IMG/VR virus record: IMGVR_UViG_3300040786_000030 | Location: 120,281-184,280 of that record | DNA length: 64,000 nucleotides | Direction: 5' to 3' (one strand) | From: a virus | Shown here: one piece after another, positions 1 to 64,000 of the stretch | Position numbering within the stretch: the stretch's first letter is position 1 | Layout: each line of letters opens with the position of its first letter | The notes under the pieces: model-generated | What the model saw: the letters and a program-made list of their open reading frames with translations, nothing else | Databases searched by the model: none | What the model was told of the DNA's origin: nothing | Program-made: the position numbers and the translations under genes

Positions 1-242
1 ATTTATATATGAGGGCAAGTTTTAAAAACGCTAAATCAGGTAAAAGTGACAATTTAATGATACAAAGCGAACCAGATACGATAGATAAGATAATACACAA
101 GCTTTATACACGATATAAGCTAACAAGAACGACAACTGGGTATTACTACTCAATAGATGATAGTTATTCATCTAACGTTACATACGACAAATAACAATGG
201 AAATGACATAACTGTTAATCTATATCAATTAAAAGTATTATA

Positions 243-1022
243 ATGGAATTGATTAAACGTAAAATATTATTGGAAGATAGTATAGATAGAAACTACGATA
301 GCTTAACTTGGGGTCAAGTTACAGCAACAACATTCTATATTAATGTTATGGTTACTCAAAATATTGATAATATGGGTATGTTTAAAGATATCACATTTAT
401 TGAGAATATTACGGGTCAAACAATTACTAACTTAACTGAAACTGAAAGATTAACATTAAGATTACCATCTAAAACAATAGATAAGTATTATACTTTTGGT
501 AATAGTATTATAACTGGTGCTACTGATAGTAAAATTGAAGATGTTAGGTCTTATAATGCGGTTACACCATTTATACCTAACTTTGATATAAATAAGAGTG
601 AATATTTAAACTATAATAATATATTAGTCAATGGTGTTGATAGGGTTAAATCATTAGATGAACCAAAAATATATGTTTTTGATACTGACGATAATTTAAA
701 TTTAGGTACTATAAACCAAACGTCTGGGTTAAAATTTTCAGATTATAGCGGTATCACTAGAAATGTTACTATTAATGATACTAATGTTAATATACCATTA
801 ACTACTGTTAGTTATATTGGTGAGGGTTTCAATGAAACGAATACCTCACTATCTGCATCTATTAAAGAAGAATATTTATTTGGAATTATTTCTCCACCAG
901 AAGTGGAAAACCAAGTATTTATAGATAGAGGTGTAGTATCAATAATGGATATGCATTTAAGGTTATCCGAAATAAAAGATTTAGGTCAACTAAGCCGTTA
1001 TGGTAATGGTTTTATAAAATAA
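243..1022 (+). CDS. putative virion structural protein
   Basis: 259-aa ORF rich in T/N/I at the start of a co-oriented block of structural-type genes; no diagnostic motif. Confidence 0.45.
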   Translation: MELIKRKILLEDSIDRNYDSLTWGQVTATTFYINVMVTQNIDNMGMFKDITFIENITGQTITNLTETERLTLRLPSKTIDKYYTFGNSIITGATDSKIEDVRSYNAVTPFIPNFDINKSEYLNYNNILVNGVDRVKSLDEPKIYVFDTDDNLNLGTINQTSGLKFSDYSGITRNVTINDTNVNIPLTTVSYIGEGFNETNTSLSASIKEEYLFGIISPPEVENQVFIDRGVVSIMDMHLRLSEIKDLGQLSRYGNGFIK

Positions 1023-1044
1023 ATAAACAATAAAATAAAATATT

Positions 1045-1962
1045 ATGAGTCAAGGAACATACGGTACAATAAGACCAGCAGACATTACACCAGCAGATGT
1101 GGAGATATTTTACCATTTTACACCATCTAGGAGTAGTATTGGTAATACTATGTTACAAAAATTAGACCCAAATGAGGTTTTAATAAAGATGGATAACCCT
1201 AATAAAGTACAATCTAACGTAACAGGTACTGAAATTTTTGGTGGTATGTATACTTTAAAATTACCTGTAAGTGTGTTCGGAACTAAAGGTTTTATACCAT
1301 AATGATTAAACCAATAGAAATTCGTACAAAATTACTGATGTTGGTGTGTTATCAGCATATCCTGACATTAAAGGGATTGTATTTGATATTGCAACACTAC
1401 CAACTGGGTTTTAAATAATTTTGAAAATAATGGGTTAGTTGGGTATAGAATTGAGTATTTAACGCCAAATTCATCTAGTTCTGACGCTAAAGTTAATAAT
1501 TTTTTTAGAATTATAACATCTAATAATAGAGCTGAACCAGTTAATCAAAACTTAACTAATACTAACCAAAAGCTATAAGATATAGGTTTAACGACAATTC
1601 AACATTAACATATTGTACTGTAACGCCAAGTTCAACATCTAACGTTAAAGCAAATGTTTTACCATTTATAGGTCAACCAAATCAAGAGGTGATAATTACA
1701 AATACTTTTTAATCCAATTATGATTGAAGTAGAAATGGTACAACATGATATTGAAACTATTGCGTATTCTTTATTTGGAAATCAAACTAAATCCCTTGAT
1801 GATGGAATTTATACTATTTATAATTTTAATAACGATATTTATAAACAATATAACTTGTATGAAATCAAAGACGTATATAGTGGTACACCATTATTTGAGG
1901 TAAGAGAAGAAAGAGCAAGTATTGATTTTAATAAAACATTTACTAATATAACAACAATATAA
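1045..1962 (+). CDS. putative virion structural protein (frameshifted)
   Basis: ORF fragments 1045-1302 and 1720-1962 are joined by coding-like sequence with homopolymer indels. Confidence 0.45.
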
Positions 1963-1972
1963 GGAACAAATA

Positions 1973-4900
1973 ATGAGTAATTCTAAAATTAAGGTAGCTG
2001 GTTACGCAAAAGAGAACTTTTGGTAATGGTATTGAATATCGTCCATTTTCACCAGATTTAGTTGGTGTTCAAATAGCTAGTGATGGTGGTACACCCTTAT
2101 TTACTATGGGTAATTTTAGTATTACTACTAATATGGACCCAAAAGTGATAAGAATTTTGTAACTAATAATTTTTCTAACTTTACTACATTAACTGATTTA
2201 GATTTAACATTAATTAACCAAAATAATCTTTTAAGAGATAAATATGGCGTAATTCTTAATTTAAATAATAATAATTTAGATAATTACGCTCTTTTTGGTT
2301 CATTAAGTGAATTTATTAGAGTGTCGTTAGAGAATATTATAACAAAATGGCCAGCATCATTATTTGTTAATACAACAACTTTTCTACTGATGGTTATATT
2401 ATTAATGGTGATACTTATAACAATTATTCATATGATAGTTTAAGTGATTCGTCAAGTTTTAGAGTTAATACAACATTTATTAATAATAAGTTCCAATTAA
2501 ATATACTTAAAAATGGAACAATATTAGATACTTTTAATGTAAGTAACACTTTAAGAAATGTTACAGTTAATTATACTAATTACTCAGTTTTATTTAATAA
2601 CGTTGAATATAATGTTGTTGGGTTTACTGGTGCAACTTCAGATATTAATGACTATATTTACTTAAAAGTTAAGGTGACCCATTTTCTGGGCAACTATCAA
2701 CAATAGAATACCATATTAAACCTAATAAAATAAATGAAGAAATATTTTTAGTGAAATACCAAAATTTGAAAAATACTTATTAAATCGTTTAATAACGCCA
2801 AAATATACTGCAGAATTTAATTATAGTTTAAAATCTGATACTGGTATATTGTTATACAGTACAGAATCGGTTACTTGGCCAACAAGTGATGGTTATAATA
2901 TTGATTTTGATACTACAGCTTACACGGATTATGCTATTAAGTTAGTTGAAATTTCAACTAATAATGATTTATATACTAGCGATTTAATGAATAGATTTTT
3001 AGTGTCTGAATCAATATCATCTTTGATACAGCACCCGTTAATTTAGGTTATTTAGACCAAGATTCTACGGGTCAAAAAATGAATAAAACGCTACATATTT
3101 ATGGTAGAAATTTTGACGAGATAAACAAATATATAAAAGGGATTTCATTTTCAAATGTTGTTACGTATGATAAACAAGATAACACACCAGATATATATTT
3201 AAAAAATTTAGCTAGTGTTTTAGGTTGGGATTTAATTTCATCGGTTGTTGAAAATGGTTTATTATCAAGTTATGTTACATCAACAAAAGTACTTATTCTG
3301 GACATACTGTTGGATTAACAGCTATTGAGGCAGATACTGAATTATGGCGAAGATTAATTTTAAACTCACCTTGGATATGGAAATCAAAAGGTACCAGAAA
3401 ATCTATAGAGTTTATACTTAAATTTATTGGTGCTCCAATTGGGTTATTAACATTTAATGAATATATCTATAAAGGTGATGGACCAATAGATATAGATTTA
3501 TTTAAAAAAGTTTTAGTACTAAATGGTTTAGATAGTGATGATTTATCTATATACCCAATTGATTCTGATGGTTACCCATCTCCATTAAGTGACTCATCAG
3601 ACATGTATTTTCAAAATAACGGTCTTTGGTATAGAGAAACTGGTGGTAGTAATGCCACTATTGATATTTTAACTGGTAATAACCCACACTTAGGACCATA
3701 TGATGGTGGTTTTAAATATATAAATCAATTTAAATCATTAATACCTAATTTTTCAGCTGTAACTATTACTTCTGAAACTTTAACAATTAATTCAAGCAAT
3801 TTATATATAAATAATGAATCAGGTACGTTTAATAAATCGGTAGAAAATTCAATATTGATAGTGTTATTTTTACAAGTGTTAATGGTCGTAATATAAGTAC
3901 TTGTTATGATTTTAACGCTACAGTTAAAATAGACCCATTACCTACAGAAATAAGTAATAAATGTGGTTGTATTACTGGTGAAATTGATAAAATTATGAGT
4001 CTTTGTATAGTACAAAAAAGAACAGAATAATTCACAATCTACAATTTGTACGGATAAAATGATTAAGGTTACTGAAGATAATGAAAATGGTGTTTATATT
4101 TTGATTATTACCAATATAACCCAGATGGTTCGATATTCCCAAGTGGTGGGGAACCAATACCTAATACTTCAAATTATGTAACTTCTGGTTGTTGTGAATA
4201 TATAGGTGGTATACCAATGTATACTGAGATGTTTGAAAATAATGTGCTGGTTAATGCTGGTTATTTTGTCAAATTAAAGGGTTTGTTACTAATAACATAA
4301 TAATTGCTAATAATGATATGGCATCGACTGTTAATGGTAGTTCTGGTGGTCAATCATTAAATAATGTGTTATCTAACGATACGGTAAATGGTTCACCAGC
4401 AACACTAAATGATGTAACACTTACTCAGATAAGTACTACAAATTACAATGCGAATATTAACGTATTAGATGGTTCTGTTAATGTTAATAGTGGTAGTAAT
4501 GGTAGTTATACGATTGTATATGAAATATGTCAGATTGATAATATAACTAATTGCGCAACAGCAACAGTTAATGGTAATATATTTACTAGTGCAATAGTGG
4601 CTACTAATGATTCTGGTAACCCTGTTACTGGAACAACTGGTGGTGTTTCAGTTTCAAATGTATTAATAAATGATACACTTAACGGTAATCAAGCGACATT
4701 ATCAAATGTTACTTTAACACAAATAAGTACAACTAATAACGGTGTTAACCTTAATGTTAGTAATGGTTCGGTTAATGTTAATAGTGGTGTTCCAGTTGGT
4801 GATTACGTAGTTTATTATCAGATATGTGAAATAGGTAACCCTACTAATTGTAATACCGCTACAGTAACAGTACCAGTTAAACCAGAAGATGCACCATTTG

Positions 4901-6270
4901 TGGTGGAAGCTGATTATATGGTATTAACTTATGAGTTTACAGATGGTCAAGATTTAGATACGAGAACAAGAGTTGTAACACCAATTATTGGTCAAACAAC
5001 AACTTGTGAATATGTTGGATGGGATAAACGTAATTCATTCCCAATTAATAATACTTGGTCATCAACAGTAATCCCAACTGGTTATTTAGTTGATTGGGCT
5101 GGTGATAATACTGGGAATGGTTTTGAATCTGTTTTAATCAATTTAAAACAAATAAGGTTAAATAACCCGACTCAAAATGAGTTAGTTGTAGATTGTAGAG
5201 CTTTTGGTATACAACTAAAGGTAACAACCCAGTTAATGTAAAAGCAACGTTCTATCTAGGTGGTACGATGGTTAAAGGTTCACCAGCGACATTTAAATAT
5301 ACTAATACTGGTTATACTAGTACTTTTGAATATTTAGCTACAGGTGTAGAGGTAACTCAACTTAACACAGCATTTTCACAAATTAATGGTCAAAGAATAA
5401 CAACATTTAACTATAATTTTACTAATAATGTTGGTTACTTTAATAATAATGATGTATCAACACCACTACCAAGTGCGTGTGGTATTGAGTATTCATTCTC
5501 AACAGGTACAACAGCTTCAGGGTCAGCTTGTTTTGAAACTGAATTCCAACTTTAAAATATTCGCATGATGCGCCACTAGTTGTTAATTCATTAATATATA
5601 ACGATAAAAAAGAAACAACATTATTTAATGGTGGTAATTTATATTATAAATTAGGTGATAATTCTTATAGAATAACAGCTAACGGTGTTATTAGTGAAAT
5701 TTATGATTGTACTACTCGTACTTATCCATATTGTGTTGGAACAACTAGATATACAAGTCCAACGACTAGGATTTACGATTCACTGTTATGTGGTGGTAAT
5801 GGCTCTGGTGGTACTTGCGTTTTAGAAGGTACAGATATAACTTTAGCTGATGGTACTACTAAGAAAGTTGAACAATTAATTATTGGTGATGAATTAAAAT
5901 CTAAATTAGTTGATAGTTTAACTACGGATAATGTTGATACTAGTGATTGGAATACTAACGAATTAATATTAAGTGATGATATTGTAACTGTTACAAATAA
6001 CGAACCTTCAAATGTTACTTATGTAAATAGTATTAATGATGGTTTATTAGTTGTTACTGATTCACATATACATTTAGTTAAACATAATAATACATGGTCA
6101 CTAAAAGAACTATTGAATTATCGGTTGGTGATTATTTAGTTGATGAATTTGGAACCGAAATTGAAATATTTAATATTACGATATTAGAAGGTGAATTTAC
6201 AGTTTATGATTTAGGTGTTGAAGATAATGATTTATATATTGCAAATGGTGTATTAACACACAATAAATAA
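1973..6270 (+). CDS. large virion/baseplate-type protein with two adhesin-like Ig repeats and a C-terminal Hint domain (frameshifted; may be more than one gene)
   Basis: Fragments 2849-5555; IWKSKGTRKSIEF motif near 3375; duplicated 'VLxNDTxNG..TLTQISTTN..YxICxIxNxTNC' repeat 4318-4880; Hint motifs 5816-6270. Confidence 0.55.
5816..6270 (+). other. Hint (intein-like/BIL) domain
   Basis: Block A CVLEGTDITLADGTTKKVEQLIIGD, block B VVTDSH, blocks F/G VYDLGVEDNDLYIANGVLTHNK*. Confidence 0.85.
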
Positions 6271-6299
6271 AAAAGATAATATTTATATAAAAAGAAAAA

Positions 6300-8404
6300 A
6301 TGAGTTGTTTAAGTTACGATACGATAATAAATAATGGTGGGTTAATTAATGAGAATATTGATGATTCAGTAAGTGTTTTTGTTAATAATTCTGGTAGTCT
6401 TGTTCCATATATATTAACAAAAAATTGTTGCGAACTATTAAAAACTGGGTATACGTTTGACATTGACACTCAAATATGTAATTGGACTACAAGTACTACA
6501 AATTCATGTTTAACAGAACCAATTAAAATAACTCTAAACCCTAGTGGTGATAATGGTGCTGTTTTCATTATTAATGATGATAGAGATTATAATTTAACTA
6601 TTAGTTTTGATTATTTGTTTAGTCTTAAATGTGAAACTATTTTAAACAAATTAAATGAACCTTATAATATAAATAATTTAAATTGTAACACACCTTTAAA
6701 CATATTTGAAGGGTTAGATGTTTCACTTAATTTAGATATTATTACATCAGCAAACACAACGGAAACTGTTTATTCTAGTAACTTATTTCCAGCTATTGGT
6801 GATGGAAACTTATATGAATATATTACAACTAATGTTGATAGTGGTTTTATGTTTGTGGTGAAGCGAGTGTTAATGAAACATTTACAGGTTGCACACCCTT
6901 TATTATGTCAACAACAGCTGATAACTCTTTTACTGCGAATCTATAATCGTAAATATATCTCAAGGGTTATACTCAGAATCTGGATTAACACCAGAGGAAT
7001 TTGCAACCTCAATACCTGAAAATTCATTTAAATCTAAATGGTTAAGATATAATTATACAATTTCAGACCAAAGTGTTATTGAGTTATTAAAAAATAAAAA
7101 ATAAAATTAAGTCTTGATGTTAATAAAACTTGTACAGATATTTGTATATTGTTAGATAATATAGAGCTTAATAGAGAATTTACAGTGGTTACAGATAACA
7201 ATATATTTATTAGTCAATCACCTGGTTTTAATTTAGAAAGAGTTATAGATAATAAAAAATCTTGGGTTGATTCTACTTTGAATAGACAATCATCAATATC
7301 AAATAATGATGGTAGTAACACTATTAGACAAACAAATTATAATATTAATGATACTAGGTTAGTTTTAAACTCAAAAGAGGTTGATTTAGATATAAGCATT
7401 GCATCAGGTATTGAACATGATGTATGGTGTTATATTGTTGATAATCCATGTCTACTAAGTGGTGTATCAACATGTAATGATTGTACCACAAACTGTTGTG
7501 GTGATAATAAATTAGATTTTGATAATTTAATGACACAACCATTAAGTAATATTTTAACGGTTGAAGATTTTAACCATTATCTAATTTCTGAATTAATTGA
7601 TGCTAAATCAAGACAAACACTTTCTGGGTATCCAACACTTAGAGCGATATATGATAGGTATTTAAATAGTGAACTATATTGTTCAACAGTTAGTGCTAAG
7701 TTTAATTATTTAAATATGGACCAATTTGCTGGTCTTATTGGTGATTATTGGGTGGATATTGTTGAACAAGTAATCCCAGCAACAACATTATGGGAAGTAC
7801 TAAAATATATTCAAATAGTGTATTCGATACACAAAAATTTAAATATAGGTCATATACTACATTACTAGGTTATAACCCATTTTATAATTCTAAAATATCT
7901 AATCCTATTAACGGTGTAAGTGGTCTTTGTAGTGTTGTAGGTGTTGAAGTAGTACAATTAACTACTAATAGTGGTAGTACAATATTTGATAAAAAAATTG
8001 TGTCAAAATATGATAATTTATGTTTAGCACAAATGAATTTTGGGTCTGAATTCATTGGTGGTGTAATAGTTGGTGATAATTATTCTAATAGTGGTGGTAT
8101 TTTTATTGGTGAAAACACATTATACGTGATACTTACTAATACAAACGAATGTGATGAAGGTTTAGGTTCAATGACAGCAACTGTTAGTGGTGGTCAAGCA
8201 CCATATAATTATTTATGGAGTAATGGTGAGACTACTAGGGTAGCTGTAAGTTTAACTAATGGTGAGTCTTGGGTAACAGTAACCGATGCTAACAGAAACA
8301 CTAAAACGATAAATTTCAATAATGTAATAATATCGTGTTACCAAAAACAATATCAAAGTGGAGAAGGTTTGATTTTATGGATGGTTTTGGTTATGGTTTT
8401 ATGA
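6300..8404 (+). CDS. virion structural protein with C-terminal SprB-like repeat (frameshifted)
   Basis: Fragments 6300-7019, 7149-7868 and 7790-8404; 'ATVSGGQAPYNYLWSNGETT...VTVTDAN' SprB-repeat-like motif. Confidence 0.55.
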
Positions 8405-8440
8405 ATCAATAATAATAATAAATAATATAATTAAAGAAAA

Positions 8441-10697
8441 ATGGCATATTTAACGTCGAGAATCTCAGCATCTGGGGTATCATTAAATGATTTAATACAT
8501 ATAGTTAAACCTGATGATTTAACTCAAAACCCAGCTGGTAGCTCGTATAAAATAGCTATCGGTAATTATACTAGTATATTTCCAAATACTTACACTGTTA
8601 GTAACACATTTAACCCTAGTACGTATGATTTAACAATTACTAGAACTGATGGTGTACAACTGACAACTAATTTATCTATACTATCTAGTGATATGACAAT
8701 TACTGGTGGTACATATAATAATGCTAACGGTACAGCTACATTTGTAAATAATAGTGGGTTTTCGTTTAATGTAACTGGTTTTATCACTGGTTTTACTGAT
8801 AACAACACATATGTAACAGGTGGTACATATTCAAGTGGTACAACAACCCTTAATACTAATAGTGGTACTACAGTTTTAATCACTGGTTATACTGATTCGC
8901 CATTTAGTTTAATAAATGAGGGTAGTGGACAAGGTATTGTGATTAGAGCTAGGAACCCACTAAATTATGGTGCAATTGGTGATTTAGCTTTTGATATTAG
9001 TAATTCTAGTAATGCTTCGAATACAGTTGGAGCGACAGGTACCGCCTCATTTGCTCAAGGTTCCAATACGATAGCTTCTGGTATTGCTTCAGTAGCTTTT
9101 GGTAGTAACACGATAGCTGGTGGTACTGTAAGTTTAGTTTCTGGTGTTGGTGGTGTTGAAACGGGTTACGCTAACTTTCTTACTGGTGCCTATAATGTAG
9201 TTACTGGTGGTGCTTACGCTACAGTAGTTGGTCAATTTGCTAATAGTGTGACTAATCTTATAAGTGATGTTAATAATGGTATAAATACTATGTTCGCAGT
9301 TGGTAATGGTACAGCTACAGGAGCTGGAACACCTTGTACGTAGTACAGCCTTCAGGTTTATAGAAGTGGTAGTATATTAGCACCTACATTATCAAGGACC
9401 TTAATTAATGCGGAAACTACTGGTAAAATTTTAGTAACCAAAGAATACGTAACTGGTCTTACAGGTAATGGTATTGTTACTGGTGGAACTTATACAGCTG
9501 GAACTGCTGTATTTAGAAATAATACTGGTGGTACATTTAACGTAAGTGGCTTTAGCACAGTAGCTAACGACACTGTTGTTACTGGTGGAACGTATTCTAA
9601 CGGAACCGCTGTATTTAGAAATAATACTGGCGGTACATTTAACGTAACTGGATTTAGTACTGGTGGTGGTGTTGATGTATTTGTTACAGGTGGAACTTAT
9701 ACAGCTGGAACAGCAACATTTAGAAATATTACTGGTGGAACATTTAACGTAACTGGATTTAGCACAGCCATATCATATTGGTCAGCTGGTACTGGTACAT
9801 ATGGGATATCTACAATTTTGGTGATAACGTAGCTAGTGGTCTTCGTTCAGTAGCTATTGGTTATTTAACAACTGCTAGTGGTGTATCTTCGTTCTCTCAG
9901 GGTCAAAACACTAAAGCTAATGGTGATGGGTCACATGCTCAGGGTGGCACTACAATTGCTAGTGGAATATATTCACATGCTCAGGGTAATGCTACGACTG
10001 CTAGTGGGATGTTTTCACACCTCAAGGCCAATATAGTTTAGCTAGTGGTGGTGCTTCACATGCTGAGGGTGATTCAACAATTGCTAGTGGTAATTTTTCA
10101 CATGCTGAAGGTACTCAAACTAAAGCCACTAATACTGGTAGTCATGCTGAAGGTGATACAACTGAAGCTAATGGTTCTGCTAGTCACGCTGGTGGTCTTA
10201 ATAGTAAAGCTAATGGTCAAACATCGTTTGTTCATGGTGTTAATTCACAAGCAACTGGTACTAACACAATAGTCTTTGGTTCTGGTATATCAGGTACATC
10301 ATCTGACACTATGTACGTTGATAATCTTAATATAAAACATTTACTGGTAGTTCTAGTGTTAGTACTTTAGGTGTTACTTCTACTGGTAAAGTAGTTATTG
10401 CTGAAATTATGCAAAAACAATTACTGGTAGTTACACTTTATTAAGTGCTGATAATGATTATACTATTATCGTTAATAATGGGGCTACGAATATAACAATA
10501 ACAGTACCAACCTTATTAGTAAGTAAATTTAATGCTGGTTTCATACAACAAGGTAGTGGTACAGTTAGTTTTGTTGCATCTGGTACTACGATTAGAACAC
10601 CAGTTGGTTTAAAAATTAAAGGGTTAATTATAATGCGTATATTGAAAAAGTGGGTACAACTGAAGTATTTCATTTATTAGGTAATTTAATAGTATAA
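8441..10697 (+). CDS. tail fibre / receptor-binding protein with YadA-head-like repeats (frameshifted)
   Basis: G/T/S-rich; GGTYxxGTAxFxNNxGxxFNVTGF repeats; 14-aa 'ASGxxSHAQGxxTx' beta-roll repeats at about 9830-10280. Confidence 0.7.
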
Positions 10698-11211
10698 TAT
10701 GAGAAATTTTAGAAGAAATATTTTTAGTAGTGAAATTGAAAGTGGTGGTGTATCAGGTACGTCTTATCAGCTTCAAAACGGAGGACAATCTGACGCAACT
10801 TATAGCTACAGAGAACCAGGAACTAATACGCTAATTAGTACATTTTAGGTGGATTTGAAACTACTACAATTTGTGCTGTAAATGGTTCAGTATCAGCAGA
10901 AAGCGCAATCAACGTATCAGAACTTGGGTCTTGTTAATAATTAAATAAATAATGATTAAATAAAGAGATAAATGGCACAATTATTAAAAAAAATAGAAGG
11001 AGAATTTCTAACCAATGTTGAAACAAAAAATTGGCTTAAAAGCTGTATTGGGCGAAATACAAGACCGAGATTTTATTAAACTAAATGGTTTAATTGCTTT
11101 ATTACAAAATTTTAGTAATATTGAGGAAACAATAGAATTATCTAAACCAATTAATTTTGGGTTAGTGAATAGTATTAACATGGCTAGAATAGAATTACAA
11201 ATTAATTACTA

Positions 11212-12634
11212 ATGAGATATCAAGAAAGGATATATATACAAAACAATAACGATGCAGTTAGAAATAAGGACATATTAAGCTTTAATATGAGTTCTGATAT
11301 GTCAATATTTGAAGGTCCATTATTTAACGTTTCTGGTGCCTCTAAAATCGATTGTACTGGTATTACAAGTTCATATGTTATATCAACAGGTACTACAATA
11401 CCATTAACATTCGTATTCACGGCAAATACTAATAGTTTTACTGCTAATACAACATCATTTAAATATGAAGTTTATAAATTCGATAGTAATTTAACTGCAT
11501 TTACAACGATACCAGTTTATAAATCTAACTTATTAGAATATTCTGGTTTTAGCGGTACAAATAGTACTTATCAGACAATACCTGTAAATCAACTTTTATT
11601 AGATGGAGAATATTTAATAAAAGGTTATTATGAATATTCAAATACTACTGAATACCTAAATAAACTAGGTATAAAAACAGATACATTATTATTTAAAAAT
11701 GGTGTTGAGTATGGTATATATGATAAAATGTAGATTATTATTTTAATGCGATAAAGTCAGCGAGTATACCATTATTTTCGAACAATGGTTCAAACGTTCC
11801 ATTAATTAACTCATTATTCCAACAATTAATTTTCCCAGAAACAATTAGTGCAAATACTATAAATGTAACTGTTGGTTATGTTGGTGCTGTTATTTTAACT
11901 TTAAATGGTGCTGTTTTAGCGCCAACATTAGATTATACTATTGATGGTAGTGTAATCGTTTTAGCTGGAGATGTATCACCTGATGATTTATTAACGTTAG
12001 TTTATACTACGAGTAATGTTAATAATTTATCCAGTGATATACTTTACATTACAACACCTATTGCTAGTGGTTCTACAGATAATCAAGGTAGTAACACATC
12101 ATATTATAATACTACTACTGGTAAATATGAAATATATACTGATACAACACCACTAGAGGGTAATTCAATTTTAGTAATGTTAAATGGTGTTACATTGGCG
12201 AATGGTGGTGACTATTACCAATCAATTTCTAACCCTAAAAGGATAATATTAGAGGTGATTTATTAATTGAGGATATAATAACAATTGTTTATTATCCTAC
12301 TACAACGGTCATTAATGGTTTAATAACGTCAAACCCTATTGTAAGTTGGCGAATAGCTAACTCACCAGAATTAGTAAATGGTAATTTTATATTAGAAGTT
12401 AGTGATAACAATATGTTTAGTAGTTTTATATATACTGGTGTAACGGATTATGTTATCGGTCAGCTAGAATATAACGATAATTTTATTGCTAGTGGGTCAA
12501 TTGGTAGTAAATTATATTATAGGGTAAAAAATGTTAAAGATTATATCACATTTTGTGGTAATATAATTAATAGTACTGTTTACAGTGAAGTAATACCATT
12601 AACAATACAAACTAACGCCATAAATTCATACTAA
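11212..12634 (+). CDS. putative virion structural protein (frameshifted)
   Basis: Fragments 11212-11733 and 12413-12634; repeated 'LNGxxLAxxxDY' beta-rich motif. Confidence 0.45.
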
Positions 12635-12714
12635 AGGTTTACTATTAGATATTTATGACTAAAATATCTGGTATAAAATAAAGTATCTAATATTTATAAT
12701 AAAAACATAAAAAC

Positions 12715-14836
12715 ATGTCATACATAATTAACGGGACAAACCCATTCGTATCGATAAAATTAACTGAAAAGGGCGTGAGCAACTTAGTATGGGTCAACTT
12801 ACGTTTTCACATTGGATTGGTGATTCTGAAATTAACTATAATAGAGAAATAATTGTAGATGCTAATCCAAATGATGTTACATTATCTGCTAGTAGCAAGG
12901 TACTTAGACCATTAGATAAACAACCTAATTGTAAATATTTTATTACACCAATAGGTGCTTCAAGCCCTATCAAATTTTAGATGGTGGTAGTTTAAACGTT
13001 ATAAAAGCTGTTGTTAATAATGAAGCGACTGAAAGAGGTTTCTTTTCAGGGACGACTTATAAAACTTTAACTGGTAGTACTTATTCACCATATTCAACAA
13101 CCTTCTCAAACAGTTACTTAACTGGTGGTACGGTAATGAATGGTTTTACAGCTACAACTAAATTTAATGTTGGTGATTTATTATTAAATTAAATAATAAT
13201 AGTTTATCAGGTGCGCCAGCTGTAAATACTAATACAGTACCAAGACCTAATATTTGGTATAAAATAATTGGTGTTAATAGTACTTCAATAACTGTTGATA
13301 GAAAATTACCTAATTACTCATCACAAAATAGTTACTTATCAGAATTAATTACATATAAAAGTGGTGAGGTTTATGATACAATTGCTACTGGTAATACAAG
13401 CGCATATTGGGATAGTGGTACTTTGTCTTTTGATTCTGCATCTAATATAACGTGTCATGATGTTCCAGTTTGGAATATGAATACTGTTTGGTGTGAAAAT
13501 CTTGCTGGTATAACTGGTTTAACTACAACAAACTTATATGAAGATTACACTAAATTTGGTTCATATCAATATTTGGGTGATAAATCACCATATTTAGATT
13601 ATCCTTGTGGTTCTGACCTAACAAGTACTGCGTCAACATGTAATACTGTTGGTTTAAGTTATGATGATGAAGTATCAAAATCGATATCTATTTTACATTA
13701 TACAAATAACGCTATTTCAAGTCTATATGGGGAATTCTTATATATTGATGCTACAAATAATAAAATAGTTAAATTAATATTTCCAGATTTAATGTACCAT
13801 AGGTCTAAATTTGCTACAACAAGTGGTGTTACCATGGGTATGTCATTTATAGCTACTGGTTCAACAAAATATGTTACAAACACAAATATAGAGTATGTAG
13901 ACTTAATCGAAGACTCAACATATGTTTCAGGAACACCTTTAGTTATTGGTAGAGTATATACTCAATTAAAAACTATTGTAATTCATAATGATGAAATTAT
14001 AGCTGCTCTATCTTACAAATCAAATAGAAACTGGACATTACCAAAATTAGCAGCAACAGTAGCATCACCAAGTGGTGGTACATCTACTGGTATATTATTA
14101 GTTGATAGTACAATTTACTTAACATATTCACTTGAAAGCACAATAGATGGTTTACAAACTAGTCTACCTTGTCAAGATTATGTTAAATTAACAAATACTA
14201 CAAATGCACCTAAAGATATTGCATTTAGAATTAGTCAAACTGATTTATTACCTTTTATGCGTAAAATAGAAGGTGGTTATGATGGTCTAGGATTTTATGC
14301 TGATAAATTTAAATTATTATATCAAATTGTTAGTGATGAAAATACTCGCCCCGACCCAGGCGCTTGGAAATCTTATGATTATACATCCACAGCCATAACT
14401 GGTAATGTTGGTGAAACAATTGACCCTAAAAAATTAGAAATACAAACACCAACAATAACTGGGTTTATGTTAGATACGATTAAAGATTCTACGGCTACAA
14501 TTTTGATTTAACAAAATCATTAAATATGGCGGCAAATTCTTCACCTACAAGTTTACAATTTGGTGATGAACGTTTTTTCTATGGTAATATAAAACATATA
14601 TTGGTGCGACAATTTTCAAAACGATATTTGATATTAGAGTTAACTCTGGATTATTCAACGCAACAACAAATCCAACAAGAAGTAAAGATTTATCAACAAA
14701 CCCACCTAATATTAAAGTGAGTGAAGTTGGGATATACGATATAAATAAAAATTTAGTTTGTATTGGAAAATTAAGCAAACCAGTAGCTTTAATAACTGGT
14801 GATACGATAATGATAGAATTAGCACTAGACTTTTAA
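12715..14836 (+). CDS. baseplate/tail-collar-type structural protein (frameshifted)
   Basis: N-terminal KLTEKGRE..IGDSE; C-terminal VSEVGIYDINKNLVCIGKLSKPV, resembling tail-collar fibre proteins. Confidence 0.55.
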
Positions 14837-14839
14837 AAG

Positions 14840-16045
14840 ATGGGATATAACACAACAGCCGCAACACAAACATTAATAGCTAAGCTTACACCGCTTGGAA
14901 GACAATTATTAGTAACTTCAAATAATACTTTGATAACTAGTTTTAGTCTTGGTGATTCAGATGCTAATTATAACGCACTATTACCTTTAACTACTGGGCA
15001 AATACCAGCAGAATCTGGGGAATTATTAATCAATGGTTTACAAAGTAATAGTACTCAAGTAAACACTAGAATTAAGAGTTTATTAAAATTTGATACAAAT
15101 GGGGCATTACAAAACCAGTTGAATCACAATCAAGTCTTGTGACAAGTGAAACTATCACAAATGGTCAAACATTAATTAGTGGTGCAAATATATCACAAAT
15201 TACTGTAGCTAGGTCAAATTTTTTAACTGATAGTTATGTTAATTTATTTTATTCTTTTGGGCTTCCATTAAATAGTGTCGATGATAATAAATATACTGGT
15301 ACAACATATGTAAATGGTGGTTATTCAGATACTGCTTTAAGCGCTGTAGCTAAAACTAAGATAGTTGTTATCAGTGTTGATACTTCACAATATGGTGAGA
15401 CTATAGATGGTAAATCAATTAAAATATCGTTACCAACATCTGGTGGTACTTATAATATATATAGCACATTCCAAAATAAGGGTATACAAGCAACTGTTGA
15501 GGATGCAAACCTTAGGGAAACATCTACACTTGGTAACCCATTTGGTGATAATGTAGCTTTCTTATTCTCTGACGAGATATTAAAACCAAACGGTGGAAAT
15601 CCATTATTAAGTTGGGGTACTGGCTATGGAACTGTTAAACCTTTTAGTTTAAATAATAAATTGTTATATAATTTACAAACAAATAGTAATATTGGGGTAA
15701 GTGCTGATACAATGGTTGGTGTAGCTTACTTAGATAAGGGTTTAATAGTAATCACTGACCCGACAATAATTGCTAATTATGAATTAGCAACAGGTATGAC
15801 TTCAGGTGTAACAGTAACTCTTAGCAGTGTCTCAACCTCAGTTTTCAAAATATTACATGTATTGCTGGTAGAGGTGAATTTGGAACTTCAACTAATCCAT
15901 CTTTTGGGTTATTAGATAGTCCAAGAATTAGTGAAGTTGGGTTATATGATACTAATGGTAATATAATCGCCATAGCAAAACTGACCGACATATAGTTAAA
16001 AATATCAATGAATTCATAGCTCTTGGTATAAAAATAATGATTTAA
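14840..16045 (+). CDS. baseplate/tail-collar-type structural protein, paralog of the previous gene (frameshifted)
   Basis: KLTPLGRQ..LGDSD N-terminus; ISEVGLYDTNGNIIAIAK C-terminus. Confidence 0.55.
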
Positions 16046-16085
16046 TATTTACATTCTATGTATTAGAATTATTTTAAATGAAAAA

Positions 16086-16713
16086 ATGGAAGATAAAAAA
16101 TATTTGTTAGCTTTAGATGTTAGTACTAGTTGTATTGGAATAGCATTATTTGAAGATTTAGGGACAAAAGGTAAATTAACACTACTTAATCATGTAGCAC
16201 CTAAAGTAAAACCATTACCAACAAGTAAGATGGAAGAATTATTTCGTAAAGTAGAAATATTTGAAAAAGAATTTTTAACAAACTGTGTCGGTTTTAATAT
16301 CACAACAGTGGTAATAGAAGAACCATTATTACAGTCTAATAATGTTAATACAGTCGCTACTTTATTAAGATTTAACGGTATGATTTCTAAATCAGTATTT
16401 GATACGTTAGGTGTTGTCCCAGATTTTATTTCATCATATGATGCTCGTAAATATAGTTTCCCAGAATTAATGAGTGTTAGGAAATTTAAAAAATGGAACT
16501 GCATTAACTGATAAACAAATAAGTAAAAATGTACCAGTATTATTTGGTAATTATCCATTTGATGCTGATAAAAATATATCCTTTGGGAAAAAGTTTCAGA
16601 ATTAGAACCACAAATTATATGGTTTTGATAAAAAAATAAACTAAAAAAGAAACATTTGATATGAGTGATGCATATGTTTGTGGTTTAGCATATTTTAATA
16701 AAAGAAATTTATA
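16086..16713 (+). CDS. RuvC-like Holliday junction resolvase
   Basis: LLALDVSTSCIGIA, VVIEEP and C-terminal FDMSDAY catalytic motifs of the RNase H fold. Confidence 0.75.
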
Positions 16714-16744
16714 AATTTAAATTATTTATTCGTATCTTTGCCGA

Positions 16745-17690
16745 ATGAATATACTTTTAGTACACATACTTGAATCTTTTTAGGTGAAACTCGAAAACAT
16801 AATGAAGACACAGGACAAATCGCATTTGATTGTCCTGTATGTTCAGGCGAAAAGGTTTAATAGATGGTGATGGTAAAGGTAATCTAGAGATTAATTACAA
16901 TAGGAATATGTTTAAATGTTGGGCTTGCCCTGACACTAACTACATGCATGGCCCTGTAATTAAATTATTAAAAAACATGGTACACCTAAAAACACTAGAG
17001 ACTACTTGCTAGTAAAACCAGATGCTGATATAATAATTTCTAAAGAAAAGAAGAAATAATCGTTGAACTTCAGAGGGTTATCAAAAACTTTCAGATTGTA
17101 CACCTAAAGACTATGGTTATGCTAACGCTATGTATTATTTAAAATCTAGGGTATAACCAATGATATAATAAAAGAATTTAATATTGGTTATACTACACGT
17201 GGACCTTTATAATAGAATAATAATCCCATCATATGATTTAAATGGTGATTTAAATTATTTTATCGCTAGATGGTACCCAAAAGAATACAATAAACTTAAA
17301 TACATCAACCCAAAAGCTGAAAAGCAAGAGATAATTTTCAATATTGGCAAATTAAATTTAGATGCTACAATATATCTTGTAGAAGGTGTAACTGACCATA
17401 TAGTAACACCTAATTCAATACCATTATTGGGTAAGGTTATATCGTCAGATTTATTAGAATTATTACACGATAAAGCTCAAGGGTTAATTGTGATTCTTTT
17501 GATGGTGATGCGTATATAGATGCAAAAATATTATACAAAAGCTAAATTTTGGTGATTTAACTGATAGAATTAGAATTTGTGTACCATCAGAAGATTATGA
17601 CCCATCAAAAATATTTGAAAAGTTTGGTAATGCTGGTATAGTAAACCTTTACGTAGTAGCCATAAATTAAACTACTTAGAATTATAATAA
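16745..17690 (+). CDS. DNA primase (Zn finger + TOPRIM; frameshifted)
   Basis: FDCPVC...FKCWAC zinc finger; RIIIP, YFIAR, KYINP, YLVEGVTD and DGDA motifs. Confidence 0.8.
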
Positions 17691-17738
17691 AATGTTGTTA
17701 CTTTTATAAAATAATCGTATGTTTGCAATAAAAAACAT

Positions 17739-18517
17739 ATGAGTAAAGCAAAACTATGGGTTGGTCCAGTTTATTTAGAACCAATAGCACATAAATATAT
17801 ACATAGAGAAACGAATAAGAAATATTCATCTGTTACTACAACTCTTTCTTCAATCGAACCACATTTTGACGTGGAAGGTGTATCAGCTGCTATCGTAAAA
17901 CAACAGGATAGTGCAAAACAAGAAAGATATATTGACTAACACAAATGCAGATAATAGATTATTGGCAAATGCTTAACGATGAGGCAAATGTTTATGGTAC
18001 CATGGTACATGATATAGTAGAAAGATATTTATTGGCTGATAAGTGGTATTTCCCACCTGATACTGAAGAAGGAAAATTTGAACAAAAGTAATTGATGGGT
18101 ATAATAGCCTTGAAATTGATGAAGGTATAGCTGTTTGGCCAGAACGTATACCATTTGCTGAGCAATATGAATTAGCTGGTATGTCAGATTTAATTATCGA
18201 TATTGATGATGTATATTTTGATGTTTTGGACCATAAACCAATAGAGTATTTAATTTTATAACCCATTTGGTAATGAAACTTTATATAAACCGTTTGACCA
18301 TTTGCAAGCATGTCAATGGTCTATTTATACATTACAATTAAGTGTTTATGCTTATATGTATGAATTAGAATTCCTAAACGTAAATGTCGTCAAATAGTGG
18401 TATTATATTGGGATAAAACTAAAGATACTTTTGAGAAGATACATATTATGTTCCTCAAGCACGAAGCAAAAAAAATTAATTGAATTACATCATTATAACC
18501 TTATGAAAAATGGTTAA
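17739..18517 (+). CDS. PD-(D/E)XK exonuclease (Cas4/RecB-like; frameshifted)
   Basis: YSSVTT, YGTMVHDIVE, LAGMSDLII and YTLQLSVYAYM motifs. Confidence 0.75.
18451..18511 (+). repeat. direct repeat copy 1 (3' end of the exonuclease gene)
   Basis: GAAGCAAAAAAA(A)TTAATTGAATTACATCATTATAACCTTATGAAAAAT matches 20013-20060 apart from one A in the homopolymer; the preceding codons are synonymous variants. Confidence 0.9.
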
Positions 18518-19165
18518 AAAAATCTTTTGATATCTCGATTAAAATAAGAACATAATGGTTGGAGATTACTGAAGTGATTTAATTTCAGTAACTCTTCTTC
18601 TGTTATTGCTGATGAACTAGGTATTATGTGGTCAATATCCCAACCATATTCTGGTGTACCGTTGTATAAACCATAATTATCCCATATCATCCACGGTTAA
18701 AACCTTGATTCAAGGTATTTTCTAAATTCTTTAATACTGCAACTTAATATTTTATTTGTTGTGTTATTTTTATCAAAACCATTTCGTTTAATAGAGTTTC
18801 TTATTAAACATCTAATATATTTGATAATTTAAAAAGAAAATCGGTTTTACTACGTTCTTTAATATATTCGTTATAGTAATTAGGTCTTTTTTTCTAACTA
18901 TCTTTTTTAGTTTCTTTAACTTTATTTGGATTATTTTTAAACCACTCTTTTAGAATTTTGTTAGTTTCTAAATTATTTTTAACCCACTCTTTTTACGAAT
19001 AATTTCTTTTTCTGATTTAGCTAAATCTTTTAAAATAATTTGGGTTGTTCTTAACCCAATTTGATTGTAATTTTTTATTTTTTCTTTATTTTTTTCTCTG
19101 TATTCCTTATTATATAAACGTTTGGCTTCTTTACGTTCTTCTTCGGTTAAATATTTTTTATTCAT
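18514..19165 (-). CDS. HNH homing endonuclease (frameshifted)
   Basis: K/E/R-rich N-terminus; C-terminal GWDIDHIIP...LNHFSNLQPLCSYFN. Confidence 0.8.
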
Positions 19166-19920
19166 TTGTATCTTTATTTATTAATGTTCTTAAGTATTCA
19201 GATAATGATAAATCTAAAATTAATAATTTTTTCGTTAAATTAATATATAATTCATCATTTACTCTAAAACTTAACAAATGGTCTTTATTTAATTTTATTT
19301 CTGGTGAGTCCTCCAAATCCATCTCAATTTTAAATGTTTCAGAATCCACAATGAGTTTATATTCTTCATATTTTTAATGTTTTCTTCATCTATACTCCAG
19401 TGTAAATTATTTTAATAAAATTATTTTCATTATCGTTAAATAAATTATTAAAAATGAACTCCCTTTTGTTAGAAGATGCTATGATTAATTTAGAGTTAAA
19501 TTGACTACTTAATACTGGTATGGTATATGATATTATATCATCTAAACGATTAATAAACATGCATTATCGATAATGACATGTGTAATTGCAACCTCTTAAA
19601 CCATCTAAAGTTGAAGCTATTTTATTAAATTACCATTTTCTAATTGTAATGTAGAAACAGTATCTTTTATTTTTTTAAATCTGATATTCTACCATCAAGT
19701 CTAATTTTATTTAATAGATGTTTAGCTGAGGCTAATTTTTCTGTGAATAAAATAATTGTGTTATTACTAGTATTATTTTGTTCTAATAAAGTTTCTATGA
19801 TAAATTCTGCTAAAACAGTTGAAACACCCATCTGTCTAGAGTGTTTTATAAGTGAAAATTTATTAGTATGTAAAGATTCTAATAGTGTTGTTTGATAATT
19901 TTAATTTCATTGTAATACAT
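19158..19920 (-). CDS. degenerate terminase-large-subunit-like ATPase domain with C-terminal RHH-like segment (frameshifted)
   Basis: YQ..LL.SLHTNKFSLIKHSRQMGVST, GLRG, VIIDNAC and IIASS motifs; C-terminal LLSFRVNDELYINL...SLSEYLRTLI. Confidence 0.55.
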
Positions 19921-20000
19921 TTTAAAAATTTGTTATACAAATAAATATGTGTAAAATCTTGTAAAGACCAAAATTATTTGGTATATTTGTATTTCGATAG

Positions 20001-20060
20001 TTTTTAAAACATGAAGCAAAAAAATTAATTGAATTACATCATTATAACCTTATGAAAAAT
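20001..20060 (+). repeat. direct repeat copy 2 (orphan exonuclease 3' end)
   Basis: Encodes FLKHEAKKLIELHHYNLMKN(K*), matching the exonuclease C-terminus. Confidence 0.9.
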
Positions 20061-20066
20061 AAATAA

Positions 20067-20620
20067 ATGGATATAGATTTTAAATTAGAAGATAGAAATA
20101 TTTTTCTATCGGAACAAATAACTCAAGAGTCGGTTAAGTCTGTAATCGAAAAATAATTTTAATAAATGAATCAGATAAAGAATTAACTAAAAAAAGCTAA
20201 AAGATTTGGGTTTAAATATAAAAGTAGTCCAATTGTAATCTACATTGACTCATATGGTGGAAGTGTTTACCAATGTCTTGGGTTAATATCGGTAATGATG
20301 AATTCTAAAACTAAAATACATACAATTTGTTGGTGTAGCTATGAGTGCTGGGTTTATGATATTAATTTCTGGACATAAAAGATTTTCATATAAACATTCA
20401 ACACTATTGTATCATCAAGCTAGTAGTTTTAGTAGTGGTGAACTTAAAAAGATAGAGGAAGATGTTGAAGAAATGAAGATTACAAACACTATTAGAAATA
20501 ATAGTGTTAAGTAGAACAAATATAACTAAAGCTAGATTAACTAGAGTCTATGTTGAGAAAATAGATTGGTTTATTAGTGCGGATGAAGGTTAGAGTATAA
20601 AATAATTAATAAAATTTTAG
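20067..20620 (+). CDS. ClpP-like protease (frameshifted)
   Basis: YIDSYGGSV, GVAMSAG (catalytic Ser) and LLYHQ (catalytic His). Confidence 0.75.
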
Positions 20621-20624
20621 GGTA

Positions 20625-21430
20625 ATGGTAAAAAAATAGTACATCTTGCAGATATTCACATTAGAACAATGAGAATGCATTCTGAATATTTAGATAGTTT
20701 TAAAAGTTTAATGGTAGATTTAAGAGAACTTTAAAAGATTATGAGAGAGAAGAAATTAGATTGTTGTTGCTGGTGATTTGGTTCATCAGAAGATAATTGT
20801 ATCTAATGAACAAATAATGTTGGGTGCTTGGTTCTTAAGGAAATTAGAGGAAATTGCACCAGTTGTTCTTATTGCTGGTAATCATGATTTATTAGAAAAC
20901 AATAAAGACCGTATGGATTCATTGACACCAATGGTCCAATTTTTACCAGATAAAGAGATTAATTATTTTAAAGAGTCTAAGTGTTATTTAGATAATAATA
21001 TAGTATGGTGTGTTTATTCTATTTTTGAGGAAAACGCTAAACCAGATATTGAATCTGCTAGAGTACAATTTGGTGATGATAAAACATATATTGGATTATA
21101 TCATGCAGCACTACTTAACGCTAAAACCGATATTGGTTATGAAATAGACCATGGTGCTGGGTTAGAGATTTTGATGGTTGTGATATTGCTATGTTGGGTG
21201 ATATTCATAAAAGACAATCATTCAACCATAAAGGTATTATAATCGCCTACCCAAGTTCACTAATACAACAAAACTTTGGTGAAAATATCAGTGGGCATGG
21301 TTTTTATTGTGGATGTTGAGCAAAAAATTTTACTGAGCATGATGTTGAAAATAAAACACCATACTACCAATTTAAGATAAAATCAATTGATGATATTGAA
21401 ACTGGTTCTGAAAAATTAACAAATGGGTAG
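20625..21430 (+). CDS. SbcD/Mre11-like metallophosphoesterase nuclease (frameshifted)
   Basis: HLADIH, VAGDLVH, IAGNHD, LGDIH and YPSSLIQQNFGE motifs. Confidence 0.85.
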
Positions 21431-21588
21431 ATATATTAAACAACCAAAATATTTTTATTTCATTTATGGTGAATTAGGTTATTTTGGCCCTTACTTAAAA
21501 AACCAGATGGTTATACTAATATTAAAAAATTTAAATTAGTTGAAATAGTTGATGAAAATAAAATAATAGAAAAATAAAATAAAATATA

Positions 21589-21834
21589 ATGACATTAAGC
21601 GAATTAAAAGGGTTTATAAATAACCTACCAGAAGAAATGGGTGAATTTACGGTTGTAAATGGTGAAGTTAGGTACTTAGATGTAGAAGACGAAAATAGTG
21701 CGGTATATCGCTTAGATAAACCAATAATAGCATTATATGTTGACGAGAAGGATGAAGAAATTTGTTTTTTCCACCAAACGCAAGATGACGTAAAAGAAAT
21801 GTTAGTAAAAGACGATAAAAATGGTACTGAATAA
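21589..21834 (+). CDS. hypothetical protein
   Basis: 81-aa ORF with phage-like codon usage. Confidence 0.5.
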   Translation: MTLSELKGFINNLPEEMGEFTVVNGEVRYLDVEDENSAVYRLDKPIIALYVDEKDEEICFFHQTQDDVKEMLVKDDKNGTE

Positions 21835-22122
21835 AAAATTAGAGAAAGAGATATTAGATTATTGTTTAGTTAATAATATTATTAATGTTGATAAATTTTA
21901 AATGATATTATTAGTCGAGGATTTACGATAGCAAATACGGTAATAATCCAAAGTTTACTAATAATGTTTTAGATAAAACCGTGTAATTGAGGAAATAAAT
22001 CCATTACCGTTAGAAGTAACTGACCCGATTAAAAGGTTAAGGAGATAAAAGAAAAGATTAATAAAGTAATTGAAACTGGTGAATTAACAAAAATACCAAA
22101 AGAATATTTTGGTAAAATATGT

Positions 22123-24455
22123 ATGGGGAATAATTTAAATGTGGTCTTACTATACCACCATATTCTAAAATTAAAGTTTATTGGGACGAAAAAGCTGAAA
22201 ATTATAGTAGAGCAGCTAAAAATAAGATAACTAATTATTTTGCCACTAAATATGGTGTGAGTAAAAATAATATAAACGTCCAATATAGGCGAGTTATGGT
22301 TAATGGTAATGGTGATACTATTGAGGTTACGGGTGCTGGTATTGAAAATATCATGGATATAAATTATCAGCGTTCATTAATGAAAGAGGTCTTGAAAAGA
22401 GACGAAAAGACCGTTGATTTTAATCGTTTAATTATGTTAGATGAAAAGTTAATGCTGAGTTAAACGTTGATTTAAATGCTCCACAACAAAGGAATTGGAC
22501 TGTTAAATGGCTTATGGTTGATAATTTCTTATCTTTGGTGAGAATAACTATTTACCATTCAGTAAACTAAAAGGGTTAACCATAGTAAATTCAATACCTG
22601 AAAATCAAGGTGGTAAAACAACGTTAACGATTGACGCTATTAAATTTTTATTACATGGTAATACCACAAAACCGATACTAATGATGAAATTTTAATACAT
22701 TTAGTGGTAAGAATGATTTAGTTGTACGTGGTATGATTGATATTGAAGGTGATGAAATAATTATTGAACGTAAGATGAAGCGTTCAGCTAAAAAAGATGG
22801 TGGTTGGAATATAACGAATAGAGTAAACTATTATAAATTATTACCTGATGGTGAGGAAGACCCATTAAACGAAGAAGATTCAGAAGCAAACAACTAAAAA
22901 AATAAGGGAAAGTGTAGGTAGTGAGAAAGATTTTGAAATGTTAGTTTTAGCTACCGAGAAAAACTTAGAGGATTTAATTGGTTTAACAACTACTGAGTCT
23001 GGTAAAGTGTTAACTAGACTTATAGGTTTAGAAATATTAGAATTAAAGGAAACAGCTGCTAGAGCTATGTATAATGAGTTTCTAGAAGAAAAATCAAATA
23101 GTTATGATGTAATTACTTTGGGTGATGAAATTGAGGATTCTGAAAAAATTATTGAAAGTACAAACTTATTTTCACATTTAACAAAAGTTAGCTGAAAATA
23201 AAACTAATATTGGTTTATTAAGTCTGGAAAATGATAGATTATTAAATAGTAAGGAAAAAATAGATGTTACAATTTTGAATTGAACCCATCTAAATTAGAT
23301 GGTGATATTAAAATATTAATTGAAAATGGTATTACTTTATCTGAAAAGTTAAAAAAATAAAGTTAGAGATTGATAATTTTGGTTTAATTGATTTTGATGA
23401 AGATAAGTTACATGGGTTAAATAAATTATATAACGAAAAATTTACTGAAAAGGCATTAAAGAAGCAGACCTTAATAGATTAAATAAAGTTATTACTGATT
23501 TAATTTCTGGTGGTATTTGTCAGTCTTGTAATAGGAAGCTAGATGATGTAGATAATACAGAACATATAAAATCTCATGAATTAGAGGTAAAAAAAATAGA
23601 AAATAATATATTTATTATTGTAACCCTATTAAATACCACTAAATTATCTATTGACCATTTAAATGAAACTAAATTATTAATTGATAATAGGTTAGATTTA
23701 GATAAAGATAGAGCTGAAGTTGAAATGGGTTCATTAAAATACAATAACTGACAAGAAAAATGATTTAAAGAAATATAACCTTAATTTAAGTGCTATTGAA
23801 TTAAATAGGAAAATCGATTCTGAGGTATCTAAAATTAAAACTGATTTGATAGTTTGTGAGTATTCTAAGACTGAAACAATTACAAGCTTAGAACGAGTTT
23901 CTAGAGATATTACATTAAATGAGGCAAACGTAATAAACAAAACTAAATTAATTGATACAATAAAGAAAGAAGAAGAAGTTGATAAAATATATAAAACATA
24001 TATTGAGTTGGTTGGTAAAAAAGGTATTAGTAAATTAGTACTTCGTTCTGTTTTACCAATAATAAATTCTGAAATGGAAAGATTATTAGAAGATGTTTGT
24101 GATTTTGCTGTTGAAATTTTTATTGATGATAAAAATAATGTACAGTTTCTGATAGTTAAAACGGTGTAACTAAAAACTTAAGTCTGGTAGTGGATTAGAA
24201 AAAACTATTGCTAGTATAGCTTTAAGGTGTGTTCTAGGTAAAATATCAACATTACCTATGCCTAACTTTATCACCTTTGACGAAGTATTAGGTAAAATAG
24301 CCCAAGTTAATTTAGAAACCTAAAACAACTTTTGATAAAATTAAAGATATGTATGAAATTGTTTTCTTTATTACGCACAATGATAGTGTTAAAGATTGGT
24401 CCACTACTATATTAACAGTTATTAAGGAAAACGATATTTCAAAATAACATTAAAA
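22123..24455 (+). CDS. SbcC/Rad50-like ATPase (frameshifted)
   Basis: NFLSFG, Walker A NQGGKTT, zinc hook CQSC, signature SGSGLEK, Walker B TFDEVLG, ITHN; coiled coils. Confidence 0.85.
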
Positions 24456-25040
24456 TAACGATACTAATTAAATATATTATCGTATATTTGTTAAAAGATT
24501 ATTATATATGAAATTTAGAAATTACTGTGTTATTATTTTAGGTAACACATCTGATGCAATAAGTGAAATTGAAAAGTTAGTGATAGTAAAATAAACATCC
24601 TTGATGCTAAGGGTGTTTATATCGCAACATTACATCAAAAGTCTCACCAAAGAGATTACCAATTTTTTATTTTAAATAAAAGAAGTTTTTTTGTTTTGAT
24701 TTAAACGAAAATAATTCTGGGTTTAACATAACTAGAAAACCAGTTCATGATGGATTATTTGAATTCATAAATGAAGCTGATTTAATTGAAAAAAAAAGAA
24801 TCAGATACACCAATAATTAAAGTAAAAGAGATTAATGAAGATGATATTAATAAGATGAGTATTAATGAAAAAAAGAAATGTTCGATAAAATATTAGATAA
24901 AGGTGCTGATAAACTAACCGAAAATGATAAGAAGATAATACCTTTTGATAAAATAAAGAGTTAAAGGCATTGACTTTATGAATATTTGTCGTATATTTGT
25001 AATACTAACATAACAAAATAAAAAAAGAATTCAGGAATAA

Positions 25041-25858
25041 ATGAGTACTAAAAATGTAAATTATGACGTTGAAGATAGTATTGGAAAATACTTTAAAGAT
25101 GTTAGAAAATCAGTTATTTTAACTTCTAAAGAAGAAGTAGATTTAGCTAAAAGAATTAAAAGGTGATGAAAAGCTGTTGATTTATTAGTAAGTGCAAATT
25201 TAAAATTTGTTATTTCTATCGCCAAAGAATATCAAGGTCAAGGGTTATTACTTTCTGACTTAATAAGTGAAGGTAATTATGGTTTATTAAAAGCTGCTAA
25301 TAGATTTGACCATACTAGAGGTTTTAGATTTATTTCTTATGGTGTATGGTGGGTCAGACAAGCAATTTTACAAAGCTTAAACGATAACGCTAGAATGGTT
25401 AGATTACCAGCTAATGTTATTAATAAATTAAGTTATTTAAACAGGGAAATAGCTAAGTTTGAATTTATAAATGAAAGAGAACCAGTTTATGGTGAAATTT
25501 TAGATAAAGATAACGTTAAAATGGATTTACTTTATTTCCCTAAATGTGTATCGTTAAATGATGCTATAAATGAAGATGGTGATGAGTTAATTGATTTAAT
25601 AGCTGATGTTGATTCAGATGAAAATCAAGTTGATATTGATTACAAAATAAAGGAAGAATTGAATAAAACATTATCAGTATTAGATGATAGAGAAATAATT
25701 GAAAATTATTTTGGTATTAACACACTTTGAACCCATGACACTTGAAGCAATTGGTGAAATATTCATTAACAAAGGAAAGAATTAGACAAATAAAAGAAAA
25801 GGCAATTAGAAAATTAAGGCATAACTCGAATGGTTTATTCACATTAATGAATCATTAA
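25041..25858 (+). CDS. RNA polymerase sigma-70 family factor (frameshifted)
   Basis: ANLKFVISIAKEYQGQG..DLISEGNYGL.KAA.RFD..RGFRFISY.VWWVRQAI; region 4 TLEAIG..LTKERIRQIKEKAIRKL. Confidence 0.9.
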
Positions 25859-25863
25859 ATTAA

Positions 25864-25888
25864 AATGGGCCTAATGCCCATTTTTTTA
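25864..25888 (+). terminator. intrinsic terminator
   Basis: AATGGGC-CTAAT-GCCCATT followed by a T-run. Confidence 0.7.
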
Positions 25889-25892
25889 TATT

Positions 25893-27011
25893 ATGAAGAT
25901 AGAATTTAGATACGTAGTTTTAATAATGGCACTTTCAGTAGCTGGATGTGCCGCATATTTTCAGTTTGGGGTCTTAGTCAATTATTTGCTGGGGCTGCTT
26001 TATCTGTTATTTTAATGGCATCTGTATTAGAGGTTGCCAAGTTAGTGATAACAACAGCCCTACACTTATTGGGACAAATTAGCTAAATCACTTAGAGGTT
26101 ATTTAATATTTAGTATTATAACTCTTATGTTAATAACTTCAGCTGGTATATATGGTTTCCTATCCAATGCTTACCAAAGACTGCAAATAAATTAGAAATA
26201 CATGATGGTGAAGTGGGATTATTAGATGGTAAAAATTAATATATCAAAAATATTGATAGTAACGATAAAATAATAGCAACTAAAATAACCGCTTAAATCA
26301 GTTAAGTGGTCTTAGGACTAACCAAGAGGTTAGAATAGATGGCTCCAAATCAAATAGAGATAAAACTGCGATTAGAAATGATATTAAATCGTCTAATAAT
26401 GAAATACAATCACTATCAATTGAAATTAGTGAGTTAAATACTAAAAATAGTGTACTATCAGATTCTATTGGTAAATATGAAATGTTAATATTAGGTGTTA
26501 AAAGTAATAGTACTGTTTCTGGTGAGGTCGGACCGTTAAAATACATTGCAGAACTTTCAGGTGTATCAATGGGTAGAGTTGTTAGTACTTGATATTATTA
26601 TTAATTTTGTCTTTGACCCATTAGCTATTGCGTTAATATTAGTTACCAATAGAATTTTGAATTAGATGGTAAAAAAACACCATTTGAACCAAATTTAGTT
26701 GGTGTAACAGAAGTTATTCCGCAAGTTATGCCGCAAGTTATGCCACAAGTTATGCCGCAAGTTATAGATGATGCTGTAAATGATGGTGTAACAGAAGTTA
26801 TGCTGCAAGTTATGCCGCAAGTTATGCCGCAAGTTATAGATGAGGGTACAAATGAGGGTACAATTGAGGGTACAATTGAGGGGTAAGTGATATTCCACCA
26901 ACTAGAAAAGTAGGATTAGATTAGAGGATATCAAAGAAAAACCCAAATTATAGAGGTTATTCAGTACCAATACCAGCCGCTAGACCAAATAACGGAATTT
27001 CTAGAGTTTAA
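25893..27011 (+). CDS. membrane/coiled-coil protein (frameshifted)
   Basis: N-terminal hydrophobic helices (SVWGLSQLFAGA, ITSAGIYGFLS), coiled coil, VFDPLAIAL. Confidence 0.55.
26701..26884 (+). repeat. coding 12-bp tandem repeats
   Basis: (CAAGTTATGCCG)n = QVMP in two blocks, then (GAGGGTACAATT)x3 = EGTI. Confidence 0.85.
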
Positions 27012-27023
27012 ATAATATTAATT

Positions 27024-27630
27024 ATGAAAATAGATGATAGATTTTATTACCTATTGGTAATTTTATTAAAGTTGAGAGTATTAAAAAAAAGATAATAATA
27101 GGTGATACTTTTAATCATGATATGCAACATGTTATTAGTTGGACGCATAGGTATAATGGTGAATATAAAAAAACAGCACCATTTACTATAGGTAAAGATG
27201 GTGTAATTTATAAACACTTTAACCTAAATATCAATCATTATATTTTAACGATTTAGATTTAGATAAGAACAGTATTCTTATTTTATTAGAAAATGATGGT
27301 TGGTTAATTAAAATGAAGAACAAAATAATTTTATTTCATGGTTAGGGTATATTTATAATGGGAAGATATTTTTAATCGAGGATGGAAGGGTTATAATTAT
27401 TGGTGTGGTTATAGTGAAAAACAAATGGTTTCATTAATTTTTTTAGTTAGAAAGTTAAGTAAAGAGTTTTCATACCATTAAACGCTATGAGACATAATAC
27501 TAAAGTTGAAGAAATAGATGATTCTATTGGTATTGTTTATAAAAGTAACTTAAAAGTTATTATACTGATTTAAACCCATCTTTTGATTTTGAATATTTTG
27601 CAAATAATATTAATATAAAAAATAGAGTAA
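27024..27630 (+). CDS. amidase_2-fold (N-acetylmuramoyl-L-alanine amidase-like) protein (frameshifted)
   Basis: TAPFTIGKDGVIYKHF, SILILLENDGWL, YSEKQM.SL and TDLNPSFDF resemble amidase_2; Zn ligands look degenerate. Confidence 0.45.
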
Positions 27631-27632
27631 TT

Positions 27633-28206
27633 ATGAAAGAACGTATCGATGAATATGATATGGCTAAAAAAATGATGAGCATTCTTAGAGGTGGTTACAA
27701 ACCATTACTTAATGAATTCATAAATGCGCCTGATTTAAACACAGACCAAACACAAGGTAGTGTTAATGACAACCCAGCTATGGGTGATGACCAAAATAAT
27801 ACTAATAATCAAAACAATAATCAAAATATGGCAAAGCGCCTAGTGAAGGTCGTGAATCATTAGTCCCATTAACTGATAACTATTTTGAACTTGAAAAAAA
27901 TGATGATAGATATAAAGCTTTAGTTAATAATCTAACTAATATTGTACCTCAAGCTAAAGTTACAAGTGTGTATATCTCAAAAGAGGGTGGTTTAGCTATA
28001 AATGGTAATGCACTAACTTTTGGGGTAGTGGTGGTTTATTTTTACTATGATGTATTCTGACGATACAGTTATTGTTAATAGTGAAGAAGTTCAAGGTAAG
28101 ATTGGAGCTGAAGTGCAATTATCTTTACAGAGATTTTTGACACTCTAAGGGCTGATGTTGCAAACGCAAAACAATATTTGTATGACCCAATGATTGATAA
28201 AATAAA
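27633..28206 (+). CDS. hypothetical protein (frameshifted)
   Basis: ORF 27633-27863 continues in other frames. Confidence 0.4.
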
Positions 28207-28243
28207 TAAAATTAAAACAAATACGATGAATTTAATAAAATAG

Positions 28244-28803
28244 GTGATTTTTGAAAAATATAGTAGTATTATATTATTACTAGTTGGGTTTTTAATTGGT
28301 TCGTTAATGACATGGAATCATAACAAACCATCAATTAAAACAACAGTTGAAACACAGTATGTAATAAAAAACCGTATAGATACTATAATTACTAAACCAA
28401 TAGTAAAATATAAGTATAAAATAAAATAGTCCGTATAACCAATAAAGACACTGTTATTAATAATTTTAAACCTATTAATTATGAGTGGACTTATGTTAAA
28501 ACGGATACAACTAAAAATAAAAAAAAGTATTATCACTGTCAGTGCTAATGGTTGGGGTAATTTGGATAGGTTAGATTATGTTATTACAACTAAAGATAGT
28601 ACAAAAATAATAACTAAGACAATTGAAAAAACTATAATAAAATACTAATACGCTATATTTATCAGGGACATACAATACTAAAAGAATTTTGGTGTTGGTG
28701 TAGATTGGACGATTAAAATAAACTGATAATTGGTAGTGTTGTTGAATATGATAGAATAGACAAAACACCAATAGCTGGAATTAAATTAGGTATTAAATTA
28801 TGA
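28244..28803 (+). CDS. membrane-anchored protein, possibly spanin-like (frameshifted)
   Basis: N-terminal transmembrane helix, 'DTIIT..IVKYK', C-terminal beta-strand GIKLGIKL. Confidence 0.3.
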
Positions 28804-29727
28804 AAGAAAAAAAATTAAATAGAATAGTTGAAAAACGTTTTGAAGATAGAAAACTTGAAACACCATTATATGACCCATACAGGTGAAGTTAATGTTGATT
28901 ATGAAAATTAACAGGTAAGTAAATCCTTTAATAGATACCCAAAACCCTCTATATTACTCAAAAAAAATTAATGATTATAGGTTTGAGAATTCAACACATT
29001 TTGATACTAGTAATTTAATTCCGATAACCTTAAATTTTAAAAAAAAATAATAGATTTTAGTTAATTTACCAACTGATTTTGAAATAGAGCCATGTCAAAT
29101 TGAATCAGTATCTGAAATTAAAATTTCATTAGATTTTTTAAATTATGTGAAATATGAAAACATTAATTTTGTAATTAGAGAGTCTGAAGATAAATCATAT
29201 TTAAATTTTATCATGGGTAAAATAATAAATAAAGAAAAATAATTTTATCGATAGATAAGGTAAATGGTAGAATATAGTAATGATACAGTATATATCGAAG
29301 GTATAGTAACAGGTGCTTCAACTAACAATTTAAATTATTCAAATGATGGTATTTACACTTTAACAATGACTTTAATGCCACTTTCCGTTAAAAGTATCTA
29401 ACACACAACTAATAAAGAAAGCCCAATTATGGGTTTTTTTGTTTTATCCTATATATTTATAATAAAACAAAACGATGGTTAAAATGGTATTATATTAAAT
29501 GAAGAGTTAAATAAAACTGATATTTCTAAAGAAGTTAAGGTTTATATGACTAGTGATGAGTTTAAAACAAAAAATTGAAAAAATCGTCAAAGATAAATTA
29601 AAAATAATAAAGAATTAGAGGATAAAGTCGTTGAAATAACTAGCAATGTCCCTAACTCAATTATTTAAAACACTTTGGGTTAAAAGAGGTGTTTGGAAAA
29701 CTGGTTTAACAAATAAAATAGTTAAAA

Positions 29728-31037
29728 TGATAAAATTAAAATAACCGAAGAACAATATGCTAGACTAAAGAGTGCTGGGTTGATTAAAGAATCGACTAAA
29801 ACTTCTGATGAAAACCAGAACCAAAAGTTGATGACCAAATGACTAAAGAGACTAGAGAATTGATTAAATATTTTTATAGAGAGTCAAAAAAAATTTATCT
29901 GAATTTTGGGGTGAACATGATTTAACTTATGATGATATTTGTAAAGCTTTAACTAGTAAAACCTTATAGTGAAAAAAGGTGATAAATATATGGTACCTAG
30001 AACTCTTGGTTCAAATGAGGAAGCCATAAAAAGAATTGAAAATGAATTGAGGTTATTAACTAAAATGCCAGAAAATGAAAATGAGATGACAATCTCTGAA
30101 GAAACTGATGATATTGAAGAAGTAGTGGTAAACAATACTGGTTATGATATTTTCGTGTATAATGATGAATTGATAATATTAAAATCTGTAGCTGATAATA
30201 AATTCTTTTATTAGATTTAAACCATGAAAATATAATTAATTATGAAGGTGAAGAATTAAGTGAGGAAGATATTTTCAATTTTTTTAAATTCTGTTGAGGA
30301 CAAACTCCCATCAATATTAATACCTATTGATTTAAACATATTAAGTGAGTTATCTAATATGTATGATATTAATAAATACTTCACATCAAAGCTAGAAGAA
30401 CTTAAAACATTAATTAGTGGTAGTATAAATGAAGATTGGGATGATTATAAAGGTAAACTTTATAGACATAAAACACCAGAAGAAGAAAAAATAGAAAAGG
30501 CTAAGATAAAACCAATAAGAGATAAAGAATTAGCTAGTAGAAAACCAATGGCAACTAAAACACCTGAGGAAGAAACCCCAGAAGATTTAGAAGAAACTAG
30601 CGCTATGGGTGGTGGCGGTGCATTTGGTGGTAGTAGTACTGGACAATTTACTGGCCCATTAACACAACCAATTAAAGGGAAATTAAAACCGTTAGTGAAA
30701 CAACTGTAGCTGGTGCTGGAAATTTTCAATACGATGCGCCTGGATTGGTAAATATTGGTAGAAATGGTGAATATAAAAAAGGTCCTAAAACAAAGGCTGA
30801 AGTAACACCTCAAATATCTGGTGGTAGTTTTGTTGAACAACCTGAATGTTCAAACTAAATAATAATAAAGAAGCGCAAAATGGGGTTGTAGTTCTGGTGC
30901 GAGTACAGCAAAATCTAGAAAAGCTAAAGGGTCGATAACAACACCATCATTAGGTGAAAATAAAATATTTGAAGAAGTTGCTAAACAAACAGGTAAAACA
31001 ATTGAGGAAGTAATGGGAATAATCAAATCAAAAAATA
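29728..31037 (+). CDS. acidic hypothetical protein(s) (frameshifted)
   Basis: Fragments 29969-30214 and 30260-30709; 'ITEEQY' N-terminus and EETSAMGGGG motif. Confidence 0.4.
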
Positions 31038-31093
31038 ATAATGATATTAACTTTAGTAAAAAGTTAGATATTTATAATAAAATCGTGTAAAGA

Positions 31094-32769
31094 TGGATAA
31101 AAATATAATTAAGAATATTTTAAATGCTAGATTCATAAATGAAGAAAGTACACCTGGAATTGATGTTACTAAGAAAGTTCAAAAGCTTCTGAAAAGATTA
31201 ATAAAACTGGTATTAGTGACATGGCTAAAGGTAATTTAGAATATGATAAAGCAATTAAAAAAACAGATAAAACACCTAAACCAGATAATAAATTTAATTA
31301 TAATGGTGATAAAGAAAAGAATACCATGATGAAATGGAAATTTTAACGGTCAAGAAATGATTCAATACGATAGAGAACCCAACGAATTGTTTAAAGCACG
31401 TGCTAAAGAATCAATAGAAGGTAGTTCTAGAATGGGTAATAAAGGTGGTCCAGGAATGGGTAACGCAGAAGCAACATGGGGCGCATCAAATGATGACTTT
31501 GGTAAAACTTAGTTAAATTAGCTGCTGATTCAGCTAAGAAAAGACAAGAAGCTGAAAGAGGTATTATTAGTTTTGGTGATGATATTGAAACGGTACCAAA
31601 AAATAATAAACCTATGTCAAACATTCAGCATTTAATGAAAACACTGAACAAGCTAGTAAAGATATTGAATCTAATAAACCTTATGGTTCAGAAGATGAGT
31701 ACGAGTTTAATAATGACGAAAATAATAAACCAAAAAATAAAGAACCAAAATAAAAGAATCAATGAAAAGACTTAAATTTAATAAAGAATTCAATGGCGTT
31801 GAAATGCCTTAAAAAATGATACCAGAATCATATAGAACGGATAATAAAGAATTCGAAATGACTGATGGTGTAGAATCATATAGAATCCGTTGGGAAGGTA
31901 CTCTTCTGAAGGTAAAGCTATAATATTAACCGCAGCAAATAAAACTATGGTTAATGAGGATATGGAGAATATGAAACGTCTTATGGGTTATAAATCACAA
32001 GATACTCTTGGATTATCTAAGGGTAAAACTAGATTAGATGAAAACGCTATTTTAGTGACATCTATAATAAAACAAAGGCACTTTTAGAGGGTGAAGATAT
32101 CGAAGACCAAGACGCTGCAACAGGTGACTTAGATGACGCTGTATCACAAGCTAAAGAAGCTAAAAAACACGTTGAAGGAAGTGTTTCTACTGATAAAGGT
32201 ACACAAGCACCAAAACCTAAAACAGGTACTATGGAATCATTAGATGATACAGTATCACAAGCTAAAGAAGCAACTAAACATGTTGAAGGAAGTGAAACTA
32301 GTGGAGTTGGTGTTGGATTAGGTGTTAAAGCTAAAACAGGTGAATGGGATAAAATTAATGTACCACAAGCGGCTGATGCTAAAAAACACGTTCAGATGAC
32401 TGAAGGGTTTAAAAAAAAAAATAAGGTAGGTATTTTAATAGGTGAATCCTATTTTGAAGAAATGGAAGACCTAGATTATGGGGATATGTCAGATTTTAAA
32501 CATGAGGGTTATGGTGACGATAATGTATTAAGTAGATTATCTGCTGAAGAGAGAAGAAAAATTGGAAACACAACCAGTATATTCTGAAGAATTGGAATGA
32601 ATGATAATGATTAATTCGTAAATTTTTTATTCTTAGATTCGAAAGACAACCAGAACAAGATATTAGTTATTTTGAAACTTGGAAGGAAAGATTAAATAAA
32701 CCTAACCCAGAAGGATATATGGACAATAAAAGTATGGAAGTCTGGAACAGATTAAAATACGGGGAATAA
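31094..32769 (+). CDS. acidic repeat-containing hypothetical protein (frameshifted)
   Basis: Fragments 31890-32087 and 32231-32587; repeated 'LDD.VSQAKEA.KHVEGS'. Confidence 0.4.
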
Positions 32770-32842
32770 ATTAAAAACAAAAGAAAAGCTACCTAATGGG
32801 TAGCTTTTTTCTTTATAGCATATTTATAATAAAAGAAATATT

Positions 32843-33450
32843 ATGAGTTTAATTAAATTACAAGAAAAAATTGGTGTTAAAGCAGATGGGGCATTTGGTC
32901 CAGCTACATTAAAAGCGGCAATGAAATATTACAAAATGACACCTGAAAGAGCTGCACACTTTTTTGGACAAACAGCACATGAAACAGGTGGTTTTAATAC
33001 TTTAGTGAAAACCTAAATTATTCAGCTACTGGGTTACGTGGAACCTTTAAAAATATTTTCAAATGATTTAGCAGATGACTATGCTAGACAACCAGTTAAA
33101 ATTGGGTCTAGGGTTTACGCTAATAGAATGGGTAATGGTGATGAGAAATCACAAGAAGGTTATTTTTTTAGAGGAAGAGGTGCTTTGCAAACTACTGGTA
33201 AAATTAATTATTTAGCATTTTCAAAGTTTATTAAAGACCCTAAAATAATGAAAACACCTGATTTACTTGCAACTGATTATTCTTTGAGGCTGCTTTATTT
33301 TTCTTTAAAGAAAATAATCTTTGGGTTATTTGTGATAAAGGTGTTAATGCTGATACTATTTTAGCTTTAAGTAAAAGAATAAATGGTGGGACTAACGGTT
33401 TAGAAGATAGAGTTTCTTTAACTAATAGGTATTATAAATGGTTAACTTAA
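32843..33450 (+). CDS. GH19 (chitinase-like) endolysin with PG-binding N-terminus (frameshifted)
   Basis: LQEKIGVKADGAFGPAT; AAHFFGQTAHETGGF, ENLNYSA, VYANRMGNGD, RGRGALQTTGK, INGGTNGLEDR. Confidence 0.9.
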
Positions 33451-33501
33451 TAACTATTTATTTTATTGATAATATTGTATATTAATTAAAACAATTAATC
33501 A

Positions 33502-33960
33502 ATGAGCAGTAATAATGATGGTTTCATGAATTATATTAATAAGTATATGGATAAGGGTGATATAATTATGTTATATAACCAAAACAATATAAAATTTCAA
33601 AAATGTGAATTATATAATGATTTCACACAGTCATTACTTATGACAATATTTGACACATATCTTGGTGATGATGTTACTAATATTGAACACCAAGTTATTC
33701 ATTTTAATTGGGCTTGGAATAGAACTATCGATAATTTTATAGATGAAAGTCTGGACTTTGAAGAAGATAAATTATATAATTATTTTTTAGAGTTTACATT
33801 AGAGATGTTCTATTCGATACCAAACAAAACTAAATGGGAAAATAATCGAATATTAAACATATGGGTTGAAATTTTGATTATACCAAAAGAAAGACTAATT
33901 CTGATATAGATGTGTTAATAGAAATCTATATTATTTTGAAAAGCGTTAAAAATCATATAA
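33502..33960 (+). CDS. hypothetical protein
   Basis: 135-aa ORF plus frameshifted tail. Confidence 0.5.
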
Positions 33961-34010
33961 AAAAAAGGTTTTACTATTTATTTTACCAAAAATTTACTTA
34001 GTATTACAAT

Positions 34011-34220
34011 ATGGAAACAAATAGACTCACACAAATTATTATTATGAGTTTATCGTTGGATATTATTAAAGCTGAAAATTCACTAGAACAAGAAATCAAT
34101 TCAACTAATAATATTGACGCTAAACTAATTAAAATTAAAGAATATTTAGATGTTTTAATAATGTCTGAAAATAGATTAAATAAATTTAATAGTATGATGG
34201 GTTTAAATAAACCAGAATAA
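34011..34220 (+). CDS. hypothetical protein
   Basis: 69-aa ORF. Confidence 0.45.
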   Translation: METNRLTQIIIMSLSLDIIKAENSLEQEINSTNNIDAKLIKIKEYLDVLIMSENRLNKFNSMMGLNKPE

Positions 34221-34244
34221 AATAAAAACTAAAAAAAAAAACAA

Positions 34245-34414
34245 ATGGAAAATTTTAATGAATTAAAAAATTAGTAGAAGATATGCAAGAAGATATCACT
34301 AAATTTTACGAAAAGATAATAAAGCCGCTGGTTAGAATTAGAAAAGCTCTACAAGGTGTCAAAGAAACTGCTCAAATTATGAGAAATGAAGTTTCAGCTA
34401 AAAATAACGCATAA
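34245..34414 (+). CDS. histone H1-like (Hc1 family) small protein (frameshifted)
   Basis: MENFNELK.LVEDMQEDITKFYEKDNKAAG.RIRKALQGVKETAQIMRNEV resembles Bacteroidota Hc1-family proteins. Confidence 0.7.
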
Positions 34415-34415
34415 T

Positions 34416-34625
34416 ATGATTTTAGAAATTCTCAATAAAATATTAACACTTTCTTTTTTCTTAGCGTGTCTTACAACGTTTAGACATGGTTATTATTTTA
34501 TTCAAGCTTATTTATCGTCAACGGACGAACCAGTTAAGTATAGATTATCAAATAGAGCGTTATTATTATTGGGTATCTCTATAGCATATTTATTTACAGT
34601 AATTTTTACTGGTGTAAAACTATAA
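34416..34625 (+). CDS. small two-TM membrane protein
   Basis: Two hydrophobic helices. Confidence 0.5.
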   Translation: MILEILNKILTLSFFLACLTTFRHGYYFIQAYLSSTDEPVKYRLSNRALLLLGISIAYLFTVIFTGVKL

Positions 34626-34629
34626 AAAA

Positions 34630-35433
34630 ATGAACATACAAAAAACACTTGATTCACTCCAACCATATGTTATTGGTATTCGCTATTTAGATGGTATACC
34701 TTTAGTTGATGTGGTTTTAAAGAGGGTTGGCAACTACCAGAAGACACTAAAATACAAAAAATAAAGGTAATGAAGAAATGAATTACTATATGTTATTTAG
34801 TGAAGTGGCTGGTGTTGGGTTAGATGAATTATTAACTTTGTTGAAAAACTATAAAGTTTAATATTGAACGTGAAAAGAAACATGAGTTATTACGAACTAT
34901 GGTAAATGATTTAAAAGAGATATTTAAAAAGAATTCTTTAAGTAAAATTAAAACACTTAAGTTCGTATTCACGGAAGAAGACTTAGTACCATCATTTAAT
35001 GATTTTGATATTGACATTGACGATGATATAACTATTCCCGAAACTATAACACCACCAGTAATAGATGAATTAGAACCTATTGATTATGTTGAAAATGAAT
35101 TAGAACCTATTGAGTATGTTGAAGAACAAAAGAGTCAAGGTAATGATAAAGAACAAATACTAACCAAACAGTTAGTTATTTAGATGAAAACGGAGAACCA
35201 ATAATGGGTTCAGAAGAAGATGCTGAATTATTAGAGGAAGAACTTAGAGCTGAAAGAAATATTGCAATTTTAGAGAATAAAAGAAAAAATCGGTGATTAA
35301 GAATGGTAATAAAGTGGAGTTACCACCTAAAAGAAAAATGCCACAAATAGTTTCAACACCAACATCATCATCAGGTGGTTATTGTGACTGTGGACCAGAA
35401 GATGCCTGTGAAAATGTATCGATAGTAAATATT
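34630..35433 (+). CDS. hypothetical protein (frameshifted)
   Basis: Fragments 34899-35183 and 35293-35478; C-terminal CDC..AC..C. Confidence 0.4.
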
Positions 35434-35461
35434 AAAAAGGGCCTTATAAGGGCCCTTTTAT

Positions 35462-35810
35462 TTATAAGTATATTGTAGTTGTTATTATGATTTTACTCTC
35501 TAAAGCCTCTTGAAGTGTATGTGTTAACCATACACCAGCTGTTGAAACTAAACCATTTAAGAAAATCATTAAATATGTGTTAGTAATCATTCCCATAGGT
35601 GTTAAATTAGCATAACCAAAATAGTATAGTAACCCTGAGACCATAAATCCATCCATGTACCTAAACACATAAAACAAGTAAATAGTTTATATAAACTATA
35701 ACCACTAGTCCCTAGCTTACTTAAACTTTTCGAAACCCTTCAAATAAAGAGCCATAAATAATATTGTTACATGCACCGTAACAAATCAAAATAAAAATAA
35801 TTGTATTCAT
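35462..35810 (-). CDS. membrane protein (frameshifted)
   Basis: Hydrophobic ORF with TCFMCLGTWMGF motif; convergent terminator at 35436-35460. Confidence 0.5.
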
Positions 35811-36853
35811 AAGTTTTTTATAAATATAAGTAATAATGTTTGACTAATCAATAGTTTTACATATATTTACCAAAAACATAATTATGGGGTAACAGATAAG
35901 ATGATTTCAAAAGAAGTTGTAGAGTCAGAAAATGAGAAAAAAATGTTTGCTGATAATAACGAAAGAAAGAAACAACAATTAATTAGTGAGATTAAAAGTG
36001 GGTTAGGTGTTAACATCATGAAAACCCAGGTAAACCAAAATCATTAAAAAACTAAAACGAAACAATAACTGACTGGTTTAGAAAAATATTTAATAAATTT
36101 TAATATGACATACGAAAACTTAATAAATACGGTATCGGTTATCGTTGAAAATGAAAAATACTAAAAGAAGGTTTAACTTTAGTATATGAATTAGAAGAAA
36201 AACCATAAAAGCAATGAATGAAATTCTATTTTATAAATCAAACCCAAATTCAGCAATAATAACACCAACAGATATTTTGAGGTTGAAATAGGTGGTGTTT
36301 TAATAAAATTTACGAAAAGGTATAAAATATTCTGATATTTAAAATATTAATTGTATATTTGCATATGGAAATAAACGATATAATAGGTTCAATTGGTGTA
36401 CTAATGATGTTAGTAGCCTTTTTTAAATATAATTGATATTGTTGATGATGATGACATTAGTTATATTTTATTAAATTTATTTGGTGGGGTAATGGCTTTT
36501 ATCGCATCATATTTAATTAATTATATTCCATTTATGGTTTTAGAGTCTGCATGGACAGTAATATCATTATGGGGATTATATGATTATATAATACGAAAAA
36601 CAAATGAAAAAATTAATTTAAATGATTGTAAAAGGGTGATATCTTAATCAGCTCTCAAGGTGCAAAATTAGAATATGTTTCTAAAACACCTTGAAACATT
36701 ATACATATTTAGACCACGTTGTTAAATATGTAGTAGATAAAGATAATGAAACATTTGATTTTGAAAACTACGGAACTAGAACTAACGATGGATTTGTATT
36801 TGCTAAAATAGAAAACCTGAAACCGACCATGACATTATTGATATAATATCAGT

Positions 36854-37455
36854 ATGAAATTAGATAAAACATTAGAGTACGGACCAGAACACTTAATTAA
36901 ATTTGAATATCTTTGTGGTATTGATGAGGTTGGTAGAGGTTGTGGGGCTGGACCAGTTGTTACAGCGGCAGTTATATTACCAAAGGTTTTTCATCACCAC
37001 TATTAAGAGATTCTAAAAATTGTCCGAAAAACAAAGAACTGAAGCGTATAAGTTAATAATTGATAACGCATTAGCTATTTCTTGTGAGGCTGGTTCGGTT
37101 ACTGACATTAATGAGTTAGGTATAAACCCAGCAACTTTTAAAACTATGCATAAATGTCTTGACAAATTAACAATGACACCAGATTATGTGTTACTTGATG
37201 GTACTGTTTGGGATAATGTTGGTAAATATAAAATTGAATTAGTCACAAAGGTGATGATACATACCTTTCAATTGCAGCTGCGGCTATTGTAGCTAAAGTT
37301 AGACGAGATGAGTATATGGTTAAATTACATGAGTTATTTCCATCATATGAATGGAATTCAAATAAGGTTATTTATCACCAACTCATATATCGGCAATAAA
37401 ATATCGGTGTCTGTAAGTACCATAGAACACAATATGTTAGAAATTTTTAAAATAA
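36854..37455 (+). CDS. rnhB: ribonuclease HII (frameshifted)
   Basis: [47 protein letters not shown]. Confidence 0.9.
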
Positions 37456-37531
37456 ACGTAAAAAACTTGACACGAGTATAAAAAAAGTATCTTTGCTTCA
37501 CTTAAAAAAAATAACTTAAAAAATAAATATC

Positions 37532-38953
37532 ATGAGCACTTTAATACAAGCAATTCAAACAAAAAATTCTTTAACAGAAAACGGTATGGTTACAAATTCT
37601 ACATCGTCAAATAATTGTGTTGATTTGTTTTTCAGATTGGACTATGAGAGGTCAAGATAAACAGCGTTTGATAAATTCATTTACAAAGGCATTTGGTGAA
37701 AACAATTAACAGCTATGAAGTTATTATTTTGGGCACGTGATGTTCGTGGTGGTGCTGGTGAAAGACAAGTATTTAAGGATATTATCAATATCTTGCAAAA
37801 AATAGAACTGAAACTTTACGTAAAATTTAAACCTTATTCCAGAGTTTGGAAGATGGGATGACTTATTGATATTAGTTGGAACACCATTAGAAAAGATGCG
37901 TTTAAATTAATCTCTAAGGCTTTAAGTGAAAAAAATGGTCTTTGTGCTAAATGGATGCCACGTCCAAATGTTACTAGTATTGAAAATAAAAAATACGCTA
38001 ATGCGTTAAGAATTTCTTAGATTTATCACCAAAAAATTATAGAAAGTTACTTGTTGAAAACTCTAATACAGTTGAGCAATTAATGTGTTCTAAGTCATGG
38101 GATAAAATTGAATATTCTAAATTACCATCAAAGGCTATGTCTGACCTTATGAAAGCATTTTCTAAAAAATGACTTAGTTAGGTTCCAAGAATATTTAAGC
38201 TCAGTTGAAAAGGTGATGCTAAAATTAATGCTGGTGCTATATATCCGTATGATGTATTAAAAGTCTTATGCAAGGATAAAGGTGCTAACGCACAATGGAA
38301 TTCATTACCAAATTATTTAGAAGGTAGTCTTGAGCGTTTTATCCCAGTTGTTGATACATCTGGTTCGATGTTTTGGGAAACTGCTAAAATTAGTGGTGAT
38401 TTATACGCTGGGCACGTGGCTATGTCACTAGGTATGTATATTTCAGAGAGAAATGAGGGTGCATTTAAAGATGCTTTTATCACTTTTAATAACCCAGCTT
38501 TACAAGTAATTAGTGGTTCATTATCCGAAAGATATAATCAATTACAACATTCAAGGTTGGTGGTAGTACTAATCTTGAAGCTGTGTATACGTTGCTATTG
38601 AAAAAGCGATTGAGTCTAATGTGCCTGAAAGTGAAATGCCAACAATGATTATGATATTTTCGGATATGGAATTTAATCAAGGTACTAGTGGGAATTATTC
38701 TTTAACAGCTCAAGAGATTGCTGAGAATAAATATGCGATTGCTGGTTATAAAATACCTAAAATTGTTTATTGGAATTTATCTGGTAGAAATGATGGTAAC
38801 AAACCAGTTAAATTTGATAAAAATGGTGCTGCTTTGGTGTCAGGGTTTTCACCATCTTTGTTATCAAATCTATTAGGTGGAAAAGATATGACACCTTATA
38901 GTATGATGATGAATGTGATAGATAGCGAAAGATATCAATCAATTATAATATAA
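37532..38953 (+). CDS. DUF2828-like TROVE/vWA (Ro60-like) protein (frameshifted)
   Basis: LTENG, FWARDVRGGAGER, FGRWDDL, AKWMPR, INAGAIYPYD, MIDAS VVDTSGSM, GGSTNL, IFSDMEF, IVYWNL, VSGFSP. Confidence 0.8.
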
Positions 38954-38960
38954 AAAAAAA

Positions 38961-39141
38961 GTTTGTTAAGAAAGATAAGTTCAGCAAAAAAAAAAAAAAA
39001 CAAAGCTAAACTATAAAAACGTGCGTAACTTGATTACGTAGAAATTGACCCAGTAAACTAATATTAGTTTACAAAACTTCTTAATAAGGTTTTATTAGGG
39101 TAACCTAAAAGAAGTAAAAAACCAACTATCTTGTAACAAAC
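38961..39141 (+). ncRNA. structured ncRNA, CAGCAA family copy 1 (long)
   Basis: Terminal pairing GTTTGTTA/TAACAAAC and AAGATA/TATCTT-G; AGTTCAGCAA motif; internal hairpins; terminator at about 39143-39168. Confidence 0.6.
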
Positions 39142-41559
39142 AAAAGACCCCTTTATTGGGGTTTTTTTATGTCTTTAATTAGTGTTTACAATTTGTTATT
39201 TTTTACTAAGTTTATAAAAATTTAAAATATGAAATTAAAAGAATTATTAGATAATATATTTGATTCTGGTGTAAGACATTATAGCGAGGGTAATAATAGT
39301 GATTATTATTTATCACATGTTATGTTAGATTTATTACGTGATAAATTATTAGAATGTGATGAGTTTAAAATGTATCATCATTAACTATTATCGCTAGTCC
39401 GAATACAAATATATCAGGTAAAGACTTAACAATTAATAGTATGAAAATACCCGATGGTTTTACATTTTCTGGAGATGTATATATTAATGCGATATTTTTA
39501 ACGCCATTAATTTACGACCCAAGTAATCTTTTGATTTCTGTAAAGATGGTGCTAATATAACACCACAATTTTATGATACAATAACCTTTGCCCCTATAGG
39601 AAAATTATTATACCATATAAAACATGTGATAATATTGGTTTAAGTAGAGCTGAAACCCACAAATTATTAGATAAAATATTAGACAATGAAGATGAATATA
39701 TGACAAAAGGTACACGAGGTATTATGATAAGAGGAATATTTCTTTAAATATTTATAAATACTCTTTACACATAAATATAAAATAAGTAACTTTAGTTATT
39801 AAATAGAAAATATGAAAAACATTATAATAAAAGAGGTTGATAGACTATATAGTCAAATCCATAAAGATAAACAGATTAGCGAATATTTGATATATTTGAT
39901 GGAAGGTGATGTTAAAGTTAGTTGTATTAATGTTATAGGTGAGAAAAAAAAATGCATTATTTATCTTATACATGGTTGGTAAATAAAAATAACGTAAAAG
40001 AGGTTAATTACGAAGAATTAAATAAAGAATAAATGGAAGAACAATTATTAAAAAAAATGGATAGATTAATAGATTTATCACATAAATTTTCGAAAAGTAA
40101 GGAAGAATTATTTTCGGATGATATCTCAAAGACCACACTAGTATTTTTTCTGGTAATATAACTATTGGTAGTCAAAGTAGTAATATTTTTACTATAAATA
40201 ATAGACAGATATATGTGGATGAATATGGTAATGTAAAAGTAAAGATAATACACCATTATCGTTAGCTAATAGTATTAGATTTAAATATGAAATTAAAGCT
40301 ATTTTAGCTGATGAATTTGATGAATATAACAATTTAAGGAGGAACTTAAAAATTATTTCTCTGCCTTAACAAAATAAAAAAATAATATGAACACAGAATA
40401 CCCATTAATAGCCTTCTATATGGATAGAGATGATGACATCAGAATTTATGCCACAGTATGTTGAATCAGTTAATCATATGATAGCTGAGAAAAACCTTAA
40501 TATGCTTGCATTCTTTTACCATGTGCAGAGGGTGAATCAGAAAGGTTAGAATGTATCAATCCGAAACTTGTTGAGAAAACAGAAATGGATAGAATTAATA
40601 AAATTGTTTTAGATATTAAGACTAAATTTTCAATCGATGCAGACATTAATATTGCAGATGTTGAAATATTACTTGATGATAAAAAATGTGAATGCAATAA
40701 TAATTGTAAATGTAAAAATAAATAGAGAATATGAGAAATGACGAAAAGCATTAATATATGATGAATGTATTAGAGAGCGATAATTTACAAAGAGTAAATT
40801 CTAGATTAAAATCAGATTTTGTTGGTAATATACCGCCACATATCCAAGAACAAATAGATAATAATGATAATCGGTTACAATTTTTAGTTAAACGACTTGA
40901 AAGTTTATTTAGTTAATTATGAATAGTGTGGATAGTAAATTTAAAATAGTTTGGGATAATAAAGGTATTGATAAAGATTCACAATCAGATTGGTCCCAAA
41001 CCTTACATACCATAATTAATGAAATAACTGTAAAAATATATAAATCTACATTTTATCTTGTAACCTAATTACCATACATAGTTCATTACTACCTTTATTC
41101 GAAAGGTTAAATTATTATTCTAATGAGAAAAAAATGTTAAATGGTAGGTTTAAATTAAAATTAGATGACACGTTAGACACTAACAAAATTTTTATTAGTA
41201 GTAAACTTAATAAACGGTTATCAATCCCTTTTATAAAATAATTGTTGATGAATATGGTTTAGAGACTGAACATCTTCAATTTAAACCAGATAACAAATGC
41301 ACTTTAGGTGAAGTTGAGGATTATAAAACAAAATCATATGGTGTTATAACTATTGAGAACTATGAAAACTAAAGAAGATTTAAACATCCTAATAATAGAC
41401 GATAAAGGTGAAGTACATACCATTGTAAATAGAAATAAAAGATTAGAACAATATTTTTTAATAAAACCCACAATTAATTGTGGGTTTTTTTATGGTCTTG
41501 TACTTGTTTTACGTATTTTAATATATGGCCAACCAGTTTCTTCATGTATAATATCATAC

Positions 41560-42141
41560 ATTCTAGTTCTAGTTGCTTTAGTAGCTGTACCCATAAATAA
41601 AAGGTTTTAATTTTTTGTTTTTACAAATTTTACTTAAAGTATGGTGAAGTCTTTGTGCATCTTCTAAGTTTTTACAAATAACCATATCAAATTGGTTTTC
41701 ATTATAAATTATTAATTTATTATAAACAACGATAATTTCTTTAACCATCTTCTTACCATGAACACCAATCATCAACCTTTTCACTATTTCACTAATTGTT
41801 GACCTTTCAGTTGTATTATCTAAACCATATATCCAGAATGTTTCCTCAATTTGATATTTTGAAGCGGATAAAATTGTCCAATCACCTAAAGGTTTTCTGT
41901 ATATAATTTACCATAACCATCTCTTAATACTCTAAATACATCATCTTTTCGGTTGTTTTAGTTACACATATTTGATATTTAACTGGTTTAATACCGTTAC
42001 TATTAATAAATACTTTTGGAAATAATATTTTATTATTTTCTTCTATTAATTCATGGAAAAAATAAAAGACGATTCTATTTTCATAGATTTATATAATGTT
42101 TTTTATATTCTCCATTTTTAGTAAAATTACTCTATATTTCA
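41560..42141 (-). CDS. hypothetical protein (frameshifted)
   Basis: Minus-strand ORF 41578-41784 extends upstream to an ATG near 42141. Confidence 0.45.
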
Positions 42142-42229
42142 TTTTGTTTAAATTATATCTTATAAATATTATAAATTTATTGTATTTTAATTTAATTATA
42201 AGTAAATTTGTAGAAATATAAAGAATCTT

Positions 42230-43249
42230 ATGAGTAAAAAAATTATTATGATATTCTAGGTGTTAAAAAAGACGCTAACCCTAGTGAGATAAAAAAATCA
42301 TATAGAAAATTAGTTAAAGAATATCATCCTGATGTAAACCCAGATAATAAAGAAGCTGAGGAAAAATTTAAGGAGATATCATCAGCGTATGAGGTTTTAT
42401 CAGATACAGATAAGAAATTAAAGTACGACCAGTTTGGTGATAGTGATGGAAACCAATCTAGAGGCTTTGGCGGTTTTGGTAATGGTTTTGGCGGTTTTGA
42501 CTTCAATTCCAAGAACAAAACCACCACAAAGAGTTGGTTTAAACATGACCCTAATTTTAAAATTGACACTTGAAGAAATCCATAATGGGGTAACTAAAAA
42601 ATTTAAATACAAAAGAAATGATACTTGTAAGACGTGTCATGGTCATGGTGCTATGGACATTACAAATTGTGAGGTATGTAATGGTAATGGTGTTATAAAT
42701 AGAATTATGCAGACACCAATAGGTGTTATACAACAAAGTTTCCCTTGTCATAATTGTCATGGTGTTGGTAGTACGTTTGTTAATAACTGTCTTGACTGTA
42801 ATGGTACTGGTAGTAAAAGTATTGAAGAAATTATCGAAGTTGTATCACCGCCTGGGATTAGGGAAGATAGTGCATTTATTATGCATGGAAAAGGTCAAGC
42901 GATTAAATCTGGTAAGTGTGGTGATTTAATAATTAACGTTAGTGAAATTTCACATGATGTATATGTTAGAAGTGGACATAATTTAAATTTGAATTTAAAG
43001 TTAAACTACCCACAATTAGTGTTGGGTGATAAAATTAGTTTAGATACCATTGATGGAACTAAGATTTTAGTTACTATACCAGAGCATAGTGAAGTCGGTT
43101 CTAATTTAAGAATACCATCTAAGGGTCTTAATATTTTAAAAGGTAGTGGTAGAGGTGATATAATAATAACATTAGATATTACTATACCTAAAGATGTATC
43201 AGATGAACTTAGAAGTATGCTAATAAATTTAAAAGAAAAACTAGAATAA
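42230..43249 (+). CDS. dnaJ: DnaJ chaperone (frameshifted)
   Basis: J-domain YYDILGV...[21 protein letters not shown] region, four CxxCxGxG repeats, C-terminal domain. Confidence 0.95.
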
Positions 43250-43320
43250 GTTGTTTCTTATTAATTTTAATAGTATTTTGTAATAATAAAATAACAGATT
43301 AATTAACACAATAAAATAAA

Positions 43321-43731
43321 ATGGCAAAATATCAACAACCATTCGAAGAGACCCAAGCATTATATGATGAGAAAATAAGAGCTAGTGGTCTAGACGCATA
43401 CATCAACATTACAATTCTATCTAGCAATAAAGCTAAAGAAATAGTAACATTAGTAAAACCTAATGAACTATTTAATTATGTAACTAAAAATGATATCTAT
43501 ATCATTGTTAATGAGAAAATTTTGACCAATTACCAGAACCGCAAAGACATATAATTGTTGAAGAATCGTTAGCTGGTATTCATTACGATACTGAAAAAGT
43601 AAACTAATATTAACACAACCAGATGTTAAAGCTTATTCAGGTATTTTATCTAAATTTGGATATGAAACTTGGAATGTACTTAGAGAATCAGTTAAAACAT
43701 TATATAAAGTAGATAAAGACGAAGAATAATG
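43321..43731 (+). CDS. hypothetical protein (frameshifted)
   Basis: ORF 43321-43554 continues in another frame. Confidence 0.45.
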
Positions 43732-44172
43732 ACTATTGAGCAAATAGATGGAATTAACCCTAACGCAATAGTGTGGGATGGGTTAGATGAAGCAATAGTT
43801 GGAATGGCAAATAAAGCTGTTAACGGTGAGATAATTATTTTAGATGGCGATGGAGAAGAAGTTATAATTGATTCATCAGATGATGCTTATTTAGAATATG
43901 GTGACGATGTTAATATAGATAGATGGGATAGAGATGAGTTCGGACCAATAGTTGCATATGATATCGATAAAATGATAGAAATTTTAGCTAAAGATATGGA
44001 AGTAGATTTAGATGATTTAGATGAATATGAAACAGAGGATGAAAGAAAATACACTTTGGCTTTAGAGTTTTACGATTACAACACAAATGGTGCTTATGTT
44101 GGTGAATTTACACCGTTACATATTCATGTAAAAAAAATTAAAATAGATAAATATGGGATTAGATTATTATAG
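43729..44172 (+). CDS. acidic hypothetical protein
   Basis: 147 aa; DGLDEAIVG...EFYDYN..GAYVGEFTP, a phage-type motif. Confidence 0.6.
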   Translation: MTIEQIDGINPNAIVWDGLDEAIVGMANKAVNGEIIILDGDGEEVIIDSSDDAYLEYGDDVNIDRWDRDEFGPIVAYDIDKMIEILAKDMEVDLDDLDEYETEDERKYTLALEFYDYNTNGAYVGEFTPLHIHVKKIKIDKYGIRLL

Positions 44173-44856
44173 TGAGTTTCAAAACTACGCAATAAAACAC
44201 ATGGGTATGAGTGGAATGGAATTCTACCAATGGGAGCAATTACAAAACACAATTTACTCAAACGTAAGTGTTCAGTCAAGTTTAACACCTTATATCTTAG
44301 AAGAAAGAGAATTAAGGGTAACGCAAATGGATATCTTTTCACGTTTGATGATGGATAGGATTATTTGGTTAGCTGGTCCTGTTAACGATAGAATGAGCAC
44401 AGTTGTTCAAGCGCAATTATTATTTTTAGATAATTTAGATAACAAAGATATTACTTTTCATGTTGATTCACCTGGTGGGTCTGTTAAATCTGGTCTTTCA
44501 ATTGTTGACCAAATGAATTATGTTAAATCTGACATTATTACGATAAATACAGGTATGGCTGCAAGCATGGGTAGTATATTATTAGGTGCTGGTACCAAGG
44601 TAAGCGATTTAGCCTACCATCTAGTAGGGTAATGTTACATCAAGTATCAACAGGTGCTTCGGGTAATATTCAAGATATTAGACGCTCAATTGCTGAGGGT
44701 GAAAAATACAATACAAAATTATTTGATTTATTAGGTGATTATTGTGGTAAATCACGTGAACAAGTATTAGAAGATGCTAATCGTGATTTATGGTTAGATG
44801 CTGAAGAAGCAAAAGCTTACGGTATAATCGATGGTGTTATAACAAAAAGAAAATAG
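44153..44856 (+). CDS. clpP: ATP-dependent Clp protease proteolytic subunit (one frameshift)
   Basis: LTPYILEER..QMDIFSRLMMDRII, QAQLLFL, DSPGGSV, GMAASMG, MLHQ, RDLWLDAEEAKAYGIID. Confidence 0.95.
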
Positions 44857-44966
44857 AAATAAATTGTAAAATACTTGATTTAAGTAAATTAATGTAGTAT
44901 CTTTGTATAAATGTGTGGGTTTATTAAAACTCACATATTTATTACAAATAAGTTCTTAAACATTAT

Positions 44967-45336
44967 GGGGTACACGGTTTTGACTGGATATAGTCGTAAA
45001 TTGTAAGCATGTAGTGCTAAATTGAAGCACTTAAAACTATCTATTAAAACATTGAATTGACAACGATTATATCGTATCAGAAAATTTCCTTAATGAAAGC
45101 AGCGTGTCTGTTTTCGAAGGAGAGGTTGCATTTGCCTAACAATTGTAAATGGTAGTAAACTACCTATGGTGTTGAAACACCAAAAAATACGTTTATAACG
45201 TGTTTAAATATATATAGGTTGTTATAGATATGGAACCATAATCATCTTAAAAGGATTGCCAGTTTATGAATTGGATAAACATGTAGAAATCGTTGAAGAA
45301 TATCTTAGGACAGGGGTTCGAACTCCCTTACCTCCA
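44967..45336 (+). ncRNA. ssrA: tmRNA
   Basis: 5' GGGGTACACGGTTTTGAC; 3' GACAGGGGTTCGAACTCCCTTACCTCCA; tag ORF 45059-45139 DNDYIVSENFLNESSVSVFEGEVAFA*; GCATGTAG/ACATGTAG pk-type motifs; promoter TATCTTTG near 44898. Confidence 0.85.
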
Positions 45337-45431
45337 AATTATCAAAATTAACTCACCTCCACGTGGTGATAATTGGAAACAGATAAAGCTGGCAAAGAAG
45401 TTAATAAAAGTGGAGATATTCGGTTTTCTAA

Positions 45432-45980
45432 ATATACACATATTTATATGTATGGAAGTGAAAATAAAATATCATAGACCACAAAGCGAAGTTAAATGTT
45501 ATTGTTGTGGTAATATTTTAAAAGATGGTAGTGAAATAAGACGCACTGAAAAATTAGGAAAGAACACTATTGTTCGTTTACTTGTGTTAGAACGGGTAGA
45601 GTTTCAAATATTAAAGGTAATGTCTCATTTTTACAATCAGATAATAGAAAAGATAAATACACAGGTTTACGAGAACATTTAAATAGAGCTAAAAAACGAG
45701 GTAAAGAAGTTAGTATTGATTTAGTGTATTTATTAGAAATATGGGAAAAAAAAAAGGTATTTGTCCATATACTGGTATAATTAACCCACCTAAAGACGCT
45801 AAATCAATACCAATGATGTACAAAGCATCTTTAGATAGGATTGATTCATCTTTAGGGTATATAATAGGTAATATTCAATTTATCAGTGCTACAGCCAATT
45901 TAGGTAAAGGTTCTATGACACATGTTGAAATGATAATGTTTTGTAAATTAATAAGGGATAATTGGAATAACGTAGATTAA
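45432..45980 (+). CDS. HNH-like endonuclease with N-terminal zinc finger (frameshifted)
   Basis: CYCC..YCS..C; GICPYTG; ASLDRIDSSLGYIIGNIQFIS..AN..K. Confidence 0.7.
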
Positions 45981-46121
45981 TCCTTACCTCCACAAATTAT
46001 TAATAATTGTTCAGAAATGATTCTATCCATAACACCTTTTGGAATAGAACTAACAACCCTCGATAAATCGCTTTGTCGGGGTTAATTTTTTTCATTTTTT
46101 GTATATTTATAATTAAAAGAA

Positions 46122-46438
46122 ATGCGAAACTTTATAAATAAATTACTTAGTGGTGAATCAGAAATATCTAGCAAAAGGTTTATAACACTTGTTGCTTTTT
46201 CTTAATGGGAACTGGTTTTATTACCAATTTATTTTGGGGTTTAACAGTTGAAGAATTTATATATGATTCAATGAAATGGATTGTAATTGGCGGTTTAGGG
46301 TTTACAGCTTCAGAACAATTTAGTAAAACAAAGAATGATAAGGATAATAATACTAAACAAGACACTAACGACGAAGAACCTATAGATTATTATAGTGATA
46401 AAAATAAAGGCCCATATGGGCCTTTAAATTATTCTTAG
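46122..46438 (+). CDS. small membrane protein (holin-like?)
   Basis: ISSKRF motif plus two transmembrane helices and a charged tail. Confidence 0.4.
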
Positions 46439-46867
46439 GTGGTTTGCACCCACAATCTTTTGTGCTTTCATAGTTATATTTTTAGTTAATGTTATGTTAT
46501 TTATAAATACTTTACAAAGTAAAAATAGTTAATATATTTATATATGTTAAAAGAAGAATATACGGTATCAATACTAGATAGTAAATGGAAAGAGGTAAAA
46601 AGAAATATTAATATTTTATTTATACCTAGAAAAAATGAATATATATACTTAGATGAACAATATTATGAAGTAATAAATATTGTACATGTAATTAATGAAA
46701 AACAAGATATTTTATAATTATTGACGAGGTAGTTAAAAAGAAGTACCATAAAATGCTGATAATCAGGTGTTTAATAAATAAGTTAAAAATAAGGTAAAAA
46801 AACTTGACATAACACGTATTTATTAGTATCTTTGTATATAATTAATAATAAACGTTCTTAAATATCT

Positions 46868-47058
46868 AAAAATAGTTTCGGCATACAAAAAAAACAATTA
46901 GAGAAAAGTTGTGAGTCTTGGTTACTTATTTAACGGAAATACAATGTGTTTTCTTATAAGTTCACGAAAGTGTAATAAAACTCATCATGTTATGGTATCA
47001 TGTAAAAGTTAACCCATGAGCACGTTAATCATGTAAAATAATACGAACCACTATTTTG
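46868..47058 (+). ncRNA. structured ncRNA, CAGCAA family copy 2 (long, divergent)
   Basis: AAAATAGT-TTCGGCAT ... CGAA-CC-ACTATTTT-G closing stem; follows promoter TATCTTTG near 46827. Confidence 0.5.
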
Positions 47059-47069
47059 AGATAATAATA

Positions 47070-47126
47070 TGGTAAAAGAATCAGTTCAGCAATTAAAACT
47101 TATAAAGTAAAAAATGATTCTGACCA
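47070..47126 (+). ncRNA. structured ncRNA, CAGCAA family copy 3 (short)
   Basis: TGGT..AGAATCA-GTTCAGCAA...TGATTCT-G-ACCA. Confidence 0.6.
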
Positions 47127-47132
47127 AATAAA

Positions 47133-47193
47133 TTACTATTTGCACCGATATGTGCGACACTGAAAAGTGAGAGGTGTAACCCCTTTATAGTAA
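47133..47193 (+). tRNA. degenerate tRNA-like element (Phe-like loop)
   Basis: TTACTAT/ATAGTAA acceptor, GCAC/GTGC D stem, CAC-TGAAAA-GTG, non-canonical T arm. Confidence 0.35.
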
Positions 47194-47200
47194 ACTAAAT

Positions 47201-47274
47201 AGCGGAATAGAGCAGTAGGTCAGCTCGCAAGGCTCATAACCTTGAGGTCGTAGGTTCGAATCCTTCTTCCGCAA
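47201..47274 (+). tRNA. tRNA-Met(CAT), initiator-like
   Basis: Canonical cloverleaf, CTCATAA loop, 1:72 mismatch. Confidence 0.9.
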
Positions 47275-47300
47275 CAACGTTGGAGAACATAAACTCATAT

Positions 47301-47367
47301 GGGGAAGTCGTCTAAGATTAAGAACCACCATTAGGTGGTGATAATGGTTCAAGTCCATTCTTCCTTA
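47301..47367 (+). tRNA. tRNA-like RNA with a 4-nt loop in place of the anticodon loop
   Basis: GGGGAAG/CTTCCTT acceptor, AATGG-TTCAAGT-CCATT T arm, ACCACC-ATTA-GGTGGT arm. Confidence 0.6.
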
Positions 47368-47373
47368 CTAAAT

Positions 47374-47446
47374 TGCGAGGTAGAGCAGTAGGTAGCTCAA
47401 CAGGCTCATAACCTGAAGGTCGGTGGTTCGAGTCCATCCTTCGCTA
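47374..47446 (+). tRNA. tRNA-Met(CAT), initiator-like
   Basis: Cloverleaf, CTCATAA loop, U1:U72 mismatch. Confidence 0.9.
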
Positions 47447-47450
47447 CAAA

Positions 47451-47513
47451 AGAATAGTTACAGCAAATAAACAAAACTTTAAATCTTAATTAAACTAAAA
47501 ACATACTATTCTG
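47451..47513 (+). ncRNA. structured ncRNA, CAGCAA family copy 4 (short)
   Basis: AGAATAGT-TACAGCAA...TTTAA-ATCTTAA-TTAAA...ACTATTCT-G; terminator at about 47521-47548. Confidence 0.6.
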
Positions 47514-47576
47514 AAACACAAATCCTCACTCAAAAGTGGGGATTTTTATAATAATAAAGACTAAAACAAGTAAAAA

Positions 47577-48255
47577 ATGAAAACAATTCATTTAGAAATC
47601 AGAGATGGTAACGGTGGGTCCGATGCAAAGCTATTAGTAACACAAATGCAAGACATTTACACTAAAACAGCTAAAATTAACAATCTAGAATGTTCAATAG
47701 TTGACGTTAGAGATGGTTTTGTTCATCTATGTCTTTAGCGGTTCTGACCCAAAAAAATATTTAATAATGAACAAGGTGTGCATTCTTGGCATCGAGTCCC
47801 ACCAACAGAAAAAAAAAGGTAGAGTTCATACAAGCTCCATAACAGTTGTTATTTTAGAAGATAATAACTATAAAGAGAAAAACCTTTCAACTAATGAAGT
47901 TAAAATCGAAACAACTAGAGGTCAAGGTCCAGGTGGTCAGCATCGGAATACCACAGATTCAACGGTTGTAATAACTCATGAATCCACAGGTATCAAAGTT
48001 GTTAGGAATGGAAGATGTCAACATAAGAACAAAGCTGAGGCTTTAATTGAATTAACCAAAAGAGTTAATGAATTTTATAGATGTGGACATAATTCTATCG
48101 ACATTGAACATCGAAGAGGTCAGATAGGTAATGGTGAAAGAAGTGATAAACGAAGAACATATCGTGTAAAAGATAATTCAGTCAGTGACCATATAACAAA
48201 CAAAACAGCGTCACTAAAAGATATACTTAGAGGTAAAATAGAATTATTATCATAA
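47577..48255 (+). CDS. RF1-like class I peptide chain release factor (domains 2-4 only), with a candidate programmed +1 frameshift
   Basis: LEIRDGNGGSDA; EQGVH.WHRVPPTEKKGRVHTS (RF1-type PxT); GPGGQHRNTTDS; GERSDKRRTY; CTT TAG C at 47733-47739. Confidence 0.85.
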
Positions 48256-48720
48256 TTAAATTCCCCAATTGGGGAATTTTTTATTTAAAAAGTTAGAATA
48301 TTTAAATAAATAAATGTATCTTTGCTTTATGATAAATATGTTATAGATATGGGTATGTTTGATTTTTTAATAAATAGTAATAAAAAGCTAAGGTTGGTAT
48401 AGAATATATCTATCTATCAAATACAGCTTGGGTAGGTGGACTGAAAACCAGTCAAATATGGGTCAATTATGGTAGATGTTATTAAACTACCTAATGATTC
48501 TTTTGAGTTTACCGATAAATTGAGTGGAATTAGATATACAACTAATTATGGGTGGTCTTTAGCTGAAAACACACCAGAGAATATAATGAGTATTAATGAT
48601 TATTTAGTATCTAATGCTAAATTAGAAATATTAGAAAGAAGTACAAGATTATTACGTAAGAAAATAAATGACTTAAATGGTCCTAGTAAAATAAATAATA
48701 ACGATTTAAAATAGAAAAAT

Positions 48721-49232
48721 ATGAATAATAATAAATTTCCTAAATTACTCTTGGTTGGAAATATGAGACATGGGAAAGATTCAATGGCTGAAATACTAGG
48801 TGAAAATTTTGGTTTAAAATTTAAATCGTCATCACAAGCTGCTGCTGATATTTTATATATGATAAATTGAAGGTTAAGTATGGTTATAAAACATCTGAAG
48901 AATGTTTTGAAGACCGAGTAAACCATAGAAGTGAATGGTATGATATGATATGTGAATATAATTTAAATGATAAGGCTAAATTAGCTAAGGGTATTTTAGA
49001 AATCACTGATTGTTATGTTGGAATGAGGGATAGAAATGAAATAAGCGAGTGTATTAATCAAGGGTTATTTGATTTAATTGTTTGGGTCGATGCTAGTGAT
49101 AGATTACCGTTAGAGGATAGTTCATCGTTTAATATTGATAAAGCATGTGCTGATGTTATATTAGATAATAATGGTACTTATGAACAATTTGTTGAGCGTG
49201 TTATTAGGTTTGGTAAAGTTTTAATAAAATAA
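48721..49232 (+). CDS. P-loop kinase, dNMP-kinase-like (frameshifted)
   Basis: LLLVGNMRHGKDSMAE Walker A; YVGMRDRNE; ILDNNGT. Confidence 0.65.
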
Positions 49233-49800
49233 TTATGGCATATATAAGTAATGTTGAATACGAAAATATAAAAATGGTGCTATGGATGGTACCAAGGAAA
49301 ACCCAGTTATTGGGAGATTTGATAAAACTATAAATTAGCTCTATATTTAGGTTACAAATTAAAATGGGATTATGATTATAGTTATAATAATTCAATTAAT
49401 GGTTATTTTCATGTAATAGAACCAATGTTTAAAAAAATCATATAATAGGTTTGACTTTGAATACGTGTCTGATGATACAATTAATTATACTTGGGATTTC
49501 ATCATGGTAGAGGTTCTGCCTAAAATTAAAGAAGATGGTCTTTACGATGATACTATGAGTAAATCGTTAAATGATTTAGATTTAGTATCTCTATTTAATG
49601 CTATTATGGTAGTTATAAATAAAAAATATATTTAATATTTACTTGTATATTTAAAATATAGTTGTATATTTGCACAAGATAAATGAGGTGGTAACTTTTA
49701 CTAGGATAAAAATCGTTGAAGCTAATAAGACAATTAGGTTGGTAAACAATACGTTGGGAGCTAATAGTTGAGAAAATAAAGCGGTAATAAATAACCAAAT

Positions 49801-49872
49801 GGTCTATTGGTCGAGTGGTAAGATAGTAGTCTCTAAAACTAAAGATGGTGGGTTCGAGCCCCACATAGACTA
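49801..49872 (+). tRNA. amber suppressor tRNA (anticodon CTA)
   Basis: GGTCTAT/ATAGACT acceptor, D arm, TAGT-CTCTAAA-ACTA (CTA at 49833-49835), GTGGG-TTCGAGC-CCCAC. Confidence 0.85.
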
Positions 49873-49885
49873 CAAAAAATAAGAT

Positions 49886-49956
49886 TCCGTGTTGTGGGTA
49901 ACGGCAACTTAACCTCGAAAGCAGGGGTGATTCTGGTTCGAATCCAGAGCACGGTA
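49886..49956 (+). tRNA. tRNA-like RNA with atypical anticodon loop (GAAAGCA)
   Basis: CCGTGT/GCACGG acceptor, TCTGG-TTCGAAT-CCAGA T arm; loop lacks U33. Confidence 0.55.
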
Positions 49957-50019
49957 CAAATTAACTTGACTTTTAATTAAATGTCATATATTTATTATTA
50001 ACAAACAAAACAATAAAAA

Positions 50020-50368
50020 ATGAAGTAGGTAAACGAAAAATTAAGGGTAGTTACAAGACGAGATTTAAATCTTGCACATCAAGCAGTTCAATCTGGACAT
50101 GCAGCTATTGATTTTCAACATGAACACTTAGTTGAAGCAAAACAATGGCAAACACAATCAAATTATTTAGCATTTTTAACGGTAAACGATGAACCAGAAT
50201 TAATTAAATTAATTTCTAAGGCAATACTAATTGGTATAAAGCACACTATTTTTTAGAGAACCAGATATAGGTAATCAAATAACAGCTGTAGCGTTTGAAC
50301 CAAGTGATTTATCTAGGAAATTAACTAGTTCATGTAGTTTATTAGGGAAGGAGTTATCCAATGCTTAA
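50020..50368 (+). CDS. Pth2-like peptidyl-tRNA hydrolase with in-frame TAG at codon 3
   Basis: ATG AAG TAG, then KLRVVTRRDL..AHQAVQSGHAA...FREPDIGNQITAVA; one extra T near 50254. Confidence 0.7.
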
Positions 50369-50620
50369 TATATCAATACAAAAGAACTGATATTATTTTA
50401 CACTTTAATAAAATGCATTTACAAGATGCTAACATCCCAATGTGGGTAATTAAAGCTAAGGTCAGACATATTATGTAAATCATGTTGATATGGATTCTGG
50501 AATTGGTTTTCAACAAAAGAAACACCAGATAATCCATCAACAAAGGGTTCATTAAAATTTAAAGGTAAGTTAGATATAACTGATGAAAATAATACCGTAA
50601 ACGCAAGGATTTACGGTTAA
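50361..50620 (+). CDS. hypothetical protein (frameshifted)
   Basis: FHFNK..IPMWVIKAKG..YYVNHVD..STKETPDNPSTKGSLKFKG. Confidence 0.45.
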
Positions 50621-50625
50621 AACAA

Positions 50626-50694
50626 GGCGAGGTAATCAAATGGTAGGTACAGTTTTGAAAGACTGGTATGTTGGTTCGAATCCAGCCCTCGCCT
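50626..50694 (+). tRNA. tRNA of undetermined identity (6-nt loop TTGAAA)
   Basis: GGCGAGG/CCTCGCC acceptor, CAGTT/GACTG stem, canonical T arm; possible homopolymer deletion. Confidence 0.6.
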
Positions 50695-50730
50695 CTGATA
50701 ATAATAATAATAATTTAAAAAATAGAAACT

Positions 50731-50757
50731 ATGAAATAGATACGAAAACCACCTTAA
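50731..50757 (+). other. mini-ORF M-K-amber-I-R-K-P-P-ochre
   Basis: ATG AAA TAG ATA CGA AAA CCA CCT TAA after an A-rich initiation region. Confidence 0.5.
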
Positions 50758-50829
50758 GTTTTATTACTTTACATGACTCGGATATTCAGTTATCAATAAA
50801 ATAAAATTATAAAACTTAAAAAAAACAAA

Positions 50830-51199
50830 ATGAAAACACAAGAACAAAAAATGAAAGAAGCAAAAATTATCTTACTACGTCAGCACAACATTTATTTATC
50901 GTTAATGATAAATTTATTTTAAACTTATAGAATTTGAAGTAGATGGTAAATTACATTATGCTAAATTAATGGTTAACCCACAAAGTGTGACAATTACAAA
51001 TATTGTTACGACTTGGTATAAGCAGAGTTATAAACAAGATTTGTTTCCACAATATTTAAAAAAAAATCGATACCTCATTTTAAAAAAAATGAAAGAAATT
51101 ATAGAATTAGTTAAACGTGATATTAGTTTAACTGATAATAAAGTTTTAATTGAAAAGATTAAATTATTAGCCAACAAATTTGAAATTGTAAAACAATAA
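50830..51199 (+). CDS. hypothetical protein (frameshifted)
   Basis: ATG at 50830, fragment 50969-51199, terminator at about 51211-51232. Confidence 0.4.
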
Positions 51200-51264
51200 A
51201 ATAATAAATTAAAGGACCTTATGGTCCTTTTTTATTTATCTGTATAATTATAAATAAAAATAAG

Positions 51265-51731
51265 ATGAAAAATTTAATCAAATTTATATTATCATTGTTT
51301 AAGGTTAATAAAAAATTACCTACGAAAACTTATACAATTAAATCACGTAACCCTGATGTATTTGAGAGTAAGGTTTTAGCTTTAATAAATGAATATAGAA
51401 AACCTATTAATCTTCCTGAATTGAGATGAATAAAATTGTTTGTAATGTATGTTTTAAGAACAATGAGAGGATGATTTTAACGAATAACTTTTCGCATGAT
51501 GGTGCGGTAGAAAGATTTAATGAAGTCATGGCAATTTGTGACAGTTATTATGCTGCTGAAAATTTAGCAAAAAAATTATAATACAGCTGAATCGGTGGTA
51601 AATGCTTGGATAAAAAGTGATACACATAGGAAAAATTTAGAATGTGCTAAATGTAATAGTTTTGGTATATCAGTTACAAAGATAGTTCCAATATCAATTA
51701 TTATACAACAATGTTTACTATAATTGATTAA
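51265..51731 (+). CDS. CAP/SCP domain protein (frameshifted)
   Basis: LINEYRK, FSHDG, AENLA, VVNAWIKSDTHRKNL. Confidence 0.75.
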
Positions 51732-51819
51732 ACCATTCGTTTACAATTATTAAATTTGAACTACATTAATTAAATGGGCCTATTATGGGCCTTTTTTATT
51801 TATATCGATATTTATAATT

Positions 51820-53772
51820 ATGAAATTGTTAATTAAAAAATTACTTAGAGAAAACATACAGTTAGCTGATAAACTTTATTTTAATCAAAATAAATTATCA
51901 CCACAAGCTAGAGAGCTTATCCTTAGAATAACTAATGGTGACCCCTATACTAAACTAATAACTGATATGTACTATTATCAATTATTTAAAAGTCATAAAA
52001 TGGATAGTTCTGCTATGGCTGGTGCTGACCCAAATTATAAAGAAAGTGAAACTCCTGAATCTGATATTTTAGCTATGCAAGATATGAAAGATATTAAAGG
52101 TTTATATAATATATTAAAACATATAACAAAAATATTTTCCCAATAAAGAGTTTCAATATCAATGGTGTTGATGACATTGGTACTTTTATGCGCACATTGA
52201 AAAATAGAGAAAAGATAATACAAACTTTAAATAGTTTACCATCAATAGCTATTAGGAATATGAAAAATGATATTCGACAAGAAAGAGATTTTAGCGAAAC
52301 TAAAGATTATATGCAAGAACTAGACTATTTTCAAGGGTTATTTAGTCAATTGGGTAATAGAGATGTTGAATTAAGAAAAAATATTGAAAAGAAAATGTTT
52401 AGGTCTAATATTACGTTAGAAGATTTATTAGATTTTGCACAAGAAAAGGAAAACTTATTAGGTGGTGTAGAATTCACAAAGCAAAAGATAATCGAAATTG
52501 TTAAAGAAGAAAATAATGAATACGATGAACTTAAAATAAAATTTAATAAGGGTGATGTTATGGTGATAGAAGTATCTGGACCTAACGGAATAAAAAAAAT
52601 TGGATGTAATTCATTGTGGTGTTTTACATATGGTAGAAATGGGGCGATGAATTATAATGACTGGTATAATTATTCTACAAATGACTTAGTATATGTTATA
52701 ATTGATTTTAAAGAACCAACTGATTCGCCAGACTTTATGCACGTTCTAATTAAACCTTTAATGGTTGATTACTCGGTTGTTGGTAGTGATGGTGACGATG
52801 TTTTATTTAATATGGCAAATAGTGGTGAGGAAGAACCTAATTCCATAATTCAACATTATTTTGACTTTGATTTCGCTAAAGACTTATGAATTTTGGTGTC
52901 AAAACCAGAGAGAACCCCAAAACCTAAAAAAAATAGAACAGACCCAAATCAATTATCGATTGACTTTAACCAACCAGCTGAAATAAACGAATATGATGAT
53001 GAAGAAGATGACTACGAAGATGACGAAGATGAATATTATTATGGTGATGAAGAACAATATTTTAAACCTAAATTAGATGCTGATGTTAAAGCAAATAGTT
53101 CTAGATATGAAGGTAGAAACGTTGTTTGGTATGGTTCTATTGGTAATATGATTGTTTTAACTAGAGATGAAGTAGATGGTATGACTGGTAATATCTACGA
53201 TGAGGAAAAATTAGCTTATTTAACCAAACTAATACGTGATTACCCTGAAAAGGTTGAGTTAGAATGTTCTTACGCTCACGGTCATGTTATTAATCTTATA
53301 GATATTAAAGAAGAATTAGAATCATTTTATAATGATAGATTTGTTGTTGAATACGATGGGCATGAAGAACCCAACCGTACTGGTGATGAAGAACTTGATG
53401 AATATATTGGTAAAGACCTTGATAATAATTATTGGTATAATTTAGATTATGATAATGATAATATTGAACCATTTTTTTGAAAAATAGAACAAGTGTCGCT
53501 CAAGGTAAAAGTGTAGATGAATTAACATTAGAGTTTAAACAATTAAACCCAACAGAAAATGAAATCGATACCTTTAAAGAATTTATTAATATGGAGAACA
53601 AATTAAAAGATGCTCAAGCTAATGATGAGGGTGATTTTAATAAATTTAAAGTACAATTAGAGATGGTCACCATAGAGTATTCGCAGCCTTAATTCAGGTG
53701 AAAGATATGTTTGTGTTGATTTAGTTGATGATGGTATTAAAAAATATAAAGGGTATTATAATTTAGTTAAAT
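51820..53772 (+). CDS. large acidic hypothetical protein (frameshifted)
   Basis: Fragments 51820-52146, 52188-52889, 52893-53480 and 53477-53692; GCNSLWCF motif. Confidence 0.5.
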
Positions 53773-53773
53773 A

Positions 53774-55197
53774 ATGGAAAATTTTATAAAAAAATTACTA
53801 AGAGAGTCTTTGATTAATGAAGGTGTAAGTGATATTACATATCATTTTACTAACACCTATAAACTTGATGAGATTCTAAAACAAATAAGATTAATTTATC
53901 AGCAGCTTTTGGTTCACCTTCTGATAATGAGATAAATAAAAATAAATTATTTTTCTTATCTACTACTAGTTCAAGAAATTCTGATATTGGATACGCTGCC
54001 TCATTACCTAAAGATAATATGGTTAGAATAACCTTAAATGGAAGGTTATTAAACCAGAATAACAAATCTACTAGGGTTGACTATTGGCAAAGACCTAAAG
54101 ACCCTAGAAACAAGCTCTATAACCCAAATGATGTGCCTACAACTGGTAAAGACTTCTATAAAAAGTATCTAGACAAGATGAATTAGAAGATAGGTTTATT
54201 AGTGATAAAATGAGATTAAACCAGCTAATAAATATATAATATCTATTGAAATTTTAGTGATAATAATATGGGTAAGTTGAAATATTTAAGTGATAATCTA
54301 AACATACCATTTTCGTTTATGATAATATAAATTATTTTAATGGTTCAGTTAAGAATAAAGCTATTGAAGTTGCTTCTGATAGTATACCTAATGATGTTGA
54401 AAAACGTAGAGGTTATCTTGATACTAATATTATTGCATATTTAGTTTTAGAGATGATAAATTAAGAGCTAAAATATTTAATGATATACAAGCTTTGATAT
54501 TGATATTGATTGGGTTAAAAATAAGGTTGATGATAAATGATAAATTAAATTATTATTTACGAAATGGAAGTGAATTTTATATAAATGATTTTGCGAGCAG
54601 TATGAGTGCTGATGTACATAATATGAGGTCGAGTTCAAATGAATTTGATAGATACCTAATAAAAGAATTGGGTATGGATATGAAAAGGAATAATGTAAAC
54701 TCAATCAAGGGTTATTTAAATTATAAAGTTTGAAGGGTAAAAAACTCAAAATGATTATAATAAAGAGCTAAACCAAAAATTTATGAACTTTATTGAAGAT
54801 AATTTTAAAGAACAAATTAGCAACTATACAAATTACTCTTTTGATGCTGATGGTGTTGAATATGAAAATATTTTAGATTATAAACCAATTATGGATTTAT
54901 TTAATAACTTTTAATAAAACTAAAAAAATATGTTTCAGATTATATGTTAACTAATGATGATATGTATAGATTAAAATATGTTTTAGATAGCTCACATATT
55001 AAAGAAACTGTAAATATAAGCAAACCTGAAATCAATAGTATACTAGATAATATTGATTTTATGGTAGTAAATTTACTGCCGATGATGTTAAAGCTATATT
55101 ATATTATATTGTAAGTGATTTTAGTAATTATGCATATGATGAACTAGAACAAGCTAAAAAGAATTTAATGAACAATTCACATAAAATATTTGTTTAA
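53774..55197 (+). CDS. hypothetical protein (frameshifted)
   Basis: ITYHF..INLS..FFLSTTSSR..VDYWQ..DELEDR coding-like stretch. Confidence 0.4.
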
Positions 55198-55224
55198 TCA
55201 ATAATTTAGTAATATCTTTGTTGC

Positions 55225-56400
55225 ATGAAAAATAAGATAGAACAAATATTAGGTGAAGGATTAGTTATTGGTAAACGAATTAAATTTGATTTATCAATAC
55301 CTGAAGATATTAGTGAGTTAAACCATATCTTTAAAAGAAATGGTTTTGAACTATTTATTGTTGGTGGTGCTATACGTGATGCTTTATTAGGTAAATCACC
55401 AAAAGATTACGATTTAGCTACCAATGCTTTACCTGACAAGGTTGAAGAAATGATGAATACAAACAACATTAGAACTATAGCTACTGGTAAAGCATTTGGT
55501 GTTATTAATGTATTTACCAACCAAGGGGAATACGAAATAGCAACCTTTAGACATGATATTGGCTCTGATGGTAGAAGACCAGATAGTGTTAAATTTACTA
55601 ATATTGAAGGGATGTTAAAAGACGGACCTCACTATCAATGCACTTTTACGATATTGAGAAAGGTGAGATTGTTGACCTTGTTGGTGGTATTAATGATATT
55701 AAAATGGTGTTGTTAGAACGGTTGGTTTAGCTGAAGATAGATTTGGTGAAGATAGACTTCGTATTCTTAGAGCAATTAGATTTGCTGCTAGGTTTGGAAG
55801 TGAATTAGAGACAAAACTGATATAGCGTTACAAAAAAATGCAAATCTTGAAGGTATTTCCAGTGAACGTATTAGAGATGAATTCATCAAGGGTATTAAAT
55901 CGGCTAAATCAACATCAGCTTTTTTAATGTTGAATGATAAATACGAATTGTTTGATTGGATATTCCCAGACTTAAAATTGTCAAGAGTATGTTTAATAGA
56001 GGTGATGATTATATGTTTAATGATTACTTAGTTGTTTTAGCTAGGTTATTAAAAAACAATACCGTTGAAACTATTAGAGAAAAACTAAATATTTTAAGTT
56101 ATTCTACTACAGAAATTAAAGGTATTATATTCTTAGTTACGTTATTAAAATTAGATTCTGATAATGCGTATTCCTGAAAAATCCCATTTAAAATCTGGTA
56201 TTAGTAATAACCAAATTAGAGATTTTGGTTCAAGTGAAGGTATTCCATCTCAATTGCTAGATGCTTTTGAGGAATTTACATTAACAGTTTCTGGGTCAGA
56301 AATTATGTTTGATTTTAATTTAAAGCCTGGTAAAATGTGGGTGAATTGATGCAAAAAATAGAAACAGAAAACTTTAACAAAATATTAAAACCTTATCTAG
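55225..56400 (+). CDS. CCA-adding enzyme / poly(A) polymerase family nucleotidyltransferase (frameshifted)
   Basis: FIVGGAIRDALLGKSPKDYDLATNA, EIATFR, DLTINA, RFGEDRLRILRAIRF, ISSERIRDE. Confidence 0.9.
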
Positions 56401-56457
56401 TAAACTCTAAATAAGGTTTATTTTAATTAGAAAATAGTTATAATTATAAAAAAACAA

Positions 56458-56799
56458 ATGGCAAAATACTTAGCAACATTTAGTGATGTAATCGATGAAA
56501 CCGAAATTAATGGTTTTACTATTATGTCTGATAAAGAAATCGAGAAATTAGAAGAACTAGCATCAAGTATCACTTGGGCAATCTATTACAAATTTGATAA
56601 TGGTAGTGAATTAGAATATTCTGATGGTGAAGATTTAATATCACGAATTGAGTTTAAATTACTATCAGCAAGTGATGTTGAAACAATTGGTAAATTATTT
56701 AATGATAGTTTTGGGGTTTTATTGGGATGGATTTTTATTAAGTATTATTAACGATGTTGATGATGAAGAAGATATCGAAGACGATGACGAAGACGATGA
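56458..56799 (+). CDS. hypothetical protein with acidic tail
   Basis: 97-aa ORF plus frameshifted D/E tail. Confidence 0.45.
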
Positions 56800-57245
56800 G
56801 TATTAATTTCTTTAAACAACCGACTGGTAATACTTGGTCCAACATGTTTAAAAATGGCGCAATCAACTATACTAGGTTTAACGGATTCTAACTTTCCAAC
56901 TATAGATGAAATTGCTATAATTTGTGGTACTGACTGGTTTGTAGGTACACCACCAGATAGAATGAAAAGGTATGGAAGCATTAAAAATGGTGTATACTGA
57001 ACATATTGGCTCTAGATACCCATTTTATTATTAAATAGTGTTATAAATGATGGTAATATAGCTATTATTAGAACAATAAGCACTGGTGTTCCACATTGAT
57101 AATCCCAGTTAGTTATGTAGATAATATTTATAATATTAATGACCCATGGTTAGGTAGAATACAATACAGTATAGAGGAATTAAAAGTAATTTGGGGTATA
57201 AGAGATTATCAATTTTTGAAATTAAAACAATGGAGATAAAATAGG
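56796..57245 (+). CDS. C39-like cysteine peptidase (frameshifted)
   Basis: KQPTGNT(C)GPTCLKM, GVPH(W) and INDPWLG catalytic-triad motifs. Confidence 0.65.
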
Positions 57246-57672
57246 GGTTCCAATAGAAAAAAGAGTTGAATTTGCTAACTGGGCATACCCTCATTTTAAA
57301 CATGTTATTGGTAAAACAATCTTTGATTTAGTAATTAATGATAGCGTAGATTTTCGAAAATCAGCATATATTATACAAGATGATACACTTTTAGGTCTTT
57401 ATCTATTAGGCCCTACCCAAATCTATAACCCAATCTTTAGTAAATTATTAGGGATTGAAGGTGTGTTATTAGCTGTAGATGAGTCGATTAGAGGTATGGG
57501 TTGGGGTAATAAATTAAAGATTACCCAAAACACTTAACGTTGATTATATTTGGGGTTACCAAGCTGCTGGGTTAAATAATATAGAATATTGGTTAAAACG
57601 TAGGGTTTTAGTTAATAAAGAAAATAATTGTTACGTTACTTGTGAGATTTTGCTGATGACGTGATATTTATT
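57230..57672 (+). CDS. GNAT acetyltransferase (frameshifted)
   Basis: EGVLLAVDESIRGMGWGNKL acetyl-CoA-binding motif. Confidence 0.65.
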
Positions 57673-57683
57673 AATAAAAACTA

Positions 57684-58157
57684 ATGAGAAGATTTGATAA
57701 ACAAAAAAATATCGCTGCTGCTAATTTATTATCAGAGCAAAGACACTTAACAGATAGAGACTCTGTAACTGAAGATTGGAAAACAAATGTAGCTGCTGGT
57801 TTAGCAACTATTGGTGGTGTGGCTGGAGCTAACGCTCAAACAAATAAACCAATGGCACCACAACAAGGTAAAGAGATTCAATATTCACCAAGTGAAAACC
57901 CACTTCAAATATGGCTAACCCATATGGTACAAAGGATGATTCAACTATTCACCCAAGAACAATACCAATCGTTGGTATACAATCAGGTGTGACTGATGGT
58001 AAGAGTGGACAATCAGCTGTTTATGTTTATCATAATCATTTACCAAGTGACCCTAATTTTAATGTTAAAAGAGATAGGAAACAGTTTATACTAAAATTTA
58101 TCTGACTTATATAAAACACAAGAATATCAAGAATATAAAAGAAGTCTTAATAAATAG
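57684..58157 (+). CDS. hypothetical protein (frameshifted)
   Basis: Fragments 57684-57992 and 57911-58105. Confidence 0.45.
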
Positions 58158-58235
58158 TAGTAATCTAATAATCAAGTAATTACAAAATAAAATAAAAATA
58201 ATTGTAAAAGACTTGCTTTATCTAAATAACCTTAG

Positions 58236-58243
58236 TATATTTG
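58236..58243 (+). promoter_or_regulatory. Bacteroidota-type -7 promoter box TATATTTG
   Basis: TAnnTTTG with TTG about 20 nt upstream; precedes the leader and tRNA array. Confidence 0.65.
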
Positions 58244-58324
58244 CATAAGAATTAAAACAAACAAAATAGTCTTTTATAAAAGACATATATTTATAACAAA
58301 TGGAGAAATCAAAAATAAAAAAAA

Positions 58325-58423
58325 ATGAACACAATTAACATACATATGATATCGATTAGCAATTGGAGACGTAATAGTCATCTAATGTCGGGTATGTTAA
58401 ATACTGGTGGTACTGAAGTATAA
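58325..58423 (+). CDS. putative attenuator leader peptide MNTINIHMISISNWRRNSHLMSGMLNTGGTEV
   Basis: 32-codon ORF after an A-rich initiation region; contains antiterminator GTCGGGTATGTT at 58387-58398. Confidence 0.65.
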   Translation: MNTINIHMISISNWRRNSHLMSGMLNTGGTEV

Positions 58424-58447
58424 ATTTTAGAACACTTATAACAATAT

Positions 58448-58480
58448 AACCCGACTAGAGAAATCTAAGTCGGGTTTTTA
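58448..58480 (+). terminator. attenuator terminator
   Basis: AACCCGACT-AGAGAAATCTA-AGTCGGGTT followed by T-run. Confidence 0.8.
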
Positions 58481-58663
58481 ATTTAATTAAGTTATGGAAC
58501 ATGTAAGAAGATTAGGTAGAGAGAAAACTATAAATTTTAAAAAAGATTTTTATTTAATAGTTGATAAGTACAGACTGATTGCAAATGCAAGTGGTTATAA
58601 TGGAGAATTAAGATTTCAAAAGAAGGTGGATTTACAGCTATTTTCGTTGAAATTAAAAATAAT

Positions 58664-58746
58664 GGAGAGGCAAGCCAATAGGTGGTTGCCACAGTTTTGA
58701 AAACTGTTCGGAGACAATGGCTCGTGGGTTCGACTCCCATCCTCCG
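58664..58746 (+). tRNA. tRNA-Ser(TGA)
   Basis: ACAGT-TTTGAAA-ACTGT, long variable arm, T arm. Confidence 0.8.
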
Positions 58747-58753
58747 CAAACAT

Positions 58754-58828
58754 GGTGATTGTAGCTCAGTTGGTTAGAGCGTTGGACTGTGAATCCAAAG
58801 GTCATGGGTTCGAACCCCATTTTTCACC
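58754..58828 (+). tRNA. tRNA-His(GTG)
   Basis: G-1, TTGGA-CTGTGAA-TCCAA. Confidence 0.9.
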
Positions 58829-58866
58829 CAAAAGTTGTTCGTTGACATATCGGTAAATATAAATAC

Positions 58867-58937
58867 ACGTCTATAGTGCAATGGTAGAATACGGGTCTCC
58901 AAAACCCTAGATGTAGGTTCGAGTCCTACTAGACGTG
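58867..58937 (+). tRNA. tRNA-Trp(CCA)
   Basis: GGGT-CTCCAAA-ACCC, canonical arms. Confidence 0.9.
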
Positions 58938-58947
58938 CAAAATAAAA

Positions 58948-59019
58948 GATTTGGTAACTCAGAGGCAGAGTGGCTGTTTGTTAGGCAGCGGGTCGAGATT
59001 TCGAAATTCTCCCAAATCG
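58948..59019 (+). tRNA. tRNA-Asn(GTT), divergent
   Basis: GCTGT-TTGTTAG-GCAGC; GATTTGG/CCAAATC acceptor. Confidence 0.7.
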
Positions 59020-59026
59020 CAAAAAT

Positions 59027-59100
59027 TCTTCAATAGCTCAGTTGGTTAGAGCAACGCACTGTTAATGCGTGGGTCCTAGGTTCGAGTCCTAGTTGGAGAG
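59027..59100 (+). tRNA. tRNA-Asn(GTT)
   Basis: ACGCA-CTGTTAA-TGCGT, canonical. Confidence 0.92.
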
Positions 59101-59210
59101 CAAAATAAGTGAAAATAAATTAGGTATATATGTAAAAGTTATATCTTTGCAAAGCAAACTGAGCGTGGTGCTCGTATATTATCCATGTCTAGAAATGGTA
59201 CACCACTAAT

Positions 59211-59295
59211 ACTATGCTTGACTGAGTGGCCTAAAGTGACTCCGTTAAAGGAGTGCCCTGTAAAGGGGCCGTAGGTTCGAATCCTACACATAGTC
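59211..59295 (+). tRNA. type II tRNA, probably Leu(TAA); 6-nt loop as assembled
   Basis: ACTCC-GTTAAA-GGAGT, long variable arm, canonical T arm. Confidence 0.6.
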
Positions 59296-59302
59296 TAAAA
59301 AT

Positions 59303-59388
59303 GGCGAGGTGTCAGAGTGGCCGATTGAGCTGGTCTTGAAAACCAGAGGCCGTGAAAGCGGTCCAAGGGTTCGAATCCTTTCTCGCTT
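59303..59388 (+). tRNA. tRNA-Ser(TGA)
   Basis: CTGGT-CTTGAAA-ACCAG, long variable arm. Confidence 0.85.
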
Positions 59389-59458
59389 CAGTTTAATTAT
59401 CGCAGTGATTGCGGCAATTATCACCGCAAAGTGATTAAACTATAAACATAGGGTAAAA

Positions 59459-59544
59459 TTCATTGGCAATCGGCTCGGAAAGCGCATCGAGAGTTAGATA
59501 TACGACTTAGTATGGAAAAAGTGGTTCGAATCCACCCAATGGAG
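59459..59544 (+). ncRNA. tRNA-like RNA (acceptor + T arm, non-canonical middle)
   Basis: TTCATTGG/CCAATGGA, GTGG-TTCGAAT-CCAC; two non-tRNA hairpins between. Confidence 0.5.
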
Positions 59545-59913
59545 CAAGAAAAATAAAATATTAGTAAATAAAATTAATAAATTATGAGTAAACAAAATGA
59601 TAAATGGCTTGCCACCTATGCACTTTATTTTAGATAGTGAAACACGTAGGATATATGAAGGAGACTTTATTCAATATTTTGGTTCAAAAGATGTTTATAT
59701 GTTTAAAGCAATATATTTCCAATCAATTGTTGATATCAACCTAAAAGTACTAGAGGTTGGTGATGAAGTGTGTTATGTCTTTGGTACTGGGTTAGATAAA
59801 GGGTTATAGAAAGTATCACACCATTTGAATTTGGTACAAGTGGACCTAGGATTAAAATTAAGGGTAAGAAAAATTAATTAACGCATTTAATATTATGAAA
59901 ATATAAAAATAAA

Positions 59914-59995
59914 TTGAGATATATCGAGGCACGCTGATAACGTGTATATTCGTAACTGGTTATTGTAAATGTGGGTTCGAATCCATTGTCTCAAC
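59914..59995 (+). tRNA. non-canonical tRNA-Ile(GAT) lacking a normal D arm
   Basis: TTGAGATA/TGTCTCAA; GCACG-CTGATAA-CGTGT; GGTTCGAATCC. Confidence 0.65.
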
Positions 59996-60000
59996 TAAAT

Positions 60001-60083
60001 TGGTCTGATACCGAGGCACACTCATAATGTGTATAGTCGTAATTGGTATGTTGTAAATGTGGGTTCGAATCCACTTGGACCAC
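60001..60083 (+). tRNA. non-canonical tRNA(CAT) (Ile2 or Met) lacking a normal D arm
   Basis: TGGTCT/GGACCA; GCACA-CTCATAA-TGTGT; paralog of 59914-59995. Confidence 0.65.
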
Positions 60084-60148
60084 AAAAAATAGGTTATTAA
60101 AATTATTTAACTTATATTTGCATTTATTAATTATAAAAAAATAAGGAT

Positions 60149-60379
60149 ATGAGTTTTACTGGGTTTATGTTTGCTTTTATGTTAGCATTATTAACATTCT
60201 ATGTTAATCAAAGAATAGCGAAAATGACTAACATTAAAATATTAATAAATACATTATTTGACATTTATGGTGGTGAGCAAGCGTTTGATGATTTTGATAG
60301 TAAAGAAGTTGCTACCAGATTAATGAATGAAATAATCAATATTGAAAAGATGAATGATAATAATTTTATGTTAATTTAG
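60149..60379 (+). CDS. small membrane protein
   Basis: N-terminal transmembrane helix; promoter TATATTTG at 60113. Confidence 0.45.
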   Translation: MSFTGFMFAFMLALLTFYVNQRIAKMTNIKILINTLFDIYGGEQAFDDFDSKEVATRLMNEIINIEKMNDNNFMLI

Positions 60380-60722
60380 AATTAGAAACTTTAAAAGAAT
60401 TAAGGTTAGTCTATTATCGTTTTACAGATAAAGAGATAGCTAAAGAACAAATTAATTCTTTATGTTTTAATAGGTTAACTAGGAGTTTTATAATATTAGC
60501 TTTTTAGATATAATCCCACCAAACATTAGATAATTAAATGATGAAACAATGATAAAAATAGAACAAGAAAAAATTGAAGAAGTTTACGCTTATTTAGATA
60601 AAATGGGTTTTAATTACACGATAGATAAAACCCTACACCTGAAAAGATTGCTAGGATAAAAGCGCAAATAGAAAAAATAAAGAAAGGTTTATTATTAATA
60701 AATAAATCCTTATACTTGTAAT

Positions 60723-61265
60723 ATGGAGATATTAGTAGTAGATATAGAAACAACTGGGTTTTAGTAAATTCAGATGCAATTGTTGAGATTGGGATTAGCC
60801 TTGTCAACACACAAACAAATGAAATAAAATTAGTTTTGATAATGTTATCAAGGATAAGAAGTTTAAAAAATGGAAACATAAAACGCTTGATTTTTAATAA
60901 TACGACACTTGAAGTTAGTGACGTTGAAAAGCTAAAACTTTAGAAAGTTATTTTGATGAAATTCAATCCCTTTTAGTAAATATAAAATGACCGCTTATAA
61001 TTCAGCTTTTGACTTAAGATTTCTTAGGGTGCTGGTTTTATTATTGACGATATTAAATGTTTAATGAAAACAGCTACTAAATATTCTAAATATAAGGATA
61101 AAAATGGTAGGGTTAAAACCAAGTGTTGAGGAAATTTATAATCAATTTTTCATGAAAAAAGGTCAAGTTTATATCGAAGAACATAGGGCTGGTGCTGATG
61201 CACTTGATGAGGGTAAAATACTTTTACATATGGTTAAATTAAAGAATAAAAGATTAAAAAAATAA
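60723..61265 (+). CDS. DEDDh 3'-5' exonuclease (DnaQ-like; frameshifted)
   Basis: LVVDIETTG, IVEIG, AYNSAFDLRFL, HRAGADALDE. Confidence 0.8.
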
Positions 61266-61268
61266 AAT

Positions 61269-61337
61269 GCCGAGACTTATTGGAAAGAATTACCTTTCAT
61301 ATGGGTAGTCAAGTCGGTTCAACTCCGATACTCGGTA
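61269..61337 (+). tRNA. degenerate tRNA-Met(CAT)
   Basis: GCCGAG/CTCGGT; TACCT-TTCATAT-GGGTA; weak D arm. Confidence 0.55.
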
Positions 61338-61352
61338 CTATATTAAATACAT

Positions 61353-61425
61353 GGCCCTATCGTTCAACTGGATAGGACTTAGCAGTACGATTGCTAGAAT
61401 CAGGGTTCGAATCCTTGTAGGGTCA
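61353..61425 (+). tRNA. tRNA-Arg(ACG)
   Basis: TAGCA-GTACGAT-TGCTA; canonical arms. Confidence 0.85.
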
Positions 61426-61446
61426 CAATTTTAAAAATATTAAAAG

Positions 61447-61519
61447 GCCCCTATCGTTTAACTGGATAGGACACAACTCTTCTAAAGCTGTAATCTGGGT
61501 TCGAATCCCAGTGGGGGTA
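61447..61519 (+). tRNA. tRNA-Arg(TCT)
   Basis: CTTCTAA loop; canonical arms. Confidence 0.88.
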
Positions 61520-61568
61520 CAAATGGATAATTACGAGAGTGGTCATTAGAACAGCTCAAAATATTAAT

Positions 61569-61652
61569 GGAGAGGTACCCAAGTGGTTAAGGGCCTGTTT
61601 GCTAAATAGGTAGGGCTCGTAAGGGTCGCATGGGTTCGAACCCCATTCTCCA
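61569..61652 (+). tRNA. tRNA-Ser(GCT)
   Basis: CCTGT-TTGCTAA-ATAGG, long variable arm. Confidence 0.85.
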
Positions 61653-61727
61653 CACACACTTACATAACCAGAACTTTTTAAATTATTTAGATATTTATGA
61701 TTAATGTAAATCAAATATTAAATAGTT

Positions 61728-62392
61728 ATGAAAAATAAAATACAATCAATATTAAGAGAATCATTAAATAAAACAATTATTGAAAATTTAATAGATGAGG
61801 ATTACCCAATAAATTTTAATATGGATGAATTTAAGGGTTTAATAACATTTAAAGATAGAATAACATATTGTGATAATAATTTAAAGAAAATATCTTCTGG
61901 TAGCGGTAGAATTGTTTATATGATTGATGATATAAAAGTATTAAAATTATCTAAAAAATAGTAAAGGTTGCTCAAACTAAAACTGAATCAGAATGGGGTC
62001 AAGATAGTTATTTTTCAAATATATTAGCACACACATTTGATTTTCACCCAGAATATTTATGGATTGAAATGGAGTTAGCTAGAAAGGTTACAAGACGTAA
62101 TTTTATAGAAATTGCTGAGTGTAGTATTGACAATATGTCTTATTATTTAAGAAATGACTATTCAGAAAGAAACGGTCAAAACCTTTATTTGGTTTAGATA
62201 AAGATATCAAAGCTGAATTAGACGAAACCATTTTGTTAGTTTAGTAAAAGATTTTATGGGAAATACACAATCTGATGTTGGTGATTTTGGTAGATTAAAT
62301 AGTTACGGTCTTGTAAATAGAAATGGTGTTGACGATATTGTAATTATTGATTTTGGGTTAACTAATGATATATATGATACCTATTATAGTTA
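61728..62392 (+). CDS. protein-kinase-like fold protein (frameshifted)
   Basis: ISSGSGRIVY..KVLK, WIEMELA, GDFGRLNSYG, IVIIDFGL. Confidence 0.6.
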
Positions 62393-62825
62393 ACGAATAA
62401 AGAATTCATTTATTTGATGTAATACGTTTAATTCTTGATAAGGTTGGTCTGTTTTAATATTAGTAACTTCTTTATATAAAAGTTCTAAAGAATCAGGGCT
62501 TTTAACTATATAATCATTTGCTCCACCCACTATATACTCAAAACCACCTTAATATCTTTTGGTTTGATAACACTATAATTGGTGTTGAAATATCTGTTTC
62601 TCTAATTTCTTTCAAAACGTCTAAACCAGTTAACCCATTTAAATCATTTAAAGTATGGTCCAATACTAGTAAGTCTAATATTGTGTCTTTATCGTTAAAA
62701 TATTCTTCACGTGAGGTATATTTCAATATCTCTACATCTTTATCTTTCTTTAGTATATAACTAATCATAGCTGAATATAGTTTACAATCATCAATTATCC
62801 CAACTAAAATTTCGTATTATTCATT
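62388..62825 (-). CDS. stand-alone response regulator receiver domain (frameshifted)
   Basis: GIIDD, LLVLD, GLTGLDVLKEIRE, PIIVLS, GANDYIVK. Confidence 0.8.
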
Positions 62826-62921
62826 GTTACAAGTTATTAGGTATAACTATAAATACCTTAAAAAATATAAAATGATAAAATATAGTTAAAATTAATATTA
62901 TAACAATAAAAAATAGTATAT

Positions 62922-63865
62922 TTGCACATGAAAAATAATATAAAAGAGACATTAATAGATAATACCGTTAAAAATTCAATGGGTATTAATATTACAAAAC
63001 CAAATTCAGAATTGATAATTTGTCGTGGAATCCCAGGCTCTGGTAAATCTACAAAAGCAAAATCTTTGGTTAAAAATGGTCGAATACATTCGACTGATGA
63101 CGTAATAGAGGCCAGTGGTGATTACAAATTGTTTTTTGAGACTATGATAGCATCAGAAGATTTTAGGGGTTTAAATAGAGCGCATTCAACGAACTTAAAA
63201 AACGCTATAGAATCAATGATTAATGATGTATCACCTATTATTATAGATAATACAAATATTAAAGCCAATGAATCTAAAGCATATGTTGTTAAGGCGCTAG
63301 AGTTAGGTTATAAAGATAGTAATATTTCTGTTGTAGATATTGGTACTGGTGGTTTAACAGCTAAAGAATTATCTGAAAGGAATACACATGGTGTTCCATT
63401 TGATAAAATAGAAAAGATGATTCAAGTATATAATTCAGTTGGTGAGTTGACAATTAAAAGATATTAGATTCAGCTGATATGTACAAAAAGTCAGATATTC
63501 TATATTCTGCGGTTGTGTTAAGCCAAGCGACTAAAAATAAATTATTAGAGGTTGTTGGTGATAGAATACCAGAGGGTTGGAAAATAATTGCACACCATAT
63601 GACAATTTCGTTTGGTAAAGGTGTTAAAAACAAAGAAGATTTGGGTAAATCAGTTAATTTAACTGTAACCGATTTAGGTTTAAGTGATATGGCTATGGCT
63701 GTAAAGTTAATGGTTATGATAGTTCTAATGATATAGCACACATAACTATCGCTATAAATCCAAATGGTGGTAAACCAGTTATGTCAAACCAAATAACCAA
63801 ATGGCAAAATATTAAACCATTTATTGTAGTTGGTATTGTAACTGATATAAAAAAGGTGCTATATA
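62922..63865 (+). CDS. polynucleotide-kinase-like P-loop protein, probably fused to a 2H phosphoesterase (frameshifted)
   Basis: ICRGIPGSGKST, IIIDNTN, RNTHGVP; then HHMTI and HITI 2H motifs. Confidence 0.75.
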
Positions 63866-64000
63866 GCACCTTTTATTTGTTTAATTAGGTTAAATATTAA
63901 TATCTTAAAATATAAGATTAAAGGAATGTTAAATAAAAATATTTTTAAATGGAAAAAACGAATTAGCTAATTATGTTCTTAATGAACTTAACATAACAGA

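Follow-up and report, generated by a model that had tools for sequence, protein, structure and literature searches.

The module at 47577..50757 of a 64,000-nt window (the whole stretch of DNA analysed, from the record IMGVR_UViG_3300040786_000030) holds what we lean slightly towards reading as two neighbouring stop-gated devices through which slow termination would turn on genes for translation rescue (Table 1). Slow termination is likely reported by competition between a suppressor tRNA and RF1. The original prediction had placed an RF1-like gene, a CUA tRNA, a Pth2-like gene and an amber mini-ORF in a single UAG-centred control module; all four elements proved real, but they form two devices, not one circuit. 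The phage is a T4-like jumbo phage, probably with a Bacteroidota host. SD-like sites are found in 0.4-5% of ORFs, and TTG-N18-21-TAnnTTTG, after the Bacteroidota promoter consensus TTG...TAnnTTTG, is enriched over control spacings; a sigma-70 promoter scan gave a chance-level result (30 vs 34), and the portal family PF04860 was not found.

Table 1. Positions of the elements of both devices in the window
Feature	Position	Strand	Remarks
Domain-1-less RF1-like gene, ATG 47577	47577..48255	+	~225 aa if shifted once; PPT and GGQ; homopolymer errors near 47750 and 47809
CTT TAG C, predicted +1 shifty stop (TGT CTT TAG C, 47730-47739)	47733..47739	+	codon 53-54; no upstream SD-like element
Terminator-like hairpin and U run, end of RF unit	48258..48279	+	
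Bacteroidota-type promoter-like site TTG-N19-TAnnTTTG, upstream of tRNA-CUA	49643..49672	+	pattern match
tRNA, CUA anticodon (CTA), ordinary cloverleaf, A73	49801..49873	+	ARAGORN; Rfam tRNA 58.1 bits
ATATTTAT motif, possible phage promoter, before pth	49988..49995	+	
Pth2-like gene, ATG AAG TAG GTA; TAG 50026-50028	50020..50368	+	assembly error (one T too many) near 50253
Conserved 87-aa ORF between pth and tRNA-Cys position	50361..50620	+	broken by indels here
tRNA, anticodon loop odd; relatives have tRNA-Cys(GCA) here	50626..50695	+	
Amber-gated leader ORF, MK-stop-IRK(K)PP-stop; TAG 50737-50739	50731..50757	+	
Predicted stem; arms 50754-50764 (at the leader stop) and 50809-50819 (A-rich, where the next gene initiates)	50754..50819	+	
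123-aa gene, predicted leader target	50830..51199	+	
Terminator-like hairpin closing amber operon	51211..51230	+	

A suppressor-type tRNA travels with an amber-gated Pth2-like gene

Judged by its sequence, the tRNA-CUA is of the amber-suppressor type and is not a tRNA-Pyl. A tRNA-Pyl has a diagnostic cloverleaf, which this molecule lacks: it has a 5-bp anticodon stem, GG in the D-loop, TTCG in the T-loop and A73. Together with the absence of PylS (PylRS) from 5 of 5 phage records, this ordinary cloverleaf leads us to reject a tRNA-Pyl identity. Acceptor stems vary freely among relatives, and folding the tRNA over the whole strand gave an uninformative z of -0.29. As the original prediction had implied, the tRNA keeps company with pth and the leader: it lies within 5 kb of the Pth2-like gene at 56 of 69 loci, and in 5 of 5 genome records it immediately precedes pth. 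It is also near 15 of the 20 pth genes that have their own Met, so the linkage is wider than the gating.

That UAG decoding gates Pth is borne out at the level of sequence conservation, since a start of the form ATG-(1-3 codons)-TAG occurs in 47 of 69 unique phage Pth2-like loci and TAA or TGA occurs in the same place in none. Four more genes, among the 20 with their own Met, have an internal TAG, at four different positions and with intact code-11 genes around. The base 3' of the gate TAG is a purine in 47/47 cases, against 50/106 true TAG stops; a purine in this position favours suppression. Start-TAG-pth also stands next to tRNA-CUA in five cultured mycobacteriophages of cluster C, the cluster of Catera and Myrna, whose pth transcript is predicted to begin, leaderless, at the RTG in front of the TAG; huge-phage GenBank records carry the gates too.

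Homology to Pth2 is supported by Pfam (PTH2, 25.6 against a cut-off of 23) and by a PDB Pth2 match (E 3e-8), and the protein falls short of the NCBIfam Pth2 equivalog cut-off (27 vs 82-126 bits). Compared with archaeal Pth2, the GK segment is missing and EPD stands in place of DAG; as both segments are catalytic in Pth2, hydrolase activity is uncertain.

The mini-ORF resembles a gated arrest-peptide leader

For the gene that follows it, the mini-ORF looks like an attenuator of the arrest-peptide kind, a role absent from the original prediction. Its consensus, M-x-TAG…R/K-x-P-P/T-stop, was found in 35 of 75 loci, against 2 with TAA and 1 with TGA under the same filter, which gave no leader in 40 of the 75; gating of the leader by UAG thus holds up as predicted. 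The peptide itself needs a correction: once polished, it is MK-stop-IRKKPP-stop, not MK-stop-IRKPP-stop. Leaders end in RGPT, RAPP, RAPT, KAPP or other xxPP forms (KKPP in the window), RAPP-like or Pro-stop endings that resemble the RAPP/RGPP and Bacteroidota Pro-stop arrest motifs described in the accessible text of PMC10987492 and PMC12992588. According to the latter, RAPP alone is insufficient for arrest without upstream residues, and the leaders here have only 7-11 residues.

Two tests of the predicted stem gave differing results. Across 33 loci, arms from the same locus paired at -9.3 kcal/mol versus -4.7 for swapped arms (0 of 10,000 permutations), a swap test inflated by kinship. An arm scored best with its own partner at only 13 of 33 loci, and pairing in the region tested is weak at several. 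Covariation was not significant in a 17-sequence alignment (83% paired vs 26-65% when slid, a value reached by 71 of 500 shuffles). The presumed target has 12 homologues without assigned names and a model with pLDDT 89.5, whose structure matched one uncharacterized phage protein; there was no PHROG match, no Atlas lead and no PDB match at E<=0.001.

A predicted stop gate in the release-factor-like gene is not amber-specific

On sequence grounds the RF1-like gene is stop-gated, not amber-specific. HRVPPT and GGQ, the PxT and GGQ motifs of RF1, are encoded in the +1 frame. The N-terminal domain 1 is missing: the match begins at PCRF position 100 (full prfA is ~355 aa), and an intact member of the family, when aligned with E. 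coli RF1, covers residues 112-340. Among the best 120 matches, some 40 proteins measure 205-250 aa. Profile scores were 153 bits for prfA, 83 for prfB and 58 for prfH. At a position occupied by Gln in 133 of the 138 other members scored, the window has His; this position, like PxT and GGQ, has a recognized functional role in release factors.

We surveyed homologues on viral and genome contigs, keeping the best 80 of 440 viral and the best 80 of 528 genome matches. Stop gates occur at 78 of the 82 unique viral loci examined and at 63 of the 80 from genome contigs. CTT-TAG, CTT-TGA and in-frame TGA swap among relatives, in phages and bacteria alike, and TGA is commoner than TAG. In-frame stops fall in six alignment columns, and 16 of the viral loci that have them carry two. 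Gate type switches repeatedly within the phage clade; because full-length RF1 rows are not monophyletic in this tree and many supports are low, we claim no order of events. Among cultured bacteria, Archangium gephyra has CTT TAG C, and Minicystis rosea and Thiobacillus denitrificans have CTT TGA C. An SD-like element precedes the shift site at 47/68 TGA sites and 17/35 TAG sites, and at 0/11 low-GC TAG sites.

These counts do not support the amber circuit to which the RF gene had been assigned. The expectation that TAG would be conserved at all three coding sites and co-occur with tRNA-CUA held for pth and the leader and failed for the RF: besides the preference for TGA, a tRNA-CUA lies within 6 kb of the RF gene at 12 of 31 in-frame TGA loci, 5 of 35 CTT-TAG loci (6 with a divergent tRNA) and 0 of 68 CTT-TGA loci, and between the two lie, in this phage, a terminator-like hairpin and three unrelated genes. 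The PPT-type motif is retained whatever the gate codon, which for most members rules out simple autoregulation at UAG. Nor is there support for the proposal that RF is made when the suppressor is present, since the TAG, if read as sense, leads to a TGA two codons further on; the suppressor would therefore reduce RF yield, opposing the +1 shift. Two other accounts of the TGA gates were rejected. A candidate opal suppressor, tRNA-TCA in relative G001, reads as a misfolded tRNA-Glu(TTC), and decoding of TGA simply as Trp or Cys does not fit columns 33, 38 and 53, which lack Trp in intact members.

A model for the two devices and its rivals

The sequences, their conservation, the identity of the stop codons, their linkage and the code-11 background are observed here; from them we infer tRNA charging, read-through, frameshift, stall, stem switch, enzyme activities and trigger, as follows. 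In device 1 (49.6-51.2 kb), host RF1 and the tRNA-CUA would vie for two UAGs placed there for the purpose. Read-through at pth codon 3 would yield the Pth2-like protein, and termination there would leave only a dipeptide minigene. Read-through of the leader would bring the ribosome to Pro-Pro-stop; a stall is predicted there, with the ribosome masking the 5' arm of the stem and so freeing the initiation region of the 123-aa gene. In device 2 (47.6-48.3 kb), the domain-1-less RF1-like factor would come only from ribosomes that pause at the stop and slip +1 on CUU-U, as in prfB; some relatives use a leaky in-frame UGA instead. The trigger may be an RF shortage after host shut-off or an attack on translation.

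The UAG gates might instead keep time, awaiting the processing and charging of the phage suppressor in a miniature of late control in recoded phages, with the RF1 level mattering little. The tRNA-CUA has a host-type promoter-like site and pth a separate ATATTTAT motif, and suppressor-timed expression has been proposed by Borges et al. (10.1101/2021.08.26.457843). Yet the gated genes are of the translation-rescue kind, not structural or lysis genes, capsid frames are stop-free, the tRNA and its targets are adjacent, and the RF gate would work without a suppressor, all of which makes this reading unlikely. We give still less credence to leaky stops that sense nothing and simply hold potentially toxic factors at a few percent. 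Such a fixed limit would accommodate any stop at six positions of RF, and the loci with two; overexpressed RF2 is toxic in B. subtilis (PMC12421855). A weak start would suffice for it, however, without a dedicated tRNA, the pth and leader gates are strictly TAG, and a stall-like leader with a stem is elaborate for a constant leak.

Termination at the UAG followed by re-initiation at the next codon (often AUU; GUG in mycobacteriophages) would dispense with read-through. The codon after the TAG is ATT in 26 of the 47 gated pth genes, and mycobacteriophage annotations begin at the GTG after the TAG, with an SD-like sequence 7 nt before. The other 21 of 47 have GTA, ATA, GTT, AGC, ACG, ACA, ATC, AAT or AAC, however, four genes have the TAG mid-gene, and the strict TAG and the tRNA are left unexplained; we regard this as very improbable.

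TAG remains a true stop in the relatives

The window's own record is too indel-rich for a test of the genetic code, which therefore rests on four polished relatives. All use code 11 genome-wide, with coding densities of 78-86%. Reading TAG as sense raised density by 1-5 points, similar to the TGA control, and gave no gain in long ORFs, the pattern of density and long-ORF gain that would mark code 15 being absent; density thus rules out genome-wide recoding of TAG or TGA in these four, in agreement with the original prediction. Capsid frames are open, without internal stops. True TAG stops end 5-11% of ORFs, and the suppressor would have access to these as well. Among 1,751 open frames with 100 codons or more, only 14 are preceded by ATG-n-stop and lack an early Met; 3 of these (among 285 TAG-preceded frames) have TAG, and all 3 are the pth gene. 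Across five records, we found no convincing amber-start-gated gene beyond pth and the leader, with one candidate in relative G004 left out.

The further suggestion of a precursor state to amber recoding found no evidence in the four relatives. A precursor or relic would fit the low GC, rare TAG and resident suppressor, the route proposed by Borges et al. (10.1101/2021.08.26.457843), and a Pth2 relative occurs in Lak phages too. Code 11 throughout the relatives without long-ORF gain, gating of the same two ORFs across divergent phages, and an RF1-type factor, which would work against amber recoding, nevertheless make either very improbable indeed.

The elements survive an error-prone record

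Against the sister L001, the record shows only 15 mismatches and 71 gap openings across 9,580 columns, so that a lone frameshift in it is meaningless. Comparison with sisters L001 and L002 corrected three homopolymer indels, two of them in the RF gene and the third in pth. CTT TAG C, ATG AAG TAG, the CTA anticodon (also called by ARAGORN) and the leader TAG are all kept in both sisters. A depth-75 short-read contig over 47506-49825, from a run that may be the window's source sample, has both RF homopolymer fixes among the indel rows listed, retains CTT TAG C and, in the rows listed, shows no substitutions at the shift site, anticodon or leader; the pth start (49920-50060) is outside its coverage. 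A sequencing artefact or pseudogenes, which the record's ~7 indels/kb might suggest, can be set aside with near certainty, since the same sites recur in the sisters, the short-read contig and dozens of divergent phages with frames otherwise intact; assembly error is ruled out by the sisters and that contig.

Comparison with known systems

Device 2 most resembles the prfB (RF2) +1 frameshift, SD-N3-CUU-UGA-C, sharing a CUU-U slippery codon with a stop and C behind it, near the beginning of a class I RF gene, and a +1 ORF2. Here, however, the stop is UAG, the product is PxT-type rather than an RF2 (SPF), domain 1 is missing, and no SD lies 3 nt upstream. The accessible part of a prfB motif survey reports 0 TAG in 8,164 (PMC12421855), and an SD-less CUU-UGA shift works at 5-12% in Flavobacterium (PMC10798248). 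In-frame UGA gating, stated as unseen in bacterial RF genes in the accessible text of PMC5009743, is what the RF of some relatives uses. The rescue pair PrfH/RFH-RtcB (PMC6514570, PMC12829566) likewise has a class I RF homologue without the N-terminal domain, but our gene has PPT, is stop-gated and matches prfH (TIGR03072) at 58 against a cut-off of 166.65, over a C-terminal piece only. RtcB was found in 0 of 5 phage records (three incomplete) and among none of 29 neighbour ORFs of 8 loci, and with the missed cut-off this rejects a PrfH/RtcB identity.

Suppressor modules of recoded phages (10.1101/2021.08.26.457843, PMC13037316) share the phage tRNA-CUA, phage RF and in-frame TAG; here the code is 11 and only two ORFs were found TAG-start-gated. 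Jade phages are reported to keep their code-change genes in standard code; in the present phage, by contrast, it is the rescue genes themselves that carry the interruption. SecM, ApdA/P and uA_NSP-stop (PMC10987492, PMC12992588) share a C-terminal R-x-P-P or Pro-stop before a predicted sequestered initiation region; the leaders here have no localization signal, are shorter, and would be released by an upstream amber codon, not by pulling force. The accessible text of PMC12992588 does not mention "phage". Inventories of jumbo-phage Pth2, RF and tmRNA (PMC7824862, PMC7162821) list the same gene types, proposed to act against translation attacks, and in their accessible parts mention neither stop gating nor a tRNA-CUA link. 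Giant-virus eRF1, which needs read-through and frameshift (PMC5009743), is also a viral RF gated by recoding, but it is eukaryotic, with no suppressor, Pth or leader module described in the accessible text. We did not find the combined arrangement in the published literature, though supplements of the cited papers may list such genes.

Implications

Beyond the two slow-termination devices, we tentatively entertain a private amber regulon in standard-code phages across several host phyla. In it, the suppressor tRNA would turn RF1 shortage into a signal for a Pth2-like enzyme and, via the shortest known stop-gated arrest peptide, for one of four unrelated small counter-defence protein families, and the undescribed, widespread domain-1-less RF1 family would be a stop-agnostic emergency terminator for any termination failure.

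If true, our reading would give a role to amber-suppressor tRNAs, often labelled tRNA-Pyl, in non-recoded phages. It would also supply the UAG and read-through counterparts of RF2 autoregulation, reported unseen in the accessible text of a review (PMC5009743) and a survey (PMC12421855). Gene callers probably overlook gated genes or place their starts wrongly. Test systems at hand are the cluster C mycobacteriophages, with pth and tRNA-CUA, and the cultured bacteria, and release-factor availability may be a front in the conflict between phage and host.

A UAG-centred module in the window and its relatives

All four UAG-related elements of the original prediction are present in the window: an RF1-like gene interrupted at CTT TAG C, a tRNA-CUA, a Pth2-like gene (pth) opening ATG AAG TAG, and an amber mini-ORF, or leader, upstream of a small-protein gene. 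The source record, of which the window spans 120281-184280, is a 193 kb virus of 29% GC (87% complete by CheckV); like its four polished relatives (G001-G004), it has a capsid gene of the T4-like Gp23 type. It is unpolished, with 15 mismatches but 71 gap openings across 9,580 columns against the sister contig L001. Both sister contigs (L001, L002) mend homopolymer errors yet retain each UAG and the anticodon. At the RF site a short-read contig also matches; it stops short of the pth start and is possibly not independent of the source. The module is real and conserved across relatives.

The claim that UAG is not recoded genome-wide also stands, as the standard code suffices in the four polished relatives. 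Their coding density is 78-86% under code 11; reading TAG as sense raises it by 1-5 points, much as the TGA control does, with long-ORF counts nearly unchanged. Of their 1,175 ORFs that reach 120 aa or more, 106 end in TAG. SD-like sites accompany just 0.4-5% of ORFs in these genomes, start regions are rich in A, and TTG-N18-21-TAnnTTTG occurs at 1.9-4 times the frequency of control spacings, in keeping with the Bacteroidota promoter consensus. Together, these features suggest a Bacteroidota host for the window phage.

Other elements observed in the window and in related loci
Location	Feature	Observation
Window 44967-45405	tmRNA (Rfam 49.9 bits)	Directly downstream, a match to an HDV-like ribozyme (46.2 bits) and an endonuclease gene
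Window ~47300-47365	tRNA-like cloverleaf	Very short anticodon arm; flanked by two tRNA-Met genes; uncalled by ARAGORN and Rfam
Window 49887-49955	tRNA-like element	Lies between tRNA-CUA and pth; called Leu(aag) by ARAGORN here, uncalled in the polished sister
Window 50626-50695	tRNA at tRNA-Cys position	TTTGAAA loop, the same in both sisters and thus not a sequencing error
L105 3524-4309	Stenotrophomonas phage RAS14 Pth2	Ungated; preceded in the fusion by a domain of 160 aa that bears an HD-like motif
G005:C1:51863-52258 and 55211-55654	RF-like matches	Both in the same genome, separated by 3 kb; internal TAA in the second

Pth and the leader carry UAG gates

The window protein is Pth2-like and lacks the GK segment. 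A scan with alignment A1 returned 126 viral loci, the best 80 of which gave 69 unique pth loci. Among these, 47 read ATG, one to three codons, TAG and then the ORF; none has TAA or TGA at this start gate, 20 have their own Met, and two could not be classed. Four of the 20 own-Met loci hold a single internal TAG, at differing positions, amid intact code-11 genes. The gate recurs in three huge-phage GenBank records and is absent from the Stenotrophomonas phage fusion. Prevotella Lak phage records H182 and H183 also encode a Pth2 relative.

Within the same sample, ARAGORN finds a tRNA-CUA within 5 kb of pth at 39/47 TAG-gated, 15/20 own-Met and 2/2 unclassed loci; it overlooked a divergent tRNA-CUA in G003. 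Two distinct tRNA-CUA genes lie near pth at L277, L281, L292, L318, L321, L324 and L103.

A counterpart occurs in mycobacteriophages. All five cluster C phages examined, from 206 matching Mycobacterium records, have RTG TAG GTG at pth with a tRNA-CUA directly downstream (Catera, Myrna, ScoobyDoobyDoo, Phabba and Cane17; L100, L101, L344-L346). A promoter-like TTGACA-N18/19-TANNNT lies 6-7 nt upstream of RTG, which suggests a leaderless transcript starting on RTG; annotations start at GTG. Annotators label the adjacent tRNA-CUA Arg, Ser, Pyl or OTHER.

Filtering for A-rich context, an early stop and Pro within the last three residues, we found TAG leaders at 35 of 75 loci; the same filter gives two TAA and one TGA. 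Their predicted read-through C-termini are RGPT, RAPP, RAPT, RPPN, KAPP, SRPP and alike. A stem predicted by folding joins the leader's final stop to the A-rich stretch immediately before the next ATG. Across 33 loci (dropping L276, almost identical to L270, and L295, which lacks a downstream ORF), stem arms pair at -9.3 kcal/mol with their own partner versus -4.7 when swapped, a value reached in 0 of 10,000 permutations; the own partner ranks first in 13 and in the top three in 21. In 17 aligned sequences the stem position is 83% paired, exceeding every slid control, and covariation does not go beyond shuffles (71/500 and 23/500 match it). The genes after the leader sort into four families of small proteins, unrelated to one another, plus a singleton; for the family represented in the window, neither an established name nor a fold match was found. 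Short TTGGACA / ATAGACA repeats, direct and inverted and variable in number, fill the stem's loop in L266, L269, L270, L273 and L283. Near the module, a tiny conserved minus-strand ORF, MKNKGCGCKPPK[KR]*, occurs in L004, L005, L011, L012 and L013; its L001 version is MKAQKDCGCKPPKK*.

The RF1-like gene carries a stop gate that is not amber-specific

The RF-like protein starts inside the PCRF domain, without domain 1, and is nearest prfA and remote from prfH.

Gates of RF-like genes
Gate	Viral loci (82 unique, including the best 80 of 440 matches and six GenBank loci)	Genome-contig loci (best 80 of 528)
CTT TGA	29	39
CTT TAG	19 (of which one has TGA as well and another an additional indel)	16
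CTT TAA	2	1
In-frame stop	28 (24 TGA only, 2 TAG, 2 both)	7 (TGA)
Intact	2	2
Full RF1		6
Unclassified	2	9

Part of the genome-contig set probably consists of misbinned phage contigs, with L113 holding a complete module. In cultured bacteria, gated short RF genes carry CTT TAG C (Archangium, L133), CTT TGA C (Minicystis, L130; Thiobacillus, L129; Achromobacter, L123) or in-frame TGA (a Cupriavidus plasmid, L188; Pararhizobium, L160); no neighbour genes common to these six loci were found.

In-frame stops of the family sit in six alignment columns. On a 149-row tree with low supports, gate labels need 38 changes versus at least 58 after shuffling, and TAG-shift and TGA forms are intermixed inside the phage clade. 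One inserted T is the chief difference between the window's CTT TAG C and the sisters' TGA CTA AGC. The RF gene had been proposed to belong to the amber switch and to be made when the suppressor is present; neither proposal is supported. At 18 RF loci a TAG-gated pth lies no more than 6 kb away; 12 of these loci use in-frame TGA and six the TAG shift. Decoding the window's RF TAG as sense closes the frame two codons on. Given that TAG-shift and TGA gates interchange even beside a TAG-gated pth, the RF gate is selected for being a stop, not for being amber.

Discussion

The kinds of device are individually known. Jumbo phages carry Pth2, RF and tmRNA (PMC7824862, PMC7162821), PrfH-RtcB has been treated (PMC6514570), a +1 shift without SD is reported (PMC10798248), and arrest motifs are described (PMC10987492, PMC12992588), RAPP by itself being insufficient. 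TAG is absent among 8,164 prfB motifs (PMC12421855), and an in-frame-stop counterpart and a UAG/RF1 counterpart are called unknown, with a giant-virus case mentioned (PMC5009743). Suppressor tRNAs and code-change modules are described for recoded phages (PMC13037316; Borges et al.). In the literature searched, which covered few subscription papers, we found neither the gates nor their assembly described.

The gates themselves are observed; how they act we infer. On balance, we lean towards a model in which they sense slow termination and switch on rescue-type genes. UAG read-through would depend on the phage tRNA, and its level would be set by how well that tRNA competes against RF1. No tRNA would be required for the CUU-UAG shift or for leaky UGA, which would likewise increase when termination is slow. 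Alternatively, the gates might time expression, which we consider unlikely, or fix a dose, which is less probable still. Re-initiation after UAG seems very improbable, and a relic of recoding, in genomes for which the standard code suffices, marginally more so. A sequencing artefact can practically be set aside, with each UAG kept in the sister contigs. Sensing of slow termination is favoured because one output would hydrolyse peptidyl-tRNA on the ribosome and the other off it, the two activities that a cell would need when its termination fails.

Follow-up and report, generated by a model that had tools for sequence, protein, structure and literature searches.

A shortened RF1-type release factor gene of a phage, gated by a conserved CUU UAG C +1 shift site

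Results

The release factor gene and its assembly

The window (the whole 64,000-nucleotide stretch analysed, from IMG/VR record IMGVR_UViG_3300040786_000030) carries a release factor gene that is interrupted early by a stop codon. In window coordinates, the features of the locus are:

47520..47548, + strand: putative terminator-like hairpin and T run, about 30 nt 5' of the start codon, seen on assembly L001
47577..48255, + strand: whole release factor gene, 679 nt, 225 amino acids, domains 2-4, needing one +1 shift
47577..47738, + strand: frame-0 ORF1, 53 codons plus TAG, with the GG tip of the decoding helix at 47613-47618
47730..47739, + strand: shift signal TGT CTT TAG C, comprising a Cys codon, the CUU-U slippery run, UAG, and the +4 C
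47737..48255, + strand: +1-frame ORF2, ending in TAA, with PPT at 47799-47807 and GGQ at 47932-47940
47751..47757, + strand: assembly error, A7 against A8 in L001, L002, and the X1 contig
47809..47817, + strand: assembly error, A9 against A8 in L001, L002, and the X1 contig
48258..48284, + strand: terminator-like hairpin directly 3' of the gene, seen on L001
49801..49873, + strand: tRNA with a CUA (amber) anticodon, near the gene, with no tie to the UAG gate

As the first-pass annotation had read it, the frame opening at ATG 47577 runs for 53 codons and ends at TGT CTT TAG C (CTT at 47733-47735, TAG at 47736-47738, and C at 47739). The same annotation had the release factor core continuing in the +1 frame; the core does resume one base later, but in the window it does not lie wholly in that frame: homopolymer errors at 47751 and 47809 return the segment NEQGVH..RVPPTE to frame 0. 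Once both A-run errors are set aside and one +1 shift is made, the 225 amino acid product is obtained. Pfam places PCRF on the 5' piece of the gene and RF-1 on the 3' piece.

An artefact had to be taken seriously from the outset because the alignment of the window with L001 contains 85 gap bases in 8,580 columns and the longest ORF of the 193-kb virus record is 444 codons; the homopolymer indel rate in the window is about one per 100 bases. L001 and L002 are separate assemblies of the window's phage, and the depth-75 contig of run X1 possibly derives from the window's own sample and is therefore not independent. Both A runs are A8 in all three. At the TTT run at 47734-47736, where a single T fewer (CTTAGC) would have given a continuous ORF, none of the three differs from the window, and CTTTAGC is kept throughout. 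Other split genes of the window record, e.g., ClpP (44153-44856) and DnaJ (42434-43249), are presumed to be errors unless other assemblies confirm them.

Conservation of the shift site and the change of frame

All 14 distinct genes that shift at this codon read TG(T/C) CTT TAG C, at pairwise nucleotide identities of 54-97% (median 66%) over their first 282 nt. No homolog in this set lacks the stop, and retention of the site in genes this divergent excludes a sequencing artefact; together with L001, L002, and the X1 contig, it rules out an error in the TTT run. Elsewhere in the same 14 genes, only 28 of 188 Leu residues are encoded by CTT and 20 of 158 Ser residues by AGC; at the site, both codons occur in 14 of 14. 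A scan of viral contigs in which the stop was left free returned 22 loci; 13 were release factors, and TAG was the stop in all 13. At the protein level, 36 fragments out of 120 database proteins cross the junction in the +1 frame; it reads x-F-S in 35, implying UAG, and A-F-D in one, implying UGA. The Cys codon ahead of CUU is invariant, including in one gene that shifts two codons earlier, and may be part of the shift signal.

The frame of selection changes at the site. Upstream, the wobble peak in variability falls at codon position 3 (0.37), and downstream, it falls one base later (0.38). For ORF1, pN/pS is 0.39 in frame 0 versus 0.98 in +1; for ORF2, it is 0.33 in +1 versus 1.62 in frame 0. 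An internal restart yielding two chains was rejected, as the 14 genes share no internal start: a +1-frame ATG lies upstream of the site in four, and three have no ATG, GTG, or TTG there. Frame 0 beyond the UAG meets its next stop after 2-28 codons in the 14 genes. No 3' stimulatory RNA structure was found in them (z from -1.5 to +1.3), and no Rfam family matched at gathering score over the window gene.

The CTT TAG C site is thus real and under selection, and the gate is almost certainly programmed recoding. Site, conservation, and frame switch together bear out the earlier proposal of a prfB-style +1 shifty stop in an RF1-type factor.

Shine-Dalgarno (SD) sequences and the probable host

The first-pass annotation saw no internal SD, and an SD-like 4-mer is present upstream of the window-type site in none of the 13 genes scored. 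Such 4-mers precede the shift in 76 of 90 genes at site 31 and in 8 of 8 at site 41. Only 2-5% of start codons in three genomes of the clade have an SD, and 56-68% have A at -3. Judged from this SD usage, the host is likely to be a Bacteroidia-type bacterium with SD-blind ribosomes, and the missing SD fits such a host. The prfB shift of Flavobacterium is reported, in the available part of the source, to proceed at about 7% with or without an SD (PMC10798248). The host marker bS21 was found in none of five genomes.

The product is a shortened RF1-derived factor

A family profile built from 63 sequences scores 209 bits against E. coli RF1 (residues 111-340), 147 against RF2, and no more than 81 against PrfH. 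All NCBIfam cut-offs were missed (prfA, 180 bits versus 423; prfB, 108 versus 370; prfH, 76 versus 167). The structure of an in-frame relative, L003, modelled with UGA read as Trp (pLDDT 86.6), superimposes on ribosome-bound RF1 with a TM score of 0.91. The window factor retains PPT (Pro first, Thr third), the GG tip, and GGQ, and the RF1 assignment made at first pass is upheld by these motifs and by the best profile match. Domain 1 had also been noted as missing: the start codon lies six codons ahead of the first strand, and the profile match begins at RF1 residue 111. The gene product is a shortened RF1-derived class I release factor. RF1 truncated of domain 1 keeps peptide release and codon specificity but does not engage RF3, according to the available text of PMC1586002.

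An RF1-like decoding motif, with Pro first and Thr third, predicts reading of UAA and UAG only. In RF1, the Gln that precedes the PxT loop is the third-base reader; most relatives have Gln there, and the window protein has His. The loop around RF2 170-177 is six residues shorter in the family, and basic residues follow PPTE. In RF2, the substitutions E167K, E172K, and K177R raised UAG release 30-40-fold (PMC7530605, available in part).

The family forms a branch separate from full-length RF1 on a quick tree for which some genes were missed in parsing. In two bacterial genomes, the short factor is additional to three other RF-1-domain genes, two of which, with strong matches, are taken to be RF1 and RF2. 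No factor of the eRF1/aRF1 type was seen: all matches were bacterial-type class I factors or mitochondrial relatives.

Gates across the family

Examination of 427 loci (60 without a release factor and eight without a 5' end) yielded 270 distinct parsed genes, 76 of them full-length RF1 and 194 short; removal of L207, an RF1 at a contig edge, left 193 short relatives. An early gate is present in 188, and five are open. The gates comprise 75 in-frame UGA (once in 45 genes, twice in 30), 77 CUU-UGA, 33 CUU-UAG, and three CUU-UAA, counts in which the pattern scans used enrich for shifts. Before those scans, 113 of 117 genes were already gated (73 in-frame UGA, 22 CUU UGA, and 18 CUU UAG, with four open). 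UGA is the only gate in 152 of the 188, with the same PPT loop; three CUU UAG genes (L015, L129, and L329) carry an additional in-frame UGA. As a control, 80 GTDB matches gave 76 uninterrupted full-length RF1 genes, one truncated at the edge of its contig, and three short CUU UGA genes.

The window assembly is too error-prone for a test of the genetic code, which was made in three relatives instead. Long uninterrupted ORFs are found under table 11 in G001, G002, and G004, and the proteins of G004 showed no internal stops against those of G001 and G002 in 32,102 and 33,661 aligned residues, respectively, with about 300 Trp-Trp pairs in each comparison. The in-frame UGA is thus specific to this gene, and genome-wide code 4 or 15 in the relatives was rejected. 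The stretch between two UGAs has a pN/pS of 0.45. Trp stands at a gate position in every one of the 45 full-length database proteins that were parsed; they are likely code-4 gene calls on short contigs.

Across the family, the stop is exchangeable. At site 31, the one used most often, 70 of 90 genes have UGA, 17 UAG, and three UAA, and the decoding loop is identical in the UAG and UGA genes. Stop identity changed 17 times on a FastTree tree versus 18.8 times for shuffled labels, although some rows of this tree are truncated and a poorly resolved tree would likewise obscure a signal. With the gate columns removed, the window's own clade (15 UAG-shift and 41 UGA-readthrough genes) required nine changes, and a single UAG-shift clade was rejected (p-AU 0.0002); this tree came from a quick search and includes a different-site gene, L056, and recombination could give equal mixing. 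Note that UAG is nevertheless near-fixed at the window's own site (14 of 14 in DNA, and 35 of 36 as implied by database fragments). The residue that follows is Ser or Thr in 29 of 35 in-frame relatives, and the near-fixation may reflect RF1 sensing, a founder effect, or a preference for Ser/Thr.

These observations divide the proposal, made at first pass, of a mirror-image RF1 autoregulation with a stop matching the specificity of the factor itself. Because PPT and the GG helix tip are kept, it is plausible that the product feeds back at UAG, and for the window gene, we consider this likely; given the near-fixation of UAG, the mirror-image reading may hold for the window's lineage. As a family rule, the match fails: 152 of 188 genes use UGA only, and at site 31, stop identity swaps as if at random with the loop unchanged. 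A codon-specific autoregulated factor keeps its cognate stop, and the short RF1 family does not.

Neighbouring tRNAs, RNA elements, and mobile DNA

The amber tRNA was rejected as a switch for the UAG gate. In the clade, 21 of 33 loci have it, with flanks of unequal length: 6 of 11 where the gate is a UAG shift and 15 of 22 where it is UGA readthrough, so it has no link to gate type. The complete genome G004 lacks it despite carrying a UAG gate, and amber readthrough in frame 0 would end within the 2-28 codons given above, which also argues against such a role. The tRNA is kept although the three tested genomes use the standard code. L308 has a 1,093-codon frame (12253-15535) with a single TAG at codon 621. 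An opal tRNA was likewise set aside, occurring in G002 alone of three genomes. A tRNA-like gene with a 6-nt anticodon loop lies at 50626-50695 in the window (L001 5958-6027), where relatives have tRNA-Cys(GCA); G001 and G004 likewise carry a '(ga)' tRNA.

Among 50 clade genes, 29 have a hairpin of -6 kcal/mol or better, followed by a T run, upstream. A further, conserved RNA element lies beside tRNA-Met genes (window 47452-47513 and 47078-47136), with 45 distinct matches in 29 loci and two copies each in G000, G001, G002, and G004. It consists of a short stem, GAATNN..NNATTC-TG, around (T/A)CAGCAA and an A-rich loop; the two stem positions that the pattern leaves unspecified are paired in 45 of 45 and 43 of 45 matches, where about 46% is expected. 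Its best Rfam match, Dictyostelium Class I RNA, scores 23.6 bits, below the 41.5 cut-off. The 3' arm in L001 (ATG CTA TTC TGA) is a three-codon mini-ORF, whose ATG is absent from the window and many relatives. Directly 3' of the tmRNA gene is an HDV-like ribozyme (RF02682, 46.2 bits, above cut-off; L001 621-689, approximately window 45340-45410), which may process the tmRNA 3' end.

At L014 3977-8786 (G001 51900-55900), ORFs that we take from their motifs to be HNH-like flank the release factor gene, and 3 kb on lies the 3' half of a second allele, beginning at GGQ; L142 and L180 also start near GGQ. The L014 arrangement looks like a mobile cassette replacing the release factor gene. In the cultured strain Novimethylophilus kurashikiensis La2-4 (L189, 1542-3755 and 6745-7239), a short CUU UGA factor lies beside a kinase-phosphatase-RNA-ligase-like gene and Pth2, a translation-repair neighbourhood.

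Comparison with known systems

One of the two closest parallels is bacterial prfB, which encodes RF2 and is autoregulated through a +1 frameshift at SD-CUU-UGA-C: both have a CUUU slippery run, an A-site stop, a +4 C, and a +1 shift early in a class I factor gene, and SD-less prfB shift sites are known in Flavobacteriales (PMC10798248). The window factor, however, is RF1-type (PPT, not SPF), is without domain 1, and is phage-borne; its stop is UAG, its site lies within the decoding domain and has the invariant Cys codon before CUU, and its relatives use in-frame UGA instead. Of 8,164 prfB sites, 98.6% have one stop type, named as TGA, with TAG at 0, in the available text of PMC12421855.

Mimivirus R726 combines UGA readthrough with CUU UAG C, and Megavirus mg280 shifts +1 at CUU UAA C after UGA readthrough (PMC3521657, available in part). 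These factors are also virus-encoded, R726 shares CUU UAG C with the window, and L015, L129, and L329 have the same order of two gates. R726, however, is of the eRF1/aRF1 type, without similarity to bacterial release factors, whereas the window factor derives from bacterial RF1, and the likeness is therefore convergent.

With RF1 (prfA), the window family shares the fold of domains 2-4, PxT, the GG tip, GGQ, and its best sequence and structure matches; it differs in the missing domain 1, the six-residue loop deletion, the interrupted gene, and the separate branch. No programmed shift in prfA is known from the available portions of PMC12421855 and PMC5009743. PrfH (RFH) is also a class I factor without domain 1, extra to RF1 and RF2, but has SXY and GP (as defined in the accessible part of PMC1586002) where the window factor has PxT and GG and is stop-gated. 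An rtcB gene upstream, as with PrfH, was found in none of five genomes, two of them at least 90% complete. The code-change modules of Jade phages likewise place a phage RF1-like gene and suppressor tRNAs in one genome. In TGA-recoded Jade phages, recoding affects the genome and the module itself keeps the standard code, according to the available part of 10.1101/2021.08.26.457843, whereas the genomes of the window's relatives use the standard code and the factor gene alone is gated.

Discussion

The reading that we favour, at roughly even odds of being correct, is that the gate is a termination-shortage feedback device on a factor that is predicted to act at UAG and probably at all stops. By analogy with prfB, slippage would compete with termination: when termination at UAG is slow, the P-site tRNA-Leu would slip from CUU to UUU, giving the whole factor, and when release factor is ample, only the 53 amino acid peptide would be made. 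Product and host RF1 would together close the loop at UAG, and SD-blind Bacteroidia-type host ribosomes would make an SD unneeded. If the product also terminated at all three stops, which is the weakest step, then every gate type would be autoregulatory. The phage could thereby top up termination when host RF1 or RF2 is short, without RF3 recycling.

A broader claim, which we put somewhat below even, is that the family represents a single bacterial-type factor reading all three stops, present in large phages and some bacterial chromosomes, with interchangeable autoregulatory gates (CUU-UAG/UGA/UAA and in-frame UGA), the window being an SD-free form with UGY-CUU-UAG-C as a new signal. Reading of all three stops is indirectly supported by the free exchange of stops, the R726-like double gates, and the family's changes in a loop in which RF2 substitutions relax specificity.

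Alternatively, the factor is RF1-specific (UAA/UAG), so that the UAG gate is mirror-image autoregulation shared with host RF1 and the UGA gates of relatives sense host RF2. We regard this as rather unlikely. The PPT motif, the GG tip, and the preference of the profile for RF1 over RF2 (209 versus 147 bits) point that way, as does near-fixed UAG at the window's site; in addition, RF1 is the dominant factor in Flavobacterium, on the available text of PMC10798248, and TAA, which RF1 reads, ends most phage ORFs. Set against this, the stop is exchanged with no phylogenetic signal and no accompanying change in the loop, UGA is the only gate in 152 of 188 genes, and an RF1-only product would do nothing for the UGA shortage that those gates would sense. 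The Ser/Thr at the next residue (29 of 35) moreover gives a protein-level reason for AGC, and with it for TAG.

It is improbable that the gate is a fixed damper, insensitive to release factor level, that limits a potentially toxic product to a few percent. Any leaky stop would do for that purpose, which matches the mixed types and positions of the gates, and the 30 double UGA gates and the terminator-like hairpin just 5' of the gene would also suit it; weak starts or promoters, however, would be a simpler way, and 188 of 193 genes employ a stop codon, the sole signal that competes with release factors. Slightly less probable again is a role in codon-independent ribosome rescue, in the manner of PrfH or ArfB, triggered by failure of normal termination: the absence of domain 1 as in PrfH, the nearby tmRNA, and the Novimethylophilus relative adjoining a Pnkp/RNA-ligase-like gene and Pth2 would suit it, but GG and PxT are kept rather than the GP and SXY of PrfH, the PrfH score is 76 versus a cut-off of 167, and RtcB is found in 0 of 5 genomes. 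A sequencing error, a pseudogene, or two separately started polypeptides can be dismissed as very improbable, despite the window's indel rate and a +1-frame ATG upstream of the site in its phage, since other assemblies and 14 divergent genes retain the site, selection is purifying on both sides of it, and that ATG is found in only 4 of 14.

We found no description of a gated short RF1 family in the full-text literature, a search that leaves most subscription journals uncovered. Phage RF1/RF2, rescue factors, or release factor recoding are mentioned, and a gated short RF1 is not, in the available parts of PMC5009743, PMC6514570, PMC7162821, PMC7824862, and 10.1101/2021.08.26.457843; an in-frame UAG counterpart for RF1 is called unknown in that of PMC5009743, and that of PMC12421855 has no programmed recoding in prfA. 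Programmed recoding has thus been thought absent from RF1-type genes, and an RF1-derived family has it almost universally. A practical consequence is that gene callers fragment the gated genes or assign them code 4, which may generate false calls of recoded phages. The site itself offers a naturally occurring +1 shift signal without an SD, and a way to follow termination capacity while a phage infects its host. If it is true that the factor reads all three stops, the question of why bacteria keep two release factors would become testable.

Follow-up and report, generated by a model that had tools for sequence, protein, structure and literature searches.

Leader-peptide attenuators of enterobacteria, such as trpL, hisL, leuL and pheL, control amino-acid operons, and some of them are multivalent, as in the ilvGMEDA leader (Ile/Leu/Val) and the thr leader (Thr/Ile). 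Charged tRNA is the signal to which the trp, his and ilv leaders respond. In E. coli, the pheST attenuator, with its pheM leader, regulates the expression of a tRNA synthetase in response to a single amino acid. To our knowledge, the genes regulated by leader-peptide attenuators are all amino-acid biosynthesis or synthetase genes, and a full-text literature search found no published description of leader-peptide attenuation controlling tRNA genes. In T-box riboswitches (RF00230), tRNA status also selects between an antiterminator and a terminator ahead of translation-related genes. It is known that phage-encoded tRNAs replace depleted or cleaved host tRNAs (PMC10264068, PMC11464382, PMC11555353). 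The abstracts of these papers address the choice of tRNAs carried by phages and the escape from cleavage, and describe no sensor that switches on the tRNA genes.

Here we describe a locus in a 64,000-nucleotide stretch of viral DNA (hereafter the window; all features lie on the + strand) in which a promoter, a short reading frame and an intrinsic terminator precede a tRNA array. The locus is very probably a leader-peptide transcription attenuator, which would admit RNA polymerase to a small gene and the tRNA array only when a ribosome stalls on codons 4–17, those read by the array's own tRNAs. The promoter (58213..58243) is of the Bacteroidota type, with TTG at 58213-58215, a 20-nt spacer and the −7 box TATATTTG at 58236-58243, where a previous reading of the sequence without database searches (the sequence-only reading) had placed it. 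It follows TTG-N17-21-TAnnTTTG, which we take from the Bacteroides and Flavobacterium literature to be the Bacteroidota consensus, and is the sole full site of this form on the + strand between 56000 and 64000. Internal promoters had also been proposed at about 59142 and 60113; a −7 box is present at both, but neither belongs to a full two-box site. These boxes might nevertheless drive the distal tRNAs independently. A hairpin, GTCTTTTATAAAAGAC, is found in the minimum free energy (MFE) fold of the 5′ UTR (58269..58284), and several relatives carry a small hairpin at the equivalent position.

The leader reading frame (58325..58423) opens with ATG, comprises 32 codons (MNTINIHMISISNWRRNSHLMSGMLNTGGTEV) and is conserved in relatives; its position, length and codon list agree with the sequence-only reading. 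No Shine-Dalgarno sequence is found at a working distance from the leader ATG, as expected if the host belongs to the Bacteroidota, an assignment drawn from the promoter type alone. The A-run directly 5′ of the ATG differs between the assemblies of the window and of the relative L004. Codons 2–18 (58328..58378) form a sensor block read by the phage's own array, of which codons 4–18 are the matched core and codons 2–3 an A-rich start context. Region 1 (58335..58356), the 5′ strand of a putative anti-antiterminator, consists of TTAACATAC at 58335-58343 and TCGAT at 58352-58356 in nascent-leader MFE folds. Region 2 (58380..58399, core GTCGGGT at 58387-58393) is the 5′ strand of the antiterminator according to RNAduplex and covariation, with either region 1 or region 3 as partner. 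The predicted folds place an inner hairpin (58406..58437) within the antiterminator, its loop carrying the stop codon of the leader (58421-58423), and a hairpin at the end of the leader ORF is predicted in most relatives. Hairpin energy and covariation then define the intrinsic terminator (58443..58479), made of region 3 (58443-58459), region 4 (58465-58474) and a T tract. Its hairpin, CCCGACTAGAGAAATCTAAGTCGGG (58450-58474), has a folding energy of −13.3 kcal/mol and is followed by T5 at 58475-58479, which bears out the terminator previously proposed after the leader. The proposed antiterminator is equally upheld, with GTCGGGTATGTT (58387-58398) complementary to 58443-58455 (RNAduplex, −16.2 kcal/mol).

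The terminator is followed first by a gene (58494..58700) for a small conserved protein; this gene is frameshifted in the window, the assembly of which carries homopolymer errors, and encodes 62 aa in L004 (L004:5531-5719). The longest ORF of the window under any stop-codon reassignment is at most 484 aa, and the genes are intact in L004. The 62-aa protein matched no Pfam family, and its AlphaFold model (pLDDT 85; strand-helix-helix-strand-strand) gave no match in the PDB at E ≤ 0.001. In 31 of the 34 distinct related elements described below, a small protein gene (55–68 aa) likewise lies 3′ of the terminator. The proximal tRNA genes (58663..59389), called with ARAGORN and Rfam and also in L004, are Ser-TGA, His-GTG, Trp-CCA, two Asn-GTT, a tRNA with an aberrant anticodon loop (59211-59295) and a further Ser-TGA. 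They are followed by an atypical pair of tRNA genes, one with a GAT and one with a CAT anticodon loop (59915..60082), recognized by Rfam bit scores and folds, by a gene for an RNase T-like exonuclease (60723..61265; PF00929, E = 1.4e-11), frameshifted in the window and 183 aa in L004, and by the distal genes Arg-ACG, Arg-TCT and Ser-GCT (61353..61653; ARAGORN, Rfam). ARAGORN with default settings, together with Rfam, called no tRNAs in the window beyond His-GTG, Trp-CCA, two Asn-GTT, Ser-TGA, Arg-ACG, Arg-TCT, Ser-GCT and the aberrant-loop tRNA; the second Ser-TGA (58663-58747) was seen only with a lowered threshold. The genes previously listed as Ile GAT (59915-59994) and CAT (60002-60082) are atypical: with 28.1 and 25 bits, their copies in the window fall short of the Rfam cut-off of 29. 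In the 99%-identical and better-assembled relative G002, the same genes reach 38.3 and 35.2 bits; their T arm reads CC in the window versus CCC in that assembly. Genes for a CCA-adding enzyme, a kinase/phosphoesterase and an RNA ligase, which belong to tRNA repair, adjoin the array, a likeness to the phage tRNA genes that counter tRNA-targeting defences (PMC10264068, PMC11464382, PMC11555353).

A pattern scan for the leader/terminator element recovered 38 elements, 34 of them distinct, from uncultured large phages. In 13 loci of relatives reached through the neighbouring protein, the leader DNA is 68–85% identical, although that protein is only 52–67% identical. The promoter motif lies 26–87 nt 5′ of the leader ATG in 32 of the 33 elements with enough upstream DNA, and an intrinsic terminator separates the leader from the first gene in all 37 elements with downstream DNA. 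The conservation that the sequence-only reading had asked about is thus seen in 34 distinct sequences, in which the promoter, the frame and the predicted, mutually exclusive antiterminator/terminator pair are conserved and covary. Translation of the leader, stalling and readthrough are inferred, and the sequence was found in no RNA run.

The sensor is also strongly conserved at the nucleotide level, synonymous sites included: AAC and CAT codons, and TCG at codon 10, are invariant beyond the decoding requirement, and part of the leader conservation is therefore structural. Together with the missing Shine-Dalgarno sequence and a leader RNA that folds far better than shuffled sequences (z = −4.75), this would fit a switch independent of translation, in which the leader RNA itself recognizes a protein, a metabolite or, as a T-box does, tRNAs, and the ORF is incidental. 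We regard such a switch as very improbable, since the ATG is at the same place in 34/34 distinct elements, and leader ORFs of 27–36 codons end at an in-frame stop 26–41 nt 5′ of the terminator hairpin in all 37 elements with enough downstream DNA. Moreover, the serine at codon 12 is preserved while its codon alternates among AGT (13), AGC (8) and TCG (10), the AGY/TCG switch changing all three bases, and codon 16 alternates among CGC, CGT and CGA. No Rfam family, T-box included, was matched at E ≤ 10 in 58200-58760, and RF00230 gave no match at E ≤ 1 in 46000-64000. The element does not match the T-box covariance model, which comprises the Stem I specifier and the T-box antiterminator. T-boxes need no ribosome and bind uncharged tRNA directly, via a specifier codon and the T-box sequence, whereas in the phage element a translated frame is predicted to do the reading.

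The two alternative helices of the proposed attenuator are both supported by covariation across relatives, as the sequence-only reading would have them. In the terminator helix, 97.3% of cells are paired and compensatory changes occur in 8/8 pairs, with a covariation score of 0.824 versus 0.206 in shuffles, none of 500 shuffles being as high. The antiterminator was tested on an alignment fitted to the terminator alone. Its register gives a run of 5–10 pairs in 33/33 distinct sequences versus 1–5 in the other five registers; the helix is 83.3% paired with 7/9 compensatory pairs (81.8% and 6/9 in a second test), and slid controls reach 21–52%. RNAduplex places region 2 at codons 19–28 in 34/34 elements. 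Pairing of regions 1 and 2 (AACATAC with GTATGTT) is present in the nascent-leader MFE folds of all 34 elements and is 82.4% paired versus 18–49% in slid controls. This helix is mostly invariant, only two of its pairs covarying, and at equilibrium it is no longer the favoured pairing when region 3 is included.

In these respects the element resembles the enterobacterial amino-acid operon attenuators: it has a short leader ORF, predicted to be translated, with putative regulatory codons in region 1 and a predicted 1:2 pairing as an alternative to 2:3 and 3:4; an intrinsic terminator stands ahead of the first gene, and one leader would serve several amino acids. It differs in that about 15 consecutive codons would address about ten tRNA species and eight amino acids, with no single-codon runs, and in that the stop codon lies beyond region 2, in the inner hairpin, whereas the enterobacterial stop lies between regions 1 and 2. 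With pheST/pheM it would share leader-peptide attenuation of a translation-apparatus gene with feedback via the charged tRNA level, but the phage element would control tRNAs themselves and sense many. Enterobacterial attenuators regulate biosynthetic enzymes, whereas the phage element precedes tRNA genes and one small protein gene. Because the downstream genes are those of a 62-aa protein of no known family and of tRNAs, and not biosynthesis or synthetase genes, we classify the proposed control as a variant of leader-peptide attenuation outside the existing named attenuator families.

The position at which a ribosome would have to pause was modelled with a 30-nt ribosome mask on the nascent RNA of 34 elements. 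In this footprint model, the antiterminator forms in 34/34 elements with the A-site at codons 1–16; the share falls to 74% at codon 17 and 29% at codon 18, and is 0–3% at codons 19–27, so that the modelled permissive zone and the matched codon block end together. In equilibrium folds of the full leader, the terminator is kept (mean probability 0.81–1.0) at every mask position; the switch would therefore have to be kinetic. The nascent-RNA model also favours the antiterminator without any ribosome (31/34 elements) and with a ribosome near or at the stop (61–94% at codons 29–34). Termination after full translation would thus rest on sterics or on fast re-pairing of regions 1 and 2.

The codon/anticodon match noted in the sequence-only reading is far above shuffled or genome-wide expectation. 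Across the elements, the array of the same phage reads 408 of 510 sensor codons (codons 2–18), versus 131 of 417 tail codons, and the sensor has codons for 242 of the 251 array anticodon species. Nine core anticodons account for 317 of 362 array tRNA genes; among 145,434 random 17-codon windows, a single one covers the full set of nine, and no window has more than 13 codons in the set. With a conservative tRNA set, 12/18 leader codons match (P = 2.4e-5), and with the GAT and CAT tRNAs included the match rises to 17/18 (P = 2e-8). All the codon windows of G000 with at least 16/18 matching codons (120,634 examined) lie inside the leader. The match is not one-to-one. ACA (Thr) stands at codon 3 in 33/34 leaders and Thr-TGT is found in only 3/30 arrays; codons 2 and 4 include AAA, CAA and GGA; the accessory tRNAs CCT, GGA, GTA and TTG have no counterpart codons in the leader; and the L068 leader lacks a His codon while its array still has a His-GTG gene.

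The peptide itself is also conserved, N5-I6-H7, S10-I11 and N13-W-R-R-N-S18 being nearly invariant, and C-terminal motifs (GGTEV, DIIEF, FFDDF) recur within subfamilies. A functional micro-protein or an arrest peptide of the TnaC/SecM/ErmCL kind, acting by its amino-acid sequence whichever tRNAs decode it, and with a terminator that merely ends its transcript, might be suspected from these features; we give this almost no credence. Residues of unlike chemistry replace one another at positions 2, 4, 8, 9 and 12 (M/R/I; I/M/N/S), while their codons mostly stay among those read by the array, and 27 of the 34 alternative codon types at variable positions remain in the core set (about 15 expected, P = 3.5e-5). 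The C-terminal motifs overlap the inner hairpin and region 2, the L054 leader has its tail in a different reading frame but preserves the RNA structure, and the leader segment complementary to the terminator covaries with it.

Thirteen more leader/terminator units of three other classes were found in the relatives G002-G007, related complete phages among which all three classes are represented. Each class has its own peptide, which mirrors its own array: Cys/Val/Leu, Phe/Glu/Asp/Ala or Pro/Gln/Tyr/Thr/Gly/Lys. Leaders match arrays of their own class at 0.70 (n = 95), versus 0.11 for arrays of other classes (n = 266), and in 18 of 19 units the unit's own array is the best match for the leader within its genome. 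The four leader classes are unrelated in RNA sequence, but share the frame-based design, including the A-rich start context, and their amino-acid composition follows their own arrays. Leader codons accordingly track tRNA content across the four array types, the covariation that the sequence-only reading had suggested examining. An arrest peptide would not predict such mirroring, which also counts against an incidental ORF.

In the proposed attenuator, the leader would be translated during its own transcription. When cognate charged tRNAs are plentiful, the ribosome would pass region 2 and reach the stop codon; with region 2 covered, or re-paired with region 1, regions 3 and 4 would form the terminator and transcription would stop at 58475-58479. 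When any of about ten cognate tRNA species is scarce, the ribosome would pause within region 1 and leave region 2 free to pair with the emerging region 3, blocking the terminator and allowing transcription of the small protein gene and the tRNA genes. The additional array tRNAs would then relieve the stall, and the circuit would thus be a negative-feedback homeostat for decoding capacity.

Since leader attenuators respond to charged tRNA, starvation for any of the eight amino acids would also stall the ribosome, and the codon-match and footprint data do not separate low tRNA from low charging. It is conceivable that the natural signal of the same attenuator is amino-acid starvation or a general slowing of translation during infection, with the codon match only timing the operon products to translation trouble. 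We consider this unlikely, because extra tRNA would be no cure and the feedback would be lost, and because a code split over four arrays with their own matched leaders is hard to explain unless each channel reports its own tRNAs. Candidate natural triggers of the attenuator as a sensor of tRNA supply are a mismatch of codon usage between host and phage, host tRNA decay during infection, and tRNA-cleaving defences. Cleavage of host tRNAs by anticodon-nuclease defences, the example given in the sequence-only reading, may be a trigger, made plausible by the neighbouring tRNA-repair genes.

Unlike the enterobacterial attenuators, the element is phage-borne and would be one of four channels working in parallel, which between them cover the code. 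We tentatively suggest that these large phages may run a four-channel, codon-addressed tRNA supply, in which tRNAs for all 20 amino acids are split over four operons, each gated by a leader peptide that measures the decoding of its own codons. A collapse in the host supply of any such tRNA, caused for instance by antiphage defences that cleave tRNAs or by decay of host tRNA in the infected cell, might then switch on the matching operon. The small protein might be co-induced in the class with the present leader, and the products of the adjacent CCA-adding, kinase/phosphoesterase and RNA-ligase genes might repair tRNAs in parallel.

The tRNA array and the DNA in front of it (58213-61653) are best read as an operon gated by a leader-peptide attenuator, which would act as a multi-tRNA codon sensor. 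The promoter, leader, terminator and complementary segment proposed in a sequence-only reading were each located where it had placed them when the window sequence was checked. The promoter consists of a TTG at 58213 and a -7 box, TATATTTG, at 58236. A leader frame of 32 codons (58325-58423) follows, and then a terminator composed of a bulged hairpin (58450-58474, -13.3 kcal/mol) and T5. The antiterminator strand at 58387-58398 is complementary to 58443-58455 (-16.2 kcal/mol). The region 58260-58500 folds at -50 kcal/mol (z = -4.75), and none of 200 shuffled sequences folded as well. A scan for sigma-70-type promoters was uninformative (55 found versus 51.4 in shuffles), and the bulged hairpin at 58450 escaped detection in the terminator scan. 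On the 5' side of the inner hairpin, TGGTGGTAC (58406-58414) looks like the core of the T-box motif; identity as a T-box was rejected, as no T-box model matched. Searches against Rfam matched tRNAs alone and no T-box. Visual inspection of the other tRNA clusters of the window (47201, 49801 and 50626) revealed no leader/terminator unit, nor did a scan of the copy in a relative (L177).

Seventeen related loci were gathered through a neighboring 181-aa kinase. The leader DNA was 68-85% identical in 13 of them, whereas the kinases of the same relatives were merely 52-67% identical to that of the window. Scanning IMG/VR for a 20-nt leader motif returned 49 stretches, including four chance matches and 38 elements (34 distinct) with the peptide M-R-T-I-N-I-H-M-I-S-I-S-N-W-R-R-N-S. 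The promoter TTG-N17-21-TAnnTTTG, the Bacteroidota consensus, was present 26-87 nt 5' of the ATG in 32 of the 33 elements with sufficient upstream DNA, and the absence of a Shine-Dalgarno sequence fits a promoter of this type. All 37 elements with downstream DNA had an intrinsic terminator 26-41 nt past the leader stop. No DNA match to the leader was found in cultured phages, to which the neighboring kinase showed distant protein matches only. A search for RNA runs containing 57600-61700 found none. Among bacterial genome contigs, 2 of 108 motif matches contained the leader (L144 and L169); these contigs are short or possibly misbinned and therefore point to no host. One related contig (L023:4414-7607, oriented minus strand) carries two class I leaders, i.e. 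of the window's type, 1.56 kb apart. Both come with a terminator and a small protein gene of their own, and the antiterminator strand and terminator sequences differ between the two.

Alignment of the whole leader with MAFFT and RNAalifold did not recover the helices because the terminators are out of register. A covariance model built from the terminator alone fixed this and aligned 39 matches, 33 of them distinct. In the terminator helix, 97.3% of cells were paired and all eight pairs showed compensatory changes; the covariation score was 0.824 versus 0.206 for shuffled alignments, none of 500 of which scored as high. The antiterminator, tested on this alignment, which had not been fitted to it, appeared in each of the 33 sequences as 5-10 successive pairs linking the bases immediately 5' of a conserved TATG to the 5' arm of the terminator. 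The first register accounted for 21 sequences, the next for 11 and a third for one, and the other five registers gave runs of 1-5. Within the two main registers, 83.3% and 81.8% of cells were paired, with compensatory changes in seven and six of nine pairs, respectively, versus 21-52% for slid controls. The existence of two registers explains the lower value (72.7%) when all sequences are forced into one. Splitting the sequences by register is partly circular; even so, each subset stands up against its own shuffle and slid controls. Covarying examples are GTCGGG/CCCGAC, GGTCAAGG/CCTTGACC, GAATTCGG/CCGAATTC, GGTTCGGG/CTCGAATC and GAGACG/CGTCTC. In folds of the nascent leader, an upstream strand of codons 4-7 holds the antiterminator strand (AACATAC/GTATGTT) together with class-specific pairs. 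This putative anti-antiterminator was 82.4% paired but near-invariant, with two covarying pairs.

The consequences of ribosome position were modeled with a 30-nt ribosome mask and an RNA ending in the terminator loop. The antiterminator formed in all 34 elements with the A site at codons 1-16, in 74% at codon 17, in 29% at codon 18 and in 0-3% at codons 19-27. In this footprint model, the end of the permissive zone thus coincides with the end of the matched codon block. The antiterminator was also favored without a ribosome and with a ribosome at the stop codon, and equilibrium folds of the full-length RNA kept the terminator under any mask. Under these models, the decision of the switch would have to be kinetic or steric, like that of the trp attenuator.

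Any reading of the window by frames depends on its assembly. The window's contig belongs to an IMG/VR phage (193 kb, G+C 28%), and its ORFs are fragmented, the longest reaching 444 aa under the bacterial code. An amber-reading tRNA (anticodon CTA, 58 bits) with its own promoter upstream lies at 49801-49873, and an alternative genetic code was therefore considered as the cause. However, no stop reassignment gave an ORF longer than 484 aa, and reading TAG as sense did not restore long ORFs in the error-prone window assembly. The near-identical relative L003/L004 (98.7% identity) has additional bases in its runs of A and T, and its genes are intact (compare L004:1-20540), indicating that the window carries homopolymer errors. 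By this comparison, the broken ORFs are due to homopolymer error, whether or not the phage recodes TAG. The window's contig has many such indels, and frame-based readings of the window need to be checked against L004, the better assembly.

ARAGORN and Rfam called genes for tRNAs His-GTG, Trp-CCA, Asn-GTT (two), Ser-TGA, Arg-ACG, Arg-TCT and Ser-GCT and one tRNA with an aberrant loop. ARAGORN at a lowered threshold added a Ser-TGA at 58663. The Ile-GAT and CAT genes that had also been proposed pass the Rfam cut-off in the better assembly (38.3 and 35.2 bits) and narrowly miss it in the window (28.1 and 25 bits), a gap explained by a CC/CCC error in the T arm. Both genes are atypical in that the D arm is reduced and the variable region long. 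They belong to a family (window 59915-59994 and 60002-60082; L068 contig 9678-9754 and 9943-10104; L010:2270-2610) in which the D arm is reduced or absent, a long stretch precedes a conserved ...AAATGTGGGTTCGA T arm, and the anticodon loops carry GAT, CAT, TAT, TCT or TCG. Long extra arms (84-90 nt), unusual for the isotypes, are also present in several of the His, Asn and Ile tRNAs of these phages. A type II tRNA at 59211-59295 (L004:6257-6343) has an anticodon loop of 6 nt in the window and of 8 nt (ttaa) in L004; it may be a Leu-TAA blurred by homopolymer error in at least one assembly, or a true 8-nt loop.

The correspondence of the leader codons to this array, noticed in the sequence-only reading, exceeds chance. 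In the window, the conservative tRNA set reads 12 of 18 codons (P = 2.4e-5); adding GAT and CAT raises this to 17 of 18 (P = 2e-8). Of 120,634 windows of the contig examined, those with at least 16 of 18 matches all lay inside the leader. The lack of K, E, D, F and Y codons, which had also been pointed out, was significant as well (P = 7e-4). Across 30 arrays, called at the lowered ARAGORN threshold, nine anticodons recurred: GTG and GCT in 30, ACG, CCA and TCT in 29, TGA in 28, GTT in 27, GAT in 25 and CAT in 23. They made up 317 of the 362 array tRNA genes. Leader codons 2-18, the putative sensor, were read by the element's own array in 408 of 510 cases, versus 131 of 417 for the tail codons, which equals background, and 242 of 251 array anticodon species were represented in the sensor. 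The consensus sensor has 16 of 17 codons in the set and covers all nine anticodons. Among 145,434 random 17-codon windows from these phages, one covered all nine and none had more than 13 codons in the set. Variable positions exchange residues radically (M/R/I at position 8; I/M/N/S at position 9), and 27 of the 34 alternative codon types remain within the set versus about 15 expected from mutational neighbors (P = 3.5e-5). AGT, AGC and TCG alternate for the serine at position 12, which we read as a signal at the level of decoding and not of RNA sequence. The idea that L068 had lost its His tRNA along with the His codon was rejected, since His-GTG was found there with a lower ARAGORN threshold and with Infernal. 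The odd tRNAs of L034, whose leader has GGA and AAA codons that they might mirror, have 6-nt anticodon loops.

Other arrays were examined in a near-identical relative genome (G002) and in five complete relatives (288-369 kb). They contained 13 further leader/terminator units in three classes. In every unit, a short ORF includes an antiterminator strand at codons 18-28 and is followed, 25-32 nt past the stop, by a terminator. Class I leaders carry the motif NIHMISISNWRRNS and precede His, Trp, Ser, Ile, Met, Asn and Arg tRNA genes. The corresponding motifs and arrays are ..LLVLVLC.. with Cys, Val and Leu in class II, ..NIFDFAF.AAEED.. with Phe, Glu, Asp and Ala in class III, and ..TYQ.QPKGGKP.. 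with Pro, Gln, Tyr, Thr, Gly and Lys in class IV. That leader codons should vary with tRNA content among relatives was borne out: codons 2-18 of 19 units matched same-class arrays at 0.70 (n = 95) versus 0.11 for other-class arrays (n = 266), and the own array was the best match inside its genome for 18 of 19 units. All four classes have A-rich codons (K, R, N or T) at positions 2-3, which would account for the unmatched ACA at codon 3 as start context. The window's contig contains the class I unit only, and the class II unit of this phage lies past the contig end (L178:9211-9339). In G002, the latter unit (L178:9132-10432) comprises a promoter, the leader MKNLTILLVLVLCSLVVSTMGYSC, a terminator and the tRNAs Cys-GCA, Val-TAC and Leu-TAG, separated by small ORFs. 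Judged from these leaders and arrays, the phage group would have four parallel channels, of which the class I element is one.

The first gene 3' of the class I terminator encodes a conserved 55-68-aa protein in 31 of 34 elements (window 58494-58700; L004:5531-5719), with the pattern M.ELVR.LG...GY.GEL.F.KE.G...FV. The gene is absent from classes II, III and IV. Its product was modeled confidently as strand-helix-helix-strand-strand, and matched no Pfam family and no PDB fold at E <= 0.001. In the better assembly, the array is surrounded by genes for a CCA-adding enzyme, an RNase T-like exonuclease, a kinase fused to a tRNA-ligase-type phosphodiesterase, a T4 Rnl1-type RNA ligase, a NADAR protein and a Nudix protein (L004:2225-3424, 7782-8333, 10001-10948, 13252-14384 and 14753-15880; window ~55200-64000 and beyond). 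These annotations mark the surroundings as a tRNA maintenance and repair neighborhood, which makes tRNA damage plausible as the trigger of the array. Just 3' of the array, the opposite strand carries a gene for a lone response-regulator receiver-domain protein (L004:9465-9902, minus strand; window ~62390-62830).

The anatomy, conservation, covariation and codon/tRNA correspondence of the element support its earlier interpretation as an attenuator with codons matched to the array. We infer that the leader is translated and that a ribosome on this short frame would probe the supply of a set of tRNAs. When that supply is short, stalling would permit readthrough and open transcription of the genes for those same tRNAs, giving a direct feedback loop whose natural trigger may be tRNA damage. 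To our knowledge, the control of tRNA genes sits at promoters and does not operate through sensing of their own product. Full-text literature searches, whose coverage lay outside subscription journals, found no description of leader-peptide control of tRNA genes. Phage tRNAs acting against tRNA-cleaving defenses are a topic of published papers. If the proposed mechanism is true, tRNA genes would join the targets of leader-peptide attenuation, and the dosing of many tRNAs by large phages would be explained. It would also connect phage tRNA arrays, in a testable way, to host defenses that destroy tRNA, and would offer naturally occurring, modular sensors of how well chosen codons can be decoded, in four variants that differ in codon set. 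The old question of why phages carry particular sets of tRNAs would thereby become directly testable.
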